This document shows positions 1-64,000 of a stretch of DNA of 64,000 bases, one piece after another. The number at the start of each line of letters is the position of its first letter. Within the stretch, counting starts at the first letter, position 1. Under the pieces are notes generated by a model, which saw only the letters and a program-made list of their open reading frames with translations, was not told the origin of the DNA and searched no databases. Origin of the DNA: a plasmid; sequence record NZ_CP017041.1, one strand, 5' to 3'. The translations under genes and the position numbers were made by a program.

Positions 1-514
1 CCATTGGCGCTAATATCGCAGCGATAAAGAGCGCTACACTGACTCCTAATAGAAACTGCTCATAAATATTTCTATCAAGTATCATATTACCGAGAATAGG
101 ACCTACCGCCGCAGTGCAATTCGCGACAACTTGAATGACAGCGAAACCGCGGTTTTGGGAAGCTCTATCAGGAGTTGCTAGCGCTATAAAGCTTCGCACA
201 CCAGTACCATTAACACTGAACCCTAGGCCCGCAGCGCCCAGAGCAGCAATTATCGCATAGGGGTTTGCCGTAAGCGCCACAACAGCGTAAGAAACCGAGA
301 TCAGAGTAAGAGCAATTCTTACGCAACTTCGCACTGATAAACGGTGAAGTGGCGAAGCAAGAAATAGAGCACCACCACGAGTCATCAGTGTAAGCACGCT
401 TACCGACCCCGCGATGAGTCGTTCCTGCGTACTTCCAAATTTCAATGTAAGCAATAGAGGGAGGACCGGTAGCAACGCAAAGTAAGATGATTGGCTGAGA
501 ACTTGGTCTGCCAT
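1..514 (-). CDS. Membrane transporter (MFS-like), N-terminal part; gene continues beyond window start
   Basis: The minus-strand reading frame opens at an ATG near 514 (MADQVLSQSS...) and runs off position 1. It is hydrophobic and TM-rich with a G-x-x-x-R-G loop motif typical of MFS. It is absent from the ORF track because it is truncated by the window edge. Confidence 0.45.
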   Translation of the reverse strand, partial: MADQVLSQSSYFALLPVLPLLLTLKFGSTQERLIAGSVSVLTLMTRGGALFLASPLHRLSVRSCVRIALTLISVSYAVVALTANPYAIIAALGAAGLGFSVNGTGVRSFIALATPDRASQNRGFAVIQVVANCTAAVGPILGNMILDRNIYEQFLLGVSVALFIAAILAPM

Positions 515-1173
515 AATGAGGTTGAATACGCGCCCAGGAAGCCGAGACTTCGACGGTTTACTTCGTGTCCCTATTGTCTTCACTGGCACCCCTAAACTTC
601 AGTCCAATCAACAACTCTAACAGCTTTTTTAATCGCTTCATCACAAACTTTATCTTCCCGCACGAATCTTCGAGTTTAATGCTCATATTGGTATGACATA
701 TTCGATGCATAAAGATTTCTCTAGTGAATATTAGACATTATATCTATGCTCTTGGTTCATGCGAAGATTATCGGTCGTTCCAGACGTTGGCGAAGAGTGC
801 GAATAGTGGTGCTGTCTTCACTGGCTCCGATCATTCACATAGCTGATGGCCTGTCGGTCTATGACGCCAGAACACACCTCGACCGAGAGCTCAACCACGA
901 GCCGCTGTGGGAATAGTGAACACGGAACTCATATTAGCAGCGACCCAATCACGCATCTCAACATGTTTGTGAGTAGAGAAATTATTCATAATTAGGCGCA
1001 AATCCTTCCTAGAGTAAACAGAAAAATCCTTGATGGCAATATTGGACGTTGACAACTCCAGCCACGCGACTGACGACGATGTTTAAAGCTGCGAACAAGG
1101 TTATCGTAGCGTGCCGCATAATATAGTCATGGTGTGTGTTTCACTGCTCACCGTAAAATCTACTGCCACGCAA

Positions 1174-2481
1174 CTAATCTCTGCTTACAGGAGCGACACG
1201 CACTACGCAAGCATTAGCAGCGCGATCCAATAACTGAGTCACTGTATGCTCGTCATTACCACGGGCAACAATAGCAGCTACCCTTGCATGCGAACCATTT
1301 ACTGCATGTGCTACTTCTCCTGGGAAGCATTCCCAATACAAATCGATTTCTTCAGGGACACTGTCATAGAGCGAAACCTCTGATACCACTCCAGGCGAGG
1401 CTTCGATAAACTTTGAAGCAGCACACTGGGTTATCTCAGGCAAAGGATGGAGAGGAAGTCCACACAAAGAATCAATCAGATTTCCATAGTAGTCGATCCC
1501 TGGTCGCACAGCTGACACAAGATCCGGCGCAATAAAATCTCCACCTTGACGCACGTGAAATTCTCCCCATACAATTTTTTTCTCAGGTGTGACCCAAAAT
1601 TCAACATGCAGATTTCCACACTCAATTCCAAGCGCATTTACACAGCTTTGAAGCTGTTCTTCAAATTCAAGTTTGCTGGATATACTGTTCAGATCAGCTG
1701 GCTGGATATGACCAATTTCAACGAAATCTTCGTTGGTTGTTTTTGCTGTGGTTGTGTAGATGCATACCCGTCCATCTATAGCAATACCCTCAACTGAGTA
1801 CTCAATACCCGTGATAAACTCTTCTAAGCAGTAATTCCCCTCGAGAACGACAGCATCAAGTCCAGAAGTATCTTCAACATTTAAGATGTGTCTAACGCCA
1901 ACACTGCCCATTCCTATGGATGGCTTAACAATCCAGCCTCTTGGGCTATCGGTTGGTTTTTCAACGACAGCGCCTGATGCATCACTAAATTGTAGGCACC
2001 CATCAGAAGTCACTCCAACAATACGCAAGCTTTGTGGCTGATAGATACCAGCTTTTCGAAGCGCATCGCGGCACGCTGGTTTATCTTGGATACGTTCAAT
2101 ACAATCAGCAGTATTTCTAGCAACACCAATAGCTTCAGCTAAAAGACTATTCTGCAACTGATAATTTTCGCGCAGTGCCGTTGAAAGAGCTATCTTTCCA
2201 GGGCATCGGGTTTCAATTTCTGTCGCTATTTTAGCGATCTCATCAGCATCTAAGCTTCTCCTGTAGGGTCCGGATATTCTAATTAAACAATCGACAGAAA
2301 TCGGCGGAATTTTGTTCTTTAGTTCTTCCTCGAAATCTACGCCACATATCATTATGTGGCGCTTCTGGCACGCTTCATAGAAGCTTTTAAACCAATGCGT
2401 TGAGGCATGAGATCCAGATGTGGTGACACCTACCAAAACCGCCCATTTTCTTTCAGCCACTACGCTGTCACGAGAAAACAT
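1174..2481 (-). CDS. ATP-grasp family carboxylate-amine ligase
   Basis: 435 aa ORF. It has an ATP-grasp-like glycine-rich segment (GWIVKPSIGMGSVGV) and lies last in the NRPS operon. Confidence 0.75.
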   Translation of the reverse strand: MFSRDSVVAERKWAVLVGVTTSGSHASTHWFKSFYEACQKRHIMICGVDFEEELKNKIPPISVDCLIRISGPYRRSLDADEIAKIATEIETRCPGKIALSTALRENYQLQNSLLAEAIGVARNTADCIERIQDKPACRDALRKAGIYQPQSLRIVGVTSDGCLQFSDASGAVVEKPTDSPRGWIVKPSIGMGSVGVRHILNVEDTSGLDAVVLEGNYCLEEFITGIEYSVEGIAIDGRVCIYTTTAKTTNEDFVEIGHIQPADLNSISSKLEFEEQLQSCVNALGIECGNLHVEFWVTPEKKIVWGEFHVRQGGDFIAPDLVSAVRPGIDYYGNLIDSLCGLPLHPLPEITQCAASKFIEASPGVVSEVSLYDSVPEEIDLYWECFPGEVAHAVNGSHARVAAIVARGNDEHTVTQLLDRAANACVVRVAPVSRD

Positions 2482-3181
2482 TTAACCATTCCCTTCTTCC
2501 AAAACCTTCATGTGCATAATGCCCTCCGGTCACTTCGATCAATCTGTACGTCTCACTCGTAGCTTCACGCCATTGGACGGCCTCTTCGGAAGAAACAATC
2601 TTATCATCAATAGCGGAAACACAGGTTATAGGGACATGAATCTGCTTAAGTTGGTTACCACAACACGATTCCGCCAGTAAGAGATCATCGAGCGTAGGGC
2701 GAACAAACAGATCATCGGATTCATCGGAGTTCAGAATACTTTTAGGAGTCAATCCGTAGCTACGCATACGCTGCCGTGCACGTTCCAAGTTCCATCCCTC
2801 TCGCTCCCCCCTGTAACTCTTAGGACTTTGCCCACATAAGGCAACCAAACGAGTCGCGAAAATTCCGTCATTTTCTAAAATATTAGCAGCTACGAACGAC
2901 AACATCGCGCCAAAGCTAACCCCGGCGAGTATCAACGGCCCAGTCGGAATTTCGAAGGATGATCGAAACTTGCTGACGAACTCTCCCATGGTTCTGATGC
3001 CGGGTTCAAGTAATCGTTGACCCCTGCCAGGCGGGCAGTAACCCCAAACTGTAGTATCCCCCTCTAAGACAGACATCGATTGAAAGGCAGGAGCTCCGGC
3101 ACCCGTAGGAGGGAATATCAGGACTGTGGAGCAACAAGAGGTAGTTGCTGAACTAATACGCTGCCAAACTTCCGGATTCAA
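2468..3181 (-). CDS. Type II thioesterase (alpha/beta hydrolase)
   Basis: 237 aa ORF with the GxSxG nucleophile elbow (AGVSFGAMLSF). Its size and operon position are typical of editing TEII. Confidence 0.8.
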   Translation of the reverse strand: MNPEVWQRISSATTSCCSTVLIFPPTGAGAPAFQSMSVLEGDTTVWGYCPPGRGQRLLEPGIRTMGEFVSKFRSSFEIPTGPLILAGVSFGAMLSFVAANILENDGIFATRLVALCGQSPKSYRGEREGWNLERARQRMRSYGLTPKSILNSDESDDLFVRPTLDDLLLAESCCGNQLKQIHVPITCVSAIDDKIVSSEEAVQWREATSETYRLIEVTGGHYAHEGFGRREWLNVFS

Positions 3182-4917
3182 TGCTCACGCTCCTCAACAG
3201 GCATCAGCAAGCTGACCAAGCAGGAAATCGTTGGATTGGAATAGAAGTTCCGCAAGGGGACACGAACACCAAACTGTTTACCGATGGCGGTCAAAAGCTG
3301 AACAGCGCGCAACGAATTTCCACCTGCGGAGAAAAAATCACGATCTTCACCGTGGATCTTCTTTCCAAGGACCATATCCCAGATATTTTGCACTTGATCG
3401 TGAACACTGTTACGCTGCATTTGTCCTTGGGATATTCTGTCGTGATCGTAGAGTTCGCTCTGTGCTACCAATTTCAGGCACTCGCACCGATCTATTTTTC
3501 CCGTTCTTGATCTAGGAACATTCTGCGTAGTTACGATCTTGAGAGGAATCATATAGGAAGGTAGAAATTCGGCAAGACGAGAAGTCGTGACCTGAGACTC
3601 CCATTCGCGTGGAATCACGAGCGCCAAAAATCCACCACTGCCTTGGTGATAAACTGCACCACATTGTTTCGTGGAGTTAGCAACTCGAGCTGCAGCTCTT
3701 TCAACCTCTTCCAAGTGGATCTTGTGTCCAGCGATATTTACCGCATTATCGAGCCTGCCAACCAGTGAAAGGACACCATCCTTGATGATTCCCAGATCAC
3801 CAGTCCGTATTTCACGTTGTCCACTTCCAAGTGTAAAGAACGCATCGTCCCCTGGACTGAGTTGACCATTAACGATATATCCATCGGCCACTGGGGCACC
3901 CTGTACGCATATCTGTCCCTCTTCCCCAGATAACTTTTCGTTACCTTTCATGTCCCGAATTACAATTTTCGTAGCACAGATCGGCTCGCCAAGGGGGATA
4001 GGGTCCGGAATGCTACCTGACCGAGAAACCTCGAAACTTGTTGTGTTAGCCGACGTCTCAGTAGCTCCGTAAAGATTCACTACTCGCGCACGGGGCGCGA
4101 TCTCGAAGAATTGACGGACAACGCTTGCCATCAGCTGGTCTGCACTGCTGCACGCTAGACGGAGCTGAGGAAGAGTGCTCCCTTGCTCTGTGGCAATGTC
4201 ACACAAGCTGGCTAGTGCTGGAGGTGTCGTAAAAAGGTGGGTAGCACCACTAGACGCAAGTCGATCGAACATCACGTCAGGTCTGCTACGCTCGATATTA
4301 GTAATCAAAACACCAGTAACACCTGCCAGCAGAGTCCCCAACACTTCCCAAAATGAAGCAACAAATGAGAGTGGCTTCTGGACGACCACAAGATCGCTTG
4401 ACTCGTAAGGGTAGGCGTTCCACATCCACGTGATACGGTTCCGCACCGCATCCATTCCTACTTGGACGGCTTTCGGAACTCCTTCTGATCCAGATGTGAA
4501 ATATAAGAATTTTGATTTATCGCTCCAGGTCAAGGACCTGACATCACTTATCCAGTTCCCTGCAAAAATTGCTTCTTCCGCTGTTGAGTCGTCGATCAGA
4601 ACCGTTTTAGACCCAAGATTAATAATCATGTCCCGCTCTCGTGAAGCCGGAATATTCAACGGAATCCAAGCAATCTTGACAGGCAACGTCACAGCTGCTA
4701 TTACAAGGGCAACAGATTTGGCGGATAAATCGAGTCGAGCAGCAAAAGTAACGCCCTCACTTTGTTCTCGGTTGAACCACCTTCTCCACGCAAGGATATT
4801 TTTAACTAGCTGTTCCCATGAGCATTGCTCGCCGGCGGGACCGGTCAGACAGACATCACCTGGTTTCTGAATGACTATATTACGAAACCCCTCCAGCAAA
4901 TCATGTGACGGTTGCAT
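3178..4917 (-). CDS. NRPS adenylation-PCP didomain protein
   Basis: Core A-domain motifs are present: A3 (TSGSEGVPKAV), A5 (NLYGATETS), A7 (IRTGDLG), A8 (GRLDNAVNIAGHKIHLEEVE) and A10 (RTGKIDR). The PCP motif (FFSAGGNSL) follows at the C-terminus. Confidence 0.9.
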   Translation of the reverse strand: MQPSHDLLEGFRNIVIQKPGDVCLTGPAGEQCSWEQLVKNILAWRRWFNREQSEGVTFAARLDLSAKSVALVIAAVTLPVKIAWIPLNIPASRERDMIINLGSKTVLIDDSTAEEAIFAGNWISDVRSLTWSDKSKFLYFTSGSEGVPKAVQVGMDAVRNRITWMWNAYPYESSDLVVVQKPLSFVASFWEVLGTLLAGVTGVLITNIERSRPDVMFDRLASSGATHLFTTPPALASLCDIATEQGSTLPQLRLACSSADQLMASVVRQFFEIAPRARVVNLYGATETSANTTSFEVSRSGSIPDPIPLGEPICATKIVIRDMKGNEKLSGEEGQICVQGAPVADGYIVNGQLSPGDDAFFTLGSGQREIRTGDLGIIKDGVLSLVGRLDNAVNIAGHKIHLEEVERAAARVANSTKQCGAVYHQGSGGFLALVIPREWESQVTTSRLAEFLPSYMIPLKIVTTQNVPRSRTGKIDRCECLKLVAQSELYDHDRISQGQMQRNSVHDQVQNIWDMVLGKKIHGEDRDFFSAGGNSLRAVQLLTAIGKQFGVRVPLRNFYSNPTISCLVSLLMPVEEREH

Positions 4918-4939
4918 CTTTATCTCCCTTCATACTACA

Positions 4940-7900
4940 TCAATAGCTTTTGAGCATTGTTATCTGAGATGTATCACAATCATTAAGGGCAGTTTTTATG
5001 GCATTAGCGACAGTCGTCTTCCCCGAGAGCCAATCAGAGGTAAGGAACCACGCTGTAAGAGCCAGTACTTTATTAGCGCGTTCTGGTGTCACATACGCCA
5101 CTTTATAAGCAAGTTGCAAGGTATAATCTTCGCCGTGTCGCTGGATATAAAGAGACGCATCATATTTCGTAAACCCAGTATTCAATTCAGTTAAGTGAAG
5201 GCTTCGATCACCATCCCAAAACTCCAGAGACGGGTAAGTAAGCATATTCACCATCGTGCTAAACAATGGATCCTCGTTCGTGTGATCAGCGAACTCAGAA
5301 ACAACCTTGCTAAATACGCTGTCACCGAATGAGACAGCTTCAGTCACATTAGATATCATCGAACGTACTGTGTCACTAATTTTCTTTTCGACATCTATAC
5401 GAGTTCGTATTGCAATCATGTTAAGCATCAGAGTTGGGACGCCAATTTCATACTCATCGTTTCGCCCTGCTACTGGTGCACCGACAACAAAATCATGTTG
5501 GTCAGAGACCGCTGCCAACGCTAACGAATAAGCAGCCACGAATACTGCAAATGGGCTTGTACTCAATGCATGCGCAGTGGAACGGATCTCAGCAGTCGCT
5601 TCGTCATCTAGAGAGACCTCTATAACAGAAGCAGCGTAGGGATCACACGAACTATTTAATGTATCGCGCAATGGGAAACATGATTTCACTCCATCGAGTG
5701 ATTTTGACCAAAATTCTCGTGCTTCAGCGGATATCTCTTCAGGTTTCGACAGATGTTGGAAATATTCCAGAGCTGAAGTCATAGCTGTCTTGACTTCGAT
5801 CTCCTGATCGTCCATGTTACGACACTCAAAAAGAGAAATTAACTGTTCCATGAACTTCATTGCTCCCCAGCCATCGATAAGGATCTCGTTCATGGTCAAA
5901 ACGAACCAGGTAGAATATCCATTTATACGGATCTCGTCCACGGCGATAGCGGGACCTTCCTCCAGGTTAAAAGGGACTGCTGCTTTCATCCAACAGATCT
6001 CACGAGCCTCTTGCGCAGAGGCCACTTCGTGTATTGAGATTTCATCCATATCGATAGCAGAGATAGGAAACGTCTGTGTAAATCTCCCAGTTGAATCCAC
6101 TCCAAACTTCGCCATTAGCTGTGGATTCGCCCGTAATGCCTGGCCAAGAGCACGACGGATTCTATCGGTGTTCGACCCAGCGCATTCTAACAATATCTGA
6201 TAATTATAGTAAGGGCTTTCAGGCTCCAGTAGCCATTGAAAATAAATTCCTTGCTGAGCCGGATTCATATCACAAGTCAAAGGAATTTTGACGTCATCAA
6301 AGCGGGAAGGAGATCTTTTTGCAGAGGTCGATTTCTTCGGAGATATCTGTTGTGCTTGATATTCTTTTGCTAGAGAGCCTAACGTATATGAAGAAAGCAA
6401 ATCTCGTACTCTTACGTAAGATCCTCGTGAGCGGACAATATTGGCTAGCTGAATTGCTCGAAGAGAATCGCCTCCGGATTCGATGAATGTTAGTTCTGGA
6501 TTCACAGGAGTGCCAAGCACGTCCTGAACGAGAAGAATGAAAGAGTCCTGATTCTGTTCAACTCTACCGGGAATGGATCCCTCTCTTGACTCTTGAATTT
6601 CATTCAGTAACAGTTCCCCGGCACGGCGCTCTAATAACTTAATATCTACCTTGCCATTTGAAGTAGTGGGAATATCAGTAACCTCTATCCAACGGGATGG
6701 ACACATCACTCTAGGGAGACTGCTTTTCGCGCGATTATTAAGCATTTTGGGAGTAACTAAACAATCGGCGCGAGGAAGATAGAATGCGGCCAAGCTAGCG
6801 TCTCCTTGGCGAAGAAACTGGTGCGTCGTTTCTCGGAGCACCATTGCGCGACGTTCACGGACACGAGGGTGGAATTTAACCACTACAACGTCTTCAAGCT
6901 CTGGGATTTCTCGAAGGATACGGTTCTCGATTTCACCGGGCTCAATCCGTACTCCACTAATTTTTATCTGTCGATCAGCGCGGCCATCGTAAACCAGCTG
7001 ACCATCCGCTCGCTGGTGAACGAGATCTCCGGTGCGGTATATTCGGAATGGGTATCCATCAATCCTGGCAAATGCTTGAGCGGTTTTATCTGGGCTTCCG
7101 ATATAACCTAAACCCACACAAAGACCAGCAACAAAAAGCTCGCCTTGCGCTCCAGGAGAAACTGGACGCCAAGTACCTTCTGCGTACTCTAGGACGTATA
7201 AAGACGTATTAGGTATTGGAATTCCGATGGGAACTTCACCTGAGTTAAGCGATTCGCCATCCACGATCGCATGCGTTACATCATCAGAACATTCCGTAGG
7301 ACCATACGCATTAATCAACGGGACAAACGGAAATTTGTCTGCCCAGTCTCTAGCCAACCGAAGGGGTAATTCTTCACCAGTCACCAGAACATACTCAAGC
7401 CCAGAGAAAGACACGCTTGACCCAATTTCGTGAATAAGTTCACGAAATACTGTCGGAACTAGTTCAATGTGTGTTATATGTTTCTCTTCCAGTAAAGAAA
7501 AAAGCTCATGTGGATCCTGTGAAATACCGTTGGGGACGATACGTACTGCACCGCCTACCAGTAAAGCTGAACAAAATTGCCAAATGGATACATCAAAGGT
7601 GGTAGGTGCCGTCTGGGCCACAACTGAGTCAACACCAAGATGAAGGAGATGGGCTTTGCTATGCAAGTGATTCATCATGCCCATATGCGCGATTAGCGCA
7701 CCTTTCGGTTCACCTGTGCTACCCGAGGTGAAAAAGCAGTAGCTTGGAGCGTTGAAAGGATCATCCACACGCTCCAGAAATGTGACTCCTAATGGTGCCT
7801 TTGCTTCCGTTACGTGCGAGGTATTTTCAGTGAAAATGGCGACCGCGTTCGTGATTGTCTTAATATGTTTACGACGAGCCTCTGGCCACTGAGGATCAAT

Positions 7901-8236
7901 GGGTGTATAGATGGCACCTACGGCACTACAAGCTAGGATATCGACAAGACATTCGATACCGCGCGAGTGCTCTGAAATGACTACTCTTCCAAAGGCATGT
8001 TTCTTTTCCAAGAGATAGGCTCGATTGTTAACTCGATTCAATAACATTTCGTAGGTGATTTCTTCACCATGAATATCTATTACGGCAACGTGATGTGAAG
8101 TGATCTGGGCCCATTCAACTAAATACGAGTAGAGTGTGCGTTCTAAAGGCCAGTCGACGTTTTCCCCGACCAGTGCACTCCGGGTAGCGAGCAAGCTCAA
8201 CCCATTTTTTTCCAAACTTTTGGTAAGGTTTATCAC
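4940..8236 (-). CDS. NRPS A-PCP-C tridomain protein (C domain C-terminal, with degenerate HHxxxDG core)
   Basis: A domain motifs FTSGSTGEPKG, NAYGPTECS, YRTGDL, GRADRQIKISGVRIEPGEIE and NGKVD are followed by PCP (ESGGDSLRAIQL). A condensation domain follows, with a C1-like MNPAQQGIYFQ and a core reading MNEILIDGWG instead of HHxxxDG. Confidence 0.9.
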   Translation of the reverse strand: MINLTKSLEKNGLSLLATRSALVGENVDWPLERTLYSYLVEWAQITSHHVAVIDIHGEEITYEMLLNRVNNRAYLLEKKHAFGRVVISEHSRGIECLVDILACSAVGAIYTPIDPQWPEARRKHIKTITNAVAIFTENTSHVTEAKAPLGVTFLERVDDPFNAPSYCFFTSGSTGEPKGALIAHMGMMNHLHSKAHLLHLGVDSVVAQTAPTTFDVSIWQFCSALLVGGAVRIVPNGISQDPHELFSLLEEKHITHIELVPTVFRELIHEIGSSVSFSGLEYVLVTGEELPLRLARDWADKFPFVPLINAYGPTECSDDVTHAIVDGESLNSGEVPIGIPIPNTSLYVLEYAEGTWRPVSPGAQGELFVAGLCVGLGYIGSPDKTAQAFARIDGYPFRIYRTGDLVHQRADGQLVYDGRADRQIKISGVRIEPGEIENRILREIPELEDVVVVKFHPRVRERRAMVLRETTHQFLRQGDASLAAFYLPRADCLVTPKMLNNRAKSSLPRVMCPSRWIEVTDIPTTSNGKVDIKLLERRAGELLLNEIQESREGSIPGRVEQNQDSFILLVQDVLGTPVNPELTFIESGGDSLRAIQLANIVRSRGSYVRVRDLLSSYTLGSLAKEYQAQQISPKKSTSAKRSPSRFDDVKIPLTCDMNPAQQGIYFQWLLEPESPYYNYQILLECAGSNTDRIRRALGQALRANPQLMAKFGVDSTGRFTQTFPISAIDMDEISIHEVASAQEAREICWMKAAVPFNLEEGPAIAVDEIRINGYSTWFVLTMNEILIDGWGAMKFMEQLISLFECRNMDDQEIEVKTAMTSALEYFQHLSKPEEISAEAREFWSKSLDGVKSCFPLRDTLNSSCDPYAASVIEVSLDDEATAEIRSTAHALSTSPFAVFVAAYSLALAAVSDQHDFVVGAPVAGRNDEYEIGVPTLMLNMIAIRTRIDVEKKISDTVRSMISNVTEAVSFGDSVFSKVVSEFADHTNEDPLFSTMVNMLTYPSLEFWDGDRSLHLTELNTGFTKYDASLYIQRHGEDYTLQLAYKVAYVTPERANKVLALTAWFLTSDWLSGKTTVANAIKTALNDCDTSQITMLKSY

Positions 8237-8243
8237 TCTATAT

Positions 8244-9233
8244 TCACCGTTTCATGTCTCCGTGAAAGTCTGGAACACGTAATCCATCGCCGGATATTTG
8301 AACGTGCTCGTACAAGCTTTGAGCAACAGCAAGGTCCAAAATTCCTAAACCAAAAGGAGAGAATACGGTTGGATGATCAGGGTCAAGCTGCTTCTCAGAG
8401 CATATGAATTCCGCCAGTGTGCCTGTGATGAAATTTCGATTTCCGTTCAATTGTTCGAGGAGGTGGGGTGTAGTGTTTGCCTTCAGGCAATGTTCAACAT
8501 CATCAAACACGTTATTAGCCGTTCGAATGGTCTCAGGGTGTAAATCACGAAGCGAGATATTGAGAACGAGCTGGTTCGGTTGGAAACGTACACTCATCGG
8601 CACATAAGGAGTTCCGGCGCTGGTGGCTAATAGCACGAGATCACAGCCAAGAGCTTCTTCTAAACTGACTACCGAACACTCGGGGCCGTGGCGAGTGACT
8701 ATACGTGCGACTAATTCACTATTTAAATCGTGAATTTTCACTGGAACCGCTGTCGTGTATAGCGACTTAATAAAATGTAAAGTTGTCTGTGCGATAGGGC
8801 CACTGCCTACTACACCGATACTCGTAGGAGCACCGTGAAGAACTCGAACTGCAAGCGCAGCCGAGGCAGCTGTACGAGCCGCACTAATGCGGCTGGCCTC
8901 GATGAACGCATAAGCATAGCCGTTATCTGTGTTATTTAGCACGATGACTGCTGAAGCTCTTTGTAGCCCATGATCAACATTCTCAGGAAAGCTAGAAATC
9001 CATTTAATTCCCGACACACAGGTTTGATCATTGATATAAGATGGCAACGCTATGATACGATCTCGTGGAGCATCTGGAAACCGAAGAAAATAACTATCGG
9101 GACATACTGTATTTCCAGCGTGATGTGCTCGATAAACACGTTCAACAAGATCGATGAGAAACGACTCTCTGCCTTTTAAAAATGTTTCGACAAGCTTGGC
9201 GTCTATAATTAGCATTTCACCATATTTCGTCAT
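8244..9233 (-). CDS. sbnB: SbnB-like NAD-dependent dehydrogenase (ornithine cyclodeaminase/mu-crystallin family)
   Basis: 329 aa ORF with a Rossmann motif (GVVGSGPIAQ) in the OCD-family layout. It sits directly downstream of the SbnA-like gene, the canonical Dap-synthesis pair. Confidence 0.75.
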   Translation of the reverse strand: MTKYGEMLIIDAKLVETFLKGRESFLIDLVERVYRAHHAGNTVCPDSYFLRFPDAPRDRIIALPSYINDQTCVSGIKWISSFPENVDHGLQRASAVIVLNNTDNGYAYAFIEASRISAARTAASAALAVRVLHGAPTSIGVVGSGPIAQTTLHFIKSLYTTAVPVKIHDLNSELVARIVTRHGPECSVVSLEEALGCDLVLLATSAGTPYVPMSVRFQPNQLVLNISLRDLHPETIRTANNVFDDVEHCLKANTTPHLLEQLNGNRNFITGTLAEFICSEKQLDPDHPTVFSPFGLGILDLAVAQSLYEHVQISGDGLRVPDFHGDMKR

Positions 9234-10235
9234 TTAAATACCTTCCGTTTCTTTCACTTCGTGCGCAACAGGACGAATGGCATAATTAAATGCTGATTCC
9301 CCAAAGTTTTCCATAACCCAATCGTCGTTATATACTCCATCCAGATACCTTTCACCAAGATCCGGCGCAATAATGACAACGCGGCTTCCCTCGGGAATTT
9401 TATCTCGAAGAGCATCAAAAGCTGCTAGCACAGTGCCAGTCGATCCACCCGGTAAAAATCCTTCTACCTGCGCAATGCGTCGGCACTGTCTCACGGTATC
9501 GATTTCATCAATATAATACCGTTTTAGAGGAAATTTTTCGTCAAAGATTGGTGGCTTTACACTAGCGCCTAGACCAGGGATATATCGCCGCGAAGGAGCT
9601 CCTCCGAAAGTCACTGAACCAGTGCTATCAATAGCATAAACTTTGGTGCATGAACCACGCTTCATGACAGCCCTAGATACACCCATAAGCGTGCCAGTGG
9701 TACCAGCACCTACAAATAGGTAATCAGGATCTCCTAACTCTTCGACGATCGCTCTATATGTCTTTTTGGAATGAACCTCAGGATTGGCTACATTTTCGTA
9801 CTGGTTTGTCCATAAAGGCCCTCCTGGCATCTCTACTAATTCGCGAACTCTAGCAAGTCGCGTCCCAAGAAATCCGCCCGCTGCATCCAATGATTGAACA
9901 ACTTCCACTTCCGCGCCCAGTGCACGCATATGCGAAATCGACCTTGAATTTGCATTCAGATCTGTAACAATTGTTAATTTGTATCCTCGGCGCGCACATA
10001 CACCGGAAAGTGCTATGCCTAAACTCCCAGAAGAAGACTCTACGACCCAACCTCCTGGCTGAAGACCATGAAGCTTTTCTAAGCTATCGACGAGTGCAAT
10101 AGCCGTCTTGAGTTTTACGGAACCAGCAGTGTTTAAACCTTCTAATTTTGCGTAAACATCATGTTTAGGAAATGAATTTTTCAAGCGGACAAATTGAGAG
10201 TTTTCATCTAGTTCTTCAATAGATCCTGCAATCAT
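9234..10235 (-). CDS. sbnA: SbnA-like PLP-dependent synthase (cysteine synthase fold)
   Basis: 333 aa ORF with a PLP-lysine motif (KLEGLNTAGSVKLK) and glycine-rich loops (GAGTTGT, GGSTG). It is the first gene of the NRPS operon. Confidence 0.8.
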   Translation of the reverse strand: MIAGSIEELDENSQFVRLKNSFPKHDVYAKLEGLNTAGSVKLKTAIALVDSLEKLHGLQPGGWVVESSSGSLGIALSGVCARRGYKLTIVTDLNANSRSISHMRALGAEVEVVQSLDAAGGFLGTRLARVRELVEMPGGPLWTNQYENVANPEVHSKKTYRAIVEELGDPDYLFVGAGTTGTLMGVSRAVMKRGSCTKVYAIDSTGSVTFGGAPSRRYIPGLGASVKPPIFDEKFPLKRYYIDEIDTVRQCRRIAQVEGFLPGGSTGTVLAAFDALRDKIPEGSRVVIIAPDLGERYLDGVYNDDWVMENFGESAFNYAIRPVAHEVKETEGI

Positions 10236-10425
10236 TTATTTGCTCCTACTGCGCATGACATGACATCGGAAGTTTTCATAACATACAAGCAAATTATAAT
10301 GAGGAGTCTTGTACAGGCTATGGGCGTTATTAGAAGAGGTTTAGGCAAGAAGTTAAGGATCTTGATCATGTTGATCCTGCCTACGAATGGCGTTGATAGA
10401 ATGACAGAGACAACAACACATATGC
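10236..10425. promoter_or_regulatory. Divergent promoter region between NRPS operon (minus) and PPTase gene (plus)
   Basis: A 190-bp AT-rich intergenic region lies between two divergently oriented genes. No promoter motifs were computed. Confidence 0.3.
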
Positions 10426-11250
10426 GTGACCTCCCTAGTGATACACGCTGAAGTAACTTGTCACCTACTTCATGAGCTAGTCTATCTCCTTATAGGACCA
10501 CATAAAAGAGAGGACCAAAAATTGATCTACATTTCTCGTGTGTCACTCGATACATTCCCCAAGAGTGCCTTGCCACAGCTGATGGAAAGAGCTAGTCCTG
10601 AACGACGAGATAGAGCACGAAGATACGTGCGAATCGATGACTGCTTGCGCTGCCTCATAGCTGACGAACTCCGGGCCTATTCATTGAAGCTTGATTACAA
10701 GGTGCCAGTACAGTCAGAGGTATCGAAGAACGCTTTCGGGAAGCCGCTACTAGCAAACCGCGATGGTCCTAAGTTCAACTTGTCGCACGATGGGAAGTGG
10801 ATTGTCTGTGCCACAAGCCCACATCCTGTAGGCGTAGACGTCGAGGCAGTCGCTGAGCCAGGTTTAGCGGTGGTCTCGAACGATTTTTCAGTGGAAGAAG
10901 TGGAGGCCTTGCGGACGACCGCTACGGCTCCCCTCTCCATCGCTCGAGCGATGATCTGGACACGGAAGGAGGCATACCTCAAATATCTGGGGTTGGGTCT
11001 CACTGTTCAGTTAGATTCTTTTTCAGTAATAGATCAAACCTTGCTGTCGCCAGCTGAAGGGATGACAGACGGTATTCAGTTTTATAGTTGGTGCGATGCC
11101 GATAACTCGCATGTGATCTCTGTCTGTGGCCACGGCGAGGAAGTCGTCATCTCTTGCGTCAGCGGGCAAGAATTACTAGATGGACTGCCACCATCTCACT
11201 GTTCAGAAGAACCTCAAGAGCAACTTCGTTGGTTGCCCAATCTTAGTTAA
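10426..11250 (+). CDS. Sfp-type 4'-phosphopantetheinyl transferase
   Basis: It has the FNLSHDGKWIVCATSPHPVGVDVE and WTRKEAYLKYLGLGL (W/FxxKEA) motifs. The true start may be internal, because Sfp enzymes are about 230 aa. Confidence 0.7.
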   Translation: MTSLVIHAEVTCHLLHELVYLLIGPHKREDQKLIYISRVSLDTFPKSALPQLMERASPERRDRARRYVRIDDCLRCLIADELRAYSLKLDYKVPVQSEVSKNAFGKPLLANRDGPKFNLSHDGKWIVCATSPHPVGVDVEAVAEPGLAVVSNDFSVEEVEALRTTATAPLSIARAMIWTRKEAYLKYLGLGLTVQLDSFSVIDQTLLSPAEGMTDGIQFYSWCDADNSHVISVCGHGEEVVISCVSGQELLDGLPPSHCSEEPQEQLRWLPNLS

Positions 11251-11349
11251 GATCATTTTGTAATTATCAAAATTCCAAGTCGCCTCGAGAAAAGCATTAA
11301 CAGAGATCATATCTCACCAGGAGAGATGCGGCTTAAATAACCTTCTCTT

Positions 11350-12054
11350 TCAATCCTTCATGACAGCTAGGCTCTTCACCTCGTCACGATCAAGTACTGG
11401 ATCACTCATGATAGATTTTTCGTGCTCAGCAATGCATCGTGGGCACTTTTTGAAAAAAACTGATCCGAAACGAGTTATACCTGCTGGTAGTGGCCCGTAA
11501 TTAGTAGCTATCTTGGCTATAGCTCCCCATGAAGGAAGAACCCATTCCACAGACTGTCCTTGAGCAGGTACATCCGCTGAACGTCGATAATCAAATCCAC
11601 CCAAGAGCTCCGCAAGATCCCAATAAGCATAAAATAGATCCGAGGCCAAATCGCTCTTCGAATGGACTTCTTGTCGCAAGTCACCATCGTGTAAAATAGC
11701 GATAGTGGATCCCCGATCCTCCCCATGCACCAATGGTGGCATGGAAGAAAATTTCCGAGTATTATAGACATGTACCCAACCAGATACGGATTGCTCTGGA
11801 GCCATCGGGACAACATGTGCTGGTATGGAATCGAATCCTAAATAAAAAGCTGCTCGACACCTGTGGGCTCCATCAAGGATGATGTAAGGTGCCCCTTGGG
11901 CTACGTGGATGCTTTCTCGTAATGCTTCATGTTCTAGCAATTTTGTAAGACGCTTGAGACGCAAAGTCTCACATTCCTCATGCCATACGAGTTGGTTTAG
12001 CGGAAGATACGATGATAACTCACAGCTACTACTAATTTTCATCAATTTCATCAA
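11350..12054 (-). CDS. ParB/sulfiredoxin-fold (ParB-like nuclease domain) protein
   Basis: 234 aa ORF. It carries the motif YIILDGAHRCRAA, which matches the DGxHR ParB/Srx signature. It is the last low-GC gene before the compositional junction. Confidence 0.45.
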   Translation of the reverse strand: MMKLMKISSSCELSSYLPLNQLVWHEECETLRLKRLTKLLEHEALRESIHVAQGAPYIILDGAHRCRAAFYLGFDSIPAHVVPMAPEQSVSGWVHVYNTRKFSSMPPLVHGEDRGSTIAILHDGDLRQEVHSKSDLASDLFYAYWDLAELLGGFDYRRSADVPAQGQSVEWVLPSWGAIAKIATNYGPLPAGITRFGSVFFKKCPRCIAEHEKSIMSDPVLDRDEVKSLAVMKD

Positions 12055-12956
12055 CTCTCAATGCACTATTAATGGCAACCTGGTCTTGAGATATCCGATC
12101 TATGACTCGGACCACTTTTTCATTGAGTAAGACAGTTTCTAGTATGTTTACTACGAATAAGGGAAAACTTTCTTCAATTTTACCTTAGGGAAAGATATCT
12201 CATAGTTCCGCATCACGACTATTGAAATTTGTAGATCGACCGACTTCTATAACCGATAAATTATGGGCGACTACAGCGATGTCTGTCGAGGCACCAACGA
12301 TGATTCTCGACAGCCCTGGACCCGCACTATCTCTTTTTGGGATGGAACGCATCGCATTGGCAATGCCTAACAGATCATGCTCTTCCGATCCTTGTCCATA
12401 CTTAACTGATGACCGCAGAAGCACAGATGCGGTAGGCATGGGCGGTGTCCGGATCATCCCCCCTTGGGAGCTAAGAGACCGTCGTTGATCACTACATCGA
12501 ACAAGGCCTGCAGGATAGGTTTACAAAACCGATCCGCCGCTACCACCAGTTCTGACACAAGCTTACGTACCATTGTTGATGCCATATCGCTCCTTCGCAG
12601 AAGCGTTCCGGGGGCTCGCAGACGGCATTGGCACCTTGGCACCGATGTCCGTGAATCCACAACGGAACCTGAAACTGCCCCACACGGTCTGATGCTCCGA
12701 CTTTCGTCAGCTTCCCCAGATCATCCGGGGCATCAATCCATTACCAGATTGACACTTAGCACTGTACCCTCACCAAGACCACACCAGCATCGAGGACGGT
12801 GGGAGAGAGGCGAACCCGCCACCACACGATGCACAAATACAAAAATACATAGGCATCATGATGCTCTTGGGCATCTCGCATACCCCCGTACGGTGCCCAA
12901 ACTCAATCCCTACGCAAAGCTCGCAGGCCTAAGTCTGCCCATCAAAATCATGGCTT

Positions 12957-13754
12957 TCACCAAACATCGATTTCTACACCGACTAGCCGACCCCTATCGG
13001 CGACATTGCCATACTGCTGACCCGCCTGGTCCTCTAGCCACGACAACGCATCCCGGAACATCCGCACGTCTTCCAAAGCGAAACCGCAGTCGTAGCCGCC
13101 CTTATCCCCCAACCGCACCATCTGGCGCTCCCGACGGCCACCTTCATCGACTTCGATCCATAGTTTCGCGTGCATCCGCTGGCCTCGGCCTTCTGACAGG
13201 ATCTCGGTGAGCAGATCGGAGGCTTGTCCTCGCGCATCCTCGTTGTCGCGAGGGAATTGGAGTGTGTGGGAAGAACGGTGGTGGGGCAGGTTTGTGACCT
13301 CGTGACGCAGCAGGTTGCGCTTGCGCATCTGCCGTTCGAGGCGCTCGGGCTGACTCGTTGACGGGGTTGTGCCGTGGCGGCGTTTCCTCGGCAGGGTTTC
13401 AATGTGTTTCTCGCCCAGCACCTCCTCGTCGGACTGTTGTGGTGCGCGGCTTCGTCTCGGGTGCAGGAGTTCGGCATCCGGTTCGGTGGGACGGTGAGAT
13501 GGTTTTCCGCGCTTACCGCGTACCTTCGCGGTCCGGCCTTTGCGATCATGCCGACGCCGCGGCGGGGTAACCTCCTCGCCCCGCTCCAACTGTGTTAACG
13601 CCTCGACCAGGTTGGTGCCAGGCTTAAGCCCTTTTAGCACGAACCGCACCAGGCGGGGGTCTCGGCCGATTCGTCGGGCAATCTCGGCTTGGCTCCACCC
13701 TTCGGCTAACAGGGTGCGCACCAGGTCCTGAGCCCGATTGTCACGCTCAGTCAC
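12957..13754 (-). CDS. HTH DNA-binding protein
   Basis: 265 aa ORF with an N-terminal helix-turn-helix (LLAEGWSQAEIARRIG) and a basic linker. It is translationally coupled to the upstream 568-aa gene by an 8-nt overlap. Confidence 0.45.
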   Translation of the reverse strand: MTERDNRAQDLVRTLLAEGWSQAEIARRIGRDPRLVRFVLKGLKPGTNLVEALTQLERGEEVTPPRRRHDRKGRTAKVRGKRGKPSHRPTEPDAELLHPRRSRAPQQSDEEVLGEKHIETLPRKRRHGTTPSTSQPERLERQMRKRNLLRHEVTNLPHHRSSHTLQFPRDNEDARGQASDLLTEILSEGRGQRMHAKLWIEVDEGGRRERQMVRLGDKGGYDCGFALEDVRMFRDALSWLEDQAGQQYGNVADRGRLVGVEIDVW

Positions 13755-15453
13755 TGGTCGCCTCCTCGGGGAGTCCTACTTGCTCGGCCTGCTCTGATAG
13801 AGCAGCCCGCTCCGATCCGGTCTGAGGCGCTTCCAAAGGGCCCGGCAAGACACCTTTGACACGCAGCCGCCCGTCCTTGCCGTCATCGCCGCCCCCCTGG
13901 GCCACAGGGAGCGCCCAGGGGGGCACGTTGCTGGTGTAGATAGCGTCGCCGTGGATAGCCAGCAGGGTGCGGGAGTTCATGCGTAGTGCTCCTCCCTTGG
14001 TTGTGGCGTTTTTTCCGGTGGTGGGGTCGGCGATGGGTGTGTTGAGGGTGCGTACGCGGGACAGGGCCCAGATGCGGGCGGCGATTTCGGGGTGCCAGGT
14101 GTCGGGGTCGGGGCGGCGGCGGGCGGTTTGGTATTGGTAGGCGATGGTGTCACCGGTTTTGTTGCGGATGACGTCGAAGCCTTCGATGTCGGAGGGGATG
14201 TCGTCGGCGTCGTAGACGACGGTGGTGGTGACGGGGTTGGAGGCCGACATTTGGCCGATGGTCACGCGCAGCATGTTTTTCAACGCGGAGGTGAGGATTG
14301 TCGTGGCGGTGGGGTTTTTGTCTGCCCAGCGTTTCTCGGCGATGTCGATCATGTCTTGGATGGTTTTGACCCATCCTCGGATGGGATCGACTTTGGTCAG
14401 TTTGATCCCTTCGAGGAACTCGATGGGCTGGGTGATGGGCCCATTTGGTCCGGCTTCGGTGTCCCAGCCTTCGTCGATGGCTAGTTTCAGTTCGGCGGTA
14501 TCGACCCATGTTTCGTGGGTGGTGCCGGGCACGTTGGGCCAAAACCATCCTGCTCGTCCTTTGGTGCGTTTGACCGGTAGTAGGCCGATGTCGTCCCACC
14601 AGGATGGCACGGTGAAGCGGATGTGGTAGCGGGCCGGGTGCCAGGGGTTGTTGGTGAACAGGTCGCGGGCTTCGGTGGCGCTGAGCAGAGTGGCGGGTGC
14701 GGCACCGATCTCTCCGGTCACTGATCCGGCATACATGAATCGGCCGTCGATGTACACGAAGTTAGGGATAGGGCCGGCAGGCACGGTGGGGCGCCAGCCC
14801 TTTTCGCGGTCCTCGGGGTTGCCGTCGTCGACGCATAGTTCGTAGCGGTGCTGAGGGGAGGTGTGTTGGATGAGTGCGCCCAGTTCGGGGTCCATCGGCT
14901 CCATGCGATAGGACTCGGGGGTCCGTAGCTTCCAGAGGTTGATTCCTTCTGCTCCGGGGCGGTCCATGAGGGCCCAGTCGCGGTCGATTCTGGTGGCGAT
15001 GATGTGGGTTAATTCGCGCCATGCCCAGCGGGCCTGGATTGGGGTGAGGGTCTGGCCAGGGAACCATTCATCAGCGACCAGAATGTCGAGGTTGCGGTCG
15101 GTTTCTTTGTGGGTGAACCGGCCTCGGGCGGGCCGCCCGGACAGCATGAACAGGCCCCGCACGTGCCAGTCCTGGTTGAACTCGCGGGTGTGAGCGGGGG
15201 TGTCAGGCAGCAGCCAGGATTGAGGCTGGTCGGGGATGTTACCGCAGACGATCAGGCGTCGGGCGTTGTGGTGTAGCGCGGTTGTTAGCAGGTCTGACAG
15301 GGTTGCGTGCTTGGTGCGTCGTCCCCCCAGCACTGGCAGGATCTCGTTTCCGGCCGCGTCGACTCCCCGGGCGGTGTCGATGTCTAGCCACACTGTTTCG
15401 GGGTCGGGGGGCCGATGTGGGGCGGGACGGCGCTGCTCCTGGTCGTCTCTCAT
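13747..15453 (-). CDS. Large replication-associated protein; possible primase-polymerase (AEP-like) N-terminus
   Basis: 568 aa ORF. The N-terminus has an hhhDhD-like motif (VWLDIDTARG) followed by LGGRRTKH, reminiscent of Prim-Pol motifs I and II. There is no Walker A. The assignment is weak. Confidence 0.4.
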   Translation of the reverse strand: MRDDQEQRRPAPHRPPDPETVWLDIDTARGVDAAGNEILPVLGGRRTKHATLSDLLTTALHHNARRLIVCGNIPDQPQSWLLPDTPAHTREFNQDWHVRGLFMLSGRPARGRFTHKETDRNLDILVADEWFPGQTLTPIQARWAWRELTHIIATRIDRDWALMDRPGAEGINLWKLRTPESYRMEPMDPELGALIQHTSPQHRYELCVDDGNPEDREKGWRPTVPAGPIPNFVYIDGRFMYAGSVTGEIGAAPATLLSATEARDLFTNNPWHPARYHIRFTVPSWWDDIGLLPVKRTKGRAGWFWPNVPGTTHETWVDTAELKLAIDEGWDTEAGPNGPITQPIEFLEGIKLTKVDPIRGWVKTIQDMIDIAEKRWADKNPTATTILTSALKNMLRVTIGQMSASNPVTTTVVYDADDIPSDIEGFDVIRNKTGDTIAYQYQTARRRPDPDTWHPEIAARIWALSRVRTLNTPIADPTTGKNATTKGGALRMNSRTLLAIHGDAIYTSNVPPWALPVAQGGGDDGKDGRLRVKGVLPGPLEAPQTGSERAALSEQAEQVGLPEEATSD

Positions 15454-15971
15454 GGTTTCCTCCTTTGGGCCAGGGAGCGGCCGGCGTCGAGGGCGTTCAT
15501 GCGCTCGCGTTGTTCTTCGCGTAGTTGGTAGACCCGGCCTCGTGACACTCCTGCTGCCTCGGCGATGGTGGTGGCCGGCAGGTGGCCGATGGCGGCAGCG
15601 TCGGCAAGGACGTCACGCCAGGCCAGGTCAATGGTTCCCAGCTGGGCTAGAGCTTCGTCGCGGCGGCGGGTGGCATCAGCCACTACGGAGGCCCACCCTG
15701 TGGGGTGGATGGTCTTGACGACGATTCGGTTGTGGCGGATGGGGCCCCATGCATCAGCGGGGACTTGCCAGCCGTGATTGGCGGCGGACTCGGTGATCTT
15801 GAGGCGTCGCTCAGGTGCGCGGGTGCGGGCAGTGACGTCGGTGTTCCAGGTCTGGACTGGTACCCACGTCCCTTCTCGGATGCGTTCGATGACGCACGTG
15901 GTGACCTCGTCGGTGACTGTGATGACCAGACGATAATCTTTCCCGTCTGGGGTGGTTCGGTAGCTGGGCAT
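15450..15971 (-). CDS. Small DNA-binding protein with C-terminal HTH
   Basis: 173 aa ORF with a C-terminal HTH (IAEAAGVSRGRVYQLREE). It is a paralogue of ORF 18095..18658 in architecture. Confidence 0.45.
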   Translation of the reverse strand: MPSYRTTPDGKDYRLVITVTDEVTTCVIERIREGTWVPVQTWNTDVTARTRAPERRLKITESAANHGWQVPADAWGPIRHNRIVVKTIHPTGWASVVADATRRRDEALAQLGTIDLAWRDVLADAAAIGHLPATTIAEAAGVSRGRVYQLREEQRERMNALDAGRSLAQRRKP

Positions 15972-16040
15972 GTCACCCTCCCCTATCTGTCAAATGAGCT
16001 AGACACAGTGTCTATTTAATTTGACGCAAAGTCAAGTGTG

Positions 16041-16640
16041 CTAGACGCCTTTGTGTGGATCCGCCCGCCCAGACAGGCACTCACGTCTCATGACCCGCCG
16101 CGACGTCTTAACGAAACCAAACCGCTTATAGAACCGCTCCGCAGCGGGCCCGGAGGGCTTCAGTTCGAGGGTGAGACCGTGCTCGTCGGCCCATTGGCAG
16201 ACTTGTGTGAGGATCTGTGAGCCGTGGCCTTGAGTGCGGGGGACGGCGTGGACGCACATGAGCATGGGGCCGTGGCGGCGCGCTGGCGGGGCCACGTAGG
16301 CTCCGCCATGCCAGTCCGGTGTGGTCTGCCAGCTTCGCCATGTCGCGGTACGCCAGTGGTGGGCTTCGAGGGCCACCATGATCACCGCGACGACGACGAG
16401 CGTTGCGGCCCCGATCATGGCCAGCTCACCCTGGCCAGGCCAGTTCCCGCAGATGATCCAGTCTCTTAACGCCCAGATGATCGCGGCTTCCACGCCTGCT
16501 GCGATCGGGATGAGCAAGGCAGAACGACGGTGTCCTGCCATGATCTCGGTGATCTCGCTGCGATGCCACGACAAGGAGAATTCCCACGACTCTTGAATCA
16601 TGCTGATGTGTGAACGGCTTCTTCGGCTTCGCCCTGCCAT
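16041..16640 (-). CDS. GNAT family N-acetyltransferase with N-terminal membrane segment
   Basis: The C-terminal half has GNAT motif A (GHGSQILTQVCQWADEHGLTLEL) followed by AERFYKRFGF. Hydrophobic helices precede it. Confidence 0.5.
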   Translation of the reverse strand: MAGRSRRSRSHISMIQESWEFSLSWHRSEITEIMAGHRRSALLIPIAAGVEAAIIWALRDWIICGNWPGQGELAMIGAATLVVVAVIMVALEAHHWRTATWRSWQTTPDWHGGAYVAPPARRHGPMLMCVHAVPRTQGHGSQILTQVCQWADEHGLTLELKPSGPAAERFYKRFGFVKTSRRVMRRECLSGRADPHKGV

Positions 16641-17002
16641 AGTTTCTCCAAACGACGCTCAGCCAGCTCGTCGGGACACGGCGACAGCCTGCCGCACTCG
16701 GAGCAGACCCCGAAGTGGCGCGAGAGAGTGATGACCGGCTCGTCGGGAGCATGAACCGACTCGATGCCCGGGTGCTGCTCATCGGTGAGTCCCGAAGCGT
16801 GGCTGATCTCGATCAGACGGAGGTGGACCATGCCGTCGTAGCTGTCGGCTCTCTCGACATGGAACGGGTAGGAGCCGTCCGCGGTGTGGCCTGCAACCAG
16901 GTCCCCGATCTTCAACTGGCTGGCGGTCATGGTTCGCACCGGCGGCAGCGGGGTCCGGGTCGCGTTGATCCTCATGGTCTCTCCTTGCTTCTGCGCCTTC
17001 AT
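16598..17002 (-). CDS. Hypothetical protein with CxxC pair
   Basis: ORF 16598..17071. The start is uncertain; internal ATG candidates lie at 17002 and 16975. It contains GVCSECGRLSPCP. Confidence 0.3.
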   Translation of the reverse strand: MKAQKQGETMRINATRTPLPPVRTMTASQLKIGDLVAGHTADGSYPFHVERADSYDGMVHLRLIEISHASGLTDEQHPGIESVHAPDEPVITLSRHFGVCSECGRLSPCPDELAERRLEKLWQGEAEEAVHTSA

Positions 17003-17096
17003 AGATGAAGGTGCCACAGCCGGGGTTGATGTGCGGAACCACAGCCACTTTTTCAATAAATCCATCACCAATCCATCACCACGGTCTCACCCCTTC

Positions 17097-17128
17097 CCAA
17101 ATGTGTAAACCATGATTTACACATTTGG
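17097..17128. promoter_or_regulatory. Perfect inverted repeat (13-bp arms, 6-nt spacer), operator-like
   Basis: The sequence is ccaaatgtgtaaa-ccatga-tttacacatttgg. It is preceded by the direct repeat atccatcacca x2 (17061-17082) and lies in the divergent region upstream of ORF 17132. Confidence 0.4.
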
Positions 17129-17131
17129 GGC

Positions 17132-17500
17132 ATGATCGAACCCACAACCATCTCCACCACGCCCCGCGTGGCCATCATCTCCCCCAGCGGGCCAGCACGG
17201 TTCTGGGGCGAGCCTCCCAGCATCGCACTGCGCCGACACGGCCGGTCCCCCATGAGGTCCCTTCCTTCCGGGGCCCTGCTGCTGGTGTGGGACGTCACCG
17301 TTTTGACCGGGCCCACTCTCGGCCACCGCGTGCGTCCTCTCAGTAAGGACGCCGAGCTGACTGCCCGGCGCTGGCTCGACCAGGTCGCCGACAACCCCGG
17401 CTTCCTCGACACCCTTATCGAGGCCGCCCGCATCACCAATGGATGGCATCACGCGACGCCTCCGCACATTCAGGCCCCTTACCGGACCCTTCATCAGTGA
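17132..17500 (+). CDS. Hypothetical protein
   Basis: 122 aa ORF immediately downstream of the palindrome. It has no recognizable domain. Confidence 0.3.
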   Translation: MIEPTTISTTPRVAIISPSGPARFWGEPPSIALRRHGRSPMRSLPSGALLLVWDVTVLTGPTLGHRVRPLSKDAELTARRWLDQVADNPGFLDTLIEAARITNGWHHATPPHIQAPYRTLHQ

Positions 17501-17516
17501 ACGGAGGTACAACGAC

Positions 17517-18098
17517 ATGACCAGCGACATTGACATTGACCGGACCCACAAACCCGACGACCGCGCCGAGGCTCCTCTTTACCGGTCCTGGGCCAGGAGA
17601 CTCGTGCACGTCTCCGGGATGCCCTGGCGTATCGTCGCCGCCCTGGCCGGGGTCTCCCCCACCTCCATGCACCGGCTTCTATTCGGCCGCAACGGTCGAC
17701 CCGTGGAATGGATCGGCATCAATGATGCTCGCGCCCTGATGGATATCGGCATCGATGATCTCGCCTCAGCGTCCACCGACCGTATCCCGGCCCGCGAATC
17801 CCGCGAGCTGTTGGTAGCCCTGCACACCCTCGGCTGGACCGATGAGCATCTAAGCCGCTGGCTGACCAGTTCCGACCTCGACCTGGCCACCACCCCCAAG
17901 GCCCTCTACGTCACCCGGCTATCCGCCGCCCGCATCCAGGCCACCTACGACATGCTCATCAGCCAACCCGTCCGCCGCTGCGGCCACCCCCGCACCCCGC
18001 CTATCTCGTCCCAGACTCCGGTTACCTCGCCCCAGCCCGGGCCCGAGGATGCCGAAACGTTCCAGCCCGCCCTGTTCGAGCTAGCCGACTGCGCATGA
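17517..18098 (+). CDS. Hypothetical protein
   Basis: The ATG at 17517 is preceded by a ggaggt RBS (17504-17509). The ORF begins MTSDIDIDRTHKPDD. Confidence 0.4.
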   Translation: MTSDIDIDRTHKPDDRAEAPLYRSWARRLVHVSGMPWRIVAALAGVSPTSMHRLLFGRNGRPVEWIGINDARALMDIGIDDLASASTDRIPARESRELLVALHTLGWTDEHLSRWLTSSDLDLATTPKALYVTRLSAARIQATYDMLISQPVRRCGHPRTPPISSQTPVTSPQPGPEDAETFQPALFELADCA

Positions 18099-18658
18099 GA
18101 CCCCACACAAACATGGTTGAATCGAAGGGCTCAGCCAGCAGCCAGTTACCAGGAGTCCCCGTGCGTCTATACCGCGCTGTTCTTACCCACACCGACATCC
18201 AGATCACCGTCCGCATCTGGAGCACCACCGACCACGACTGGACCTGGACTCCCCTCGACACCTGGACCCCCGACCCGACCCCGACCACACCAGCCCAACT
18301 GGCCGACGAACTCCACCGACACGGATGGACCACCCCCGAGGACCCCACCACCCTCACCAAGGTGACTGTGATCCCCGAGAACTGGCAGGCCCTCGTCGAC
18401 CACGCCCTCGCTGCCCGAAACCACCAAGCCAACCAGCTGCGCGTCGCCGAGAACATCCTCACCGACATCCTCGGCGACGCCGCCGACGCCGGCCTTTCCG
18501 TGACCTTCCTCGCCCAGGCCGCCGGACTGTCCCGAGCTGCCTTCTACAAACGCAGCGCTAAGACCATCAACTCTATGAGGCACACCGACCAGCCGCGCGA
18601 AGACCCCTCCCAGCTCACCCGAGCCGAGAAAACAGCACTCAGCCTGGGCGACGAGTGA
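18095..18658 (+). CDS. Small DNA-binding protein with C-terminal HTH (paralogue of 15450..15971)
   Basis: C-terminal HTH (FLAQAAGLSRAAFYKRS). The start is uncertain (an alternative GTG lies near 18161). Confidence 0.4.
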   Translation: MRPHTNMVESKGSASSQLPGVPVRLYRAVLTHTDIQITVRIWSTTDHDWTWTPLDTWTPDPTPTTPAQLADELHRHGWTTPEDPTTLTKVTVIPENWQALVDHALAARNHQANQLRVAENILTDILGDAADAGLSVTFLAQAAGLSRAAFYKRSAKTINSMRHTDQPREDPSQLTRAEKTALSLGDE

Positions 18659-18765
18659 TCCTCACACCTCCTGCGACAGCCCGGCCGTGGAGCCTTCCCA
18701 CACGTGTCTAGCCAGCACTGACCGGGAAAACCTATTCGCGGCACCACACCGGGCCCACTCACCAG

Positions 18766-19071
18766 TCACCTACACCCCCGACTGCCCCTCGCGAAGACCC
18801 AACCAGCGAACCAAGCCCCCAATGCGCCCACCACGATCAGCACACCCACGGCGACCACCAGGTGGGAAGCACTAACCGACCCCAACAACCCAAGATCAAA
18901 CAGGCCCTGCCCGGGAACGCCGAGCAGCCCGTGATCGCGAAGCCATGCTCCGAGATGACCGATGATTTTAGGGGCCATCTTCTTCAGCAGGGCTATCCCT
19001 CCGATACCAACAACGATGAAGGCGAGGATTTCTTCGCATCCGTTGTTTCCTTCTCCGGTGGGGCCGTTCAT
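18766..19071 (-). CDS. Small membrane protein
   Basis: It begins at ATG 19071 (MNGPTGEGNNG...) and has two hydrophobic helices. It overlaps the upstream gene stop in an ATGA arrangement. Confidence 0.4.
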   Translation of the reverse strand: MNGPTGEGNNGCEEILAFIVVGIGGIALLKKMAPKIIGHLGAWLRDHGLLGVPGQGLFDLGLLGSVSASHLVVAVGVLIVVGALGAWFAGWVFARGSRGCR

Positions 19072-19415
19072 GCTGCCTTCTCGGGGTGGACGGCCAGCCA
19101 GCCGATGAGGTTGTCGGCGACCTGTCCTGAGGTTTCGATCAGTTCGACCTGTCCAGCCTGCCATGCGCGCGATGCGCCGGCCAGCAGTGATGCCGGGGCC
19201 CCTGCTGCGCGGCTGAGAGAAGCGACTTCAGTCAAGGCGGTGCGTAGCTCCTCGATGGCGCTTTCGATGTACCAGCCGCTGTCGGTACTGGTCTCGGCGG
19301 CGTCGGTGGCGGTGATAAGGGCGTCGGTGAGGTTGTTGACGGCATGGTCGAGATCAGCGATGCTCGGTAAAGCTACGGGAGTCACGGTGTGTTTTCCTTC
19401 CAGGGATGCCTTCAC
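19068..19415 (-). CDS. Hypothetical protein
   Basis: 115 aa ORF, translationally coupled to the downstream small membrane protein. Confidence 0.4.
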   Translation of the reverse strand: MKASLEGKHTVTPVALPSIADLDHAVNNLTDALITATDAAETSTDSGWYIESAIEELRTALTEVASLSRAAGAPASLLAGASRAWQAGQVELIETSGQVADNLIGWLAVHPEKAA

Positions 19416-19504
19416 TGGTAAAGGTTCCCTGGGTCCGGCCGATGTGCGGTGATTTAAGAAAGATGCTCCGCATCAAGTCGTTTGAGTCAGGAAAATTCGG
19501 CTAG

Positions 19505-19639
19505 AACGGCACCAAGGTTCGCTCCCACTCGTCCAAACCTGTGGCGGGGCTGCCCCTGTCTGAACGCACATGCGTGTGCACTGTCTGCGGGATGATCCTG
19601 GACCGCGGCATCAACGCCGCGGTCAGCCCCGCTCGCTAG
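19505..19639 (+). pseudogene. TnpB (IS605/IS607 OrfB) C-terminal remnant
   Basis: A 44-codon frame ends in LSERTCVCTVCGMILDRGINAAVSPAR*. This matches the TnpB zinc finger (CxxC) plus the RuvC-III D-R-D-x-N-A-A signature. No upstream body is present. Confidence 0.45.
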
Positions 19640-19855
19640 CCACGATGGGCACAGGAGAGCGGCCCGGGGCAGGAGGTCCGTCTACCCTCCGAGGCAGCGG
19701 CTGCTGGCAATGAAGCGTCATTTCCCCTCGGGGAACCGGGCATTGGCAACGGCACTTTGAGACTGAGATGCCACTATCTGACATCCAGACATAACCGTTA
19801 GTGGTCGTTTACGGTCGCTTGTATAACAAGTTATTATTGTAGTACAATATTTGGC

Positions 19856-20125
19856 ATGGCCATCATTTTTACTGAGAGCGCCGCTCGACATGGGTTCACC
19901 CGTGACGACGCAATTCACGCTATGGAGACTCCCGAGGTGTTCACGCCCCACTTTGATCATTCCCGTACTGGGAGTCCTGATGTGGCGGCATGGATTGGCC
20001 CGGCGAGAGGAGGGCTCACCATTGAGGTGTTCGCCACGGTGATCCGACCTCACACAGTCGTGGTCTTTCACTGCATGGAAGTGCGACCTTCAACCCGCGA
20101 GAAACTGAACGGAGAACAATCATGA
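19856..20125 (+). CDS. BrnT-like (DUF497) toxin candidate
   Basis: 89 aa ORF with a ...ARHGFTRDDAIHAME ... IGPARGGLTIEVFATVIRPHTVVVFHCMEVRPSTREKL layout, like BrnT. It has an ATGA overlap with a downstream RHH gene. An AT-rich promoter-like tract lies upstream. Confidence 0.45.
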   Translation: MAIIFTESAARHGFTRDDAIHAMETPEVFTPHFDHSRTGSPDVAAWIGPARGGLTIEVFATVIRPHTVVVFHCMEVRPSTREKLNGEQS

Positions 20126-20448
20126 GCAACAGCCACGAGATCCGTTACGGGATCGACTTCACCGAACTGGCCGACTGGGCCGAGACCGATAACGCCACCC
20201 ATGACCCGCAAACCAGCCCTGTGTTTTGGGGTAAGGATGCCCGGCACGCCAGCCAAGCGCTGCTGAAGCGTGGACGCCCGACCCTTGGCGAGGACCATGC
20301 CACTGGCAAGGGACACTCACCACGCCGTCAACTCCGTCTGGACGCTGAGACAAACACACGCCTCGATGCAATGGCGGCCGAGACCGGGCGCAGCCCCTCC
20401 GACATCATGCGCACCGCCCTCATCGACTACCTCGATGCCGCAAGCTAA
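20122..20448 (+). CDS. RHH (CopG/BrnA-like) antitoxin candidate
   Basis: C-terminal ribbon-helix-helix (RRQLRLDAETNTRLDAMAAETGRSPSDIMRTALIDYL). Confidence 0.5.
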   Translation: MSNSHEIRYGIDFTELADWAETDNATHDPQTSPVFWGKDARHASQALLKRGRPTLGEDHATGKGHSPRRQLRLDAETNTRLDAMAAETGRSPSDIMRTALIDYLDAAS

Positions 20449-20508
20449 CATCACCTCACATGCACGCGCTACAAGGAAGTCATGCAGGCGACAGCATGAA
20501 TCACGATC

Positions 20509-20892
20509 TCACCCCAAGATAATGATCTTGGGATTCTGAGCCGGGTCAATCCATCGCAGCGTGCTAGTCAGCTCTGACAGTGAGTCCATACCCACACACC
20601 CAGCAGTGTAACGCGTCGCATAATGCAAAAAGATCGCTGCCCCCGACTCGGCACCATGACGCGCCAGCGAGCCATAGTTGAAATCCAGTACGGCTGCTTG
20701 CCGGTACTGACGGCCCACGTAGTCCGCCAAGTGCTCGTTATCCGACTTCGACAACGCGCGACAGTCCTGACGCCACCGGTTGTAATCAGGGGCAGTGGGA
20801 TCACCGATCCACCACGAGCACGAATTGATCCGCCGATACGGCAACTTCGTCCCCGGATCACCAGCACCGAAAGCAAAGACGACCCCGTAGAC
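20509..20892 (-). pseudogene. L,D-transpeptidase (YkuD) catalytic-domain fragment, N-terminally truncated
   Basis: The frame encodes ...GAAIFLHYATRYTAGCVGMD..., which is like the LDT H/G-C catalytic motif. It has no ATG/GTG start (TTG only). The upstream frame holds unrelated sequence. Confidence 0.3.
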
Positions 20893-21066
20893 ACCTGATG
20901 GGGCGCCATATCACCCTGAATACACTGAGACCCTGACGTGACACCGAGACTCTTATCCAACCGCGCGACAACCCGCACGGCAGAGCGGTCGACCTCACTA
21001 CACGCCACCCCTCGACGCGCCCGAAAACGGCCGTTTACGAGCAGCTGGTAAGTATTCAGAGGGGCA

Positions 21067-21489
21067 TCAGCGGGTGAGTTGGTAAACCCTTTGGCGGGTC
21101 ACCCCAAGCACGCGGGCGGTGTCGTTGGCGCTGTATTTCTTCTCGACCCTCAGCAGAGTGACGGCCTCACGCTTGCGTGCGGCCGCGTGATCAAGCACCT
21201 TCCGGGCTTGGCGCTCTTCCTCCTCACCTTCTTCCCACATGCGGCGGGCGTCGGCCTCACCATCCAAGCGAACGTGAACCTTAAACGCCTTCTCATCGGG
21301 TCCATCCTCATCCCAGGCGGTAATGATTCCGCGGGCCTCGTCTGCGACCTGACCCAACTTCACTGCTTGCCCAACCGCCCCGAGGGCCGGAATCTCGAAT
21401 ACCCAGAAATTCGCCTCAGGTGAGACCTCACGATGGGCGATCACGTCATAGACCGTCCCAGCTTCTGCTGTCATGCTCATTACTTCCAC
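21067..21489 (-). CDS. hicB: HicB-family antitoxin
   Basis: 140 aa ORF with an N-terminal HicB-like fold region and a C-terminal HTH (ARVLGVTRQRVYQLTR). It overlaps hicA. Confidence 0.55.
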   Translation of the reverse strand: MEVMSMTAEAGTVYDVIAHREVSPEANFWVFEIPALGAVGQAVKLGQVADEARGIITAWDEDGPDEKAFKVHVRLDGEADARRMWEEGEEEERQARKVLDHAAARKREAVTLLRVEKKYSANDTARVLGVTRQRVYQLTR

Positions 21490-21689
21490 TCCTTCGGAAT
21501 CGTCACGCCTGCTCGCTCCAGCTGCGCCAGGACACCAGCGGACATGAGCCGGTGACCTGTTGGTATCGATACGCGCCCGGCCCCGTTAGACCTCCCCCAG
21601 ATTTCATGACTTCCTTTCGCGTCACGCAGATAGTCCCATCCCTGGGAACGGAGCAGCTTGAGGACGTCCTTGGTTTTCTGCGGCTTCAT
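21480..21689 (-). CDS. hicA: HicA-family toxin
   Basis: 69 aa ORF: MKPQKTKDVLKLLRSQGW...KGSHEIWGRSNGAGRVSIPTGHRLMSAGVLAQLERAGV, matching the HicA/YcfA pattern. Confidence 0.6.
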   Translation of the reverse strand: MKPQKTKDVLKLLRSQGWDYLRDAKGSHEIWGRSNGAGRVSIPTGHRLMSAGVLAQLERAGVTIPKEWK

Positions 21690-22168
21690 ACATTATAGTA
21701 TAGCCCCACTATACATATAAGACAACCCCCTATTTACAGTTTAGTTGGCTTCTGTGCGCCCTCCACTGATGCCGTGGTGGACGAAGTCGTACCGTCCCGT
21801 CTGCTCGATTAGCGATATTGTCACGTCCGTAAGTGGCTTCCAGCGCGTCGATGATGAGCTGACGGGCCGTGGTGCCTAGATGCTTGAGGACGTCGCCCAC
21901 AAGGGCCAGCCTCCGCATGGACAGAACGAATCCTCAGCAACGCCGACCCACTGGGATTCCCCGTTGAGCCGGCCAACACGTCACCGCTGCAACATCTCAG
22001 CTCTAATCCCGACAAGATCATCATCATCGACACCCCGGCAGGCAACGGAGACATCACCACATACCCCGATCTGCCAAACCTCAACGACGACAAACACTGA
22101 GCTGAAAGGAACACGATCATGGCGTCGGGCTGGTCTTCGGCGTAGCACAAGCCCAGCGCTTTTGACGG

Positions 22169-22825
22169 TCAGTGAGCGATGGCCAGGCCGACGAGGGCGC
22201 CGCTGCACAGGCTGGGCGCCCAGGGAAGGAATCGGGTGGTGTGGTGTCGGCAGCGGTCGATGAGGGCGTAGAGGGCGATCAGAGTCAGCCCGGCGATGAC
22301 CGTGGCGTGGATCGTGGTGATCCCGGTTGCGGCGGCCGGGGCCGCCCACAGCGGCGTGATGCGCACATCAGAGAAACCGAATCCGCCTCGGGAGATGACC
22401 CAGACGATCATCCACGCCGCGGAGATGACGACAGTAGCGATAGCAGCACGGATCGCCGCAGTCTGGTTCGCGAGAGCGATCATGGCCACAGCCCCGATCC
22501 ATCCAACCCAGCCGGTCCAGGCGAGGACTGCCGGTATCCATGTGGTGATGGCGTCGATGACGGCTACCCATGCCCCGATGGTGGCTAGCAGAGCCCAGGC
22601 CGGCCAGGTGGGTGCTGGGGCCCACGCTACGGCGGCGATCATGGTTGTCGCAGATGCAGCACAGACAGCGATCATGCTTCGGAGACTGTAGGTGTCGCGG
22701 TAGGCGATTTTGTCGGGGCTGGCGGTAGCTGGTTCTGGCAAGACGCGGGTGAGGGCAGGCCACCCTGCGGCCGCGATAGCCATCACGGCGACCACCCACA
22801 CAATCTGTTGCATGGGTCTCATCAT
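22169..22825 (-). CDS. Prepilin peptidase (A24 family, CpaA/TadV-like)
   Basis: Polytopic membrane protein carrying AVIDAITTWIP and GGFGFSDVRI, the two Asp motifs of type IV prepilin peptidases. Confidence 0.5.
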   Translation of the reverse strand: MMRPMQQIVWVVAVMAIAAAGWPALTRVLPEPATASPDKIAYRDTYSLRSMIAVCAASATTMIAAVAWAPAPTWPAWALLATIGAWVAVIDAITTWIPAVLAWTGWVGWIGAVAMIALANQTAAIRAAIATVVISAAWMIVWVISRGGFGFSDVRITPLWAAPAAATGITTIHATVIAGLTLIALYALIDRCRHHTTRFLPWAPSLCSGALVGLAIAH

Positions 22826-22862
22826 GGCCCATCAACGCCGAAAATGGGTGGCCGACATGGGT

Positions 22863-24860
22863 TCAGCCGTCGAGAGGTGTGCGGGTGGACATGGCTTCTC
22901 CTGCGCCGAGCATGAGGGTTCCGGAATCGTCGCCGGCCGATTCCCAATCGACGATGACCTGCTCACCGTCGACGCTGGACTCGGCGATGGTCACCCAATC
23001 TCCGTCTATGTCGATGAGCATCCCAGCAGTCAACTCGGTGGCGGCCACCGGGTGGGGTGGGCTGTAGAAGCGGTCGATGTCGCAAACGGGATCTTCGTCG
23101 GGTTCCTCGACTACCGGGGGCGGGGCGGGCCTGGCTGTCTCGGTGTCGGCAGCCAGGTCGGCTCCCAGGATGCGCTCCCACTGCGGGCTGGTTTTCTTGC
23201 CCGCTGAGGCCATGGCCTTAGCGATCTGTTTGTCAGTGGGCCACACAAACTTCTTCTTGGTCCAGGTCGTGGTGGCGGGTCGCAGCTGTTCCAGCAGCTT
23301 CAGGTCTTGCGGGGAGCGGGCTTTGCGGGGGTCGGGGGTGTAGAAGAACTGGACTTCTTTGGGGGTTGATTCGCCGGATAGGTAGGTGCCGCGGCCGCGT
23401 TTGCCGAACGGGATGCCCACGCCGACGTGTTCGGAGCCGAACATCATGCGGGCGCCATCGGAGGACAGGGGTCCGGTGGCGGCTCGGCCGGAGAAGTTGT
23501 CTCGGATCTCGCCGCCCAGAAATTCGGCGTCTGGGCGTTGGGTTCCTAGATCGACGTGGATGCGGCAGGCTGCTGCCATGCGCAGCAGGGAGCCGATCCA
23601 TCCGAAGACGGGGCATTCTCCGGGCATTCCGGAGACTTTGATCGTCGACCACCAGTTTTTCGTGTTGCCGTAGAACTGGCGGTATTCGTCGATGAGGACG
23701 AGCACTCGGGTGAAGTCGGTTTCTCGTGCTCCTTCTTCCTCGATGCGTCGGTAGCGGTCCTCCATGAGGGCCCACAGCCAGTGGATGAGGGCGACCTGGT
23801 CGGGCACGGTGGTGGCGACCATTTCGATGTTGGGCCACTCCCGCAAGCCCAGATATTCGATGCGTTTGGGGTCGATGATGAAGACGCGCCAGTCACGGCG
23901 GGCGGCCTCGACGGCGTCACCGATCATGGATACCGTTTTCCCGGTGCGGGTACGGCCGGCTTTGAGCTGGTGGGCCATGACACCAGAGATGTCCCAGTAG
24001 CAGGTGTTGCCGTCCTCGTCGACGGCTTGAGGGATCTTCTCCCAATCTGGGGAATCTGGGGCAGGAAGGGCCACCGGTCGCGCCGCCACCGAGGGCAAAG
24101 GGCGTCGACGAGTGACAGTGATGGTGTCGTGCTCCAAGTCGAAGTCGCTGCGCCATTGGCCGGGCATCATCGCCGAGGTTACCGCGGCCAGGCGTAGCTG
24201 AATGTTGGGGCTGGACAGGTGAGCGCCACGCTGGTGGTGAATGGTGAACCCGTCCAGCTTCCCCTGATCGGTGCTCCAGGAATCGACAGTGACCGCCGAC
24301 CCATAGATTTGGGTGGCCACGTCTTTGGCGCGCTCGGTGGCCCGATCCAGATCAGTCTTGTCAGGCTCGGGGGTGGGGTCACGGTAGGCCAGGATGAACC
24401 GTCCGGCCGGGATCGTTGCGGAAGCCACCGTGAATTGTCCTGGCGGCCAGGCAGCTGCAGCTGCCTGGGTCAGCGTCATTGGCACGGTCTCCCCCGCGGC
24501 CGCCTCAGGAGGAATAGTGAGGATCAGTCGGCGCGGGTGTTTGCCCTTGCGATCCCACGTAACTTTCTGGGACACCGGCACCTTCAGCGTCGCCTGGATA
24601 GCCAGGCGGGCTGTTTCAGCGGTCTCAGTGCGCCGGTCGGCGCGCAACGCACGACTGGCGTGAAGAGTCCCCGCCACAGCGCAGCCCACACATAGCAGCC
24701 ACCAGCGGGGATCCGCGGCCGCGGCGTAGCCTCCTGTGGCCAGTACCGCACCCGACCAGCCGGCCGCAGTGTTCGTCCACGCCGGTTTCACGCTGACAGC
24801 GAGCTGGGCGGAGGGTGTCTTCTTCGCGGCCGCAACTGAGGGACGAGACCGGATGGTCAT
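22863..24860 (-). CDS. FtsK/SpoIIIE-family DNA translocase (conjugative coupling protein)
   Basis: 665 aa ORF with N-terminal TM helices, Walker A (GRTRTGKTVS) and Walker B (VLVLIDEY). Confidence 0.8.
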   Translation of the reverse strand: MTIRSRPSVAAAKKTPSAQLAVSVKPAWTNTAAGWSGAVLATGGYAAAADPRWWLLCVGCAVAGTLHASRALRADRRTETAETARLAIQATLKVPVSQKVTWDRKGKHPRRLILTIPPEAAAGETVPMTLTQAAAAAWPPGQFTVASATIPAGRFILAYRDPTPEPDKTDLDRATERAKDVATQIYGSAVTVDSWSTDQGKLDGFTIHHQRGAHLSSPNIQLRLAAVTSAMMPGQWRSDFDLEHDTITVTRRRPLPSVAARPVALPAPDSPDWEKIPQAVDEDGNTCYWDISGVMAHQLKAGRTRTGKTVSMIGDAVEAARRDWRVFIIDPKRIEYLGLREWPNIEMVATTVPDQVALIHWLWALMEDRYRRIEEEGARETDFTRVLVLIDEYRQFYGNTKNWWSTIKVSGMPGECPVFGWIGSLLRMAAACRIHVDLGTQRPDAEFLGGEIRDNFSGRAATGPLSSDGARMMFGSEHVGVGIPFGKRGRGTYLSGESTPKEVQFFYTPDPRKARSPQDLKLLEQLRPATTTWTKKKFVWPTDKQIAKAMASAGKKTSPQWERILGADLAADTETARPAPPPVVEEPDEDPVCDIDRFYSPPHPVAATELTAGMLIDIDGDWVTIAESSVDGEQVIVDWESAGDDSGTLMLGAGEAMSTRTPLDG

Positions 24861-25174
24861 GCCGCAGTTTCCTTGTGGCAGGTCAGCTCATAGGCATGAT
24901 GTCCAGCAATGATGCCGTGACGCACCGCCCCGGTGGCCGCATAGACCGTGCATAGCTTGAACACGGGGCACCCATTACAGGCCGCCGGGTTCATGCTTTC
25001 TTTGTCCCACGACGGCGGATCATCGGTGCACGGCACAACCAGGCCATCCTGTTGGACAGCACTGATAGCGGTGAACAGTCGCAGCTGGGCGCGAACTTGT
25101 TCCCGGGTTAGGTTGACGGAGCGGGATACACGCATGGGGGCTTCCTTCCTCTTCACTGGTGAAGGTGTCTGCAC
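24857..25174 (-). CDS. WhiB-like (Wbl) Fe-S transcription factor
   Basis: Cys spacing is C-x17-C-x2-C-x5-C (VPC...AACNGCPVFKLC). It is translationally coupled to the FtsK-like gene. Confidence 0.55.
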   Translation of the reverse strand: MQTPSPVKRKEAPMRVSRSVNLTREQVRAQLRLFTAISAVQQDGLVVPCTDDPPSWDKESMNPAACNGCPVFKLCTVYAATGAVRHGIIAGHHAYELTCHKETAA

Positions 25175-25396
25175 GCTCCTGGATGTGCGGAGGAATTTGT
25201 CAGTGCTTGATCGCGGTGATCAGCCAGCCGGTCGCGGCAGTGGGTTCGGGCACCAGGGTCAGGTGCACCACGGTGTGGTCGGCCAAGGGCACGTCAATCA
25301 GGGGTCCGTCGGCAGTTGCCCCAGCGAAGGTGGGGGTGGCGGGCAGTTGCTGGTTAAGGCCTGGCTAGTTGACTTAAGCACACTATAGTAGGTGGT

Positions 25397-26017
25397 ATGA
25401 ATCTCAAGGAGTGGGCAGGAGTGCGCGGGATTTCGTATCAGACCGCGCTGCGGTGGTATCACCGTGGGCTTATGCCTGTTCCCGTGCATCGAGTGGGAAG
25501 GCTCGTGCTCGTTGATTGTGACGAGCATGGGTTGCCGTTCGAGGGATCGACCCCCGAGCCGACGAAAACGATCATTTATGCTCGGGTGTGCTCGGCGGAT
25601 CAGAAACCCGATCTTGATAGACAGATCGCTCGAGTCATGACATGGGCGAGCGCGAAGGAATTGTCGGTTGATGGTGTTGTCACCGAGGTTGGTTCTGGTC
25701 TCGATGGGCATCGGAAGAAGTTCGAGAAATTGTTGAAGGATGGTTCTGTCAGGACGATTCTTGTGGAACATCGCGATCGATTCTGCCGATTCGGGTCGGA
25801 ATACATTGAAGCGGCACTTTCGGCACAGAATCGTCGTCTCCTTGTTGTTGACGACAAGGAGATCGAAGACGATCTTGTGCAGGATATGACAGATGTGCTC
25901 ACGTCCATGTGTGCGAGATTGTACGGAAAGAGATCAGCGAAACATCGCGCCCGAAAGGCCGTGGAAACGGCCATGACCACTGGCGGTGAAGAATCCGTTA
26001 AGGATGATCACACATGA
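25397..26017 (+). CDS. tnpA: IS607-type transposase TnpA (MerR-like HTH + serine recombinase)
   Basis: N-terminal HTH (GISYQTALRWYHRG) and a serine recombinase catalytic region (IIYARVCSADQKPDLDRQ). Confidence 0.85.
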   Translation: MNLKEWAGVRGISYQTALRWYHRGLMPVPVHRVGRLVLVDCDEHGLPFEGSTPEPTKTIIYARVCSADQKPDLDRQIARVMTWASAKELSVDGVVTEVGSGLDGHRKKFEKLLKDGSVRTILVEHRDRFCRFGSEYIEAALSAQNRRLLVVDDKEIEDDLVQDMTDVLTSMCARLYGKRSAKHRARKAVETAMTTGGEESVKDDHT

Positions 26018-27459
26018 TCACGAAGCCCGCCGCCCCGAAATTGGACAAGAATGGCCCAGATGTTGTTGTCCGGTCCTACAAGTTTGCGTTGAAACCCACG
26101 AAGTCGCAGGAACAGAAATTGCGTCAGCATACGGGTGCAGCAAGGTTTGTCTACAATTATCTCATTTCCCAGTGGCGCGACGACATTCACACTCGTGCCG
26201 AAGAGAAGAAATGCGGCGTTCCTGAGGATGAATTGACGCCGTTCACGTTTAAGTTGTCTGCCTATGATATGCGTAATTACTGGAATCGCACCAAGGGCGA
26301 GTGTGCTCCGTGGTGGCCAGAAGTATCGAAGGAGATCGGCAACGATGCGGCACGTCGTGCCCATGACTCCATTGAGAACTGGTACGACTCCAAGGGCGGG
26401 AAACGCAAGGGCAGAAGAGTGGGCTTCCCCCGGTTCCACAAGCGCGGATGCCATGAATCATGCACGTTCTCAACCGGGACGATCCGTGTCAATCCTGACC
26501 GTCACTCGGTGGCACTGCCCCGAATCGGAACCATAAAGACTCGCGAAAATACGCGCGAATTGCAACGCAAAATCGCCAAAGGTACGGCAAGAATCACTCA
26601 GGCCACGATCTCTCGCGGGTTCAATTATTGGCACGTCTCCTTCACCGTGTACGAGAAGAAACACATTCCCGAAACCCACGCACATTCCGGCTCTGTTGTC
26701 GGGGTGGACATGGGTGTGGGAGATCACGTCATCGTTGCGGCAACCCCAAACGGTGATGAAGTCATGCGTAGGGGATTGCCGCAATCGGTCAAGAAGGATG
26801 AAGCGCGAGTGCGGCACCTTCAGCGCAAACTGTCGCGTAAGCATGGCCCGGATAAGAGGACGAAAACCACGCCCTCGAATCGGTGGATTCGCGCGAACAA
26901 CCAAGTCAATAAGTATCGCGCGAAACTGGCTAACATACGTCGCGATCTTGCGGCGAAGGCTGCTCATGGGTTGGCGACGAATTATGAGACCGTCGTCATC
27001 GAGGACTTGAACGTTCAAGCCATGATGACGCGCGGAGGCGCACACAAACGTGGTCTGAATCGCGCGATAGCGCAGGCCTCATTTGCCGATGTCAGGCGAC
27101 GAATCACCTACAAAACGAGGTGGAATGGCGGTAGAACCGTCATTGCCGATCGGTGGTTTCCATCGTCGAAAACGTGTTCGGAATGTGGAGAAGTGAAATC
27201 CAAGCTCTCCTTGTCCGAGCGTGAATACATCTGCCATCGTTGCGGTGTTGTCGTGGACAGAGACCTCAATGCTGCAACAAATCTGGCGAAATTAGCGGCA
27301 CCGAAATCCGGTGTCGATTTTCACGGAACCGGGAGTTCGCCGGGGATGGGACGTGGAGGCGCGGGGAAGACCAACTCATCCTCGGGTGAGCTGGCACCGG
27401 CCGGTGAAGCGTCAATGGCCCGAAAGGACCTGAGCGGCCGCAAGGCCGGCACGAGATAA
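26014..27459 (+). CDS. tnpB: TnpB (RNA-guided nuclease, OrfB_IS605 family)
   Basis: 481 aa ORF with a C-terminal zinc finger plus RuvC-III (CSECGEVKSKLSLSEREYICHRCGVVVDRDLNAATNLA). Confidence 0.85.
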   Translation: MITKPAAPKLDKNGPDVVVRSYKFALKPTKSQEQKLRQHTGAARFVYNYLISQWRDDIHTRAEEKKCGVPEDELTPFTFKLSAYDMRNYWNRTKGECAPWWPEVSKEIGNDAARRAHDSIENWYDSKGGKRKGRRVGFPRFHKRGCHESCTFSTGTIRVNPDRHSVALPRIGTIKTRENTRELQRKIAKGTARITQATISRGFNYWHVSFTVYEKKHIPETHAHSGSVVGVDMGVGDHVIVAATPNGDEVMRRGLPQSVKKDEARVRHLQRKLSRKHGPDKRTKTTPSNRWIRANNQVNKYRAKLANIRRDLAAKAAHGLATNYETVVIEDLNVQAMMTRGGAHKRGLNRAIAQASFADVRRRITYKTRWNGGRTVIADRWFPSSKTCSECGEVKSKLSLSEREYICHRCGVVVDRDLNAATNLAKLAAPKSGVDFHGTGSSPGMGRGGAGKTNSSSGELAPAGEASMARKDLSGRKAGTR

Positions 27460-27551
27460 CCTGACCATCAGAGTCAGTTCTCATGCAACGGTGAAGGCGG
27501 CCAGGCCTGCTGGGATGAGGATGGCGGCCGCGCTGACGGACCGTAGTGAGG

Positions 27552-28616
27552 TCATTTGACGATCCTTCGGTAGCTCGAGGGGTTGCCGTAGATCTTCTCC
27601 ACGTTGATGCCGCGGGCTTGGTTGTCGGCGCTGATCATCTGGCCTCTACCGATGTAGGTGGCTACGTGGTGGGCAGGGATGCCCCAGAAGATAAGGTCGC
27701 CGACTTTGAGCTGGTTGCGGTTGACTGGGGTGCCGACTTTTTGCTGTTCGGCAGCGGTGCGGGGAAGGTTGATGCCGATACGTCGGTACAGTGCCGAGGT
27801 CAGGCCTGAGCAGTCGTAGCCGCCATCGCTCGCACCATTACCGCCCCACACGTAGGTGTAGGAGTTGTTGGCGGCGATCGATTTGGCCCATTCCACGGCT
27901 TTGGTCAGGTTCTTTGAGACGCCGGTTTCGTTAGCGGTCCCGGTGACACAGTCGTTGGACAGGCGCCCTGTGGTGGTGGCTCCCACCATCTGTTTGGCGA
28001 TGGCCTCCCATTTAGCGTAAGCGTTAGGCAGGGCTGAGGCCTGAACCGCTTGGGCTGCTTGGGCCGGGGATTTCGACTGCCAGTCGGGGACATCGACAAG
28101 GCCGGGAATGTGGTAGCCGGGGCCGCCGGCCGATGTGGGGCCAGCATAGGTGATGGTGTGGCCTTTCAGGAATGTCTCCGTGGCGTAGGCATCATTGTTG
28201 ACTTGGTCCAAGGTGCCGTACCAGCCCGGTAGAACGCGCTGTTGGAATGGGCCGGCGTCGCCGTCACCGTTAGGTTTCGTTGCGGCGGGGTTGGCTCCGA
28301 GGTCTGATTCCTGTTTAGCGGTCATGATGGCGATGACCGCAGCCTGGACAGGTAGTTTGTCGCGTTGGACCACGGTGACGATGGTGGTCACTAGTTGCTT
28401 CTGCCTGGTTGTGAGGCCTCCGACACTAACAGCGCCACCGGTGACAGTTCCTATGCAGGGATCCCCACCGACGCCGCCAGCGCCAGAGTTGTCGTCGAGG
28501 GCCCCGGCGCCTACTGACAGTAGTGGCACCACAATCACGGCAGCTGACGACATTGCCAGGCCCGCAAGGATCAGTGCTACGACACTTGCTACGACGATCA
28601 CGCGAGACGCCTTCAT
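27552..28616 (-). CDS. Secreted cell-wall hydrolase with C-terminal NlpC/P60 domain
   Basis: N-terminal TM/signal. The C-terminus has YVWGGNGASDGGYDCSGL...H, the catalytic Cys/His region of NlpC/P60. This is typical of conjugation-associated hydrolases. Confidence 0.7.
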   Translation of the reverse strand: MKASRVIVVASVVALILAGLAMSSAAVIVVPLLSVGAGALDDNSGAGGVGGDPCIGTVTGGAVSVGGLTTRQKQLVTTIVTVVQRDKLPVQAAVIAIMTAKQESDLGANPAATKPNGDGDAGPFQQRVLPGWYGTLDQVNNDAYATETFLKGHTITYAGPTSAGGPGYHIPGLVDVPDWQSKSPAQAAQAVQASALPNAYAKWEAIAKQMVGATTTGRLSNDCVTGTANETGVSKNLTKAVEWAKSIAANNSYTYVWGGNGASDGGYDCSGLTSALYRRIGINLPRTAAEQQKVGTPVNRNQLKVGDLIFWGIPAHHVATYIGRGQMISADNQARGINVEKIYGNPSSYRRIVK

Positions 28617-30733
28617 CGCTGGCCGCCCTTCGCTGGTTTGAGGGGGCTTCGCCTGCTGATACGCACGGGCTTCGTTGATCCACTCCGCCGTCGGTTGGCA
28701 GGCCTGGGTTTGAGCGGCTTATTGGGTTGCGGTTGAGGTTCCGGAGGCTTCTTAGGTTCCTTAGGGGGTTTCACATGCCTAGGCACTTCGGTGGCGGTGG
28801 GAGGAGTCAGCACGTGGCGCACCGGCTTAGTGACCTTCCGGACACCCAAGACAACCGGTTTGATCACCGCTTTGGTGCCCTTAACCATCGGTGCGGCTAC
28901 CTTCGCACCGGTGGCCTTGACTGCATGATGCGTCTTGATGGCCCCGGCCTCGGTTCGGCCAACCCGTCTAGCAGCAGCATCGAGGGTCGGGTGGCCCGTC
29001 GTCGCCCTCACCGGTGCGTCCTTGCCCTGGCGGGTCTGCTTAGCGATCGCCGACATGCCGCCTCGCAATGCCGAAACATGATTGTGGGCGTGGGCGATCG
29101 CCGACATGCCGGCCGTCGCGATTTTTGACTGGCCCTGCGGGGCCCCTGCCCCAGCACGAATCTGCCGGTAAGCCGCCGACGTGCGACGAGCACCCGCCGC
29201 CATTCGCGCCACCTTCGCAGCCCTAGTCACTCCCGTCGACACGCCACCCGTGGCTACCGCAGCAGCACCCGAGACCACAGTCGAGGCCATCCGCCTTCGA
29301 CCCCATCCGGTGAGCTTGCGACCACCACTGCGCACCATCCGGCGAGCACCCCGCCCAGCCCACTGGCCGATCACCGAGCCCCTTTCGGAACGCTTGCTGC
29401 GCATCCAATCGTTGATCTTGTCCCTCAGCCCCTTCTCGCCCTTGTGACGACGCCACATGGACATCAAGAACCCGATAATCCCCACGAGCTCGAGCATGTT
29501 GACAACCATGACCTTGATGGCGACATCACCGTCAGAGGCGAAAACCGACTTGATGATGAGCATGACCACACCCAACATCACCATCGACCCGACAATGCCG
29601 ATCATCGAGTACAAGATCGAACACAGATCCCGGATGAGCGGATCTGTGCGGCCAGGGATAGCCCGCAACACGTTGAGCATCGACATGAACGCCGACCACA
29701 CCAACTTGCACACGTAGAACCAGCACATGCCCGCGAACACCAGCAGGACCACAGCCAAACCCGCCACCGTCGACGAGTAAAAGAAGAACCCCACCAACCA
29801 CGAACCATCCGCAATATCGCCGGCGTAATCCGACAACCCCTCATCACAGTCACCAAGGTCGTCGCGAGCATCCGAGACGTCATCGTAAGGGCCACCCTTG
29901 AGCACCTCGATGTACTTGTCGTGGCACTTCGCATCAATAATCCGGCCATAGTTGAGCTGCTGATGAACCGGCGCCACGAACGAGTCCACAATGATCGCCG
30001 ACAGCTTCGGATCCTTCGAGTCTCCCGTCGAGGTCATGTCATCAGGAACCTCGACCTCACCAGCGGTCGCCGTCGCAGGATCAACCGAACTAGTAATCAT
30101 GTGAGACAGCGCCACACCGAACTGCTGGGTGCGAGCCAACGGAGTAGCCAACGTCGTCGTATCGCCTGCGAACTTCGCCACTGGGGCCGCCAAGAAACCC
30201 AACGCCAGCGCCGCAGCAATCGCCGCACGCGCACCCGTAGCCCACGCCCCAGCCGTGCGTCCCCTCATCATCTTGACGACCACGCCCACACCGGCGCACG
30301 TCGTCAGCAACGTCAACACCGTTCCACCCCAGCTGTCCGCTCCCAGCGGAGCCAAAACCTTGTCGTGGATGTCGTTCTGCAACCCCACCAGCGGGCCGGT
30401 AATCCACCCCACCCAGCTCATCGCCACGGTCCAGTCCAACAACCGGCACAACAGGGCAACGACCATCAGGTACGTGTTCCAACACATACCAATAATGGAG
30501 GCCCACATACCCTTCAGCGGGGCCGTAACACCACCATCGTCCAACGACATCTGGTACTGAAACAAGTGAATACCGTTGGAGTCAGTCACATTGAAACCAT
30601 CACCCATCCAGCCCAGCCCAGGACCCGACGCCATAGCAGGCACACTGCCCAACGCCACCACCAGAACCAGCGTGGTGACGATGATACGGAACCACCGCTC
30701 CCCGGTTCCGCGACGATACGGATGACGGCTCAC
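28613..30733 (-). CDS. Polytopic membrane protein, VirB6/TcpH-like, with basic Ala/Pro-rich C-terminal tail
   Basis: 706 aa ORF with many hydrophobic helices. It lies between the VirB4-like ATPase and the hydrolase. The C-terminal ~250 aa are low-complexity (K/R/A/P-rich). Confidence 0.45.
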   Translation of the reverse strand: MSRHPYRRGTGERWFRIIVTTLVLVVALGSVPAMASGPGLGWMGDGFNVTDSNGIHLFQYQMSLDDGGVTAPLKGMWASIIGMCWNTYLMVVALLCRLLDWTVAMSWVGWITGPLVGLQNDIHDKVLAPLGADSWGGTVLTLLTTCAGVGVVVKMMRGRTAGAWATGARAAIAAALALGFLAAPVAKFAGDTTTLATPLARTQQFGVALSHMITSSVDPATATAGEVEVPDDMTSTGDSKDPKLSAIIVDSFVAPVHQQLNYGRIIDAKCHDKYIEVLKGGPYDDVSDARDDLGDCDEGLSDYAGDIADGSWLVGFFFYSSTVAGLAVVLLVFAGMCWFYVCKLVWSAFMSMLNVLRAIPGRTDPLIRDLCSILYSMIGIVGSMVMLGVVMLIIKSVFASDGDVAIKVMVVNMLELVGIIGFLMSMWRRHKGEKGLRDKINDWMRSKRSERGSVIGQWAGRGARRMVRSGGRKLTGWGRRRMASTVVSGAAAVATGGVSTGVTRAAKVARMAAGARRTSAAYRQIRAGAGAPQGQSKIATAGMSAIAHAHNHVSALRGGMSAIAKQTRQGKDAPVRATTGHPTLDAAARRVGRTEAGAIKTHHAVKATGAKVAAPMVKGTKAVIKPVVLGVRKVTKPVRHVLTPPTATEVPRHVKPPKEPKKPPEPQPQPNKPLKPRPANRRRSGSTKPVRISRRSPLKPAKGGQR

Positions 30734-33252
30734 GCTGCCTCCTGGTCGTGCTCGGGCGGGTTGGAGCTAGCGGCCTCACGATGGGGACCGTAGGCAGGTC
30801 TCAAGAGCCGAATCTCACCGACGTTGCCGTGTTGGTCGGCGTACAGGCCACAACCGGGGCCTCCGGGGTTGAGAGCAATCTTGACCAGGTCAGCGAACTC
30901 CTCAGGGGACGTTTTAGGGTCCACGCCCAGGAACTCGACACCTTTCTGGGCGAGGTTGATGTTGTCGCACAGCAACACGATGCGATGCTGAATGAGGTTA
31001 CGGACGGTCTCGTTGGGGTAATCGGCCTCGGGGTCGTGGGAGCCAGTAATGAGCCAGGCGTTGGCTCGGCGGGACTCACGCACGTACTCATCGATGGCGT
31101 GGGAGGCCTCCGGCGAGGACGACATATGGTGGAACTCATCAACGATGAAAGCGGCGTCGCGGGCCCGGTCGCTAAAGCACACCAGGCGAGCCAGACGAGC
31201 AATGAGCGCGTAGAGAGCCCGGCCAAACACCTTGTGCGGGGGCAGCTGCCGAAACAAATGTTCTGACAGCATCTCCTCGGCGTTAGGAAGAGCGATGCCA
31301 CAAGTGCCGATGATGAGGATGTCGGCACTCAGGTCGGCGGGAGGAAGGTCCGGGTCAAAGATGGCCGAAGCTAGGGAGGCCGAGTTCTCGATGTCAGCGA
31401 ACACGGCAATCCTGTCAGCGATCGCGGTGGCCTCGGGAAGGTCGCACTCCTCGGCCAGGTGGCGGGCCAAACGCCCACACGAGGTGATCTGGTGGTCACG
31501 CATGTAGGCCGGCTTGAGGACCTTGGCCAGCGTGGTTCCGGCCACACCGATGGTCTCCAAGTTAAGCAAGGTCAGCAAGAACGACTGGGCGACCTGTCCG
31601 GCCATCTCCGGGGGAAGGATGCGCAGCGGGTCCAGCGACAGCTTGGGGTGGGCCGTGTCGACGATCTGGCGTCTAACCCCGTCGATAGAGTTGACAAAGG
31701 TTACCCACTCCCGCTCATCGGAGTTGTCGGTGGCAATAATGCGCCCGCCCCGGGCCGCGATGGCTGCGCACAGCCGCTTCTCGGCCATCGTCTTGCCCGC
31801 GCCCATCTTGCCGATGAACGCCACCGTGTTGCCCTTCTGATCCTGAGTGTCGGCATGCAGGTCAAGGAAGGCCAGCGACTGCAACGGGGAGCCTGTGACC
31901 ACAGCCAACGGGATGCCGGTGGTACGGCCCAACCGGTACTCGACCACCGGGATAGATGCGGCGAACGCGGAGGCGTGAGTCAGCTGACGGTAGGCGTTAA
32001 GCGAGGAGGAGAACCGGCCACCGGGCCGGGCAGCCCACAGCAAGTCCTCCTGACGGCCCACGGGACGCACCCACGTGAAGTCACCGAACACCGGATCATT
32101 GACGAACGCTCCTGCCAGCTCCTCGGTGGTCTCAAAGTCAGGAGACGAGACAGTGACGGTGATAAGAGCCTGGATCTCGACCTCACGCTCATCGGCGGCC
32201 AGCTCGGCGTTGTAGTCGACGAGCACCTGAGCGGAATGCTCGATAGACATGAGGGTCGAAGCCTGGGTCATCTCACCGCCCTCGACGTTGTCGAGCTGGT
32301 CGACGGTTTGGCGGATGGCCCGCTGATTTTTCTGCATCGCAGCGTGACGGGTCCGGGCCACTCCCCGGATCGCCACGTCGACCGGCACGCCAGTGTCGTC
32401 GATACGGCCCAGGAACTCGTAGGCAGGCCACGTCATCGTGCGGGGCACCTTGCCCAGCGCAATGTGGGACTGGTAGACGGTCTCGCCGGTGTCGGCACCG
32501 ATTTTGAGGACGCGACGATTCCACGCCTGAGCCGTCCGGGACATGTCGGAGACTCGCTTGTCATCCCCGCTGGCCAGCAGGTCGGAGGTCGCGGCCTCAT
32601 CGATGACCAACTCCCCCAGCGCGGCACGTCCAGCCTCATCCATGAGGGCGATTCCCTCGCCAGGGGCATCATCACGCAACCGGGTCGGGTGGCCTGACAG
32701 GTGCTGCCGAAGCCAGATCTGTTCATCAACGGTGACCGGGCGGGGTTGGAACGCTGCCGGCAGTTTCGCACCGAATTCCTTAGCCTGACGGAGGGCCCAC
32801 TCCCGTGCGACACGGCCAGGAGCGGTGGTCATGAGTCCGGCGGCTTCGGTGATTTTGTTGAGGGCGGCGGTCCAGGCGGTGTGGGTGCGTATTTTCTGGT
32901 CTTGGTTGAGTTTGATCGATAGGAACCACACGCGCCGGCCTAGGGATTCGGTTTCAGGCTGGTCGAGGGTGGCGTCGATTTCGTCGGCCCACACGGGGTG
33001 TTCGCTCAGGTCGAGGCCGGCGGCCATGGCGTCGACGATTTCTGTGGGGTCGGTCCAGGTGAGGGCTCCGTTGAGGCAGAACTCGTGGCGGGCGAGGTGG
33101 CGGAATAGGTCGCGGTGAGCTGCGGCGACGGTGAGGGAGGCGTTCTCGGTGACGGGTCGCTGGAGGGGAGTGAGTCGCCAAGTGGCCCAGATGTCGCCGG
33201 TGGAGGTCCAGACGAGGTTGTCGAAGAGGAACCGTTCGGGGATGGACATCAT
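30730..33252 (-). CDS. VirB4/TcpF-like conjugative ATPase
   Basis: 840 aa ORF with Walker A (GKMGAGKT) and Walker B (AAFIVDEFHHM). Confidence 0.8.
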   Translation of the reverse strand: MMSIPERFLFDNLVWTSTGDIWATWRLTPLQRPVTENASLTVAAAHRDLFRHLARHEFCLNGALTWTDPTEIVDAMAAGLDLSEHPVWADEIDATLDQPETESLGRRVWFLSIKLNQDQKIRTHTAWTAALNKITEAAGLMTTAPGRVAREWALRQAKEFGAKLPAAFQPRPVTVDEQIWLRQHLSGHPTRLRDDAPGEGIALMDEAGRAALGELVIDEAATSDLLASGDDKRVSDMSRTAQAWNRRVLKIGADTGETVYQSHIALGKVPRTMTWPAYEFLGRIDDTGVPVDVAIRGVARTRHAAMQKNQRAIRQTVDQLDNVEGGEMTQASTLMSIEHSAQVLVDYNAELAADEREVEIQALITVTVSSPDFETTEELAGAFVNDPVFGDFTWVRPVGRQEDLLWAARPGGRFSSSLNAYRQLTHASAFAASIPVVEYRLGRTTGIPLAVVTGSPLQSLAFLDLHADTQDQKGNTVAFIGKMGAGKTMAEKRLCAAIAARGGRIIATDNSDEREWVTFVNSIDGVRRQIVDTAHPKLSLDPLRILPPEMAGQVAQSFLLTLLNLETIGVAGTTLAKVLKPAYMRDHQITSCGRLARHLAEECDLPEATAIADRIAVFADIENSASLASAIFDPDLPPADLSADILIIGTCGIALPNAEEMLSEHLFRQLPPHKVFGRALYALIARLARLVCFSDRARDAAFIVDEFHHMSSSPEASHAIDEYVRESRRANAWLITGSHDPEADYPNETVRNLIQHRIVLLCDNINLAQKGVEFLGVDPKTSPEEFADLVKIALNPGGPGCGLYADQHGNVGEIRLLRPAYGPHREAASSNPPEHDQEAA

Positions 33253-33890
33253 GACTCCTTTTCGGCGGCGGCGAGGAAGGCTTCCAGGCCGCTGCGGCGT
33301 ACAGCGTTCCCGGTAGGGTGCAGGGGTTTTCTGGGGGTGGGTTCAGGTTTCGGGTCTGGGAGGGGTTTGGGCTCGTAGGTGGTGTCGATGTCTTCGGCGA
33401 GGACGTGGTCGAGCAGGCAGGTGGCCGGGGTGTCGGTAGTCTCGTCCAGCTCGTCGATCATCTCGTCGAGGAGGTTGGGGGTGGTGGATGCGGCCCACAC
33501 AGGTGGGATAGCCGGTGCGGGTCGAGGCGGTGTGGGGAGGCGGAGTTTGGTTTGGCCCCAGAGGGGTGTGTGGGTCATGCCGGCGGGAGTGGTGGCGGCG
33601 TGAGTGGTCACGCGCCACCAGCCCGCCAGCCATGCCAGAGGTGACCAGGTCCAGTCGATGCGGCCGATGATGAACTGGGCGAGCCATCCGGCGGCCAGCG
33701 CGAAGATGAAACCGCGGATGGTCATGCCCCCGTCGATAATTTTGAAGCCCATCATCGCGGCAGGAACTACGCCGCCGACAGCGAGCACCTGATAGATCGT
33801 GTAAGGCCCGCCGGGGATCTTTCGACCCGAAGAGTCCTTACCGATGATGCGGGGCTGCTGGCGGGCTTCGGTGTGCCACTGGATGTCCAT
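33249..33890 (-). CDS. Small membrane protein (VirB3/TcpE-like position)
   Basis: 213 aa ORF with two or three TM helices. It is immediately upstream of, and coupled to, the VirB4-like gene. Confidence 0.4.
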   Translation of the reverse strand: MDIQWHTEARQQPRIIGKDSSGRKIPGGPYTIYQVLAVGGVVPAAMMGFKIIDGGMTIRGFIFALAAGWLAQFIIGRIDWTWSPLAWLAGWWRVTTHAATTPAGMTHTPLWGQTKLRLPTPPRPAPAIPPVWAASTTPNLLDEMIDELDETTDTPATCLLDHVLAEDIDTTYEPKPLPDPKPEPTPRKPLHPTGNAVRRSGLEAFLAAAEKES

Positions 33891-33965
33891 GACTTGCTTC
33901 CGGGTTCTCGGCTCTACCGGGCGGGAGCCTCAATAGCGGCCTTTGTGTGCTGGGGAATGTCCATG

Positions 33966-34232
33966 TCAGCCCTTGCCCAGTCCCTGCATCATCTGTCCGA
34001 AGAATTGGATGGCGTTGCCTTGGATGAGCCAGTACGCCATGCCACAGACGAACAGCATGGAGACGATTTTCGCGAGGCTCATGCCGTGTCGGAAGATGTT
34101 GAACGCGGCGAGGGCCATGACTGCGAGCATGGCGACGGCTCGCACTGCGGAGTTTCCTTCACCTGCCTTAGTTGTGGTCCATTCGAAGAGGTTCTGTGTT
34201 TCCAGTGGGAACAGGAGAAATTGGTCGAGCAT
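33966..34232 (-). CDS. Small two-TM protein, VirB2/TrbC pilin-like candidate
   Basis: An internal ATG at 34232 gives an 89-aa hydrophobic protein. The 154-aa ORF-track version has an implausible Arg/Pro-rich N-terminal extension. Confidence 0.35.
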   Translation of the reverse strand: MLDQFLLFPLETQNLFEWTTTKAGEGNSAVRAVAMLAVMALAAFNIFRHGMSLAKIVSMLFVCGMAYWLIQGNAIQFFGQMMQGLGKG

Positions 34233-34249
34233 GAGGATGGCTTGTCCTT

Positions 34250-35140
34250 TCAGGAGGCCGACCGGGATGGGCCCGGTGTTGACGGGCTGGGCGACACGGG
34301 TGTGCCGGCCAGGGGCAGAAGGCGTGACGGCTGGTCGAGGGCGGCGACCTCCCATCGGCCTGCACGGCTGACAAGGGTCAGGCCGTACTGGCTGGTCCGG
34401 GTGGTGGATTCGTCGCCGGTGGGCTGGCATGTCACGGTCACCGTGACGGTAATCTTCTGCCGGTCTGAGGGGGTGGGGACCTCGTCAGGTCCCACCACAT
34501 GAGTGGTTTTCACTGATACGCATGGGGCTGGGTCAACCGCGGTGAAAGCGGTCCCTGGGCTGCTCCATCTCGACAGGTCGGTGCTTCCGGCCAGCATGGC
34601 GGTTAGGAAGCCTGAAGAGGTTTGGGCGGCCGGGTCGGCGGTGCGAAGCTCCGAGGTGTCTAGGGTGGGGGCCGAGGCCGGTGCAGGCATGGGGATCTGT
34701 CCAGGTAGACGCAAGGCGATGGCCTTGCCGTTGGAATCGACGTGGACCGGGACTGACCAGGCCTGTCCGCTCCCGGATTGACCGCCCATGGTGACCACGG
34801 TGACCTGCCACAGGCTCGGGTCAGACGGGGAGACGGTGGCATCGGCGACGGTGACTGTGGTGGGGGCCGGGCCGGGTTTGCGGGGCAGTCGGGCGTCGGT
34901 GATCTTGGCCGCCACCAGGTGCCCCAAGTTGTCCAGGTGCTCAGAGTCGGAGGTCAGCAGAAGAGTAGTCACCTCGACCGCGGTGGCTGAGGCGATCTGA
35001 GCTGTGCGGCGGTCGTGATGGGTGGTGTCAGTGCTGACAGCTGTGGTGGGAGCGGATGCCGGGGCCGCCGAACGGACCAGGGCAACGGGGCCGCATGCGA
35101 CTCCGCACAGCACGAGGGCAAGGAAGCCTTTGGTGGCCAT
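34250..35140 (-). CDS. Secreted protein / putative lipoprotein of transfer module
   Basis: A start at the MATKGFLALVLCGVACGPVAL signal peptide (lipobox-like LCGVAC) is preferred over the longer ORF-track start. Confidence 0.4.
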   Translation of the reverse strand: MATKGFLALVLCGVACGPVALVRSAAPASAPTTAVSTDTTHHDRRTAQIASATAVEVTTLLLTSDSEHLDNLGHLVAAKITDARLPRKPGPAPTTVTVADATVSPSDPSLWQVTVVTMGGQSGSGQAWSVPVHVDSNGKAIALRLPGQIPMPAPASAPTLDTSELRTADPAAQTSSGFLTAMLAGSTDLSRWSSPGTAFTAVDPAPCVSVKTTHVVGPDEVPTPSDRQKITVTVTVTCQPTGDESTTRTSQYGLTLVSRAGRWEVAALDQPSRLLPLAGTPVSPSPSTPGPSRSAS

Positions 35141-35260
35141 CGATCCGGTGTGGGGCCAGGGACCCACGTTTTCCTGTGCCTGTTTTTTCTTGGCCGACCA
35201 GCGGCGGGACTTAGGGTTAGCGGATGCACCTTCTGGGGTGCATGCTCGTCTCAATCGCAT

Positions 35261-36086
35261 CGGTCACCTCCTTCATTCACTGGATGAAGGGATGAAGGGA
35301 GTGGCCCATGTGCGGTCGAACCCGAAAAAGTTCAAACTTTTTTCTGGGTCTGCCTCAAGTACGACAGAAGGCCTGCATCATCACGGCGTTGTGGTAGCAG
35401 ATCTTGCGTCAGCGTAAATGTATGGGCCTCGTAGGAGTAGCTCTTAGGTGGGTCCCGGTGGTTGCGGCCAGGGCGAGGGTGTCGGGTATGTGTAGCGCTA
35501 GTCCCGGGTTCGTGGTGTGAGGGCTTTTGGGTGCTGACATGCACTACCCATTGCTAGACGCTGTGCTGTGGCATGGCTAGGCGTCTAGCAGACGGGTTGA
35601 CATCACCTTTAGGCTGGCAGCATCCGAGGCCGCAGGCCAGAGGAATGCGGACAGCCTAACGATTGACGTCCCCCTCTTATTTCCTTCACCTCTTCCACTT
35701 TCTGGAGCTGGCACTCCCCTTGCTGATGTCAGCTTTTTCCTGGATGCCACGGTTGAGTCGACTACTCGAAGGTGGATCGATCCACCGATGTATCTGACTC
35801 TGGTTTTAGAGGCCATCCCCGCTACTTCTGAAGTCACCCCTTCTCCCCCGGCATGACAGGCGGCGCCCCACAGATTGACGACACTGCGGGGCTGCGGAGG
35901 TCTTCCAAGACTGTCGCCAGGGAAAGTGCGTGTCTGTCATCTCATCTTTTCCCGTCACATTTCCCCTTGTCAGAGCGGTTTTTGCAAAGTGACAACGTCA
36001 GGGGTCTTGACGACAACATCCTCGACAACATCGTGGCGGTGGTCTGTGTCTCGTCAGTTCAACGCACCGGGGAAAGAGGCACCGCT
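35261..36086. promoter_or_regulatory. ~0.8-kb noncoding divergent region with several inverted repeats (candidate oriT / promoter hub)
   Basis: No ORF of at least 60 aa. Inverted repeat ctagacgc-N19-gcgtctag at 35554-35588. Perfect 14-bp palindrome gtggatcgatccac at 35772-35785. The region lies between minus-strand transfer genes and plus-strand sigma/par/tad genes. Confidence 0.3.
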
Positions 36087-36774
36087 GATGTTCACCACCA
36101 CAAACACTCTCAACGATGAATGGGACCAGATTCGCGCCATCGAGATCGATTGGCATGACTGCCCCGAACTGATGCACTGCATCGACGTTGATGATGTGTT
36201 GGCCGTCATTCCTGCCGCCCCCGACGCCATCCTGGGCTACCTCATTACCCGAGCTCAGGGCGGTGACGAGTTGGCCACCCGCACTATCATCCAAGCGTTC
36301 ACAGGCAAGCTTATTTTGATGGCCACGGCCACCAAGGTGCGCCGTACTAATGACGGCTTCAATGATCTGCTGGCGGGGTTGTGGGAGACGATCATCACGT
36401 ACCCGTTGGATCGTCGCCCTGACAAGATCGCTGCGAACCTCACCCTCGACACGTTGCACCGGGTTACCCGGTTCTGGCGTGCTGATTCCCCCGATGAGGA
36501 AGAGGCTCACGGTCTGGTGCCCTTCCCTGACACTCTCATCGCCCCAGAGCCCGATGAGGACGTCACAGCTAGCCAGGCCATCGCCTTGGCGGTGGACCGC
36601 AACTGGATTACCGAGGACCTAGCCCGCCTCATGAGCCATATTTACTGTGACGGTATGACTGGAGCTGATGCGGGTCGTCTGCATGGCTGCGCTCCAGCTA
36701 CGGTGCGATCTCGATGCCGTGATGGTCGGGCCGTGTTGCAGCGCAACGCCGAGACGATCCTGGCCGTCTGCTGA
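36087..36774 (+). CDS. ECF-type sigma-70 family factor (regions 2 and 4)
   Basis: The C-terminus has a region-4 HTH (HIYCDGMTGADAGRLHGCAPATVRSRCRDGRAVLQRN). The ATG at 36087 is preferred over the ORF-track start at 35875. Confidence 0.5.
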
Positions 36775-37517
36775 TCCCTCTCTTGCTCATGCCTGCCGCC
36801 ACCCTACCCCTACCTGCTAGAAACATAGCCATGTCTCCAGCAACGCATCTAGCATATTTTCTAGCAATTGATCTAGCTATGTATATAGCTGATGATCTAG
36901 CTATCATATAGCTGTGTCTCCAGCCTATGGGTCACGTTTACTGTGACGGTATGACTGGAGCTGATGCGGGTCGTCTGCATGGCTGCGCTCCAGCTACGGT
37001 GCGATCTCGATGCCGTGATGGTCGGGCCGTGTTGCAGCGCAACGCCGAGACGATCCTGGCCGTCTGCTGATCCCTCTCTTGCTCATGCCTGCCGCCACCC
37101 TACCCCTACCTGCTAGAAACATAGCCATGTCTCCAGCAACGCATCTAGCATATTTTCTAGCAATTGATCTAGCTATGTATATAGCTGATGATCTAGCTAT
37201 CATATAGCTGTGTCTCCAGCCTATGGGTCACGTTTACTGTGACGGTATGACTGGAGCTGATGCGGGTCGTCTGCATGGCTGCGCTCCAGCTACGGTGCGA
37301 TCTCGATGCCGTGATGGTCGGGCCGTGTTGCAGCGCAACGCCGAGACGATCCTGGCCGTCTGCTGATCCCTCTCTTGCTCATGCCTGCCGCCACCCTACC
37401 CCTACCTGCTAGAAACATAGCCATGTCTCCAGCAACGCATCTAGCATATTTTCTAGCAATTGATCTAGCTATGTATATAGCTGATGATCTAGCTATCATA
37501 TAGCTGTGTCTCCAGCC
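36641..37517. repeat. Tandem direct repeat, 296-bp unit x ~3, carrying AT-rich ATAGCT/CTAGC iteron-like motifs (parS-like)
   Basis: Identical 69-aa ORFs recur at 296-bp spacing (36698, 36994, 37290). Each unit is the last ~44 codons of the sigma gene plus 150 bp of AT-rich sequence with repeated gatctagcta / atagct inverted hexamers. An 11-nt junction (tatgggtcacg) joins the copies. Confidence 0.9.
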
Positions 37518-37600
37518 CAAATGACAGCCCAATGGCATGCTTGCCACAGGAAGGTGCGTCAGCCTCCCGAAATACTGGAAGGAGCTTTACCGTGCAGGAC

Positions 37601-38527
37601 ATGACCTCGACCAGACCGATTGACCGATCCCCGTTCGACCGCAGCATCGCGGTATGGAACCACAAAGGCGGCACGTTCAAGACGTCCGTCGTGGCGAACC
37701 TGGGATACCTGTTCGCCGCCGGTGGCAACAAGGTGCTGATGGTCGACATGGACCCCCAAGCCAATCTCGACATTGACTTCGGTATACCCGCGGGAGAACG
37801 TGAACGGGGCATGGGATTAGCCGAGGCGCTACGTGAGGGGACGGCCCTTCCCCCACCGCGTCATCTCAGCGAAAACCTTCACCTGGTCAGTGGCGGCCCG
37901 GCCCTCCACGAGTTCACCGACCCCGCCTCCCTAGCGGCCATCCTCGAGCGGGTCACTACCGCACGCTACGACCTGCTGGCCCAGGCCCTCGCACCGCTGG
38001 CCTGGGACTACGACCTTATCCTTATCGATTCCGGGCCGGCCCAGACTGTGCTGTCCCAGACCATCCTTGGAGTAGCCCGCTACCTGGTGGTGCCCACCCG
38101 CTCCGATAACGCCTCGATCACCGGGCTGGTCGGCGTTCAGGACGCCATCGATGAGGTCGCCGACTGCAACCCCGGCCTGAACCTGCTCGGTGTTGTGCTG
38201 GCTGGTGTGGGCACTCAGGCCACCCGGATCGGGGCCGATAAACGCAAGGCCATTGACACGGTCTTGGGGGAGGGGACCGTCTTCGAGGCGATCATCCACT
38301 ACTCCGAAAAAGTGGCCGTGCTCGCACGCCAGCAGGGTAAGACCGTCGCCGAGTTGGCTGGCGAATACCACCACACCCAGCCCGCCTACACCTACCTAGC
38401 CCAAGGCAAAAAGGTCCCCAACGTCGCTAAGGCGGCCGTCGCCATTGAAACCGACTACCTACGGTTGGCCACCGAAATCAGTGACCGCATGTTCGCCGGC
38501 GACGAGCAGGAGTCCACTCATGACTGA
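37601..38527 (+). CDS. parA: ParA/Soj-family partition ATPase
   Basis: Deviant Walker A (NHKGGTFKTS) followed by VLMVDMDPQANL. A start at 37601 is preferred (the ORF-track start at 37532 lies inside the repeat-derived sequence). Confidence 0.75.
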   Translation: MTSTRPIDRSPFDRSIAVWNHKGGTFKTSVVANLGYLFAAGGNKVLMVDMDPQANLDIDFGIPAGERERGMGLAEALREGTALPPPRHLSENLHLVSGGPALHEFTDPASLAAILERVTTARYDLLAQALAPLAWDYDLILIDSGPAQTVLSQTILGVARYLVVPTRSDNASITGLVGVQDAIDEVADCNPGLNLLGVVLAGVGTQATRIGADKRKAIDTVLGEGTVFEAIIHYSEKVAVLARQQGKTVAELAGEYHHTQPAYTYLAQGKKVPNVAKAAVAIETDYLRLATEISDRMFAGDEQESTHD

Positions 38528-39140
38528 CGATCCGACCCTGCCCGACCACACCTCCACCGAGGGCGACGACGCCGACACGCGCCTGGCTGAGGAGTGGACC
38601 ACCAGCGGCCGCAAAGTAGGCATCCTGCCCCAGCGTCAGCGACCCGGACGCTCCACAAAACCCGCTAAACAGACTCCTGTCTCGTCCCCTGCTCCTGCTG
38701 CACCAGCACCAAGGAAAACCCCGGCGGCCACAACCACCCAGAATGAACGCCAGCGGATCAACGTCACCGTCTACGTTGTCCCCGAACTGGCCGCCGAGCT
38801 GCGCTCCCGGTCTGCGGCGACGGGGGTGACGGTCTCGGATCTGGTGGTGCAGGCTCTGGTTTTTGTGGCCGATCACGCGGGCGAGGCGGTCGCCGATGAT
38901 GTTCGCGTCGACGCGGTTACTGGTGATGGGGGAGGGTTGTTCGATGTGACCCCGTCGCGGCCGACAGGTGTCGCTAAGACCCAGTTGGGGGTGCGGATGA
39001 CCCGCCACAACAAGGACGGTTTGGACCAGCTGACCCAGATCAGTGGGGCCCGTGACCGTAGTCATCTTGTGTCCGTGGCCGTGCGCGACTATCTCGACTC
39101 TAATCCTGTTCCTGTGAAGAAAGGCCACCATGTCCGCTGA
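38519..39140 (+). CDS. Centromere-binding protein candidate with two RHH-like modules (ParG-like)
   Basis: It overlaps the parA stop (ATGACTGA). A Pro/Ala-rich linker is followed by QRINVTVYVVPELAAELRSRSAATGVTVSDLVVQAL and a second segment, LGVRMTRHNKDGLDQLTQISGARDRSHLVSVAVRDYL. Confidence 0.5.
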
Positions 39141-39783
39141 TGAAACCCTGGCCGGGCGACACTTTGAAACGACTGTTAAGCCCAGGCGGCGTCCCGTGTT
39201 CGTCGCCGCCGGGATCGCCATCGTCGTGGTCGGTGCTCTGCTTATTGCCCAGTTGATTCACGCGGGTCAGACCGAGAATCGCGTGTTGGAGGTCCGTTCC
39301 GATGTGGGGCGTGGCGAGGTGATTCGTGACACCGATCTGGTGGCGGTGACCGTTGGCCAGGTCGGCAACGTGTCAACGGTTCCCGCCGATCAGCTTGATG
39401 CCCTGGTCGGCAAGCGTGCCGCGGTGGATCTGCGTTCCGGGTCTTTGTTGTCTGCCGGGGCTATTGGGGCGGCCGACACTGTTCCAGCCCCGGGTAAGTC
39501 GCTGGTTGGGTTGAAGCTGGCCCCCGGGCAGGTTCCTATCGGGGATCTGACCGCCGGGGCGAAACTGCGTCTGATCCAGACGTCGGCCCTCAACGGGTCG
39601 GCCACCGCGACCGACGCCGCCAATACCAATGGTCAGTCGTGGGATGCGACGATGGCGGCCAGCACCAAGGGCACCGATCAGGTCACTTTGGTCAATGTGG
39701 AGGTGAAATCGGGTGAGGCGGCCCGGATCGCCCAGCTGACCTCCCAGGGCCGTATCGCTGTGGTGAAGGACTCGAGCCGGTGA
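39130..39783 (+). CDS. cpaB: Flp pilus assembly protein CpaB/RcpC (SAF domain)
   Basis: N-terminal TM followed by a RVLEVRSDVGRGEVIRDTDLVAVTV SAF-like segment. It is the first gene of the tad operon. Confidence 0.7.
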   Translation: MSADETLAGRHFETTVKPRRRPVFVAAGIAIVVVGALLIAQLIHAGQTENRVLEVRSDVGRGEVIRDTDLVAVTVGQVGNVSTVPADQLDALVGKRAAVDLRSGSLLSAGAIGAADTVPAPGKSLVGLKLAPGQVPIGDLTAGAKLRLIQTSALNGSATATDAANTNGQSWDATMAASTKGTDQVTLVNVEVKSGEAARIAQLTSQGRIAVVKDSSR

Positions 39784-40598
39784 GCACCATCGTTGTAACC
39801 AGTGTCTCGGGAGCCCCTGGGGTGACCACGACGGCGATTGGGTTGGGCCGGGTGTGGCCACAGTCCAGTCTGGTCGTCGAGGACGATACTCATCACGCCA
39901 TGCTGGCGGGCTATCTGCGAGCCGGTCAGCATGCCGAGCCGAATCTGGCTACGGTGGCGAGCTTGACGTCGACTCCGACTAACGCCCAAACGGTGTGGGA
40001 ATCCATTGCCAGGCCCCTGCCCACCGATGATCCGGTCAGCGGGCTGCGGCGCAAGGTTATCCTCGGCCCACCTACCCCGTGGTCTCGCGCGGGTATCGAC
40101 CCTAGGTGGGGCTTCATGTTGGGGTTGTGGCGGCGGCTGGAGGAGGCTGGTATTGACACCATCATCGACTTGGGCCGCCTGGCCACGCCGCTGACGTCGA
40201 CCCCGCAGCTGATCGCCGCCCCCATTGTCGAGGACGCCGACATGATCTTGGTGATGATCGAGGCGAGGCTACGAGACGTAGCCGGCGCTCACACGATGGT
40301 CGAGGGGCTAGCCGAGCAGATGAATCTGGCCGGGGCCCACCAGCGCCTCGGGTTGCTGGTTCACCGTGGCGGGGCGGCCCGCGGAGTCCCCGAGTTCACT
40401 GACAGGGAGATCACTTCGGCGTTGAAACTGCCGGTGTGCGGGTCGATAGTCCATGACCCGGTCGGGGCCGCCCAGCTGTCCGATGGTGTGGGGCAGCGGT
40501 TCGACAGGTCGCGTCTGGGCAGATCGTTGTCGAAGGTGGCGGCTGGCCTGGTTGAGGACATTGACAAGCGCCGTGCTGAGGGCAAGGAGGATCTGTGA
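39780..40598 (+). CDS. tadZ: TadZ/CpaE-like pilus-localization ATPase-fold protein
   Basis: 272 aa ORF with a degenerate P-loop (VSGAPGVTTTAIGLG). It holds the position between cpaB and tadA typical of actinobacterial tad loci. Confidence 0.6.
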   Translation: MSTIVVTSVSGAPGVTTTAIGLGRVWPQSSLVVEDDTHHAMLAGYLRAGQHAEPNLATVASLTSTPTNAQTVWESIARPLPTDDPVSGLRRKVILGPPTPWSRAGIDPRWGFMLGLWRRLEEAGIDTIIDLGRLATPLTSTPQLIAAPIVEDADMILVMIEARLRDVAGAHTMVEGLAEQMNLAGAHQRLGLLVHRGGAARGVPEFTDREITSALKLPVCGSIVHDPVGAAQLSDGVGQRFDRSRLGRSLSKVAAGLVEDIDKRRAEGKEDL

Positions 40599-42139
40599 TG
40601 GCCAGTTTTTCTGACAATCCGTTCGACAAGTTGCGTTCCCGTCTTGATGTTGGGGTGTCGTCGGCGACGTCGATGGCCGGGCACATAGATGCAGGGGAGT
40701 CCTCAGTGGGGCAGGAGTCCTCTCCCAGGTTTGCCTCGGAGTTGTTTTCGACGTCGTCGGGGTGGACCAGTTCCCAGCAGGTGACTCAGACTTCCCCGGT
40801 GATGACCCGTTCGGAGAAGGTCGATTGGTCTGTTGTTGCGGAACTGGCTAGTACGGCCACGGATGAGATTGAGACCGAGATCACCCGGTGGAGTGCTACT
40901 CATGAGGGCCTGGCGACGTTGGACATGCGCCAGGCCATCGCCGAACCTGCTATCGCGTCGGCGGTAGCCACCTACGCTGACCGGCGTCAGATCGACGTAG
41001 GGGAGACCTGGCCTGACCTGGTACGTCAGGGCTACCGCAAGGCCGTGTGGGATCAGTTGTTCGGGATGGGGCGGTTGCAGCCGCTGTTCGAAATCAGCGA
41101 CGCCGAAAACATCGTCGTAGTGGGTAATCACGAGGTGATCGTCGATCACAACGATGGTTCCCGGTCGACGTTGCCGCCGGTGGCTGATTCGGATGCCGAG
41201 TTGGAATCCCAGATCGCCCGAATGGCGAGGAATGCGACCCCGCGGCGTGCCTTCGACGCCGACCATACTGATGTGACGATCATGCACCAGCAGAAATTCC
41301 GCATCCACGCGATCTCTGCGGAAGTGTCGTTACAGCCATCGGTGGTGATCCGCCAGCATTTGCTGACCCACATCAGCCTGGGGGATCTGTCCCAGCGCGG
41401 AATGATGCCGCTGGAGGTGGCCCGGTTCCTGGACCAGGCGGTGCAAGCCGGCAAGTCCATCGTGGTCGCCGGTGAGCAGGGTGCAGGCAAGACAACATTT
41501 CTGCGGGCACTCATCCACGCCATCCCGATGCGGGAACGATTTGCCACCCTGGAGACCGATCAGGAGTTGTTCGCTCATCTGATGCCAGGCCGACAGAACA
41601 CGCTGGTGCTGTTCGCCCGTGACGGTAACGGCGAGATTGATCCAGCCACCGGAACCCAGCATGGCGCCATCGAGATTGCCCAGCTCATTCCGCCTAGTCT
41701 GCGCCAAGCGTTGACCCGGGTCATCGTCGGTGAGGTGCGCGGCAACGAGGCTTCGGCCATGTTTCAGGCCATGCAGTCGGGTACGGGCACCATGAGTAGC
41801 ATTCATTCTCCGCGGGCCTCGGAGGTGCCATCTCGACTGGCCCAGATGATTTCGATGGGCCCGGTCTACAATTTGGATCAGGCCATGCTCCAGATCGGTC
41901 ATTCGATCGACTACATCGTCTTCGTGCGTCGGCGTGACCTGCCTGACGGGACCCGGCTGCGGTTCGTTGAGCAGATCCGGTCAGTCTCGCCTGGCGATGC
42001 GACAACTCCCAGTCTCGGCGAGGTGTACACGGCCGATGCGTGGACCGGTCAGCCGTTGACCCCGCTCATGCCCGGATCGGCCGCCGACGAGCTGTCTCAC
42101 TTCGCCCGCGACTTGGATTACTGCGAGGCCCACTCATGA
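40595..42139 (+). CDS. tadA: TadA/CpaF secretion ATPase
   Basis: Walker A (VVAGEQGAGKTTFLRAL), VIVGEVRGNEA, and an overall CpaF layout. Confidence 0.85.
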   Translation: MMASFSDNPFDKLRSRLDVGVSSATSMAGHIDAGESSVGQESSPRFASELFSTSSGWTSSQQVTQTSPVMTRSEKVDWSVVAELASTATDEIETEITRWSATHEGLATLDMRQAIAEPAIASAVATYADRRQIDVGETWPDLVRQGYRKAVWDQLFGMGRLQPLFEISDAENIVVVGNHEVIVDHNDGSRSTLPPVADSDAELESQIARMARNATPRRAFDADHTDVTIMHQQKFRIHAISAEVSLQPSVVIRQHLLTHISLGDLSQRGMMPLEVARFLDQAVQAGKSIVVAGEQGAGKTTFLRALIHAIPMRERFATLETDQELFAHLMPGRQNTLVLFARDGNGEIDPATGTQHGAIEIAQLIPPSLRQALTRVIVGEVRGNEASAMFQAMQSGTGTMSSIHSPRASEVPSRLAQMISMGPVYNLDQAMLQIGHSIDYIVFVRRRDLPDGTRLRFVEQIRSVSPGDATTPSLGEVYTADAWTGQPLTPLMPGSAADELSHFARDLDYCEAHS

Positions 42140-43002
42140 ACACTCCCGCACTAACCAGCGCCCTCATCATGGCCGGGCTAGGGCTGATCCTGGCCATCGA
42201 CGGGCTGGTCCCGGCGCCGCCTCGACCTGGGGCCCCGCTGAGCCCGGCCCAAAGGTGGGCTCGGCTCACCCACCGTCCCACAGGAGCGGCCGGGCGCCGC
42301 CGGGACCTGCGCTGGGGGCTGGCTGTTCTCGTCGGCGTCGTCCTATTTGTGCTCACTGGCTGGGTCGCTGCGCTGGCGCTGGGCCCCATCATCGTGCTGC
42401 TGGCCCCCACCCTGCTGGGGGCGGCCCCGCCGACCGACATCCCGCTGATGGAGGCGTTGGATCGCTGGGTGCGTCAGGTCGCTGCGGTGCTGCCACAGGG
42501 GCGAGACATCATCACAGCGGTGCGGATCTCACGGCCGCGGGCCCCGAAGCTGATCGCCGGGTCGGTGGATCAACTGGTGTCGCGCCTCGATGGCCGTATG
42601 GAGCCGAGGGAGGCATTCCAGCGGATGGCCGACGAGCTGGACTCATCTGAGGCTGACGCGGTGCTGGCCTCGCTGGCATTAGCAGCCACTCACCCGCGGG
42701 GCGCATCGGTGACATTAAAGGCTATTGCTGGCACTATTCAGCAGCGGTTAAAAGTGCTGCGGCAGGTGGAGGCTGAACGGTCCAAGCCGCGCAACGCAGT
42801 GCGCCAGATCACGCTGGTCACGATCGCCATGTTCGGGGTACTGCTGGTTGTTGGGCGCTCGTTCTTGGCCCCACTGGCAACCCCTCCCGGTCAGGTTCTG
42901 GTCACCGCGGCGGTGGTCATGTATGTCACCGCATTAGTGCAGATGTATCGGATGGCGCGGCCGCGACGTCGTACGCGGATCATGGTCAGGAGGACCCGAT
43001 GA
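42136..43002 (+). CDS. tadB: TadB (T2SS-F family) inner-membrane pilus platform protein
   Basis: ATGA overlap with the tadA stop. Polytopic membrane protein of about 290 aa. Confidence 0.65.
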   Translation: MNTPALTSALIMAGLGLILAIDGLVPAPPRPGAPLSPAQRWARLTHRPTGAAGRRRDLRWGLAVLVGVVLFVLTGWVAALALGPIIVLLAPTLLGAAPPTDIPLMEALDRWVRQVAAVLPQGRDIITAVRISRPRAPKLIAGSVDQLVSRLDGRMEPREAFQRMADELDSSEADAVLASLALAATHPRGASVTLKAIAGTIQQRLKVLRQVEAERSKPRNAVRQITLVTIAMFGVLLVVGRSFLAPLATPPGQVLVTAAVVMYVTALVQMYRMARPRRRTRIMVRRTR

Positions 43003-43892
43003 CCACCACTGCTTTGTCTCTGCTGGCCGGAGCCGTTGTCACCGTCGGACTGCTGGTCATCACAGCAGCGTTCCGGCCTGCCCCAGGCCCTGATCTGGTA
43101 GCCGCCCTGGAGGTGGTGTCAGGTCGCACCTCAAGCGTTGACGAACAGATCGACCAGACCCGAATCGGGCGGCTAGGTCGCAGCGTGACCCGCACATTCC
43201 ATCTGTCGGTGTCCCCAGCTATGCGGGCCGCACTACGCCTCCAGGGCACCACCCCCGAGGCGTTCTACGGTCGCCGCCTGATGAGCGCGCTGGCCGGGGC
43301 GATCCTGCCGTGGCTGCTCAACGCGATAGCCATCGCGGTAGGGGCGAATTTCCCAAGCCTGCTCATCCCTGCGGCGCTGTGTGTAGCGTTAGCTGGCGCC
43401 GGATGGATGCTGCCAGCAGCACGACTGAAGGCTGCAACCGGACCAACCAACGATGATTCGTTCGAGGCACTGCTGGTATTCATCGACCTGGTCGTGTTGG
43501 AGCGGCTAGCCAATGAAACCTCCGTCGACGCACTCACCAATGCGGCGCATGTCTCGGATGCCCCACTGTTCATCCAAATCCGTCAAGTCCTGAATCGAGC
43601 CGCCCTCGAGAACGTCGACCCGTGGAACGGGCTAGACCGGCTAGCCGACGACATCAAACTGCCCGAACTCACCGATGTGGTCTCCATCGCCCGCCTCCAA
43701 GAAGAAGGCGCCTCCTTGGTCGACAGTTTCCGCGCCCGGGTCGCCGAGCTGCGCGACGCCTACCTGCTGCGCCTCCAGCAGGAATCCACCACCATCACCC
43801 AGCGCCTCGGCTTGTGGACAGTCCTGCAAGCAGGCTCGGTCATGCTCATCTTGTTAGGAGCAGCCGCCCTCACCCTCATCACAACCGGATAA
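42999..43892 (+). CDS. tadC: TadC inner-membrane pilus platform protein
   Basis: 297 aa membrane protein, coupled to tadB. Confidence 0.6.
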   Translation: MTTTALSLLAGAVVTVGLLVITAAFRPAPGPDLVAALEVVSGRTSSVDEQIDQTRIGRLGRSVTRTFHLSVSPAMRAALRLQGTTPEAFYGRRLMSALAGAILPWLLNAIAIAVGANFPSLLIPAALCVALAGAGWMLPAARLKAATGPTNDDSFEALLVFIDLVVLERLANETSVDALTNAAHVSDAPLFIQIRQVLNRAALENVDPWNGLDRLADDIKLPELTDVVSIARLQEEGASLVDSFRARVAELRDAYLLRLQQESTTITQRLGLWTVLQAGSVMLILLGAAALTLITTG

Positions 43893-43999
43893 ATCGGCAT
43901 CGTGTCGAGCCCCCACACCACGAAAGAATCATCCATAATGACGGCCATAGGCACCACAATGCCGATCACATCGAAATCGAAAGTGAAGGAGAACTCATA

Positions 44000-44191
44000 A
44001 TGACCGATCTCGACCTAGCCAAGAACCAGATCACCTGGCTAGCCGCACACCTGCGCTCCCGGGTTGTTGACGAGCGTGGTGGTGGTAGTTCCACCGTGGA
44101 GACATTGATTTGGATTGGTGTCATCGTGGTGGCGGTGATTGCTGTGGGCGCCGGGGTGACGGCGTTCATCAAGTCGAAGATGCCTCACTAA
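44000..44191 (+). CDS. flp: Flp/Fap-family pilin
   Basis: 63 aa ORF. A basic leader is followed by ERGGGSSTVETLIWIGVIVVAVIAV (G/XXXXE-like processing motif plus a hydrophobic stretch). Confidence 0.6.
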   Translation: MTDLDLAKNQITWLAAHLRSRVVDERGGGSSTVETLIWIGVIVVAVIAVGAGVTAFIKSKMPH

Positions 44192-44572
44192 GTGATGCGA
44201 GACAAGGTGAGGACCGATCAGCGTGGTGGTGGTTCGGCGTCGGTGGGGATGCTGCTGCTGGTGCCGGCGATCATGCTGATGACATTCGGCGGGATTGAGA
44301 TCGGGTTGTGGTATCACGCCCATCAGTCGACCCTCGCTGCGGCCCAAAGCGCCGCGGAGGCTCAGCGTGTCGTCCACCCGGATCCGGGGTCGGCGCAGGA
44401 GGCAGCCGAGAGAATCACCAGTCATGGCGGGGTGCGTGATACCCGGATATCGGTCAGTGATGACGGGGCCACCGTCACGGTGACCGTCTCGGGTCGGGCC
44501 CCATCGATGTTGGGGTTGCATCTGCCGGCTGTGTCGTCAACGACGTCGATGCCTAAGGAGCGTCTGTCATGA
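44192..44572 (+). CDS. TadE-like pseudopilin
   Basis: RGGGSASVGMLLLVPAIMLMTFGGIEIG N-terminal TM, typical of TadE/TadG. It directly follows flp. Confidence 0.5.
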   Translation: MMRDKVRTDQRGGGSASVGMLLLVPAIMLMTFGGIEIGLWYHAHQSTLAAAQSAAEAQRVVHPDPGSAQEAAERITSHGGVRDTRISVSDDGATVTVTVSGRAPSMLGLHLPAVSSTTSMPKERLS

Positions 44573-44982
44573 GGCGCAGCGAGCGCGGTGGAGCGAGTCT
44601 GAGCGTCGAGGTGCTGATGTGGGCACCGATTGCGCTAGTGGTCATCGGGTTTGTCGCAGCCATTGGCCGGATGTCGATGGCCCAGGATGCGGTGAGGGGC
44701 GCGGCGGGGGCGGCGGCCCGGGCGGCGTCGTTAGAGCGTGAGGGCCAGTCGGCTCAGTCCGCGGCAGTCCAGGCGGCGACCGCGAATCTGTCGGCCGGTG
44801 GGCTGACGTGTACTCCACGTGTGAGCGTGGACACCTCAGTGTTCACCCGTCCTGCCGGTCAGGCGGGCACGGTATACGCCACGGTTACGTGTGTCACTTC
44901 GCTAGGACCCGGGTTCGGGTCTCGGACGGTGCACGCGACAGGGGCGGCCCCGGTAGACACCTACCGGCAAAGGAGAGGCTGA
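44569..44982 (+). CDS. TadE/TadG-like pseudopilin
   Basis: RGGASLSVEVLMWAPIALVVIGF N-terminus. Confidence 0.5.
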   Translation: MRRSERGGASLSVEVLMWAPIALVVIGFVAAIGRMSMAQDAVRGAAGAAARAASLEREGQSAQSAAVQAATANLSAGGLTCTPRVSVDTSVFTRPAGQAGTVYATVTCVTSLGPGFGSRTVHATGAAPVDTYRQRRG

Positions 44983-44983
44983 G

Positions 44984-45379
44984 ATGGATGAGCGTGGCGG
45001 CGGTTCGGCGTCGGTGTGGATGCTGCTCATGGTGCCAGTGATCCTGGTGGTGGCCGGTCTGGTCTTTGACGGGTCCCGTCAGATCTCAGCAACCCAGGCG
45101 GCTCAGGATGCTGCGGTGGCGGCGACCCGCGCCGGAACCGATGCGGCAGCAACCCCGCAACTGGCCGGCCGCGACGGTGCGGCCGCGGCTGTCCAGGCAG
45201 CCCGACAGGCGCTGTCTGCGGCCGGGGTGAGTGGATCGGTGCAGGTGGGCGGGGTGACCATCACGGTGACCACGTCTCAGAGCCGGCCGACGCTGTTTCT
45301 GTCGGCGATCGGAATCAGCCAGGTGACCGGGCACGGGAAGGCTCATGCCCAGCTTGTAGGACCGGGAGAACGTCCATGA
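44984..45379 (+). CDS. TadE/TadG-like pseudopilin
   Basis: RGGGSASVWMLLMVPVILVVAGLVFDG N-terminus. Confidence 0.5.
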   Translation: MDERGGGSASVWMLLMVPVILVVAGLVFDGSRQISATQAAQDAAVAATRAGTDAAATPQLAGRDGAAAAVQAARQALSAAGVSGSVQVGGVTITVTTSQSRPTLFLSAIGISQVTGHGKAHAQLVGPGERP

Positions 45380-48300
45380 CAGTGATGCGTCGTATCCGTG
45401 CCCTGGTGGCGCTATGCGTGGTGATCGTCGGCCTACCGATCGGGCTGGCGGTTGCGGGCGCCCCACTGATGCCTTCGGGTCTGTCGTGGGCTCATCTACG
45501 GCATCTGCTAACGACCCCGGATATGACCGGGTCTGTGCTGGTGTGGCTGGTCAGCCTCATCGGCTGGATCTGCTGGGCGTGGTTTACCCTGGCCGTGGCA
45601 GCCGAGGCGGTCACGATGGCCTCGGGGCGTCGACTTCGGTTGCACATGCCTGGCCCCCGCGTGGTACCCCGCGTGGCTGCCGGTCTCCTTATTGCCGCGT
45701 TCGCGGCCGCACCGGCGGCCACGTCGATAGCTCACGCCGCAGAGGCCCCCCATGTGGCGGTTACCGCCCAGGTGGCCCCAGCCCACGCGGCTACCACCCA
45801 TAACAGTCATGGCCCTCACACCCCCGGGGCTCCGAAGATCTGGAAGACTCACACGGTGCGGCCCGGCGACTACCTGTGGGAGATCGCCGAGCACTACTAC
45901 GGTGACGGCTCCCACTTCCGTCGTATCGCCGAGGCCTCCGGTATCGACCCGCACTCGGAACTGAAAGCCGGCCAAAAACTGGTCCTACCAGTTCCCGAAA
46001 ACACAGCCGCGGTTCATTCGGTCCAGGCGGGGGAGTACCTGTGGGAGATCGCCGAGCACTACTACGGTGACGGCTCCCAGTTTCATAAAATCGCCGAGGC
46101 TTCCGGTATCGACGCCCATTCCGATCTAGCCGTGGGCCAAAAACTCATCATCCCCGGGCCTCTCCACCACGCCACAGCCCCAACATCAACCCATCCGAAG
46201 GTCCACACGCCGAATGCCGCGGTGGTCCCCGCATCCGCGACTGCGCCTGTCCATAAGGCCACACCTGCGCCCGCCCCGACGTCGTCTATTCCAGCTCACC
46301 CGAAGGCCCCGGCCGTCTCCTCTGCCGGCCACTCAACCAGCGACAAGCACCCCACCAGCCCAGCCACCGTCGCCGCTATTAGTGACGAGGAGGCCTTGTC
46401 CCCGGTTCAGGTGGGGCTGACCGCCAGCGTCGGACTCGTGCTCGTCGCCGGGCTGGTCACCACCCTTAACCGCCGCTACCGGACCCGGTTCACCCGCCAG
46501 CCCCGCGGCACGGCCATGACCCTGCCCAGCCCAGACGCCCAAACCGCTGAGATAGCGCTACGCAGCACCAGGGCAACCGACACTCTGACGATCACATGCC
46601 TCGACCAGGCGCTCCGCGCGATCGGCGCATGGTGCCACCACACCGGGCACCCGCTGCCACCCCTGCTGGCTGCCCGCATCGACGACGACCGAATCGACCT
46701 GCTGCTATCGGCGTCCACCCCCGACCATCCCAAAGCGGTAGACCTAACCGCCGACGGATCGGTGTGGACCCTGACCGCCGAGCGGATCGACGACCTGCTA
46801 GCCCACGCCGACGACGACCAGGCAGCCCCGTGGCCATCTCTGGTCACGCTGGGACGCGACGACGACGGCGCCCATATTCTTATCGACCTGGAAGCCGCAG
46901 GGACCTTGCACCTGATCGGCGACGACCAAGTCGACACAGCCCTGGCCGCCATCGCTGTAGAACTAGCCACCTGCGACTGGTCCGACGAGGTCAACATCAC
47001 CCTGGTCGGCCAAATATGCCCAGGCCTAGAAGAGGCGTTAGGATCTGCGACCCTGACCCGCGCCGCCGACGTTGACGCCCTCCTCACCACCCTGGAAGCT
47101 CGCGCCAACGATCAGCGGCGCATCCTCACCGAGGAAAGCCCCCTCGCCGCTCACCGAGCTGACCCAGCCCTCTCTGACGGGTTCGACACCGAAGTAATCC
47201 TCCTCAACACCGACCTAACCGAAGCCCAGCGCGACCGGCTCGCCAACCTCATCGAAGCCCTTCCCCGAGTGTCAGTCGCCGCAGTAACAACCAGCCACAC
47301 CAGCCCACACGAATGGTCCCTCACCTTGACAGGGGACCCCCTAGTCGCCAAGCTGGCCCCTCTCGGCTGGCATGTCCACCCCCAAACCCTCTCCCCAGAC
47401 CTCTACGACCGCGTGGTCGAACTGTTAGCCAATTCCGCTGACGACGATTACGAACCTGCCAGCTGGTGGGACCACAACACCGAAATCAAACCAAACACCA
47501 GCCAGGACGACGAAGATAAGACTGCCATCAGCAGGCACACCCGCCCGAATATCCGCCTAACCACTCTGACCGGCGACATCAACCTATCCAGCGTCGACAT
47601 CGACACCATCATCGACGACGCCAACCAGGCCCTCAACGCCGACGAACCCACCGACCAGGTTCGTGTCAATGCCCACCAACCCGGCACCGATACCCCCTTC
47701 CCCATCGACGACATCGACCCGCTGAACTCAGGCCACCCCGTCCTATCAATCATCGGCCACCCCAACATCACCGGTACCACCGGAACCGCCGGGCGCTCCC
47801 CGTGGCGCTGCCAGCAGCTAGCTCTCTACATCGCTGAGCATCCGGGAGTATCAGGGGCAACTATCGCCGACGATTTGGGTCTATCAGGTGCGACGGTGCG
47901 CTCGATTGCTACACACCTACGACACTGGTTGGGGGCCGATGAGGCCGGGGTGGCTTACATGCCGGCGGCCACGCATGGCTACCGGCTCGATGACCGGATC
48001 GTCACTGATGTGGATTTGATCGACGCCGCCCTGGCCGGGCGGGGTATCAACACCGCTGAGACGGCTACTCTGGTGGCCATTTTGAAACTGGGCCGGGGTC
48101 GGGTCTTCGCCGGCGTTCCTGACTCGGATCTTCGCCAGTTCCGGGCATCGATGTACCACGTGGAGGCCCGCATCGTCGATGCTGCTCTCCAGGTGACTGA
48201 TCGGGCTCTGGAGGCCGGGGACCTGGGGCTGGCCCGCTGGGCGCTAACCCAAGGACTGCTGGTATCTCCCGATCATGAAGATCTGGTGGCTGGGTGTCTA

Positions 48301-48453
48301 CGCACCGAATACCAGGCCGGGAATATGGAAAAAGTCGCCGAACTCGTCGATCATTTATCGGCTACCGCGCGACGGCTGGGTGTCGACTTGAGCGCCGACA
48401 CCACCCGGATCATCGACTCCGTTATTACCCATACACGCAGGAGAGCGTCATGA
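45376..48453 (+). CDS. Membrane protein with two LysM repeats and a C-terminal SARP-like module (winged HTH + BTAD)
   Basis: 1025 aa ORF. N-terminal TM helices. Two near-identical LysM units (HTVRPGDYLWEIAEHYYGDGSHFRRIAEASGID... and HSVQAGEYLWEIAEHYYGDGSQFHKIAEASGID...). A Pro/Ala linker and a TM (VGLTASVGLVLVAGLV) follow. The long cytoplasmic part ends in an OmpR-type wHTH (LALYIAEHPGVSGATIADDLGLSGATVRSIATHLRHWLG) and a BTAD-like helical region. Confidence 0.6.
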   Translation: MTVMRRIRALVALCVVIVGLPIGLAVAGAPLMPSGLSWAHLRHLLTTPDMTGSVLVWLVSLIGWICWAWFTLAVAAEAVTMASGRRLRLHMPGPRVVPRVAAGLLIAAFAAAPAATSIAHAAEAPHVAVTAQVAPAHAATTHNSHGPHTPGAPKIWKTHTVRPGDYLWEIAEHYYGDGSHFRRIAEASGIDPHSELKAGQKLVLPVPENTAAVHSVQAGEYLWEIAEHYYGDGSQFHKIAEASGIDAHSDLAVGQKLIIPGPLHHATAPTSTHPKVHTPNAAVVPASATAPVHKATPAPAPTSSIPAHPKAPAVSSAGHSTSDKHPTSPATVAAISDEEALSPVQVGLTASVGLVLVAGLVTTLNRRYRTRFTRQPRGTAMTLPSPDAQTAEIALRSTRATDTLTITCLDQALRAIGAWCHHTGHPLPPLLAARIDDDRIDLLLSASTPDHPKAVDLTADGSVWTLTAERIDDLLAHADDDQAAPWPSLVTLGRDDDGAHILIDLEAAGTLHLIGDDQVDTALAAIAVELATCDWSDEVNITLVGQICPGLEEALGSATLTRAADVDALLTTLEARANDQRRILTEESPLAAHRADPALSDGFDTEVILLNTDLTEAQRDRLANLIEALPRVSVAAVTTSHTSPHEWSLTLTGDPLVAKLAPLGWHVHPQTLSPDLYDRVVELLANSADDDYEPASWWDHNTEIKPNTSQDDEDKTAISRHTRPNIRLTTLTGDINLSSVDIDTIIDDANQALNADEPTDQVRVNAHQPGTDTPFPIDDIDPLNSGHPVLSIIGHPNITGTTGTAGRSPWRCQQLALYIAEHPGVSGATIADDLGLSGATVRSIATHLRHWLGADEAGVAYMPAATHGYRLDDRIVTDVDLIDAALAGRGINTAETATLVAILKLGRGRVFAGVPDSDLRQFRASMYHVEARIVDAALQVTDRALEAGDLGLARWALTQGLLVSPDHEDLVAGCLRTEYQAGNMEKVAELVDHLSATARRLGVDLSADTTRIIDSVITHTRRRAS

Positions 48454-48489
48454 TCTCCCGTTGCACTCATCCCTATCAGGAAGGTTCCT

Positions 48490-49077
48490 ATGCACCATTA
48501 TCGTCTTGGTATCGGCACTGCCCTCATCGCGGTAGCCGCCGTGGCCGGCTGTCGCTCAACAGACTCGACACCCACACCACCTCCATCCCGTGTCTCCGCC
48601 ACGACATCAGCGAGCTCTACCCTCAGCCCGACCCCGTCAGCCGGAGCGATCAGTGCCGCCGACGCCGAAAAGGTCTACCGCACCGCCTACATCAATAACT
48701 TCGAGGTGGAGAAGATGGGAGGCCTGGCCCCTGGTGAGCCGGCCCCGCTCATGCTCACCAACTACGCCTCCGGCCAAGCCCTCAAGAACTACATGATCTT
48801 CAACCGCAAGGTCTACAACCTAGGCATCCGATGGAAGTCAGGGGCCCCAAAAATCACGGCAGTACGGGAGAAGAAGGGTGATACCACCTATCCTGAGGCT
48901 GCTATCGCTTTGGAGTCCTGCGAGGACGGCCGCTCTATCCGTACTGTGGACCGCCACGGAGAAGCTGACCATGGACGCATCATCCATCTCGATAGCTGGT
49001 ATGCCCGCGACAAGAAGGGCACCGTCAAAATGATCGCACGTAACGGAGTGGAGGTCCCCTCATGCGACGTCAAGTAA
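48490..49077 (+). CDS. Lipoprotein, unknown function
   Basis: Signal peptide with lipobox (LIAVAAVAGC) and a Ser/Thr/Pro-rich linker. Confidence 0.5.
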   Translation: MHHYRLGIGTALIAVAAVAGCRSTDSTPTPPPSRVSATTSASSTLSPTPSAGAISAADAEKVYRTAYINNFEVEKMGGLAPGEPAPLMLTNYASGQALKNYMIFNRKVYNLGIRWKSGAPKITAVREKKGDTTYPEAAIALESCEDGRSIRTVDRHGEADHGRIIHLDSWYARDKKGTVKMIARNGVEVPSCDVK

Positions 49078-49970
49078 TCACCGCGGGCCTCCTGAGCCTG
49101 GCCCTCGCCGCCATGCCCCTGACCGCCCTCGCAGACGACGAAAACTTCAGTAGCCATACGGACACGAATGGTCCTGGCTATGACGTGCGGGTAGATGTGT
49201 GGAACCATCCTCATTCTGGGGCTCATACTCGCTCGGGGGATCGGGGCGGTGATGGGAAGAATCATGATGATGGCCCGGGCGAGGCTACGTCTGTTGATGG
49301 GTTGTCGCAGGCTGATGCGTGGGCTGCTCATGCCGGGTATGCCTCGGCGGCTAACTATCAGTGTCAGATGATGAAGTCTTTTCTTGATAGTTCCGAATCG
49401 GCGCATATGACTGCCGCTGAACGTGCCAGCGGGCAAGCCGATTTCACTAAGAAATGCCGGACGGATCCGTCAGGTAAGGCCAGTGCGATCCCTGACCCGG
49501 CCTGGCTGGGACGCCATGCGGCCATGAAGATGACCCTGCCCGGTGCCCGACCGGTCATTGCCCCTGACCCGAGTCTGAATCAGTGGCATTCGGCGGCGGT
49601 GGGCCAGGCGTTGTGGCTGTCGGTTGATGATCCCACCGCCACCACGCACAAATCGATCACGTTTATGGGACAGATTGTCTCGTTGAGCGCCAAACGAAAC
49701 GGTCTGTCGTTTGATATGGGCGACGGCCACACCGTCCATTGCGACGCCACGACCCCCTGGAGTCCGTCGGTGGAGCCGGGCACCCCCTCCCCAACGTGCG
49801 GCTACACCTATCAGCAGGCAGCCCCGCCAGAGGGCTACAAGGTCACCGCGATCACGTCGTGGGATGTGACGTGGTCGGTGCTGGGCCACACCGGGTCAGT
49901 CCATATTGAAAAGGCCGGTGGGCAGATGCTTCCGGTCGGCGAGTTGGAGTCGGTTGTCACCCACCGATGA
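49062..49970 (+). CDS. Secreted protein, unknown function
   Basis: Sec signal (MRRQVITAGLLSLALAAMPLTALA). Confidence 0.45.
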   Translation: MRRQVITAGLLSLALAAMPLTALADDENFSSHTDTNGPGYDVRVDVWNHPHSGAHTRSGDRGGDGKNHDDGPGEATSVDGLSQADAWAAHAGYASAANYQCQMMKSFLDSSESAHMTAAERASGQADFTKKCRTDPSGKASAIPDPAWLGRHAAMKMTLPGARPVIAPDPSLNQWHSAAVGQALWLSVDDPTATTHKSITFMGQIVSLSAKRNGLSFDMGDGHTVHCDATTPWSPSVEPGTPSPTCGYTYQQAAPPEGYKVTAITSWDVTWSVLGHTGSVHIEKAGGQMLPVGELESVVTHR

Positions 49971-50965
49971 CCCCCGATAGCCCCACCCTCTACGAGGTGT
50001 TAGGGGTTGCCCCCGACGCCACCGACACCCAGCTCAAGACGGCATGGCGCCTCGCCGCGAAAGCGACCCACCCCGATGCCGGCGGCGACCCCCAGGCGTT
50101 CACCACCGCCCAGCACGCCTGGGAAGTGTTGTCTGACCCGGGCTCCCGCGCCTCCTATGATGCCGCCCTGGCGGGAGAAGGCGACCCCGACGTAGAGGCC
50201 CCAGACAACACCGTCGACCCCTTGACCCCCTCGTGGTCGTGGAGTGTCTCCTTCATCGATGCCACCCCGCAGCTACGCCACACCCGGCCCGGCACGCTCG
50301 CCGCGATCGTGGTAGCCGCCGCCGGGGTCGAGGCCGGGATCGGCTGGCATGAGGCGTTGGAGGCCCTCGCCCCCTCTCCCGGGTTCGTAGGTTCGTGGTG
50401 GATGACCTCGGTTCCGGTCGTGGCCGCAGTGACATGGCTCGCGGCGATCACGGGGGTACAGGCCATCATGGCCGGGATCGGCTGGCTGGGGTGGGGCTTG
50501 ATCGGTGCCGCCTGCCTGTGGGGACACCCGTGGGCTGTGGCCGTATTGGGAGCCGGATGGGTGGCCTGGGTAGCCGCCGCAGTGTGGTGGTGGCGCCGAC
50601 GGATGGCCTGGCCTGCCCGCACCTGCCGGGCAGGAAACATGGTCGACATGCCCGAGGTTGACCCGCCATGGATGGAACCGGTGGAACTGGTAGCAGAACT
50701 CATCCCCTCCGTGCGGGCCATGTGGTCTCCTGACGGGCAAACGGTGGCTGTAGTAGCCGGTCGGCGGGTAGCAACCTTAGGGATGCCGATGCGAGGGTGG
50801 CGTGGCATCGAGATGCGGGGCTGGAACCCGATCGGTGCCGACACCGCGTGGATCGTTGACCAGATAGGCGGCTGGCTGGCCGACCAAGACAAACCGCTCA
50901 CCATCGACGGGAAAATCTTGTTCGAGACCTGGGACAGGCTACAGACAGTTCGTCCTCACAGCTGA
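49967..50965 (+). CDS. J-domain (DnaJ-like, HPD motif) membrane protein
   Basis: N-terminal J domain (LYEVLGVAPDATDTQLKTAWRLAAKATHPDAGGD...SYDAAL). It is followed by several Trp-rich TM helices and a cytoplasmic tail. Confidence 0.6.
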   Translation: MTPDSPTLYEVLGVAPDATDTQLKTAWRLAAKATHPDAGGDPQAFTTAQHAWEVLSDPGSRASYDAALAGEGDPDVEAPDNTVDPLTPSWSWSVSFIDATPQLRHTRPGTLAAIVVAAAGVEAGIGWHEALEALAPSPGFVGSWWMTSVPVVAAVTWLAAITGVQAIMAGIGWLGWGLIGAACLWGHPWAVAVLGAGWVAWVAAAVWWWRRRMAWPARTCRAGNMVDMPEVDPPWMEPVELVAELIPSVRAMWSPDGQTVAVVAGRRVATLGMPMRGWRGIEMRGWNPIGADTAWIVDQIGGWLADQDKPLTIDGKILFETWDRLQTVRPHS

Positions 50966-51040
50966 GAAAAATTTTGGGTCCGCCCTGCATATCGGGGCCT
51001 CTTCATACCTTCAAAAGTGTGAAGGGGAATACAGACTCTT
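50881..51040. repeat. Direct repeat copy A (last ~20 codons of J-domain gene + downstream hairpin ccttcaaaagtgtgaagg)
   Basis: About 75% identical to 53161-53325 over ~160 bp. The hairpin lies at 51008-51025. Confidence 0.7.
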
Positions 51041-51134
51041 CGACTGGAATTAAAATGGTATATGGCGTGTCCGGTCCGCACCCAGCTCCACGATGCGCCA
51101 TAGGGGAGCCATAACTTCACCAATCGTATACGAT

Positions 51135-51401
51135 ATGAGTGTGGGTGAGCATCTACCGGTGGCCGACAGTCAGATACAAGCATGGGCGGATGAAGCAGAA
51201 GCTGATTATGACCTCAGCATGCTTCCGCCGTCTCGACGTGGTCGCCCACCGGTGGGGAGGGGCCCGGGCACTGTGGTCCCTGTGCGCTTCGACGCGGACA
51301 CTCTCAAGGCGTTGTCACAACGAGCCCATGACGAAGGATTGACCACGCGTTCTGACGCGATCCGTGCTGCGGTTAACCAGTGGCTCGGCCTCGGCTCGTA
51401 A
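51135..51401 (+). CDS. RHH (CopG-family) DNA-binding protein / antitoxin-like
   Basis: C-terminal RHH (VVPVRFDADTLKALSQRAHDEGLTTRSDAIRAAVNQWL). The start at ATG 51135 is preferred. Confidence 0.45.
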   Translation: MSVGEHLPVADSQIQAWADEAEADYDLSMLPPSRRGRPPVGRGPGTVVPVRFDADTLKALSQRAHDEGLTTRSDAIRAAVNQWLGLGS

Positions 51402-51969
51402 ACATTATCGGCGCGACAACCTTACTGATGACGCTGTTGGTTACGCCGTAGAGCACATCTTGTACTCGTGGGCGCTCGACGATGCTGATGATCCTCGGTG
51501 CTGGATGATGATTCGGTGTTGACCCAGCTGGCCTCCTCATGGAGCTAGTTATCCTCATCTACGACGATGGCTATGAACTCCTGATCCACGCCATGAAAGC
51601 CCGCCCTCAGTATCTGAGCTACTTCGCTATCTAGTGTTGTTGGGCGAGTTGAACTCAACTTTTCTCCGACGCAAGCGCCAATAAAAGGCTGATCCATCCG
51701 AATACCACCAAACACGGCTGAAGTGTGGAACAGATTCAGCAAGACAGGGTGCGGTGCTCGGGTGCGTTGGGGAGATGAGGATATTCAGGCTTCTGGCGGG
51801 ATGTGGCTTGATGACGTCCAGGATCACCGGTTCGGTTTTGAAGGTGCCTTGCATTAATGTCGACAGGGTCGTACGACTCGAGGATTGGATCGACCAGCCC
51901 GTTGCGTCTGAAGAACTTCATCCACCCCGGTGGAGCTCCGGCCGCGTACTGGTGCAACGGATCATTAGC

Positions 51970-52944
51970 ATGGGTAGCGTGAGTATGCCTTCGATCGTGG
52001 TCAGTGCTGTCATCATCCAAGATTCTGACGGGCGGCTTCTCACTGTCCGTAAACGAGGCACCGAGGCATTCATGCTGCCAGGCGGCAAGCCGGAGCCCGG
52101 CGAGGACTCGCGTCAGGCAGTAGTCCGGGAAGTGCACGAAGAGCTCGGCGTCGCATTGTCTTCCGACGACCTGCGTCGGGTGGGAGTGTTCACCACGCGA
52201 GCAGCGAATGAGGCCGGCCATCAGGTGGTGGCGACGATTTTCACCCACACCCCGGTTGCGGTGAGTGAGCCAGCTGCTGAGATCGAGCAGATTCGTTGGC
52301 TCGATTGGAGTGTCGACGCCCTGCCTGACGACCTGGCCCCGCTGCTGGTCGAGGCAGTCATCCCGTGGCTGCGGCGCCGTATCCGGTCGGTCGCTGTATT
52401 CACGGGTGCGAAGGATGGAACCGACCCTCATTATCGTGTCGAAGCAACCGCCTTGGGCCGGGGTCTCGCACACGCCGGGATCACCCTGGTTTATGGCGGC
52501 GGGAAGGTCGGGATGATGGGTGCTGTTGCTGATGCGGCCCTCGCTGCTGGCGGCGCTGTGATCGGAGTGATGCCGCAGCACTTGGTGGACGGGGAGATCG
52601 CCCATCCTAGTCTGACTCACCTCGAGGTAGTGCGGACTATGCATGAGCGCAAGCAGCGGATGAGTGACCTAGCTGACGCGTTCGTCGCGCTACCCGGCGG
52701 CGGCGGAACCCTTGACGAGCTATTCGAAGCATGGACATGGCAGCAGCTCGGTGTACACAGCAAACCCGTGGCCTTGTACGACTCGACCTTCTGGGCACCG
52801 CTGACCGCGCTACTCAACCACATGACCATCGAAGGCTTCATCCGCCCTGAGGACCGCGCCTCGCTCGTGATCGCCGATACCATACATCAGCTGATGGCCG
52901 ATCTTGAGGGATGGACCCCACCACCACCGAAGTGGCGCTCGTGA
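51970..52944 (+). CDS. NUDIX hydrolase - LOG family (cytokinin riboside 5'-monophosphate phosphoribohydrolase-like) fusion protein
   Basis: Complete Nudix box (GGKPEPGEDSRQAVVREVHEELGV, i.e. Gx5Ex7REUxEExGU). It is followed by LOG signatures (VYGGGKVGMMGAV and ALPGGGGTLDELFEAW, i.e. GGGxxGxM and PGGxGTxxE). The start at ATG 51970 is preferred over the ORF-track 51754. Confidence 0.7.
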   Translation: MGSVSMPSIVVSAVIIQDSDGRLLTVRKRGTEAFMLPGGKPEPGEDSRQAVVREVHEELGVALSSDDLRRVGVFTTRAANEAGHQVVATIFTHTPVAVSEPAAEIEQIRWLDWSVDALPDDLAPLLVEAVIPWLRRRIRSVAVFTGAKDGTDPHYRVEATALGRGLAHAGITLVYGGGKVGMMGAVADAALAAGGAVIGVMPQHLVDGEIAHPSLTHLEVVRTMHERKQRMSDLADAFVALPGGGGTLDELFEAWTWQQLGVHSKPVALYDSTFWAPLTALLNHMTIEGFIRPEDRASLVIADTIHQLMADLEGWTPPPPKWRS

Positions 52945-53086
52945 CATAGAACAAATGATTCTGACTATGGCTCATTGACATCTGCGCAGCGGCTACTAGC
53001 TCCATTGACTTCAAATCGGGCCTTGGCCGAGGCTCGGTTCAGGTGGCCCGGAATGGATCCCCACAAATTGAATGCTCATGATCGAG

Positions 53087-53245
53087 GTGATGAACGCCCA
53101 CTCTATTGTCCTACGCCCGGTTGTATCCAGCGAGCAATTGAAGGTGCTGCGCCTGCTGGTCGACCAGGCCGAGCCACTCATCATCGACGGGCGCATCTTG
53201 TACGAGGCATGGGACAGGCTGCAAACAGCCCGTCCGGCCCGCTAG
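53087..53245 (+). CDS. Small ORF (52 aa) whose C-terminus is paralogous to the J-domain protein C-terminus
   Basis: MNAHSIVLRPVVSSEQLKVLRLLVDQAEPLIIDGRILYEAWDRLQTARPAR. Compare ...TIDGKILFETWDRLQTVRPHS at 50900-50965. It is below the ORF-track length threshold. Confidence 0.3.
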   Translation: MMNAHSIVLRPVVSSEQLKVLRLLVDQAEPLIIDGRILYEAWDRLQTARPAR

Positions 53246-53325
53246 AAAAAATTTTTAGGGCCCGCTCCGCACATCCCGGTCTGTACCCACACCTTCAAGG
53301 GTGTGAAGGGAATAAAAACACACCT
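53161..53325. repeat. Direct repeat copy B (with hairpin ccttcaagggtgtgaagg)
   Basis: About 75% identical to 50881-51040. The hairpin lies at 53292-53309. Confidence 0.7.
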
Positions 53326-53396
53326 AACAACAACTTTGTTTCATGATTTGGCGCGTCGGACCCTTTCTGACCGATGTCGTGCGCAACAATGGACCC

Positions 53397-53741
53397 ATGA
53401 GTTCGCCTACCAAGATGCGCCGGAAGGGAACACGCGGCCCGAAACCTCGCAGCGACGAGGAGCTAACGGCTGTGATGTGCCGCATCCCAGAGTCAGTGGC
53501 CGAACGTGTCAGCGATATGGCTTGGGAGCTGAGGCTCTCCCGATCCGATCTTGTGGGCTGGTCGGCCCTCTATGCACTCAACTCGATGCTCAGACAGCGC
53601 GGAGAGGACACGATTCCGGTTCCGGAGTATCTGGACAAGGCCGTGCTCACTGCGTTGTATCCCGATGGGTTGCCCTTCGACGAGGACAACGAGGAGCCGG
53701 GCGAGAATGCCGGGCAGGAGGAGCTTGCGATGACTGGATGA
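53397..53741 (+). CDS. RHH (CopG-like) protein upstream of rep-like gene
   Basis: RIPESVAERVSDMAWELRLSRSDLVGWSALYAL ribbon-helix-helix with an acidic C-terminal tail. Confidence 0.4.
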   Translation: MSSPTKMRRKGTRGPKPRSDEELTAVMCRIPESVAERVSDMAWELRLSRSDLVGWSALYALNSMLRQRGEDTIPVPEYLDKAVLTALYPDGLPFDEDNEEPGENAGQEELAMTG

Positions 53742-54054
53742 GCCCGAACATGGTTGAAGGCCGCCCCGCCAGGCGACCTTCAATCAATGGTTTCGGTTGT
53801 CAGCTGCAGCCACCCTTGCCAGGTGCTGTGGTTCTTCTCCAGAGGAGGAGGGACCGCCATGAAGACCAAGAAGACCTAGAAGATCCAAAAGAACCGGTTT
53901 CAGCTTTTGCTTCGGTCTTCATGGTAGCTGATAGCCCGCGTCGTTGGAAGTGCGACGACGCCGATCCTCATCGGTATCGCACCCTGAAACAGGGTGTTGA
54001 ACATGAAGGGTTGACCGCTATGTCAAGCCATGAGACGCCCTCCCGGAGGGCGTC

Positions 54055-55605
54055 ATGACCGCTTTAATTCAAGCTCTGCCGACAGCTGAACTGTCTGCTG
54101 GACCTGGTGCTAGCAGTCCAGCTAGACCCTCTGCTGAGGGCTTCATCAAGATTCATCACGACCTCATTAGTGCGGGCGTGTCGGGTAACGCGATGGCGTT
54201 GTTCGTCGCGTTACGTAACCAGCCCGGCTGTGATCAGTGGACCCGTCACTCGTACCTGCGGCTAGCCCAATGGTGCGGCTGGGATGGGCTGTCGGAGGCG
54301 GCGGGCTGTAAGCGGGTGCAGCGGGCCGCTGCTGAGCTCGCTAGCGGTGGTTGGCTGGAATCGCGGGTCGGCCATGATCGTCGCACCGCTAAGACGCTGG
54401 TGTGGCATCGGTTGACCAGCCCCGACACCGACCGCTGGGAGCAATTGCCGCGGATTGTGTGGGCGAGGATCTGCCAGATCGCCGGGGAGACGTCGGGAGA
54501 GTGGGTGAGGCATTGGCTGGTGTGGCGGATGCTGGCCGGTCGTACTGGTGTGGCTCAGGCCCCTACGTCCATCGTGGCCCGGTTCCTGGGCTGTTCTTCG
54601 CGCCAGGTCTCTCATATCCGTGGGGCTCTCGTTGATGCCGGTCTGCTCGGCTGTGACGAGGTGTCGGGGGCGGCGAGCCGGGTGTGGTTCCCCTCGATGG
54701 CCGAGGAGTGTGCAGCGGATCGTGAGGTGGTCGATGGGGCCGTCGTCGGTGCTGGGGTGGGCTCTGGTGAAGGTGTCGAGGAGGGCGGGGAACCCCTGTC
54801 GATTTTGTCCACCCACCCCTGTCGATTTTGTCCACCCACCCCTGTCGATTTTGTCCGCCAAGTATTAGACAAACCATTAGACAGTGAATTAGACCTTGGG
54901 TCGCGTCAGCGTGTTAGCTCACCAACGCGCGCGCGCGCGGCGGCCGAGCCGCCGAAGCCAAAGAAACCCATACCACCAACGCCTGAACCAGCAGCCCCCG
55001 CTTCAGACAGTCCTGTGTCAGCGCACGCTGATGAGGCTGCCGAGTTGGCGTGGCGGTTCGTGGGGTGGTGTCCTCAGCTGGTAGGGGCACCGAAGAAGGT
55101 GCGTGGCCAGCTCCGTCAGATGGTTGCCAAGCAGATCCGTCTCCATCGTGCCTGGCTGGATGTGCCGGCGTTGACTGTTGCCGCTGAGCGAGTCCGGGAA
55201 ATCGGGGCGCTGGGTGATCGGCACTGCGAGATCGTTCGAGACGAGCTGCATGGCGTGATTGCCGACCGCAAGGCAGCCCCCCCAGCCCCCTCACCCTCAC
55301 CAGACGAAGGAGACACGACTGTGTGGATTTACAAAGACCCTCATGAGACTCTTGACGAGTTTGCGGCCAGGACTGAGCCCTCTCGTGTGTGGGAGGTCTC
55401 CGAGCGCGATGACATGGCTGGCGGGATCGCCGTGAACTTGCTGGCGGCTAAGCCGGATGATCCGATGGGCTGGCTGACTCGCCGGCAAACCATGCTGATG
55501 GTCCGGTTCCCCCAAGCCGTCGACGAGGTCGTAGAGATGTGTCACATCGTGCGTACCGCCTTGGAGGCCGACATGGCCGCCGGAACCCGGTGGGAGGACC
55601 GATGA
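54055..55605 (+). CDS. Replication-initiator-like protein (N-terminal winged-helix) with internal 23-bp iterons
   Basis: 516 aa ORF. The N-terminus (FIKIHHDLISAGVSGNAMALFVALRNQ) resembles Rep/wHTH proteins. A 23-bp x3 repeat lies inside the CDS. Confidence 0.45.
   Translation: MTALIQALPTAELSAGPGASSPARPSAEGFIKIHHDLISAGVSGNAMALFVALRNQPGCDQWTRHSYLRLAQWCGWDGLSEAAGCKRVQRAAAELASGGWLESRVGHDRRTAKTLVWHRLTSPDTDRWEQLPRIVWARICQIAGETSGEWVRHWLVWRMLAGRTGVAQAPTSIVARFLGCSSRQVSHIRGALVDAGLLGCDEVSGAASRVWFPSMAEECAADREVVDGAVVGAGVGSGEGVEEGGEPLSILSTHPCRFCPPTPVDFVRQVLDKPLDSELDLGSRQRVSSPTRARAAAEPPKPKKPIPPTPEPAAPASDSPVSAHADEAAELAWRFVGWCPQLVGAPKKVRGQLRQMVAKQIRLHRAWLDVPALTVAAERVREIGALGDRHCEIVRDELHGVIADRKAAPPAPSPSPDEGDTTVWIYKDPHETLDEFAARTEPSRVWEVSERDDMAGGIAVNLLAAKPDDPMGWLTRRQTMLMVRFPQAVDEVVEMCHIVRTALEADMAAGTRWEDR
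54793..54861. repeat. Tandem 23-bp repeat x3 (cccctgtcgattttgtccaccca), iteron-like
   Basis: Three copies with a period of 23 bp, not a multiple of 3. They are read in three frames (PLSILSTH / PCRFCPP / TPVDFVR) inside the rep-like ORF. Confidence 0.8.
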
Positions 55606-56363
55606 GGTCACTGCGGCGAAACATCATGGTTGTGGCTGGTGTGCTCGGCGTCGCGGTAGCGGCGGGCCCGACCTTAGCCAGGTCGTTGCCGTTTGCCGAC
55701 AGGTCTCAGCCGCCGACGACCAGAAATGCCACCCAGGCGGCCGCAACCGGTGCAACGGCTGCGGCGGGCGCGCTCAACCGTCTGCCAGTCAAAGGCAAAG
55801 CAGCGATGACCGGATACACCCGGACCCAATTCGGGCAGGCGTGGACCGATGACACCGACCGGGAGTTGACCCGCCCCTGGGGCCACAACGGATGCGACAC
55901 CCGCAACGATGCCCTTGCCCGCGACCTGGTCGAGGCCCACCTGAAACCCGGATCACGATGCGTGGTCGTCTCCGGGCGACTCCACGACCCCTACACCGGG
56001 TCCACACTCGCCTGGCGGCGCGGCCGGCACACCTCGACAACAGTCCAAATCGACCACGTCGTAGCCCTCGGGAACGCGTGGATTACCGGCGCGCAAAAAC
56101 TCTCACCGCTGCAACGCACCGCCCTGGCCAACGACCCGTTGAACTTGCTGGCTGTCGACGGACCCGCTAATGAGGCCAAACGAGACAGGGATGCAGCGAC
56201 CTGGCTACCCCCTAACAAGGCCTACAGATGCGACTATGTGGCCCGCCAAATCGCCGTCAAAATGAAGTACCAGCTGTGGGTCACCGCCGCAGAGAAGACC
56301 GCTATGGCGCGGGTATTGCACCGCTGCCCGACCCAGACACTCCCTGTAGGAGCCACACGATGA
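55602..56363 (+). CDS. Secreted DUF1524/HNH-type endonuclease
   Basis: Signal peptide (MRSLRRNIMVVAGVLGVAVAAGPTLA). HNH-like core (IDHVVALGNAW...NLLAVDGPANEAKRDRDAATWLPP). ATGA overlap with the rep-like stop. Confidence 0.55.
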   Translation: MRSLRRNIMVVAGVLGVAVAAGPTLARSLPFADRSQPPTTRNATQAAATGATAAAGALNRLPVKGKAAMTGYTRTQFGQAWTDDTDRELTRPWGHNGCDTRNDALARDLVEAHLKPGSRCVVVSGRLHDPYTGSTLAWRRGRHTSTTVQIDHVVALGNAWITGAQKLSPLQRTALANDPLNLLAVDGPANEAKRDRDAATWLPPNKAYRCDYVARQIAVKMKYQLWVTAAEKTAMARVLHRCPTQTLPVGATR

Positions 56364-56524
56364 CCACCCATTGGATCCCCGAACAACTCCTAGAACCCGG
56401 AGTCGGAGTCATCCTCGACACCGAAACCACCGACCTGGACGGGCGCATCATCGAAATATCGATCATTGACGCAGCCACCGGGACGGTCCTGATGGACCAA
56501 CTCATCAACCGTTGCACGAGATAA
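56360..56524 (+). pseudogene. DEDD (DnaQ-like) 3'-5' exonuclease N-terminal fragment, truncated
   Basis: 54 codons with an Exo I motif (GVILDTETTDLDGRIIEISIID). It ends abruptly at ...CTR* in a sequence homologous to the IS607 right end. Confidence 0.4.
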
Positions 56525-56556
56525 CCTGACTACTCAAGTTAGTTCTCGTGCAACGG
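56512..56556. repeat. IS607 right-end-like hairpin (solo copy)
   Basis: The sequence ccgttgcacgagataacctgactactcaagttagttctcgtgcaacgg is a perfect 13-nt-arm palindrome. It is about 80% identical to the sequence at the tnpB 3' end (27455-27500: cacgagataacctgaccatcagagtcagttctcatgcaacgg). Confidence 0.5.
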
Positions 56557-56639
56557 TTGTTTAGAGGAAGGGGGCCGGGCGGTGAGCCCGGGCCCCTGGT
56601 GTGTGCTGAGTCGGCCAACGGGCCCAGCACACAGGTCTG

Positions 56640-57116
56640 TTATGAGGCGCTGGCCTGTTTCGGGCGGCCTGCCTTAGGCTGGCGTGTCCGCGCCCACTGC
56701 TCGGCGGCGGCTTTGGGAAACAGCGGGCCGGCCGCGGTCTTGATGACAGGTGCGGGGAACCCGGCGGTGGCGGCAAGCTGACGGATACGCTGACGTGAGA
56801 GGCCCGCAAGGTGAGCGATCTCGGTGTATCCGACTACTGGGGGAAACAGTGGCCGGTCAAGGTCTGCGAAGAACTCTCCTTCGGGGCGGGCCTCGAGTCC
56901 TGTCACGGTGACATCGCCGCACGCCTCGACGATAGCTGTGCGGGCTGTCTCGGCAGCATGGAGCAGGGAGTCAGCTTCGACGAACACCGAAATTGATCCG
57001 GTGTGCCCGTCCTGGCTCAGTGAGGCGACCGGGGACAGATGATCGAGTGCTTCCAGGGCATCGAGCATCATGTCTTCGCTGACTGCGCGAAGGGACAGGC
57101 GAACGTGCCACATCAT
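56640..57116 (-). CDS. hicB: HicB-family antitoxin
   Basis: N-terminal HicB-like fold (MMWHVRLSLRAVSEDMMLDALE...). C-terminal HTH (YTEIAHLAGLSRQRIRQLAATAGFP). It is downstream of hicA on the minus strand. Confidence 0.5.
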   Translation of the reverse strand: MMWHVRLSLRAVSEDMMLDALEALDHLSPVASLSQDGHTGSISVFVEADSLLHAAETARTAIVEACGDVTVTGLEARPEGEFFADLDRPLFPPVVGYTEIAHLAGLSRQRIRQLAATAGFPAPVIKTAAGPLFPKAAAEQWARTRQPKAGRPKQASAS

Positions 57117-57186
57117 GCATTCTCCTTTCGTGTCGATGTATCTCATGGAGGGGATAGGGGGCTGGGGCTCCAGCCCCCCGTGACTG

Positions 57187-57396
57187 CTAGACAGTGAATC
57201 CCGAGCGCCTCAGTTCGGAAAGCATGTTGGCCCATGCTCTGCGATCCGATGGAGTCTTGTGGATCATGACCGCTGATCGTGACGTATCCGGCGGGTAGAT
57301 CATCCATCCCTTGCGCCGGGTCTCGATGCGGGCACCTTGCTCAGATTCCAGTTCCTTGAACAGTTTCTTAAGCGACTTGCGGTACTCGTTTCCCAT
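57187..57396 (-). CDS. hicA: HicA-family toxin
   Basis: 69 aa ORF: ...LKKLFKELESEQGARIETRRKGWMIYPPDTSRSAVMIHKTPSDRRAWANMLSELRRSGF. Confidence 0.6.
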   Translation of the reverse strand: MGNEYRKSLKKLFKELESEQGARIETRRKGWMIYPPDTSRSAVMIHKTPSDRRAWANMLSELRRSGFTV

Positions 57397-57519
57397 GTCT
57401 CACCTCCCCTGTTGAGTTGTGAGACCAGCATAACACTAAACACTTCCCAATGACAAGGGTTTAGTGTTTGTGGGGTGACTTAGCCGATAGTGCGCTACCT
57501 CTCCCCCGCTTATCGGCGC

Positions 57520-57843
57520 TTAGACGGTGAGGGCTTGGGTTACGAGGTCGAGGGGAAGCTGGTAGAGGCGGGCCAGGGTGTCGATGCTGAGGTGGGGGTC
57601 CAGGGTGGAGGCGGCGATGATGGCCCCGTGGAGCATCCATAGGGCGCTTTCGTCGGTGGGGTTGTCGAGCCAGCGTTGGCGGATGTCGGCGAAGGGGTAA
57701 TGGTTTAACAGGAGCAGGCAGGCTCCCATGGAGTAGTCCTCAACTTCGTCGTCGCTGAGGCGGTCGATGTGGTTGATGTCAGCGAGGACGGTGCCGAAGA
57801 TATCGCTGTCAGATTCGGTGATGTCATCCATATTGGGGTGCAT
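57520..57843 (-). CDS. Small acidic protein, unknown function
   Basis: 107 aa ORF. It is strongly acidic (D/E-rich N-terminus: MHPNMDDITESDSDIFG...SDDEVEDY). Confidence 0.4.
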   Translation of the reverse strand: MHPNMDDITESDSDIFGTVLADINHIDRLSDDEVEDYSMGACLLLLNHYPFADIRQRWLDNPTDESALWMLHGAIIAASTLDPHLSIDTLARLYQLPLDLVTQALTV

Positions 57844-58066
57844 AGGGGCTCCTGAGATGTCGTCGCTAGGGAAAGGTTAGAGGAGGTTGGGGTAGCTGGC
57901 GGGGTCGACACTCGATGCAAAGATGCATAAGTGTCCGCTATGGTGGGGGTGCAGTGGGCTCCTGTGGTGGCTGGGGGATCGTTGTATGTGGGCTGGGGTT
58001 TCCCCTCGCAACACGCCGATACACATATATACAGATACATAGATGCACATGTGTAATGATGTATTT

Positions 58067-58129
58067 ATGCGTAGTATTTCTATTGTCAACACCAAGGGTG
58101 GGGTTGGGAAGACGACCACGGCGGTCTAC
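58067..58129 (+). pseudogene. parA N-terminal fragment interrupted by IS insertion
   Basis: MRSISIVNTKGGVGKTTTAVYL (canonical KGGVGKTT Walker A) stops at the left IS inverted repeat. An AT-rich promoter-like tract lies upstream. Confidence 0.4.
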
Positions 58130-58179
58130 CTAGGGTGTGTCTCCTATATGTGAGGTGAGGGTCGCGAGATACTGGCGGG

Positions 58180-58596
58180 GTGAATGAGAAGTCTCGGTTT
58201 GAGGCGATGACGGATGAGCAGTGGGAGCGTGTGGAGCCCCTGTTGCCAACGAACTGTGGGCGTCGGGGTCGCCCGTTCTCGAATAGTCGGATGATCGTCA
58301 ACGGGATCATCTACCGCTACAGGACGGGGATTCCTTGGAGAGACCTGCCTCGTGAGAGGTATGGGCCGTGGCAGACGGTGTGGAAGCGTCACCGCTCCTA
58401 CGCGAGGCGGGGCGTGTGGGATTGTGTCCTTTTTCAGGTGGTGGCCCAAGCGGATTCGGCTGGGAAAGTGGATTGGACGGTCAGCATTGACGCCACGATC
58501 AACCGTGCCCACCAACACGCCACGAACACGACGCGCCCCGACCAGGACACGGGGGGCTTCATCGAACTACAAGAATTCTCCGCTGGGCGAGGATGA
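58180..58596 (+). CDS. IS5/IS427-group transposase OrfA
   Basis: RYRTGIPWRDLPRERYGPWQTVWKRHRSYARRGVWD matches IS427-type OrfA. Confidence 0.75.
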   Translation: MNEKSRFEAMTDEQWERVEPLLPTNCGRRGRPFSNSRMIVNGIIYRYRTGIPWRDLPRERYGPWQTVWKRHRSYARRGVWDCVLFQVVAQADSAGKVDWTVSIDATINRAHQHATNTTRPDQDTGGFIELQEFSAGRG

Positions 58597-59090
58597 GCCT
58601 GCAGGTCACGGCATTGGACGCTCGCGCGGGGGGGTTGACCACGAAGATCCACCAGGTCGTGGACGGCAACGGGCGTCCCTTGGCCATGGTCGTCACTGGA
58701 GGCCAGCGCAACGACGGCGCGATGATGCAGGACACCTTGAAGGACATCTACGTCCCCAGGCCCACCGGCAGGCCCCGCACCACACCCGACACGGTCATGG
58801 CGGACCGGGGCTACACGTCGGGCGTGAACCGTGAATACCTTCGAGATCACCACGTCAAGGCAGTGATCCCCCAGAAGAAGAACGAGATCGCCTCCCGGAA
58901 GAAGAAGGGCTCCAAGGGAGGCCATCCACCCGCCTTTGACGCAGAGGCATACAAGGGACGAAACGTCGTGGAACGCTCCTTCAACAGCGTCAAACAGTGG
59001 CGTGGTCTGGCCACCAGGTACGACAAGCTTGCCGTCACCTACAGGTCAGCCACAGTCCTACACGCCATCCTCCAATGGCTCCAAATATAG
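58593..59090 (+). CDS. IS5/IS427-group transposase OrfB (DDE catalytic part; probably expressed by programmed frameshift from OrfA)
   Basis: ...ADRGYTSGVNREYLRDHHVKAVIPQKKNE...RNVVERSFNSVKQWRGLATRYDK matches the DDE transposase C-terminus. Confidence 0.75.
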   Translation: MSLQVTALDARAGGLTTKIHQVVDGNGRPLAMVVTGGQRNDGAMMQDTLKDIYVPRPTGRPRTTPDTVMADRGYTSGVNREYLRDHHVKAVIPQKKNEIASRKKKGSKGGHPPAFDAEAYKGRNVVERSFNSVKQWRGLATRYDKLAVTYRSATVLHAILQWLQI

Positions 59091-59171
59091 GAGACACGCC
59101 CTAGACCCATTGACCCCTATCAACCCTGTTAGTACTGTCAGAGTCAATAGTATCAACCCAAGGAGGAACCC

Positions 59172-59342
59172 ATGAGCTACATCACCCGCACCGGAAACCT
59201 GGCCGGCGCCCCCGAGCTGCGCGAGGGAGAGCGTGGCCCGTACACCTACGCCCGCGTCATCGTGTCCGACCGCATCCGCCAGGAGGACGGCAGCTACACC
59301 GACGGACCGGCGGCAGCCGATTCGTCGGCACCGCGCCCCTGA
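59172..59342 (+). pseudogene. SSB (single-stranded DNA-binding protein) N-terminal fragment
   Basis: 56-codon ORF with RBS aggagg: MSYITRTGNLAGAPELREGERGPYTYARVIVSDRIRQ... It is like the SSB OB-fold start (ITVVGNLTADPELRF). Confidence 0.4.
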
Positions 59343-59373
59343 CAGTACTATTGACACTATTGGAGGTATCACC

Positions 59374-60172
59374 GTGACCGCTCAAATCTTCGCCCTCTGC
59401 AACCAGAAGGGCGGCGTCGGCAAGTCGACGACGACATTTCACCTGGCCCGCGCCGCGGTGCTGCGCGGCCAGCGCGTGCTTGTGGTCGACAACGATCCCC
59501 AGGGGAACCTGACGTCCGTCGCGGCCGCCGAGCCCGTCGGGGAAGACCAGGCAGGACTGGCCGACGCGCTCAGTGCGCGCGCGCCCGAGACCATCCGCGA
59601 CGTGATCGTGCCGGGAGTCTGGCCCGGCCTCGACGTCGTGCCGACGTCGGGAGTCACGCTCGGCTACGTGCGCGACGAGACTCGTGATCGCCGGGGCCGG
59701 CCGAGAGGGCCGGCTGCGCGAGGTCCTGGCCGCCGTCGCTGGCGACTACGACGTGATCCTGATCGACTGCGCACCGAGCCTGGACCAGCTCACGATCAAC
59801 GGCCTAACGGCCGCGCAGGGCGTCGTCGTTGTGACCCACTCGAAGCTGTGGAGCGCGAATGGCTTGGCGCAGCTGCTCGACACGATCGAGAGCGTGCGCG
59901 CCTACTACAACCCCGAGCTGTGCGTGGCGGGCATCATCGTCAACCAGCACGAGGAGAACACCGTCAGCGGAAAGACCTGGCTCGGCGAGCTGGCCCAGGC
60001 CGCCGAGTCCCGAGGGCTGAGCGTGCTCAGCCCTCCGATCCCGAAGCGCGTCGTCATCGCAGACGCCACCGAGGCCGCGCGCGGCCTCGACGAGTGGGGG
60101 AGTGCCGAGGCGACCGCACTCGGCCAGCTTTACGCCGACCACCTGACCAGTATCGAAGGAGTCCTGTCATGA
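59374..60172 (+). pseudogene. parA: parA with internal frameshift (or sequencing error) near 59690
   Basis: A GTG start with a ggaggt RBS gives VTAQIFALCNQKGGVGKSTTTFHLA...VLVVDNDPQGN. The frame is lost after ...LGYVRDE. The remainder (LVIAGAGREGRLREVLAAVAGDYDVILIDCAPSL...) continues in the +1 frame to 60172. Confidence 0.55.
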
Positions 60173-60546
60173 ACCGCCCATCCCCCCGCAAGTCCTCACT
60201 GAGCGGATCGAGCCCGGTCGCCCCGCCGCCGGCAGAGACGCCCGAGACGAAGCCGACACCGGCCGCGCCCGTCACGCGCAAGGCCGAGGAACCGTCGACG
60301 AGCGGCAAGAAGAAGTGGCGGCACAAGGTGTCGTTCTACCAGGACCCGGCCGACACCGACCGGGTGCGAGGAGCGATCCTGCACACGATGGTGCAAGAGG
60401 GCAACCGGAACCTGAGCCAGTTCGTCAACGACGCCGTGATGGCCAAGGTCGAGGAGCTGGAAGCCAAGTACAACCACGGCGAGCCCTTCCCCGCCGTGGG
60501 AGCCCGAGAGCTGCCCCAGGGCGGCGCGGCCGCCGCTGGCGAGTAA
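60169..60546 (+). CDS. Partition/centromere-binding protein candidate (ParG/RHH-like) downstream of parA
   Basis: Pro/Ala-rich N-terminus, then KVSFYQDPADTDRVRGAILHTMVQEGNRNLSQFVNDAVMAKVEEL. ATGA overlap with the parA stop. Confidence 0.45.
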   Translation: MNRPSPRKSSLSGSSPVAPPPAETPETKPTPAAPVTRKAEEPSTSGKKKWRHKVSFYQDPADTDRVRGAILHTMVQEGNRNLSQFVNDAVMAKVEELEAKYNHGEPFPAVGARELPQGGAAAAGE

Positions 60547-60552
60547 GAACCC

Positions 60553-61002
60553 ATGAAGGCGCGCGCCATCGCCACAGTGGCCCTGCTGGGCCTGCTGGCC
60601 GGGTGCGCACCGAGCACGTCGGCCGCCTCGACGGCGACCGTCACCGTCGGTACCCGCCAGTTCCAGGTGGAGGTCGCAGACACCGCGGACGAGCAACGAA
60701 CCGGACTCAGCGGACGAGCCGAGGTGCCTGAGGGCACCGGAATGCTGTTCACGTTCGCCGGCCGCCAGGAGCGGCAGGTGTGGATGGCCGGCATGCAGAC
60801 CCGGATCGACGCGGCATGGATCGTCGATGACCAGGTGCTCGCCGTCGAGACCCTGGACCCGTGCACGATGACCGATCAGAGCATGTGCCCGCGCTGGACG
60901 TCGCCTGGCGACGTCGACGCACTGCTGGAAGTCCCCGCCGGCGCACTCGAAGGTGTGCCGGTCGGAGAGACCGTCACCATCCGAGAGGACACCCCATCAT
61001 GA
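60553..61002 (+). CDS. DUF192-family lipoprotein
   Basis: Lipobox (LLAGCAPS). ...QFQVEVADTADEQRTGLSGRAEVPEGTGMLFTF...VWMAGMQTRIDAAWIVDD... matches the DUF192 (COG1430) pattern. Confidence 0.5.
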   Translation: MKARAIATVALLGLLAGCAPSTSAASTATVTVGTRQFQVEVADTADEQRTGLSGRAEVPEGTGMLFTFAGRQERQVWMAGMQTRIDAAWIVDDQVLAVETLDPCTMTDQSMCPRWTSPGDVDALLEVPAGALEGVPVGETVTIREDTPS

Positions 61003-61415
61003 CCACGACGACCGCCGACGCGCTGCGCGCCTGGGCGAAAGGCATCTACCCGAGTGAGGCCGGCGTCGAGCTGCTGATCCGGTCCGGGCGAGCCGTCTAC
61101 GACGGCGCACCCTGGATCACCCGAGACGGCGACATGGCATGGATCGACGTCGACGAGCTGCTGCGCGAGACCGGAGCCTGGTCGGGAGGAGAGCGACGCC
61201 TGGTGCGCATCGCCGCGTCGCTGCTGGGCGGCCCCGCCGTCGACCTGTCCGAGGACGTGCCCGGCCTCGACCGTCAGGCGGCCGCCCTGGTGCTCGCTGC
61301 CATCGCACACGCCAACGGCTCGCACGAGCACTCAGAGTTTCAGTTCAACGAGGACGGCACACCGCGAGGCTTCTCGCGGGTGCCCACGCTGTATCCCTGG
61401 CCAGAGACCCGATAG
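60999..61415 (+). CDS. Hypothetical protein
   Basis: 138 aa from ATG 60999, coupled to the upstream gene. Confidence 0.4.
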   Translation: MTTTTADALRAWAKGIYPSEAGVELLIRSGRAVYDGAPWITRDGDMAWIDVDELLRETGAWSGGERRLVRIAASLLGGPAVDLSEDVPGLDRQAAALVLAAIAHANGSHEHSEFQFNEDGTPRGFSRVPTLYPWPETR

Positions 61416-61439
61416 CGCACTACCCGAGGAGATGCGGCA

Positions 61440-61673
61440 ATGGCCACGAAGTGCCCACACTCAGACGTCGACGTCAACGGCTACTGCTACGCATGCGGAG
61501 CCTACGTCGAGGGCCGCGACGCCGGCGCGGCGATCGCGGCGCTGTTCCCGGAGTTGTACGAGGCCGTGACCGAGCGGCCGGCCTGGCTGGATGCCAAGAG
61601 CGACGGCCCGATGGCCGACGCGCTCCGACCGCTGCGCGAGGCGTCGCAGGACGAGGACGGCGAGGACCGGTAA
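61440..61673 (+). CDS. Small zinc-ribbon-like protein
   Basis: MATKCPHSDVDVNGYCYACGAY... (C-x11-C-x2-C) with an acidic C-terminus. Confidence 0.4.
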   Translation: MATKCPHSDVDVNGYCYACGAYVEGRDAGAAIAALFPELYEAVTERPAWLDAKSDGPMADALRPLREASQDEDGEDR

Positions 61674-61903
61674 CGATCGTTTACGGCGCCCAGGCAGCGG
61701 GACCGTTGCAACGCCCGCGCAAACGTCGATCGGAATCGCGTTTCGGAGGACGTTTACGGCAGCTGGTAGTCAGGCGCGCAGCGCCTGACGCTGTTCAGGT
61801 ACGGCCACCAGTGATGATGGCTTCGGGGTGCCACTTGAGCATGTACTGGAACAGGGGATCGAGGATAGAAATAGTGGCTTCTCGGTCCTGTCCCTTTACC
61901 GGC

Positions 61904-62263
61904 TCATCCGAATCCAGGGTGTAGTCGGGGTCTGAACCCGCCGGTCTCGAGCAGGGATCTGGCGATGTAGTTGGTCAGGTTGCGGAACCCCAGCGCCGAG
62001 CCGCGCAGGTGCTCGAGCCTGCCGTTGATCGCCTCGGTGGGCCCGTTGGAGGTGCTGGGCCGGTCGAAGTAGGCCAGCACGTCGGCGGCGCGCTTCTTCA
62101 GCGTCCTGCCGAGCTTGGTGATCTCGACCAGGGCCTTGGGGACGCCGGTGCTGATCGAGTCGATGAGCCGGGCCATCAGCTCGCGGCCGTGGCGCCGGTT
62201 CTCGTGGCGGTAGGCGGCGATCATGGGCTGGTAGACGCTCCGTGACCTCGACCTGGGCGTCGT
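61904..62263 (-). pseudogene. ISL3-family transposase C-terminal fragment
   Basis: ...VLAYFDRPSTSNGPTEAINGRLEHLRGSALGFRNLTNYIARSLLETGGF is the conserved ISL3 C-terminus. The N-terminal body is absent; the remainder of the 354-aa ORF is unrelated Arg-rich readthrough. Confidence 0.5.
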
Positions 62264-62392
62264 CGGCGAGCAGGGTGTCCAGTCGGTCCTTCTGCTTGTC
62301 GTTGAGCAGGTCGGCGCCGTTACCGCTGCCGCACCGACCAGACGCATGTCTACAGGGAATCCGCGCCCATCGACGACCTGGTCGAAGACCTC

Positions 62393-62842
62393 ATGGTCAA
62401 GGCCCTGCGCAAGGTCGAGATGAGGGCCCTGTTGGCACCCGCCGCGCCCGACGTCGATGCGGCCGCCATCCAGCGGGAGTTGGCCGACATCGACGCCAAG
62501 AGGATCCACTACGCCACAATGCTGGCCGACGACGAGATGGACGACGCTCAGTTCAAGGCCGCCAACAAGCGGCTCGCCGCGCGTCGCGCGGCGTTGGAGG
62601 AGCAACTGCCAGCCCCGGTCTCCCCGGTGGCCCAGCGCATTCTCGATGTGCCCCCGGAGACCGTGGCCAACGAGTGGGCCCTGCTCGACCAGGACGAGAA
62701 GCGGGCCCTGATCGACGCACTGTTCACTATCGAGCTGGCGGCCCCCGGCACCAAGGAGAACGCCTACAAGGACTGGCGGAAGAGGATCGTGAACCCCGAG
62801 ACGGTCATCGTGACGCCGAAGCAGCAGGGTAAGGTTGCTTAG
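62393..62842 (+). pseudogene. Recombinase-like C-terminal fragment (coiled-coil region), N-terminally truncated
   Basis: 149 aa with an Ala/Arg-rich helical segment (KRIHYATMLADDEMDDAQFKAANKRLAARRAALEEQL). There is no catalytic domain. The assignment is weak. Confidence 0.25.
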
Positions 62843-63353
62843 GTGTTTCGCATCGACGGTCGAACAGCGACCAACCCTGCTTGGTGAGGCGATAGCACTT
62901 GCCAAAGACGTCGGCCAGCTCGACCAGGTCGCCACCCGCCGCGAACTCGGCCATGCCCCCGCCGACATGCTGGGTGAGGGTGCTGCGGCCCACCAGCTGC
63001 CACGTCAGGGCGTGGGCGTCGCCGCTCATCAGCCGCCACAGCAGGCGCACGTCCAGAGCAGCGCTGGGGCTGAAGACCACTTCGGCGGCTGCCCCCACAA
63101 CAGTGGTCACGTTCAGTGCCTGCTTCTTGGTCAGGCCCGCAGCATCGGCCCACCTCGACCTGGCCTCTGTCCGACGGTGTCGCATGTGCTCGCGGGAATC
63201 CAGCCAAGAGCCGGCCTCCGGGTGGGTGCGATCCACGTATGGCTCGAGATCATCGCCGTACTGCAGCGCCCGCTTGTAGAACTCGTCAACCACCCGCAAA
63301 GCCCGCTGCTGGCGATCCACTGGGACATCGGGCGCCAGCACCCAGACCGCCAT
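62805..63353 (-). CDS. Hypothetical protein
   Basis: 182 aa ORF with no recognizable domain. Confidence 0.3.
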   Translation of the reverse strand: MAVWVLAPDVPVDRQQRALRVVDEFYKRALQYGDDLEPYVDRTHPEAGSWLDSREHMRHRRTEARSRWADAAGLTKKQALNVTTVVGAAAEVVFSPSAALDVRLLWRLMSGDAHALTWQLVGRSTLTQHVGGGMAEFAAGGDLVELADVFGKCYRLTKQGWSLFDRRCETPKQPYPAASASR

Positions 63354-63523
63354 GGCTGTGTCAAGCTAATCCGGCCCCGGAATGACGGCCTCAATTGGCT
63401 CCACCCCGTTACGTGCGGACAGGATCCGTTCGGGATCGGATAGCGGACACCTACCCGCCCGGTTTCGAAGCGAGCCAGCAGGCCCATGGCACGCGCGTGG
63501 GGTTGCGTGCCATGGGGTTGGTG

Positions 63524-63847
63524 TCAGTGCTGGGGCGGAAAGCGCCTCTTGACGACCCCGCGGGTGACGCCCTTCCAGTCGGTGTTGTCGGTGGCGATGG
63601 TGCCCCGTGTGGTGTCCCTGTAGCCGGCCTCGTCGATGTGGGTGGCCTGTCGCGTGGTGTAGTTCCACGGCGCGCTGCTGGCTTCGGAGGTTCGCGGGGC
63701 AGCCGCTTCGGGGGCGGGCTCTTGGCGCTCTGGCTGGACGGCCGACGCTTCGGCCTTGGGCTGGACGGCGGGCGCGGGGGTCTGCGGGGTGAACGGGCTG
63801 CTTCCTGTGTCGATGGTGTAGCCGTCGACGGAGGTGTAGTAGCGCAT
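63524..63847 (-). CDS. Hypothetical Pro/Ala-rich protein
   Basis: 107 aa ORF. It is low complexity, and its coding status is uncertain. Confidence 0.25.
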   Translation of the reverse strand: MRYYTSVDGYTIDTGSSPFTPQTPAPAVQPKAEASAVQPERQEPAPEAAAPRTSEASSAPWNYTTRQATHIDEAGYRDTTRGTIATDNTDWKGVTRGVVKRRFPPQH

Positions 63848-64000
63848 GGTTCCTTCTTGGGTTGATCGTTCTAGCGAATGGGTTGGGGTTGGACGTTCGC
63901 GGGGGCGGTCGCCCGGGGTCGTGTGGTTGGCCGGGTCACTGGGTGGGTGGTGTGGTGATGGGCGCTCCTGTGGGGGTGAGAAGGCTGGTCAGTGCTGGCT

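Follow-up and report, generated by a model that had tools for sequence, protein, structure and literature searches.

Deletion, duplication and patchwise editing of an optional 2.2-kb module, probably by homologous recombination between diverged direct repeats, on a Cutibacterium Tad-pilus plasmid

The window analysed here, a stretch of 64,000 nucleotides of the sequence record NZ_CP017041.1, is a Tad-pilus plasmid of Cutibacterium, a skin bacterium, and belongs to the pIMPLE-HL096PA1/pKB17-24694 family. The locus under study (Table 1) begins with a gene for a J-domain membrane protein, named 'J domain-containing protein' in RefSeq (L001), which is the last gene of a Tad/Flp-pilus block, the Tad genes being located upstream. 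Its final ~32 codons are the coding part of a repeat, called copy A. The cargo that follows consists of RHH1 (start at 51135 in RefSeq), a toxin pseudogene and a NUDIX-LOG fusion gene whose start codon is uncertain within 51754-51970 and which gave only weak PADLOC matches. The same cargo, that is, an RHH gene, a toxin remnant in two frames and a NUDIX-LOG gene, had been listed in a previous sequence-only reading of this DNA, and both the Pfam matches and the toxin homologues agree with it. Next comes a spacer, 'preB', that holds the 5' part of a 57-aa ORF and a TTGAAGGT half-site at 53138-53145. This ORF belongs to no Pfam family, extends into the second repeat (copy B) and is most likely a gene-fragment ORF. 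Beyond copy B lies RHH2, which in plasmids lacking the cassette is found directly downstream of the J gene, and then a third hairpin, whose arms reuse the TTGAAGG/CCTTCAA heptamer common to the palindromes of the two repeats. The upper stem of this hairpin co-varies in L002 (as judged by eye) and the whole structure is probably the terminator of RHH2.

Table 1. Features of the locus and of the IS607-family element in the window
Feature	Positions	Strand	Evidence or remarks
IS607-family element, serine-recombinase TnpA + TnpB	25334-27491	+	Pfam Resolvase; OrfB_IS605/TnpB domains
J-domain (DnaJ N-terminal domain) membrane protein gene, 332 aa	49967-50965	+	Pfam DnaJ E 3e-14
Repeat copy A	50868-51036	+	J-gene tail (stop at 50965), A/T tract GAGAAAAATTTTGGG, palindrome
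Palindrome A, CCTTCA-AAAGTG-TGAAGG	51008-51025	.	left arm within ACCTTCAA half-site
RHH1, CopG/BrnA-like ribbon-helix-helix gene	51093-51401	+	Pfam RHH_1 E 7e-6; BrnA_antitoxin weak
Frameshifted toxin pseudogene, two frames	51402-51635	+	translations; tblastn to annotated 'toxin' genes
NUDIX-LOG (TIGR00730/SLOG) fusion gene	51754-52944	+	Pfam NUDIX E 2e-14, Lysine_decarbox E 3e-41, LDcluster4 E 9e-14
Isolated TTGAAGGT half-site upstream of NUDIX-LOG	51838-51845	-	within 289 nt deleted in C. modestum pKB17-24694
'preB' spacer, part of cassette	52945-53148	+	~100% identical in all backbones to about 53150
57-aa ORF	53072-53245	+	duplicated J tail forms the C-terminal 32 residues
Repeat copy B	53149-53319	+	duplicated J tail, A/T tract, palindrome; resident-type intergenic region upstream of RHH2
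Palindrome B, CCTTCA-AGGGTG-TGAAGG	53292-53309	.	in relatives, IS607-type element at GG of loop
RHH2-like small gene	53343-53741	+	RGPKPR...CRIPESV pattern; no Pfam match
Third hairpin GTTGAAGGcCGCC...GGCGaCCTTCAAt after RHH2	53751-53785	+	fold -27.7 kcal/mol, z -3.06

The toxin remnant (51400-51635) has no Pfam family, but tblastn matches it to genes annotated as 'toxin' on plasmids of Rhodococcus, Arthrobacter and Cellulosimicrobium (54% identity, E 3e-18). RHH1 and the remnant resemble the RHH (CopG/BrnA-like) type II pairs of actinobacterial plasmids, with matches in pCPRO01, where the order RHH-then-toxin is that of the cassette, and in many Rhodococcus and Arthrobacter plasmids. In contrast to those pairs, all the Cutibacterium plasmids examined have a frameshift that splits the toxin gene into two pieces and leaves the RHH partner as the only intact gene. 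RHH1, with its RHH_1 domain, is the antitoxin of a decayed toxin-antitoxin pair and not part of an intact type II module.

Direct repeats of about 75% identity had been described at the borders of the unit and they are real. A gapped local alignment of copies A and B gives 129 identities in 167 ungapped columns (77.2%), with a score of 75 vs 11.2 +/- 1.4 in 500 composition-preserving shuffles (z = 44). A repeat search returned one direct repeat of 101 nt (50875-50975 and 53155-53255, 76%) and another of 23 nt over the palindrome (51004-51026 and 53288-53310, 87%). Each copy is composed of the last ~32 codons of an ORF and ~70 nt of noncoding DNA with the palindrome CCTTCA-N6-TGAAGG, so the extent given earlier, ~20 codons plus ~90 bp, needs to be corrected in both parts. 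The peptides quoted for the two ends are right: that of A is the C-terminus of the 332-aa J-domain protein and that of B the C-terminus of the 57-aa ORF, the two proteins aligning over 32 residues (59% identity, E 1e-12, BLASTP). Both homologous segments have the same orientation around the unit.

Plasmids related to this one exist with and without the unit, which makes it a facultative module. It is absent from seven contigs (L009, L010, L024, L035, L021, L007 and L008) representing three J-gene lineages, and in all of them the J gene passes straight into the B-side intergenic region and then into RHH2. In L009, L010, L024 and L035 the J allele is about 55% identical and its stop codon is directly followed by the equivalent of window positions 53248-56510 at 93% identity, while in L021 the J allele is of the L001 type and RHH2 comes next at 100%. 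These five contigs contain one repeat copy with a distinct C-type intergenic allele. In the cassette-less lineages, the one intergenic region is nearer to B (60%) than to A (49%). We regard the order J gene, one intergenic region, RHH2 and 516-aa gene, still present in related plasmids, as ancestral; for L021 and L009 the direction of change (insertion vs deletion) would follow from parsimony and from the distinct C-type allele. Another contig, L022, carries a different cargo at the same site, consisting of a resolvase, an RHH/NikA-like gene and a 344-aa unknown, bounded on the right by another, differently truncated copy of the J tail.

The interior of the module (50987-53150) shows ~100% identity between backbones with flanks of 47-85% identity, and this holds where the J gene is 47-82% or the B/RHH2 segment 43-83% identical. 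Identity between backbones changes stepwise at two places, one directly behind the J stop codon and the other at the left boundary of copy B. Within the module, C. modestum pKB17-24694 has a deletion of 289 nt that takes in the half-site at 51838-51845. The cassette-less relatives, the other cargo of L022 and the nearly invariant module in diverged flanks together indicate a facultative module lying in a duplicated J 3' end. To that extent the earlier proposal, a cassette exchange site that duplicated the 3' end of its neighbour, holds, but its hairpin does not act as the site, as discussed below.

Two kinds of recombination product between A and B are found at the assembly level. L007 and L008 (JGI and Logan assemblies) represent the deletion product, in which one hybrid repeat is left; they switch from A context to B where ...GGCCGACCAAGAC is joined to GAGCCACTC..., and carry RHH2 and the 516-aa gene at 98.6% beyond the A/B hybrid. 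The reciprocal product, with the opposite hybrid, was found in seven samples (L043-L046 and L048-L050), in which the end of the NUDIX-LOG gene is followed by preB, a B/A hybrid, the A intergenic region and RHH1. L049 and L050 are closed assembly cycles of 2279 nt whose ends overlap by 30 nt and whose start points are arbitrary, and they differ from each other at 1 of 2279 nt; a circle and a tandem array produce the same closed cycle in an assembly. L048 (k=141), which begins with an untrimmed Nextera adapter, runs from the J tail through A, the cassette and a B/A hybrid into the start of a second unit. There are two classes of B/A hybrids, whose switches fall within a block of perfect A/B identity of 38 nt or 24 nt, depending on the A allele. 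These are the longest identity blocks that A and B share and they differ between events, so the duplication hybrids point to homologous rather than site-specific recombination, with variable and homology-dependent crossovers. The deletion switch of L007 and L008 is a third position and lies in a stretch of low A/B identity. Furthermore, mosaic A/B tails, in both directions, occur across plasmids and 27 clusters of the small ORF. For instance, copy A of L004 has a B-type tract and the B copies of P0009-P0013 have A-type ends.

All the structural variants (deletion, hybrid, and tandem or cycle contigs) come from short-read assemblies rather than from long reads or experiments, and the 6 finished plasmid or scaffold records all have the same single-cassette arrangement. 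It could be argued that the duplication is old and static, the 'recombinant' contigs being chimeras that the repeat created during assembly; some A alleles share 38 nt with B, more than k=31, and the hybrids of the L043 and L044 class (Logan contigs) could indeed be mis-joins of this kind. However, a repeat-induced chimera is impossible in L009, L010, L024, L035 and L021, because they have one copy and a distinct intergenic allele. The hybrids with the 24-nt block (k=31) need real 31-mers spanning B-specific and A-specific bases, and L048 was built at k=141; since the shared block is shorter than k, neither is explicable by mis-joins at shared nodes. Arbitrary start positions of the cycles are a sign of unbranched assembly graphs, and mosaic tails are also present in finished plasmids such as L004 and L003. 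A static duplication is thus very unlikely.

The likeness between the J tail and the 57-aa ORF might also be due to selection, and not to gene conversion, if this ORF were a functional small protein with a C-terminal motif common to the J protein. All B variants preserve its reading frame and end at the same stop position, it is annotated in RefSeq, and the motif [IV]DG[KR].L.E.W[DE].LQ..R is common to the three nearest J-tail types and partially present in the most distant one (L009: VDGYLVSDVWSRLQ). Yet the noncoding part of the repeat is about as similar as the coding part (69% vs 73%), and identity comes in tracts, some nested, that include synonymous and nonsynonymous sites, as conversion predicts. 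The ORF is also entirely absent from cassette-less plasmids and has no family or homologues outside this plasmid group, so that a function maintained in this way is very unlikely.

The search for the hairpin motif that had been suggested found CCTTCA-N6-TGAAGG exactly twice in the 64-kb window (0.13 expected), at the two repeats and nowhere else. The palindromes are located 43-47 nt after a stop codon and precede the starts of RHH1 and RHH2 by about 90-110 nt. Of the six ACCTTCAA/TTGAAGGT 8-mers in the window, five are concentrated between 51007 and 53783; in 1000 simulations, not even four ever fell within 2.8 kb. The extra half-sites are embedded in DNA that is ~100% conserved as a whole, so their own conservation is uninformative; one has been lost from C. 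modestum with no evident effect.

The sequence-only reading had considered the hairpin as a possible recombination site, and a dedicated recombinase could act there if the palindromes were attC-like or dif/Xer-like sites, or the attL and attR of an integrase-borne island targeting the 3' end of the J gene. The locus is built like islands in which the target gene's 3' end is duplicated and each repeat finishes with a symmetric sequence, the 2279-nt closed cycle exists, and relatives have serine recombinases close by (TnpA of the IS607 element inserted in the palindrome loop and the resolvase of the L022 cargo). However, no integrase was found in or next to the module among the cassette ORFs or in the pIMPLE annotation, where the sole trace of a recombinase is a short fragment at the plasmid end. 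The repeats are diverged over 170 bp and have no short identical core, and a 6-N6-6 palindrome matches neither the 11-6-11 layout of a Xer site nor an attC, which has paired R and L boxes. Every mapped exchange, whether in deletion or duplication hybrids, conversion tracts or backbone edges, falls within the coding tail or immediately behind its stop codon, at a distance of 20-130 nt on the upstream side of the palindrome. For the mapped hybrid switches this distance is 70-130 nt, and the duplication switches vary from event to event. The palindrome is not the crossover site, and recombination by a dedicated enzyme, largely refuted already by the junction positions, is highly improbable.

The only event mapped inside the palindrome is the insertion of an IS607-type element at the GG of its loop. 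This element lies outside the cassette in the plasmid studied here; in related plasmids it is found in the palindrome loop and also in the J gene, and it creates further copies of the J tail. All four junction types are at GG and show no target duplication, as in the IS607 family, which prefers GG targets (PMC6188088). The loop insertion can thus be attributed to this preference rather than to a property of the palindrome.

The hairpin had alternatively been taken as a shared intrinsic terminator. The palindromes could terminate the Tad/J operon and the transcript of the NUDIX-LOG gene and the small ORF, having been copied with the gene end and playing no role in exchange or regulation, which is compatible with the recombination model. 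Their distance from the stop codons fits this idea, copy A folds into an 11-bp stem (-15.8 kcal/mol, z -2.6), and U-tracts are often missing in actinobacterial terminators. On the other hand, a consensus scan detected no terminator and no T-run at either palindrome, the stem is weak, and copy B folds in a different register (z -0.66), so that the 'same hairpin' ascribed to both copies is true of the DNA palindrome but not of the predicted minimum-energy RNA structures. RNAalifold gives a penalising covariation term (+1.76) with many broken pairs. In the cassette-less lineages (L009, L021) the left arm is broken without compensation (CCTTAT-AAGGTG-TGAAGG), and the same 8-mer also occurs as isolated half-sites unable to form hairpins. 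The G+C-rich stem with a T/U run and the compensatory stem changes of an intrinsic terminator are therefore lacking; a terminator function is unlikely, although less so than the other alternatives considered here. Our preferred guess is that the palindrome may be an operator-like protein-binding site upstream of each RHH gene. Inverted 6-N6-6 half-sites upstream of RHH1 and RHH2, together with the local over-representation of the half-site 8-mer ACCTTCAA, make it a candidate on sequence features; a sigma-70 scan found no promoter.

We therefore favour, with a probability of about 0.75, an optional 2.2-kb module located between the diverged copies A and B, which is deleted, duplicated and edited in patches by homologous recombination between them. 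The two copies now behave as substrates of general homologous recombination, presumably with participation of RecA. As the contigs show, they exchange short patches by gene conversion, and recombination between them deletes the module, duplicates it in tandem or releases a 2279-nt circle. Exchanges at or in the repeats have also carried the module, itself ~100% identical, into plasmid backbones that are diverged. The palindrome travels with the duplicated intergenic DNA as a passenger. As to the origin, the identity patterns suggest a related plasmid as the source of the module, which would already have lain behind a J-type gene there. Of its two joints, one would be due to homology in or near the J tail; the other would be illegitimate and lie 32 codons ahead of the stop of the resident J gene. 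Copy A, on the J gene, would then represent the tail and intergenic region that came in, and the resident ones would survive as the 57-aa fragment ORF and copy B. No donor that has the J gene, A and the cassette but lacks B was found.

With respect to known systems, the locus shares several traits with integrase islands inserted at the 3' end of a gene, since its repeats consist of the target 3' end and a symmetric sequence, the target is complete and a circular-looking form exists. Unlike such islands, it has neither an integrase inside nor an identical, fixed crossover core, its crossovers are variable and mostly track homology, and its cargo is only 2.2 kb. A small module bounded by an inverted repeat with a 6-nt centre also recalls attC cassettes and the pdif (XerC/XerD) modules of Acinetobacter. 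In contrast to integron cassettes, there is no IntI or attI (pIMPLE annotation, cassette ORFs), the 6-6-6 palindrome lacks the R''-L''...L'-R' arrangement, and the junctions place the exchange away from it. It also differs from the 28-bp 11-6-11 pdif sites, which alternate in orientation: the arms are of 6 bp with no extension to 11, and both copies have the same orientation within 170 bp of ordinary homology.

Homology-facilitated illegitimate recombination leads to the formation of mosaic plasmids. Its combination of joints is suggested here by one homologous joint in the J gene and one non-homologous joint between preB and the J tail (about 53150), and, as in mosaic plasmids, the same module lies in backbones that are diverged, identity changing sharply at the borders of the repeats. 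Particular to this locus is that the gene is duplicated in part and the J gene remains intact. When flanking direct repeats undergo unequal homologous recombination, duplication-amplification and pop-out deletion result, as in the case of resistance genes at IS copies or rRNA operons. The cargo between direct homologous segments, the deletion and reciprocal products, the duplication crossovers in the longest identity tracts and the gene conversion between copies are all like this process, although the place of IS elements or rRNA operons is taken here by ~170 bp of a diverged (77%) gene 3' end and intergenic DNA on a plasmid. The module flanked by recombining repeats is thus a new example of an already known process, a clear if unsurprising case of plasmid mosaicism.

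The cassette between copies A and B behaves as a duplication/deletion unit flanked by direct repeats in a mosaic plasmid. The diverged direct repeats proposed by the sequence-only reading are recovered by a repeat search as two blocks, one of 101 nt at 76% identity (50875-50975 and 53155-53255) and the other of 23 nt at 87% (51004-51026 and 53288-53310). A gapped local alignment merges both blocks into copy A (50868-51036) and copy B (53149-53319), with identity in 129 of 167 ungapped columns; its score is 75, where shuffles give 11.2 +/- 1.4. Each repeat contains a gene end, as proposed, copy A that of the J gene (encoding a J-domain membrane protein) and copy B that of a 57-aa ORF (53072-53245); BLASTP aligns 32 residues of the two tails (E 1e-12). 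The palindrome CCTTCA-N6-TGAAGG occurs in the window only at 51008 and 53292, with 0.13 occurrences expected. The repeat unit was found, twice each, in five Cutibacterium plasmid records only, being absent from the phages and other plasmid families searched. One variant of the 57-aa ORF (P0003) carries in its tail a 7-residue internal tandem duplication, IDGRILYIDGRILY, a slippage-type change within the most recombination-active stretch.

The cargo is as first noted: an RHH_1/BrnA-like gene (RHH1), a remnant in two frames, and a NUDIX and LOG/SLOG fusion gene (NUDIX-LOG). By tblastn, the remnant is homologous, with a frameshift, to genes that carry the annotation 'toxin' on plasmids of Rhodococcus, Arthrobacter and Cellulosimicrobium; in pCPRO01 the RHH gene precedes the toxin gene as in the cassette. 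None of the five Cutibacterium plasmid records searched has an unbroken toxin gene. Several assignments were discarded. A BrnT-like family had been guessed for the remnant and Pfam returned no match, tblastn being the sole source of the toxin homology. PADLOC matches were too weak to make NUDIX-LOG a known defence gene (PDC-S07 on the NUDIX domain, 6e-11; PsyrA, 1.6e-3), and a larger old duplication, with RHH1 and the RHH-like gene downstream of copy B (RHH2) as paralogues, was rejected because BLASTP gave no alignment. In C. modestum pKB17-24694 (AP024748.1), a 289-nt deletion relative to window 51574-51862 lies between the toxin remnant and NUDIX-LOG, and the record annotation then joins the last frame of the remnant to NUDIX-LOG.

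The window from about 13000 to 64000, with about 62% G+C, belongs to a family of large Tad/Flp-pilus plasmids of Cutibacterium, and five plasmid records match the 4.2 kb around the cassette. The cassette site lies between J, the final gene of the Tad block, and RHH2. A link between these Tad-pilus plasmids and acne-associated C. acnes strains has been described (PMC3666418), as has, in an excerpt of PMC11137742, one with skin inflammation; pTP-CU411, a relative, is described in an excerpt of PMC9119108 as a transferable erm(X) resistance plasmid. The first 13 kb of the window have 46% G+C, and a concatenation artefact was considered for this end. It was rejected, since in pKB17-24694 the block runs on without a break into plasmid DNA of this type (99.5% identity), and the window is therefore a single plasmid. 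The block, which is missing from the C. acnes plasmids, encodes a small NRPS-type cluster. Its diaminopropionate-synthesis genes resemble SbnA (PALP) and SbnB (ornithine cyclodeaminase family), and they are accompanied by genes for two adenylation/carrier/condensation proteins, a phosphopantetheinyl transferase and an ATP-grasp enzyme. The block has the look of a biosynthetic island of foreign origin carried by the plasmid. In a scan of a one-genome-per-species collection the single matching locus lay in the assembly of 'Clostridium leptum DSM 753', on a C. acnes-type plasmid scaffold (L006, DS480336.1) whose Cutibacterium-type plasmid region has about 62% G+C. The homology is mentioned in PMC3666418; the presence of the scaffold in this assembly may reflect contamination or real transfer.

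Features of the cassette region and matching plasmid records
Feature	Position	Strand	Details
IS607-family element	25334-27491		serine-recombinase TnpA and TnpB
J gene	49967-50965		last gene of the Tad block; 332-aa protein with DnaJ J-domain and hydrophobic middle section
Half-sites	51007-53783		left arm of each palindrome; 51838 and 53138 (isolated); one arm of a third hairpin (53751-53785)
RHH2-like gene	53343-53741		followed by a 516-aa gene, then ParA
Alternative cargo of locus L022	10192-12808 (in L022)	minus	118-aa RHH/NikA-like, 75-aa, 344-aa (no Pfam family), 187-aa resolvase with HTH_7
pTP-CU411			98.8% to the 4.2-kb region
pKB17-24694 (C. modestum)			97.9% to the 4.2-kb region, over 74% of query covered
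p11-79			93.9% to the 4.2-kb region
pIMPLE-HL096PA1 and PA_15_1_R1 plasmid			92% to the 4.2-kb region

Forty related loci, drawn from plasmid records, metagenome contigs and a single genome scaffold, were sorted by BLAST against window segments. They agree with the idea of a modular insertion: the module is facultative, with relatives that lack it and one that bears other cargo. The single-cassette arrangement is present in 15 of these 40 loci. Four loci without the cassette (L009, L010, L024 and L035) carry a distant J allele (about 55% protein identity), whose stop codon leads directly to the equivalent of window 53248-56510 at 93%. In another (L021), a full-length J gene of the type found in locus L001 is followed by a single intergenic region and by RHH2 at 100%. 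L009 and L021 share a distinct intergenic allele in which the left arm of the palindrome is altered (CCTTAT-AAGGTG-TGAAGG), so they are not products of a deletion between A and B, and they probably represent the ancestral, cassette-less state. The noncoding part of copy B is nearer to this allele than that of copy A (60% vs 49%), which suggests that B is the resident copy and that A came in with the module. Locus L022 has different cargo at the identical site, namely a resolvase gene, an RHH/NikA-like gene and a gene for a 344-aa unknown, with a further J-tail fragment on its right side cut at a different codon. An assignment of the 344-aa product as an Abi protein was not confirmed by Pfam.

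The ends of the repeat unit are also visible in the mosaic structure of the plasmids. Identity to the window, computed in 60-nt steps, is about 100% in the interior (50987-53150) of every plasmid compared. In L001-type plasmids the J gene is 47-82% identical and the value rises to 98-100% directly past the J stop codon. Plasmids with a diverged copy-B allele (B'; L002, L003, L006 and L013) remain at 100% until about 53150, drop to 43-83% over copy B plus the 5' two-thirds of RHH2, then regain 100% from 53627. These identity steps fall at the repeat edges, so that both ends of the unit are places where plasmid lineages have recombination breakpoints between them. An alignment of 19 repeat copies together with the tails of J-protein and small-ORF clusters reveals sequence patchworks between A and B in both directions. 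For instance, copy A of L004 bears the B-type tract CGCATCTTGTACGAGGCATGGGACAGG, nested, shorter forms of which are present in L011 and L003, while the small-ORF variants P0009-P0013 have A-type ends (TVRPHS) and A-type blocks are present in B' alleles.

Both reciprocal products of recombination between the repeats are present in public assemblies, all of them short-read assemblies. The deletion product, detected in JGI data (L007) and in three Logan samples (L008), follows the A context to ...GGCCGACCAAGAC and is B-type from GAGCCACTC onwards, continuing at 98.6% across palindrome B, RHH2 and the 516-aa gene. The duplication or circle product was found in seven samples (L043-L046 and L048-L050), in the order NUDIX-LOG 3' end, the preB spacer (52945-53148), a hybrid repeat with B on the left and A on the right, the A-type intergenic region, RHH1 and onward. 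Two of these contigs (L049 and L050) are closed cycles of 2279 nt, a form that a circle and a tandem array would give alike; they have 30-nt terminal overlaps (k-1 for k=31) and arbitrary starts, and differ at 1 nt. A MEGAHIT contig (L048, k=141) starts its repeat region with a J tail and copy A, passes through the cassette and the B/A hybrid, and takes in the first 53 nt past palindrome A of a second unit; Nextera adapter (TCGTCGGCAGCGTCAGATGTGTATAAGAGACAG) was left untrimmed at its start (1-42), which is a quality warning for that assembly.

The B/A hybrids fall into two classes, each of which switches within the longest perfect A/B identity of the matching A allele: 38 nt in L004-type alleles, where shared 31-mers could affect assembly, and 24 nt in L011b-type alleles. 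Shared 31-mers cannot account for the hybrids of the 24-nt class or for the k=141 contig. The deletion hybrid switches at a third position, where A and B match poorly. An exchange at the palindrome, suggested earlier as a recombination site, is not borne out, all the switches lying 70-130 nt upstream of it. Since the switch points vary and those of the duplications track identity, general homologous recombination rather than a site-specific enzyme is indicated.

The IS607-family element adds a further layer. In eight loci (L011, L022, L023 and L025-L029) it lies in the loop of a B-type palindrome, between CCTTCAA and GG..., after an L001-type J gene; to its right there is a second J 3' fragment (from window 50495 or about 50797), followed by copy A and the cassette. 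These loci therefore have three copies of the repeat unit. All junctions of the element are at GG and show no target duplication, which matches the published behaviour of IS607 (PMC6188088). The possibility that the palindrome is a hot spot for the element was rejected: the contigs all have the same left junction and the same J allele, and therefore probably derive from a single insertion event at a GG. Among relatives the element occupies either the palindrome loop or the J gene and goes with large rearrangements; in L007 its right end adjoins window 50781, which implies the loss of about 23 kb including the Tad locus. An orphan copy of its right end (GCACGAGATAACCTGAC...GTTCTCGTGCAACGG, 87% over 47 nt) is present at window 56514-56559 with no adjacent transposase, and could be an IS remnant or a stand-alone end resembling a TnpB guide RNA.

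With respect to the palindrome itself, the proposal of a shared terminator fared poorly. It has no T-run, and consensus scans detected neither a terminator nor a sigma-70 promoter at either copy. The minimum-energy folds of A and B are in different registers, and B does not fold better than its shuffled versions (z -0.66). Across five intergenic types RNAalifold found no support from covariation (positive covariation term, many broken pairs), and an Rfam scan of 50500-54200 returned a chance snoRNA match alone (E 0.43). The palindrome is not a canonical intrinsic terminator; a weak terminator function is possible. A, B and B' nevertheless agree at all 12 arm positions, with about 70-75% identity in the surrounding DNA. 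The reading that we prefer is that of a candidate operator-like, protein-binding site. The likely RHH1 and RHH2 starts lie about 110 and 90 nt downstream of the palindromes, respectively. The half-site ACCTTCAA/TTGAAGGT occurs six times in the window, five of them within 51007-53783, and none of 1000 simulations reached four half-sites within 2.8 kb.

The hairpin that follows RHH2 is strong (z -3.06). Its arms contain the palindromes' TTGAAGG/CCTTCAA heptamer, arranged the opposite way round, and its upper stem is changed yet still paired in C. modestum. Two more such heptamers are found at window 58737 and 58978, 241 nt apart, with small overlapping ORFs, downstream of ParA.

The module most likely originated from a related plasmid that already contained J, the A-type intergenic region, RHH1, the toxin gene, NUDIX-LOG and preB. 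This donor would have recombined with a cassette-less plasmid, on one side through J-region homology and on the other through an illegitimate joint placed 32 codons ahead of the stop of the resident J gene, by which the resident J tail would have been left as the 57-aa fragment ORF. This origin is put forward as a hypothesis, because a donor of J-A-cassette type was not recovered among the related loci collected. A more far-reaching joint reading is unlikely, at roughly one chance in eight: the 2279-nt unit (hybrid repeat, RHH1, dead toxin gene, NUDIX-LOG and preB) would be a translocatable circle without a recombinase of its own that moves between Cutibacterium backbones, with Campbell-style entry via the J-tail copy always repairing the interrupted gene, and the palindrome and clustered TTGAAGGT half-sites would be the operator set of a plasmid regulator coupling the Tad operon's end with the replication module. 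Compatible with such a circle are the isolated closed cycles from two unrelated samples and a module identity of about 100% across backbones that are 47-85% identical.

For the assembly and typing of these plasmids, the J-gene tail and the intergenic region constitute a recombination-prone junction, which explains the assembly breaks and mis-joins seen here, and the NUDIX-LOG module is identified as accessory and variable in copy number. The general interest is modest; the site offers a PCR-testable example of about 170 bp of diverged homology able to shuffle a module between plasmid backbones. Keyword searches of the plasmid papers PMC3666418 and PMC5696575 yielded no mention of these repeats or of a variable site at this position. 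In outline, the cassette resembles an integrase-borne island in the 3' end of a gene and an integron or pdif cassette, but it differs from them in each trait tested, that is, recombinase, fixed core, site architecture and exchange at the site. It is thus a well-documented new instance of a known process and does not reveal a new mechanism.

Follow-up and report, generated by a model that had tools for sequence, protein, structure and literature searches.

The window analysed here, a stretch of 64,000 nt, comes from a mosaic linear Cutibacterium plasmid of the conjugation type that carries a tad locus. One of its genes joins a Nudix hydrolase domain to a LOG-family phosphoribohydrolase domain in a single polypeptide. 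The question raised by this locus is whether such a protein acts as a counter-defence enzyme of a mobile element, as a sequence-only reading had proposed, or takes part in nucleotide metabolism of a more ordinary kind.

The fusion gene occupies positions 51970..52944 on the plus strand and encodes 324 amino acids plus a stop codon. The frame in which it lies (51754..52944, +) is open over 396 codons. Homologues of 314–340 aa align starting at the ATG at 51970, the homologue P0002 (84% identity) is also 324 aa long, and no similarity between the plasmid and P0002 loci was found over 570 bp upstream of the gene. These observations make 51970–52944 the likely gene, and the 389-aa RefSeq version looks over-extended. 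The fusion itself is real, as both domains exceed their Pfam cutoffs within one 324-aa protein, and the matches to Nudix and LOG motifs are far beyond chance. Comparison with the P0002 gene gave dN/dS values of 0.14 for the whole gene, 0.26 for the Nudix part, and 0.08 for the LOG part; purifying selection acts on both domains. The two-domain structure was predicted with confidence by AF2 (pLDDT 92.7, pTM 0.78).

The C-terminal half (residues 138–324; 52381..52944, +) is a type-I LOG domain, recognized by TIGR00730 (E=1.1e-55, 188.1 bits against a cutoff of 96.35) and by structure match; the Pfam family Lysine_decarbox/LOG (PF03641) covers residues 183–311 (E=1.9e-41, 141.8 bits against a cutoff of 27). 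It contains the motif GGGKVGMMG (residues 176–184; 52495..52521, +), in which 26 homologues show no variation at G176–G178, G181, M183, and G184, and the nucleotide-binding/catalytic motif PGGGGTLDE (residues 242–250; 52693..52719, +). PGGGGTLDE and the catalytic pair, R227 and E250, are likewise invariant in the 26 homologues. Identity reaches 56–57% with the Pseudomonas aeruginosa type-I LOG (5zbj/5zbk) and about 50% with the LOG of Corynebacterium glutamicum (5its/5zbl). The AF2 model fits 5zbj, 5zbk, and 5its with a TM score of 0.95–0.96 and an rmsd of 1.0–1.2 Å, with lower values for type-II LOGs. This half thus belongs to the LOG family and to its type-I fold class. Compared with the type-I LOGs C. 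glutamicum Cg2612 and that of P. aeruginosa PAO1, the C-terminal 187 residues (50–57% identity) have in common the motifs GGGxxGxMG and PGGxGTxxE, the catalytic Arg/Glu pair, and the prenyl-pocket residues. Each of these LOGs has a single domain and is about 180–200 aa long, whereas the fusion adds a 137-residue N-terminal Nudix domain. Position 249 of the fusion is Asp rather than Glu, and M. marinum LOG has Asp120 at the equivalent position.

The N-terminal half (residues 1–137; 51970..52380, +) is a MutT-like Nudix domain according to Pfam, invariant columns, profile comparison with the PDB, and the AF2 model, whose strands and helix are consistent with the Nudix fold. NUDIX (PF00293) matches residues 10–113 (E=1.2e-14, 54.8 bits against a cutoff of 21.1). 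The Nudix box, read from the sequence as GKPEPGEDSRQAVVREVHEELGV (G39 to V61; 52084..52152, +), has the form G39-X5-E45-X7-R53 E54 V H E57 E58 L G V61 and is therefore a perfect GX5EX7REUXEEXGU. R53, E54, E57, and E58 are invariant in the 26 homologues, and the box is also kept in proteobacterial homologues that are encoded as split genes. The earlier description of the catalytic signatures (this box, GGGKVGMMG, and PGGGGTLDE) as intact thus holds, and, judging from the alignments, both domains retain their catalytic residues across homologues.

Nudix specificity is notoriously difficult to predict. The top-ranking matches of the Nudix half in the profile comparison with the PDB were MutT, NudG, and NUDX1, and its nearest relatives in sequence and structure are MutT, 8-oxo-dGTPases, the NudG CTPase, and NUDX1. 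With these enzymes (1mut, 2rrk, 5gp0, 3r03, 3hhj) it shares the perfect Nudix box, size, and fold; it differs from them in its low identity, about 21–25%, and in subfamily motifs of its own: VRKRGT..FMLPGGK, AANE (78–81), AEIE..W (102–110), and LAPLL..V.P (123–132). The motifs AANE, AEIxExxW, and LAPLLxxxVxP are common to 296 clusters at E<=1e-30. The score stays below the mutT equivalog cutoffs (31.9 bits against 97.9 for TIGR00586; 24.5 against 148 for PRK10776) and below that of NudG (28.1 against 156). On these scores, MutT is the nearest class, but the fusion protein is not a member of the MutT 8-oxo-dGTP diphosphatases. Since the domain falls below every curated equivalog cutoff, its substrate class can be assigned by nearest neighbour only. 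Among other Nudix classes, isopentenyl-diphosphate isomerase was rejected (31.5 bits against 127, and this half has no invariant Cys or His, residues that the isomerase uses for catalysis and metal binding), and NudB, CoA-diphosphatase, and RppH were dropped on scores and absent signature residues. The subfamily is dominated by stand-alone members of 130–175 aa. The next commonest fusion partner, present in 6 of 46 long members, is ASCH, a fold acting on modified bases or nucleosides.

More than 100 fused Nudix-LOG clusters were found in Actinomycetota. Chromosomal fusions occur in Corynebacterium, Brevibacterium, Glutamicibacter, Oryzihumus, and Leucobacter, in unrelated, non-defence neighbourhoods; one chromosomal copy begins 3 bp downstream of dnaE1. 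When the neighbouring genes at 10 loci and in the window were compared all against all, no conserved partner emerged, and the J-domain protein beside the Oryzihumus homologue has only the J domain in common with the plasmid J-domain protein. The same Nudix subfamily (AANE/LAPL motifs, 38–47% identity) adjoins a type-I LOG as a separate gene in Acinetobacter baumannii, on one Klebsiella plasmid, and on one Sphingobium plasmid, with both gene orders represented. The module occurs on plasmids in three lineages and its distribution is patchy and non-syntenic, which fits an accessory trait better than strict housekeeping. An HMM scan of some 75 stand-alone LOG loci turned up no Nudix gene at distances of up to 8 kb, so Nudix adjacency is limited to a subset of LOGs. 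A genome-contig search with the fusion alignment, which is no census of the fusion, returned mostly stand-alone LOG genes, with the Nudix half only in L004, L078, and L082. On large phage contigs, an unrelated Nudix gene lies beside a LOG gene and an NT5C-like nucleotidase. Three independent lines, namely the fusions in Actinomycetota, the adjacency in A. baumannii and on plasmids, and the adjacency on phage contigs, support a functional coupling of Nudix and LOG, suggested by fusion and gene adjacency conserved across phyla.

The explanation we favour, with a probability of about one half, is that the protein is a bifunctional enzyme degrading purine nucleotides in two steps, as a house-cleaning or salvage module. 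In the first step, the MutT-type Nudix domain would hydrolyse a purine nucleoside 5'-tri- or diphosphate at its pyrophosphate linkage to give the 5'-monophosphate. In the second, by its high similarity to assayed LOGs, the type-I LOG domain would cleave the N-glycosidic bond of this monophosphate, releasing free base and ribose 5-phosphate. The general chemical logic of the sequence-only reading, pyrophosphate cleavage to a nucleoside 5'-monophosphate followed by base removal, is supported in this respect. The LOGs with which the C-terminal half shares 50–57% identity were crystallised with AMP, and one of them hydrolyses AMP to adenine in vitro (PMC4979012); type-I LOG is a dimer in solved relatives. 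The likeliest substrates would be non-canonical adenine or other purine nucleotides, with N6-modified species arising through RNA/tRNA turnover and re-phosphorylation as one candidate; oxidised or otherwise damaged purine NTPs are alternative candidates. Such a module would take non-canonical nucleotides irreversibly out of the pool. A precedent is the LOG of Bordetella pertussis, which makes a modified purine base linked to oxidative stress (PMC6864091). The loci examined offered no conserved neighbours, riboswitch, or regulator hinting at the substrate. The pairing may be described, on its distribution, as a patchy accessory or housekeeping module, fused in Actinomycetota and a two-gene operon in some Pseudomonadota. 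The Cutibacterium plasmid family has a single copy, a stable piece of cargo placed between the tad locus and the replication/partition region.

A known system close to the fusion in design is Mycobacterium tuberculosis MutT1, which consists of a Nudix and a histidine-phosphatase domain and degrades a non-canonical NTP in two consecutive steps. It resembles the fusion in that a Nudix domain is joined to a second hydrolase; it differs in its second domain, a phosphatase, and in ending at a nucleoside monophosphate, not at a free base. The NCBIfam MutT1 match of the fusion is negligible (17.7 bits against 475). In the IPT-LOG fusions of Rhodococcus fascians A21d2 and Claviceps purpurea, LOG is joined to the preceding enzyme of its pathway (PMC8234997; PMC4092121). 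In those fusions the partner, an isopentenyltransferase, produces the cytokinin nucleotide, whereas here it is a pyrophosphohydrolase and no IPT is linked. A literature search found no paper on the Nudix-LOG pairing, in line with the earlier remark that no characterised Nudix-LOG fusion with the role proposed there was known; the protein is thus an uncharacterised variant that combines two kinds of enzyme already known. Should the two-step mechanism be true, it would represent a dedicated bacterial route from unwanted purine NTPs and NDPs to free base and ribose 5-phosphate, one that does not stop, as MutT-type sanitation does, at the monophosphate. Non-plant LOGs, whose role in human-associated bacteria is debated, would also gain a physiological rationale. 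The module is experimentally tractable: Corynebacterium and Cutibacterium encode it as one polypeptide, A. baumannii as an operon of two genes.

The free base could instead be the purpose of the reaction. N6-modified ATP or ADP would then be converted to the monophosphate and on to a diffusible, cytokinin-like purine base, for example isopentenyladenine or a different modified purine, whose target would be the bacterium itself, neighbouring cells, or the human host. The residues were mapped from CgLOG (Met96/His97/Arg99/Lys100/Glu122/Glu125/Trp129, as given in PMC4979012) and by alignment to 5zbj. Every proposed prenyl-pocket residue of cytokinin-activating LOGs is kept: the equivalents M224, H225, K228, E253, and W257 are all present and match CgLOG/AtLOG3. 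Modified purine bases are released by bacterial LOGs from human pathogens (PMC6864091; PMC8234997), signalling by free base has already been proposed for the LOGs of M. tuberculosis and B. pertussis, and the plasmid family is associated with skin inflammation (PMC11137742). The score for the cytokinin-LOG equivalog NF058542 (NCBIfam) is below its cutoff (138.5 bits against 300). However, the pocket residues are shared by most type-I LOGs, and none of the loci examined has an adenylate isopentenyltransferase or another base-modifying gene linked to the fusion. The discussion in PMC11137742 stresses the tad locus and, for the terms searched in it, contains no mention of the Nudix-LOG gene. Production of a signal is thus a doubtful, though not negligible, alternative.

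An unlikely reading is the catabolism of ADP-ribose or NAD with no immune role, in which ADP-ribose, NADH, FAD, or ApnA would yield AMP and a second product, and the LOG domain would turn the AMP into adenine and ribose 5-phosphate. AMP is the substrate in type-I LOG crystal structures and the product of many Nudix enzymes, and a weak match to the NadM-Nudix ADPRase was obtained (E of about 1e-3 to 1e-5; 18.3 bits against 403). In every comparison, however, ADP-ribose pyrophosphatases ranked far below MutT-type enzymes. ADPRases and ApnA hydrolases are expected to have a proline or tyrosine 15–18 residues past the Nudix box, which in ADPRases is a proline at about 15–16 residues. Neither residue is found at that distance here, and residues 62–78, just past the box (ALSSDDLRRVGVFTTRA), contain no Pro. 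An assignment to the ADP-ribose pyrophosphatase type was rejected on the weak NadM-Nudix match and the missing downstream Pro. The earlier proposal of an ADP-ribose-type or NAD-derived substrate is not supported, as the Nudix half groups with the NTP pyrophosphohydrolases MutT, NudG, and NUDX1 instead.

It is very improbable that the enzyme serves the plasmid by destroying immune second messengers (Thoeris, CBASS) in recipient cells, be they derived from ADPR or other nucleotides, which was the role first suggested for it. The plasmid is of the conjugation type, and all five related Cutibacterium plasmids found in PLSDB keep the gene at 98.5–100% amino acid identity. LOG belongs to the SLOG superfamily, and viral ADPr-processing domains predicted to counter ADPr-based signals in phages include Nudix and SLOG/LOG domains (PMC9503650); Nudix and LOG are also adjacent in the large phage contigs, and phage enzymes and sponges against Thoeris/CBASS signals are, like this protein, carried by mobile elements. 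Yet the viral SLOGs predicted to act on cADPR fall mainly in a YpsA-like clade and not in the LOG clade (PMC9503650), and they usually occur alone or joined to Macro/NADAR, while the Nudix-LOG family lies overwhelmingly on chromosomes, beside ordinary genes. The enzyme known to degrade cADPR has a RyR domain (PMC13232231). No fused homologue was found in 50,697 phage records, where matches spanning both domains were split genes only, on contigs mirroring the A. baumannii chromosome, nor in BFVD; IMG/VR contained only split, distantly related Nudix/LOG pairs. The Nudix half is MutT-like, and PADLOC gave only a generic Nudix match and no defence context in the window; its PsyrA (E=1e-3) and PDC-S07 (40.6 bits) hits were judged to be generic superfamily similarity. 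No anti-defence enrichment on phages or mobile elements and no leading-region context were found for the fusion. Homologues in chromosomal contexts, part of what the sequence-only reading had itself named as refuting the role, do occur and speak against it at the genomic level. Since Nudix and LOG are commonly paired on ordinary bacterial chromosomes, the protein looks like a nucleotide clean-up enzyme and not like an anti-immunity weapon.

The house-cleaning reading leaves retention by a conjugative plasmid without explanation. A chromosomal house-cleaning enzyme might have been co-opted by the plasmid, destroying an immune or stress messenger or a defence-made toxic nucleotide in recipients and so aiding establishment; we regard this as a remote prospect, which, if true, would make the protein the first enzymatic Nudix-LOG counter-defence. 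The plasmid gene is probably ordinary cargo, and it says little on C. acnes virulence or plasmid–host conflict unless one of the minority readings is true. Least probable of all is a non-catalytic Nudix domain sensing a ligand, as in NrtR, and controlling LOG allosterically: recruitment of Nudix domains as sensors has precedent (PMC2330246) and the predicted placement of the two domains relative to each other is fairly confident (pTM 0.78), but the full box is invariant in the 26 homologues and kept in the split genes, and the dominance of stand-alone members suggests an autonomous enzyme.

The gene lies between the tad locus and the rep/par (replication/partition) genes. Calling the plasmid a conjugative element is reasonable, given its FtsK/TraB-like and VirB4-like ORFs and tad locus (PMC5696575). 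No foreign island was apparent in base composition. Rfam found no riboswitch in the window, in 51300–52100 at E<=1, or at nine homologous loci; two tRNAs were the only matches. The toxin–antitoxin genes reported nearby are weakly supported. A CopG/ribbon-helix-helix gene (51093..51401, +) lies upstream of the fusion (RHH_1, E=7.2e-6; BrnA_antitoxin, E=0.035, below cutoff; annotated CopG in NC_021086) and is possibly a regulator or orphan antitoxin, and the flanking ORFs 51364–51522, 51545–51742(-), and 51754–51969 have no Pfam match and no detectable toxin. Of the repeat-bounded cassette described earlier, the flanking direct repeats and the enclosed segment of 2.28 kb, which includes the CopG gene, were confirmed, with the reservation that the repeats are imperfect (76% over 101 nt, about 150 nt in total). 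The CopG gene is not homologous to the RHH-like ORF 53343–53741, so a simple tandem gene duplication does not account for the flanking repeat. The left copy (50875..51026), placed by repeat families and alignment, comprises the 3' end of the J-domain gene and a hairpin-like intergenic motif. The right copy (53155..53310) holds a 57-aa remnant ORF (53072–53245) whose product matches the C-terminus of the J-domain protein at 59% identity.

The gene lies in a frame of 396 codons without a stop (51754..52944, + strand), and its true start is likely the ATG at 51970, which would give a 324-aa product. This choice rests on three points: the alignment of the 314-340-aa homologues begins at this codon, an 84%-identical homologue (P0002) is called at the same 324 aa, and the 570 bp upstream are unconserved between the two loci. 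The RefSeq model in related plasmids is 389 aa long (NC_021086, 44038-45207); its start codon is probably mis-called and the model over-extended. The extra N-terminal residues (window 51754-51969) are absent from all other homologues, are unconserved in the 84%-identical one, and gave no match in a Pfam scan.

Pfam places a NUDIX domain at residues 10-113 (E=1.2e-14) and a Lysine_decarbox/LOG domain at residues 183-311 (E=1.9e-41), and the NCBIfam model TIGR00730 scores 188 bits (cutoff 96). Residues G39-V61 form a Nudix box that fits GX5EX7REUXEEXGU at every position, and both LOG motifs, GGGKVGMMG and PGGGGTLDE, are found. These scores and motifs bear out the sequence-only reading of a Nudix-LOG fusion with intact catalytic signatures. 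Compared with the P0002 gene, dN/dS is 0.14 for the whole gene, lower in the LOG half (0.08) and higher in the Nudix half (0.26).

The C-terminal half is a canonical type-I LOG and is presumably active. It shares 56-57% identity with the Pseudomonas aeruginosa type-I LOG and about 50% with that of Corynebacterium glutamicum, and the AlphaFold model (pLDDT 92.7, pTM 0.78) superimposes on both with TM 0.95-0.96 and rmsd 1.0-1.2 Å. With residue roles taken from PMC4979012, the catalytic Arg/Glu pair (R227/E250) and the phosphate-binding loop are kept, as are all residues of the proposed N6-prenyl pocket (M224, H225, K228, E253, W257).

For the Nudix half, the best matches among solved structures, by single-sequence and profile searches, are MutT, 8-oxo-dGTPases, the CTP pyrophosphohydrolase NudG, plant NUDX1, and some uncharacterised MutT-like proteins. 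Foldseek gives a ranking that agrees. MutT-like models come first in NCBIfam as well, though none reaches its own cutoff. This half belongs to a distinct subfamily marked by the motifs AANE, AEIxExxW, and LAPLLxxxVxP, for which a profile search of 1.84 billion representatives gave 296 clusters at E<=1e-30. Most of these are stand-alone proteins of 130-175 aa with generic annotation only; in a set of 46 longer ones, ASCH (6), LOG (5), and GNAT (4) are the partners that recur.

Both domains are present in all full-length members of the best 120 homologues, the exception being one truncated Nudix-only entry. These fusions occur in Corynebacterium, Brevibacterium, Glutamicibacter, Arthrobacter, Leucobacter, Oryzihumus, Plantactinospora, and Propionicimonas, and a single C. 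jeikeium cluster holds 123 member sequences. Its neighbours differ from one chromosome examined to the next: the gene lies 3 bp after dnaE1 in C. urogenitale, beside secA-like and abhydrolase genes and a tRNA in Corynebacterium sp. H130, beside metal-efflux and heat-shock genes in Oryzihumus, and alone in Brevibacterium and Glutamicibacter. Neither a conserved neighbour nor a recognisable defence gene was found across the fusion loci examined. A tRNA follows the fusion gene at 65 bp in Corynebacterium sp. H130 (L169, 7010-7083), with a DUF222 gene after it, and at about 390 bp in Brevibacterium (L002, 9367-9439); such sites may mark the edges of islands, in which case they would agree with a distribution that is patchy and non-syntenic.

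The same Nudix subfamily is also found unfused, its gene immediately next to that of a type-I LOG, in either order. In Acinetobacter baumannii, corA and recG flank the pair, with LOG first and Nudix second; this record carries the label of a 539-kb plasmid, yet the pair recurs in A. baumannii records of 3.6-4.1 Mb (H22-H24) and is therefore read as chromosomal. The LOG and Nudix genes overlap by 8 bp on a Klebsiella IncFIB plasmid, and Nudix precedes LOG on a Sphingobium plasmid. No Nudix gene was found within 8 kb of about 75 other LOG loci, so the pairing is not general to LOG genes. A pair that is fused in one phylum and adjacent in another is a classical sign of a shared pathway. The Klebsiella operon (L176, 1-8000) sits in a mosaic accessory region that also holds a RepB remnant and IS21; ter-cluster genes (TerD, VWA, HAD hydrolase) are a few kb away.

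A two-step hydrolase is the best-supported mechanism, each catalytic step being predicted. The Nudix half would convert an NTP or NDP to the NMP, with pyrophosphate or phosphate as product, and the LOG half would then split the NMP into free base and ribose 5-phosphate. The favoured substrates are purine nucleotides that are modified or damaged, and the favoured role is house-cleaning or salvage, given a Nudix half that is MutT-like, a Nudix subfamily that also pairs with ASCH, a LOG pocket of the prenyl type, and chromosomal settings that are ordinary. The same pocket and the predicted release of a free base can also be read as production of a diffusible base signal, which we consider unlikely. 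Somewhat less likely still is an ADPR/NAD catabolic enzyme. The chemical logic of the sequence-only reading, Nudix pyrophosphate cleavage followed by LOG base removal, is sound, but its ADP-ribose-type substrate is disfavoured by the near-complete lack of ADP-ribose pyrophosphatases among the top 60 solved-structure matches of the Nudix half.

A counter-defence enzyme directed at Thoeris or CBASS signals, also proposed from the sequence, is improbable. The fusion is absent from the phage records, BFVD models, and IMG/VR contigs searched, where the sole 'phage' matches spanning both domains are split genes in contigs resembling the A. baumannii chromosome; PADLOC returned nothing beyond generic matches, defence neighbours are lacking at the loci examined, and, at the genomic level, homologues occur in the chromosomal contexts which that proposal itself named as evidence against it. 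Some large IMG/VR phage contigs do carry a conserved cluster of DnaK, Nudix (130-145 aa), type-II-like LOG (220 aa), and NT5C-like 5'-nucleotidase genes, in that order (L084 6009-9518, L086 4814-9108, L088 6014-9040). This cluster is set in a nucleotide-metabolism context, and its Nudix is without the AANE and LAPL motifs, so the association is an independent one. In a published survey of viral NAD/ADPr systems, viral SLOG domains belong mostly to a YpsA-like clade, with LOG-clade members in few phages (PMC9503650). A regulatory role for the Nudix half, whose Nudix box is intact, is the least likely reading.

The literature searched yielded no account of a Nudix-LOG fusion or operon; the known LOG fusion is IPT-LOG, and database annotation of these proteins goes no further than 'TIGR00730 family Rossman fold protein'. 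Nudix-LOG is thus an uncharacterised combination of two well-known enzyme kinds, conserved across phyla, which merits a biochemical look while being unsurprising to a specialist. The gene gives no evidence of plasmid-host conflict.

Identity of the region to the 55.6-kb plasmid of Cutibacterium acnes HL096PA1 is 99.4%, and each of the five related plasmids found in PLSDB, from C. acnes and C. modestum, encodes the protein at 98.5-100% identity. Within this family the window is a mosaic. Positions 1-12000 share 99.5% identity with C. modestum plasmid pKB17-24694 and hold genes for an NRPS A-PCP-C protein, a further A-PCP protein, and an ATP-grasp protein, plus an SbnA-like gene. Just ~17% of the 54-64 kb stretch has a match in known Cutibacterium plasmids, and a 1.7-kb ParA/DUF192 part shows 76% resemblance to Corynebacterium and Glutamicibacter plasmids. 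FtsK/TraB-like and VirB4-like ORFs and a tad locus agree with the term 'conjugative element' and with published accounts, where such linear plasmids are considered probably conjugative (PMC5696575; PMC9119108). Keyword searches of plasmid papers turned up no mention of the Nudix-LOG gene.

On one side of the gene are the tad locus and the J-domain gene that belongs to it, on the other the replication/partition region. Together with a CopG/RHH gene (51093-51401), the Nudix-LOG gene forms a 2.28-kb segment bounded by diverged direct repeats (76% identity) containing the J-domain gene 3' end and an intergenic hairpin-like motif. All relatives share this arrangement, so the repeat event is old. 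Of the proposed repeat-bounded cassette next to toxin-antitoxin genes, the repeats are partly borne out, but no toxin gene turned up next to the RHH gene.

J-domain or Hsp70 genes recur beside Nudix-LOG in three unrelated settings: a J-domain membrane protein on the plasmid (49967-50965), a DnaJ-domain protein, HSP20, MerR, and HSP70 in Oryzihumus (L180, 9238-17005), and DnaK in the phage contigs. Homology among the J-domain proteins is confined to the J domain itself. Another IMG/VR contig (L087, 7962-11492) carries, beside a high-GC ORF of ~900 aa, a lower-GC cargo block with a Nudix related to this subfamily (111 bits). Judged by eye from translations, the block also has an ORF like a P-loop kinase, a small one resembling ASCH/DUF3850, and a 724-aa ORF whose N-terminus shows a dinucleotide-binding motif; it may be an uncharacterised nucleotide-centred system.

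Elsewhere in the window, a TnpB/IS605 OrfB-type ORF (26014-27459, +; Cas12f-like TNB domain) lies among conjugation genes, and an ISL3-family transposase (61904-62968, -) is close to the window end. The 516-aa ORF at 54055-55605, without a Pfam match, contains three tandem 23-bp repeats (ACCCCTGTCGATTTTGTCCACCC; 54792-54860) of iteron-like appearance, and related plasmids annotate a replication protein nearby. A 274-aa ORF (55539-56363, +), 2.6 kb downstream of the Nudix-LOG gene, combines an N-terminus like a signal peptide with a GmrSD_C/DUF1524 nuclease domain (E=1.9e-20); the HL096PA1 plasmid is without it at that place, and no such neighbour was found at the other fusion loci compared. 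In Gordonia (L174, 4293-5426), a 41%-identical GmrSD_C gene is followed, after 16 bp, by a stand-alone Nudix of the same subfamily as that of the fusion.

Follow-up and report, generated by a model that had tools for sequence, protein, structure and literature searches.

A 44-bp remnant of an IS607-family right end at a deletion junction in a Cutibacterium plasmid: a probable product of insertion sequence decay

Introduction

Why should the hairpin that closes an IS607-family insertion sequence stand by itself at the end of a truncated exonuclease gene? The question is raised by plasmid record NZ_CP017041.1, of which we analysed a stretch of 64,000 nucleotides on one strand (the window). This DNA belongs to a Cutibacterium plasmid of a linear-plasmid family. 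C. modestum pKB17-24694 matches it at 99% identity over positions 23500-29500 and 40000-53322; identity to the C. acnes plasmids HL096PA1 and pTP-CU411 is about 85%. A preliminary description, made from the letters of the window, suggested two origins for the hairpin: a stand-alone RNA element derived from the right end (RE) of the IS, or a scar left where two IS607 copies had recombined.

Elements of the IS607 family have a GG terminus, and their insertion at (G)GG leaves no duplication (Chen et al. 2018, PMC6188088). For an IS607-type TnpA, TGGG is the preferred target, and the omega-RNA scaffold closes there with ...UCGG (bioRxiv 10.1101/2023.11.20.567912). We used these rules to read the junctions of the solitary hairpin, here called the relic. 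Throughout, a caret marks a junction.

Results

The hairpin is IS607 right-end DNA

The features discussed below are collected in Table 1. The boundaries of the resident IS607 element are accurate to about 2 nt; homology to the IS-free C. acnes plasmid restarts at 27490, and the left end (LE) of the family, read from 12 left-end contexts, is GG-(G)[CT]GGCGAGCA-GTTGC. The resident TnpB has 2882 homologues with E < 1e-30, about 90 of them at 78-84% identity, and the C-termini of these close relatives read ...SG[RC]KAG[TA]R followed by the stop. The 3' 260 nt of the family give several conserved stems, a predicted scaffold of about 250 nt. In full-length copies, the AAC between the right arm of the RE stem and GG is a bulge.

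Table 1. Coordinates of the relic, its surroundings and the resident IS607-family element in the window
Feature	Position	Strand	Remarks
GmrSD_C/HNH-type endonuclease	55602..56363	+	Pfam PF07510, E = 1.9e-20; ATGA overlaps at both ends
Truncated DEDD/RNase_T exonuclease ORF	56360..56524	+	54 codons; ExoI motif DTETTD
Perfect palindrome	56506..56559	.	16-nt arms 56506-56521 / 56544-56559; 22-nt loop, inner CTGAC/GTTAG stem
Relic 'E', GTTGCACGAGATAACCTGACTACTCAAGTTAGTTCTCGTGCAAC	56511..56554	+	Terminal stem-loop of IS607-family RE; perfect 11-bp terminal inverted repeats
GG crossover/target dinucleotide at RE-host junction	56555..56556	+	Empty site in L190/L143
Would-be guide position, TTGTTTAGAGGAAGGGGGCC	56557..56576	+	Only self-match in window
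Convergent 158-aa backbone gene	56640..57116	-	Two downstream hairpins (56571-56632) between gene and relic
Resident complete IS607-family element	25334..27491	+	Only complete one in window; limits from 12 left-end contexts, IS-free plasmid and L165
Resident tnpA	25397-26017	+	Pfam Resolvase
Resident tnpB	26014-27459	+	Pfam HTH_OrfB_IS605, OrfB_IS605, Cas12f1-like_TNB
Resident RE hairpin	27449-27489	+	Then GG at 27490-27491

The 17-mer GCACGAGATAACCTGAC is found at exactly two sites in the window, 27449-27465 and 56514-56530, where chance would give 0.12 matches even with three mismatches allowed. Over the block GCACGAGATAAC...TGCAACGG, the solo copy and the resident RE (27449-27491) are identical at 36 of 43 positions, or 84%, in agreement with the roughly 80% first estimated. 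The similarity starts at 56514 and stops at ...GCAACGG(T) in both copies, which in the resident copy is where the IS meets host DNA. The distance of more than 29 kb and the absence of adjacent tnp genes were also correctly described: no tnpA or tnpB lies beside the solo copy, the nearest transposase being an unrelated IS5-like gene about 1.6 kb off, and near 56.5 kb we found neither the LE motif GG-(G)[CT]GGCGAGCAGTTGC... nor a transposase ORF.

The solo hairpin folds strongly (-32.8 kcal/mol, z = -8.8; none of 200 shuffles folds equally well), and for the resident RE the values are much weaker (-16.6 kcal/mol, z = -1.9). The palindrome that encloses the relic is a composite. Its outer 5 bp (CAACC/GGTTG) consist of exonuclease and backbone DNA, and in the 3 bp that follow (GTT/AAC) the left side is new sequence.

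The relic sits on a deletion junction

Two related loci, L190 and L143, retain the uninterrupted site, CCTGGGG^TTGTTTAAAGG, and at the corresponding point the window reads ...GCAAC GG TTGTTTAGAGG. The relic thus follows the IS607 terminus rule, with its GG joined to a (T)GGG target and without target duplication. Taken with the published (T)GGG rule, the GG at CCTGGGG^TTGTTT marks the RE junction as a genuine site of IS607 insertion; on the left is a junction of another kind, a deletion endpoint inside the IS. Both related loci align to the window through 56510 and then again from 56555, and within 56337-57472 the relic is the sole part that lacks a counterpart in either of them. Comparison with relatives that have kept the exonuclease, as the preliminary description proposed, was informative: L190, with its exonuclease of 163 aa, and L143 show 881 bp where the window has the 44 bp GTTGC...GCAAC. 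Those 881 bp hold the remainder of the exonuclease gene and two small genes, of 87 and 63 aa. As had been supposed, the segment in the window comes from an IS607 right end, and it sits exactly on the deletion junction. A precursor with a full IS at TGGGG^TTGTTT was not found among the metagenome loci described below or among the contexts of the neighboring 158-aa gene and its variants.

The backbone is common to L143 and L190 from 56555, and to the C. acnes plasmid from 56571. The two backbone hairpins listed in Table 1 already separate the convergent genes.

The exonuclease gene is a pseudogene fragment

The description of an exonuclease ORF ended after 54 codons was right in that a DEDD (RNase_T) gene is truncated here; only 50 of the codons are genuine. 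The exonuclease-derived bases run from 56360 to 56510, and codons 51-54 with the stop (RCTR and stop) come from the relic, so that the ORF now stops at the old tnpB stop codon. The shared "TR" and stop ahead of the hairpin, already noticed in both copies, belongs to the conserved RE, ACGAGATAA. Among the approximately 90 TnpB relatives examined, none has a C-terminus in ..RCTR; all end ..KAG[TA]R.

A tblastn search against plasmids returned 70 records, mostly annotated as 3'-5' exonuclease, and in these the homology always stops at residue 50. Full-length relatives are 163-200 aa long and continue L[IV][DS]PG...VHGI.... The intact 163-aa orthologue of L190 matches Pfam RNase_T (PF00929); the 54-aa product has no Pfam match, and ExoI is present without ExoII and ExoIII. 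An intact homologue ending at the same place would have spoken for a generic hairpin, and the intact homologues run more than 110 codons further. What the public assemblies examined annotate as a 54-aa "gene" is a fragment of a pseudogene joined to IS sequence.

The operon order is rep, GmrSD_C endonuclease, exonuclease, with the IS target site downstream, and the endonuclease is translationally coupled to the exonuclease ORF via an ATGA overlap. The exact endonuclease protein occurs in 483 assembly blocks, and all 10 of the loci read have an identical 281-nt exonuclease-relic segment. The neighboring 158-aa gene occurs in 1094 blocks, from which ten further loci also carry the identical relic (20 loci in total).

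The state of the exonuclease varies among related plasmids. It is intact in L190 and near-complete in L143, with a nonsense codon at position 47; it is cut at codon 6 in L178 and at codon 50 in the window; and in L137, from a sister lineage, it is cut at codon 50 and fused to other DNA. The simplest reading is that relaxed selection on this gene lets insertions and deletions persist, with no need for a targeting mechanism.

The relic belongs to another subtype and has counterparts elsewhere

A scan of skin metagenomes for the RE yielded 28 loci, 2 of which (L172 and L173) are chance matches; the right flanks after ...GCAACG^G comprise about 16 distinct sequences. From GCAC to CAACGG, with the loop TACTCAA included, the relic is identical at 43 of 43 positions to the tnpB-linked RE of L177. 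It differs from the tnpB-linked RE of L167/L168 at a single position (42/43) and from the resident RE at 7 of 43. Since it has the subtype of L177 and seven differences from the resident RE, the relic was not derived from the resident copy.

Two further solo relics came from the metagenome scan. One, L178/L154, belongs to a sister lineage with the same plasmid backbone, collinear with the window over 45867-56375 at 88%. Its exonuclease is cut after codon 6 (ATGAACAGCCCCTGGACC^), and there the identical 44 bp stands in the opposite orientation; in L178 the RE side of the relic adjoins GG^TCCAGGGG, which reads as a TGGGG target on the exonuclease's bottom strand. The other, L165, has a different RE subtype and lies about 1 kb from a full element.

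The relics at all three loci start with GTTGCACGAGA. In its place, the tnpB-linked variants, 14 of 14 distinct ones, have GGCC[GA]G[CT][AG]CGAGA. The extra GTT of the relics is complementary to the AAC lying between the right arm and GG. The L165 relic keeps the C.A stem mismatch of its subtype, which implies that only the outer nucleotides (GTT) were copied from the other arm. Past GTT, complementarity to the right flank extends for 5 nt in the window (CAACC/GGTTG), 2 nt in L165 and 0 nt in L178; any longer inverted similarity of the flanks was not significant (p = 0.06-0.65). The exonuclease breakpoint CAACC^ is reused in L137 for a different junction, to the 3' end of the pTP-CU411 p530 gene, with CAACCCC microhomology.

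Wider searches added no further copies. The relic had no blastn match in PLSDB; the 15-nt pattern GTTCTCRTGCAACGG, run over 596 Gb of genome contigs, is too short and gave chance matches only; and a scan of viral contigs gave one chance match, inside an AT-rich phage ORF. For further searching, the relic can be written as the pattern GTTGCACGAGATAAC-N(13-18)-GTTCTCRTGCAAC.

Discussion

Proposed decay of an insertion directed by its own hairpin

We consider it likely that the relic is the solo RE of a decayed IS607-family insertion and marks a deletion junction in a Cutibacterium plasmid, and that the RE hairpin fixed where the deletion ended. What was lost is tnpB, tnpA and the left end, all lying to the left of the base of the RE stem-loop, together with 881 bp of plasmid DNA that held two small genes and exonuclease codons 51-163.

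From the junction sequences, we propose a deletion on the LE side, halted at the RE hairpin, with the other arm of that hairpin serving as template for its end. It would begin with a break or a replication stall on the LE side. The strand bearing both RE arms would then fold back, its unpaired 3' tail would be trimmed to the base of the 8-bp stem, and the opposite arm with its flank would be copied (AAC, GG and TTG), adding GTT, CC and CAA. Finally, the end would be joined to other DNA, which in the window is the CAACC microhomology of the exonuclease itself. Such steps would turn a bulged, imperfect stem of 8 bp into a palindrome with 16 perfect base pairs, and this fold-back model yields ...CTCAT-CAACC-GTT-GCACGAGA nucleotide by nucleotide. 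An arm-templated deletion would in this way explain why the palindrome is perfect over 16 bp. Three junctions in all bear on the fold-back step. We infer that a deterministic, hairpin-directed process best explains how three independent relics came to share their left boundary.

Several other routes to the same anatomy were considered and set aside. Gene conversion linking the relic with the resident RE was one of them; in the resident copy, the left arm is plain family consensus. A fusion of LE and RE would contain the outer part of the LE, which is missing. Excision by TnpA at an internal GG predicts GGCACGAGA, and GTTGCACGAGA is observed. A long inverted duplication of the L178 flank was not significant.

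Several findings speak against hairpin-directed decay. A precursor with a full IS at the target site did not turn up, and complementarity past GTT shrinks to nothing in L178. The relic is also identical at 44 of 44 positions in two lineages whose backbones are 82-88% identical, so the unit itself could move. A tnpB-linked member that natively ends CCGTTGCACGAGATAA, if there is one, would make the templating unnecessary. As to function, the relic is most likely inert and would probably amount to a strong 3' hairpin that ends a truncated operon, with no complete omega-RNA.

By itself, the relic is the remnant of an IS that inactivated a dispensable plasmid gene, and recognizing it is useful for annotation. 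If the process is general, the same end nucleotide together with templating from the opposite arm would be a signature of past IS607 insertions and of their deletions. The signature would also flag perfect palindromes, possibly prone to recombination, in plasmids that are widespread in skin bacteria.

Alternative readings: a mobile unit or a fragile site

The identity across diverged backbones is the starting point of another explanation, that the 44-bp unit is a mini-element which moves or recombines site-specifically, either MITE-like or as a recombination hotspot. Here the family TnpA would act in trans on the two RE-like arms, placing copies and driving swaps of adjacent modules. The relic has the perfect 11-bp terminal inverted repeats and the multiple unrelated loci (the window, L178/L154 and L165) that one expects of a MITE; its left boundary is common to the three loci, its 44 bp are the same in both lineages, it sits exactly on mosaic junctions, and L137 uses the breakpoint CAACC^ again. 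What it does not have is both ends of the parent in a simple insertion with an empty site. The outer part of the family LE is missing from all three relics, and the left junctions read CC, CC and CA, whereas insertion by a serine recombinase needs GG. Moreover, the relic in the window replaces 881 bp, that of L178 also adjoins a truncated gene, and the different RE subtype of the L165 relic suggests an independent origin. A double-stranded DNA circle of about 46 bp, the form that the IS607 transposition intermediate would have to take, seems physically implausible. We regard a mobile unit as unlikely.

A related proposal makes the palindrome, in place of an inert scar, a fragile site still recognized by TnpA, with two mirror-image RE termini, each adjoining GG/CC, that repeatedly nucleates deletions and module exchange in Cutibacterium plasmids. 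If true, it would explain the position on mosaic junctions in two lineages, the identity across diverged backbones and the reuse of CAACC in L137; we think it improbable. In a weaker variant of the active palindrome, RNA from the relic may serve as a decoy for TnpB.

Improbable origins: an RNA element, a recombination scar or a terminator

The preliminary description had offered a stand-alone omega-RNA, that is, a truncated RE-derived RNA working with the resident TnpB as a guide or decoy. The relic does keep the guide-proximal stem-loop and a scaffold end, ...GCAACGG, followed directly by flank (TTGTTTAGAGG), and the plasmid has an intact tnpB of the same family. In tnpB-linked copies, the left-arm changes C to T and A to G (G-C to G-U and A-U to G-U) preserve pairing on the + strand, consistent with an RNA stem. 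However, the match to the IS is confined to the final 41-44 nt, a single stem-loop where a scaffold of about 250 nt is predicted, and what precedes 56514 is exonuclease coding DNA; a full scaffold overlapping the 3' end of tnpB is absent. The IS607-type omega-RNAs described so far require three stem-loops together with a pseudoknot (bioRxiv 10.1101/2023.11.20.567912), of which the relic keeps one stem-loop. Rfam gave no match at gathering thresholds and only noise at E <= 1, and no promoter-like site was found near the relic. The 20 nt at the guide position, which might have pointed to a target, find nothing else in the window; they match 19 of 20 bases of the empty site in L143/L190, as expected for the flank of a former insertion. 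An RNA of this kind is very improbable.

The second origin first suggested, that the resident IS607 recombined with another full copy, draws on the two RE-like sequences in the same orientation, 29 kb apart, and we find it extremely improbable. The relic is of the L177 subtype, seven of 43 positions away from the resident RE, and homologous recombination of two full copies leaves a full copy rather than 44 bp. The 29 kb of backbone between the loci is intact and collinear with IS-free related plasmids, and the missing DNA is a local segment of 881 bp.

There is next to no chance that the relic is a generic intrinsic terminator that resembles an IS end by accident: it is a strong hairpin at an operon end between convergent genes, but it is identical to a tnpB-linked RE at 43 of 43 positions, loop included, L143, L190 and the C. 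acnes plasmids have no such sequence at the orthologous site, and it has no U-tract (only TTT follows the stem) and is not called by a terminator scan.

Comparison with known systems

The relic of a decayed IS is a known kind of object; its recurrent anatomy, a templated palindrome, is without a description that we found in the literature searched. The same literature yielded no description of IS607-derived solo-RE or MITE-like elements, which is absence of evidence only.

With IS607-family right ends, the relic shares the sequence of tnpB-linked members, and the imperfect inverted repeat known near the terminus (Chen et al. 2018, PMC6188088) is likewise seen in the family RE here. Compared with a complete element, it lacks the left end, tnpA and tnpB, with 44 bp left, and its left arm is remodelled by GTT, which makes a perfect palindrome of an imperfect stem. 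The relic resembles the guide-proximal end of a TnpB omega-RNA, with ...ACGG before the flank where CboIStron has ...UCGG (bioRxiv 10.1101/2023.11.20.567912); unlike an omega-RNA, it is not beside tnpB and lacks the upstream stem-loops, the nexus and the pseudoknot, about 80% of the scaffold.

Like MITEs and the PATEs of IS200/IS605, the relic is short, non-coding, bounded by inverted repeats, derived from IS ends and present at several loci. MITEs and PATEs, in contrast, keep both functional ends as simple insertions, whereas the relic is RE-derived only and lies on deletion junctions. Its parent uses a serine-recombinase pathway through a double-stranded DNA circle, which a unit of 44 bp cannot follow. 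The process that we propose, from sequence alone and for the IS607 ends of Cutibacterium, has its counterpart in quasipalindrome template switching and in fold-back (snap-back) end joining, which likewise turn an imperfect repeat into a perfect one through the complement of the opposite arm, with short microhomology.

Repeated loss of the exonuclease gene

Among the related plasmids the exonuclease gene was whole in one relative, L190, and had been broken in four independent kinds of ways in L143, L178, L137 and the window itself (see table). Four independent breakages suggest that the gene is under relaxed selection or that its loss has been selected for.

Exonuclease gene states in the related plasmids, and the IS5-like element near the relic
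Feature	Locus and position	Remark
Exonuclease, intact	L190, 2348-2839, reverse complement	
Exonuclease with a nonsense codon	L143, 24-515	Codon position 47
Exonuclease cut by IS relic	L178, near 10519	Cut at codon 6
Exonuclease cut by IS relic	Window, 56360-56524	Cut at codon 50
Exonuclease fused to another gene	L137, 1531-1743	Cut at codon 50
IS5-like element (DUF4096 + DDE_Tnp_1)	Window, 58180-59090	Apparently frameshifted; 1.6 kb right of the relic

In L137, a sister lineage, the breakpoint CAACC| was exactly that of the window (L137:1676-1690 compared with L002:5235-5260). There the exonuclease is joined through CAACC(C) microhomology to the 3′ end of the p530 gene of pTP-CU411, and the relic is absent from this junction. 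The L137 arrangement may have arisen from a window-like ancestor that was broken at the palindrome.

The contig on which the ancestral arrangement is still intact (L190; GCA_005768745.1, VAFK01000094.1) is filed under a Streptococcus thermophilus metagenome-assembled genome. Its Cutibacterium-plasmid genes are 82 to 95% identical to the window, and the species assignment is probably a binning error.

Neighboring annotations

Otherwise identical plasmid copies differ in whether genes of the IS5-like element are called (L182 and L184 compared with L180 and L183), which may reflect presence or absence of the element or only differences in gene calling. A second annotation concerns resistance. PLSDB/RGI assigns L001:4624-4833 (NC_021086.1, 8545-8754), which has a homologue at window 57187-57396, to the MFS efflux pump gene tet(59), with a stated "100% identity." The gene encodes a hypothetical protein of only 69 amino acids, and at that length the resistance label is almost certainly a false positive.

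Other IS607-family copies and the right-end RNA

Related relics and incomplete elements occur elsewhere. One contig (L165, reverse complement) carries both a full family element (580-2705) and a solo relic (3721-3764); the relic lies about 1 kb downstream of that element's right end (RE) and is of a different RE subtype. A copy without tnpA (L150:1230-2990, and L151) consists of the left end, eight tnpA codons, an intact 482-amino-acid tnpB and the RE. It is flanked by a DUF3566 gene on one side and gyrB on the other, on contigs from skin metagenomes that reach 114 kb and are probably chromosomal. For its exact TnpB protein the index lists 77 assembly blocks, and the DUF3566-gyrB context was common to 22 of the 24 contigs read. 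This TnpB may have become fixed or domesticated.

In the copy of the resident IS on the C. modestum plasmid (L003:5254-5300) and in the L164 copy, the RE is a variant form, distinguished by a 1-nt deletion and by substitutions in its inner loop stem (GAGATAAC-TAACC...), showing that the RE stem-loop varies among copies otherwise 98% identical. A consensus of the element's last ~260 nt, the 3′ end of tnpB included, drawn from window 27000-27491 and from 22 family copies, folds into several stems. One of them, 10 bp long, has apparent compensatory changes (CAACUCAUCC/GGGUGAGCUG versus CAGCUUACUU/GGGUGGGUUG). This region, not represented in Rfam, is a candidate scaffold of the omega-RNA, the guide RNA of TnpB, which IS607-type elements encode toward the RE.
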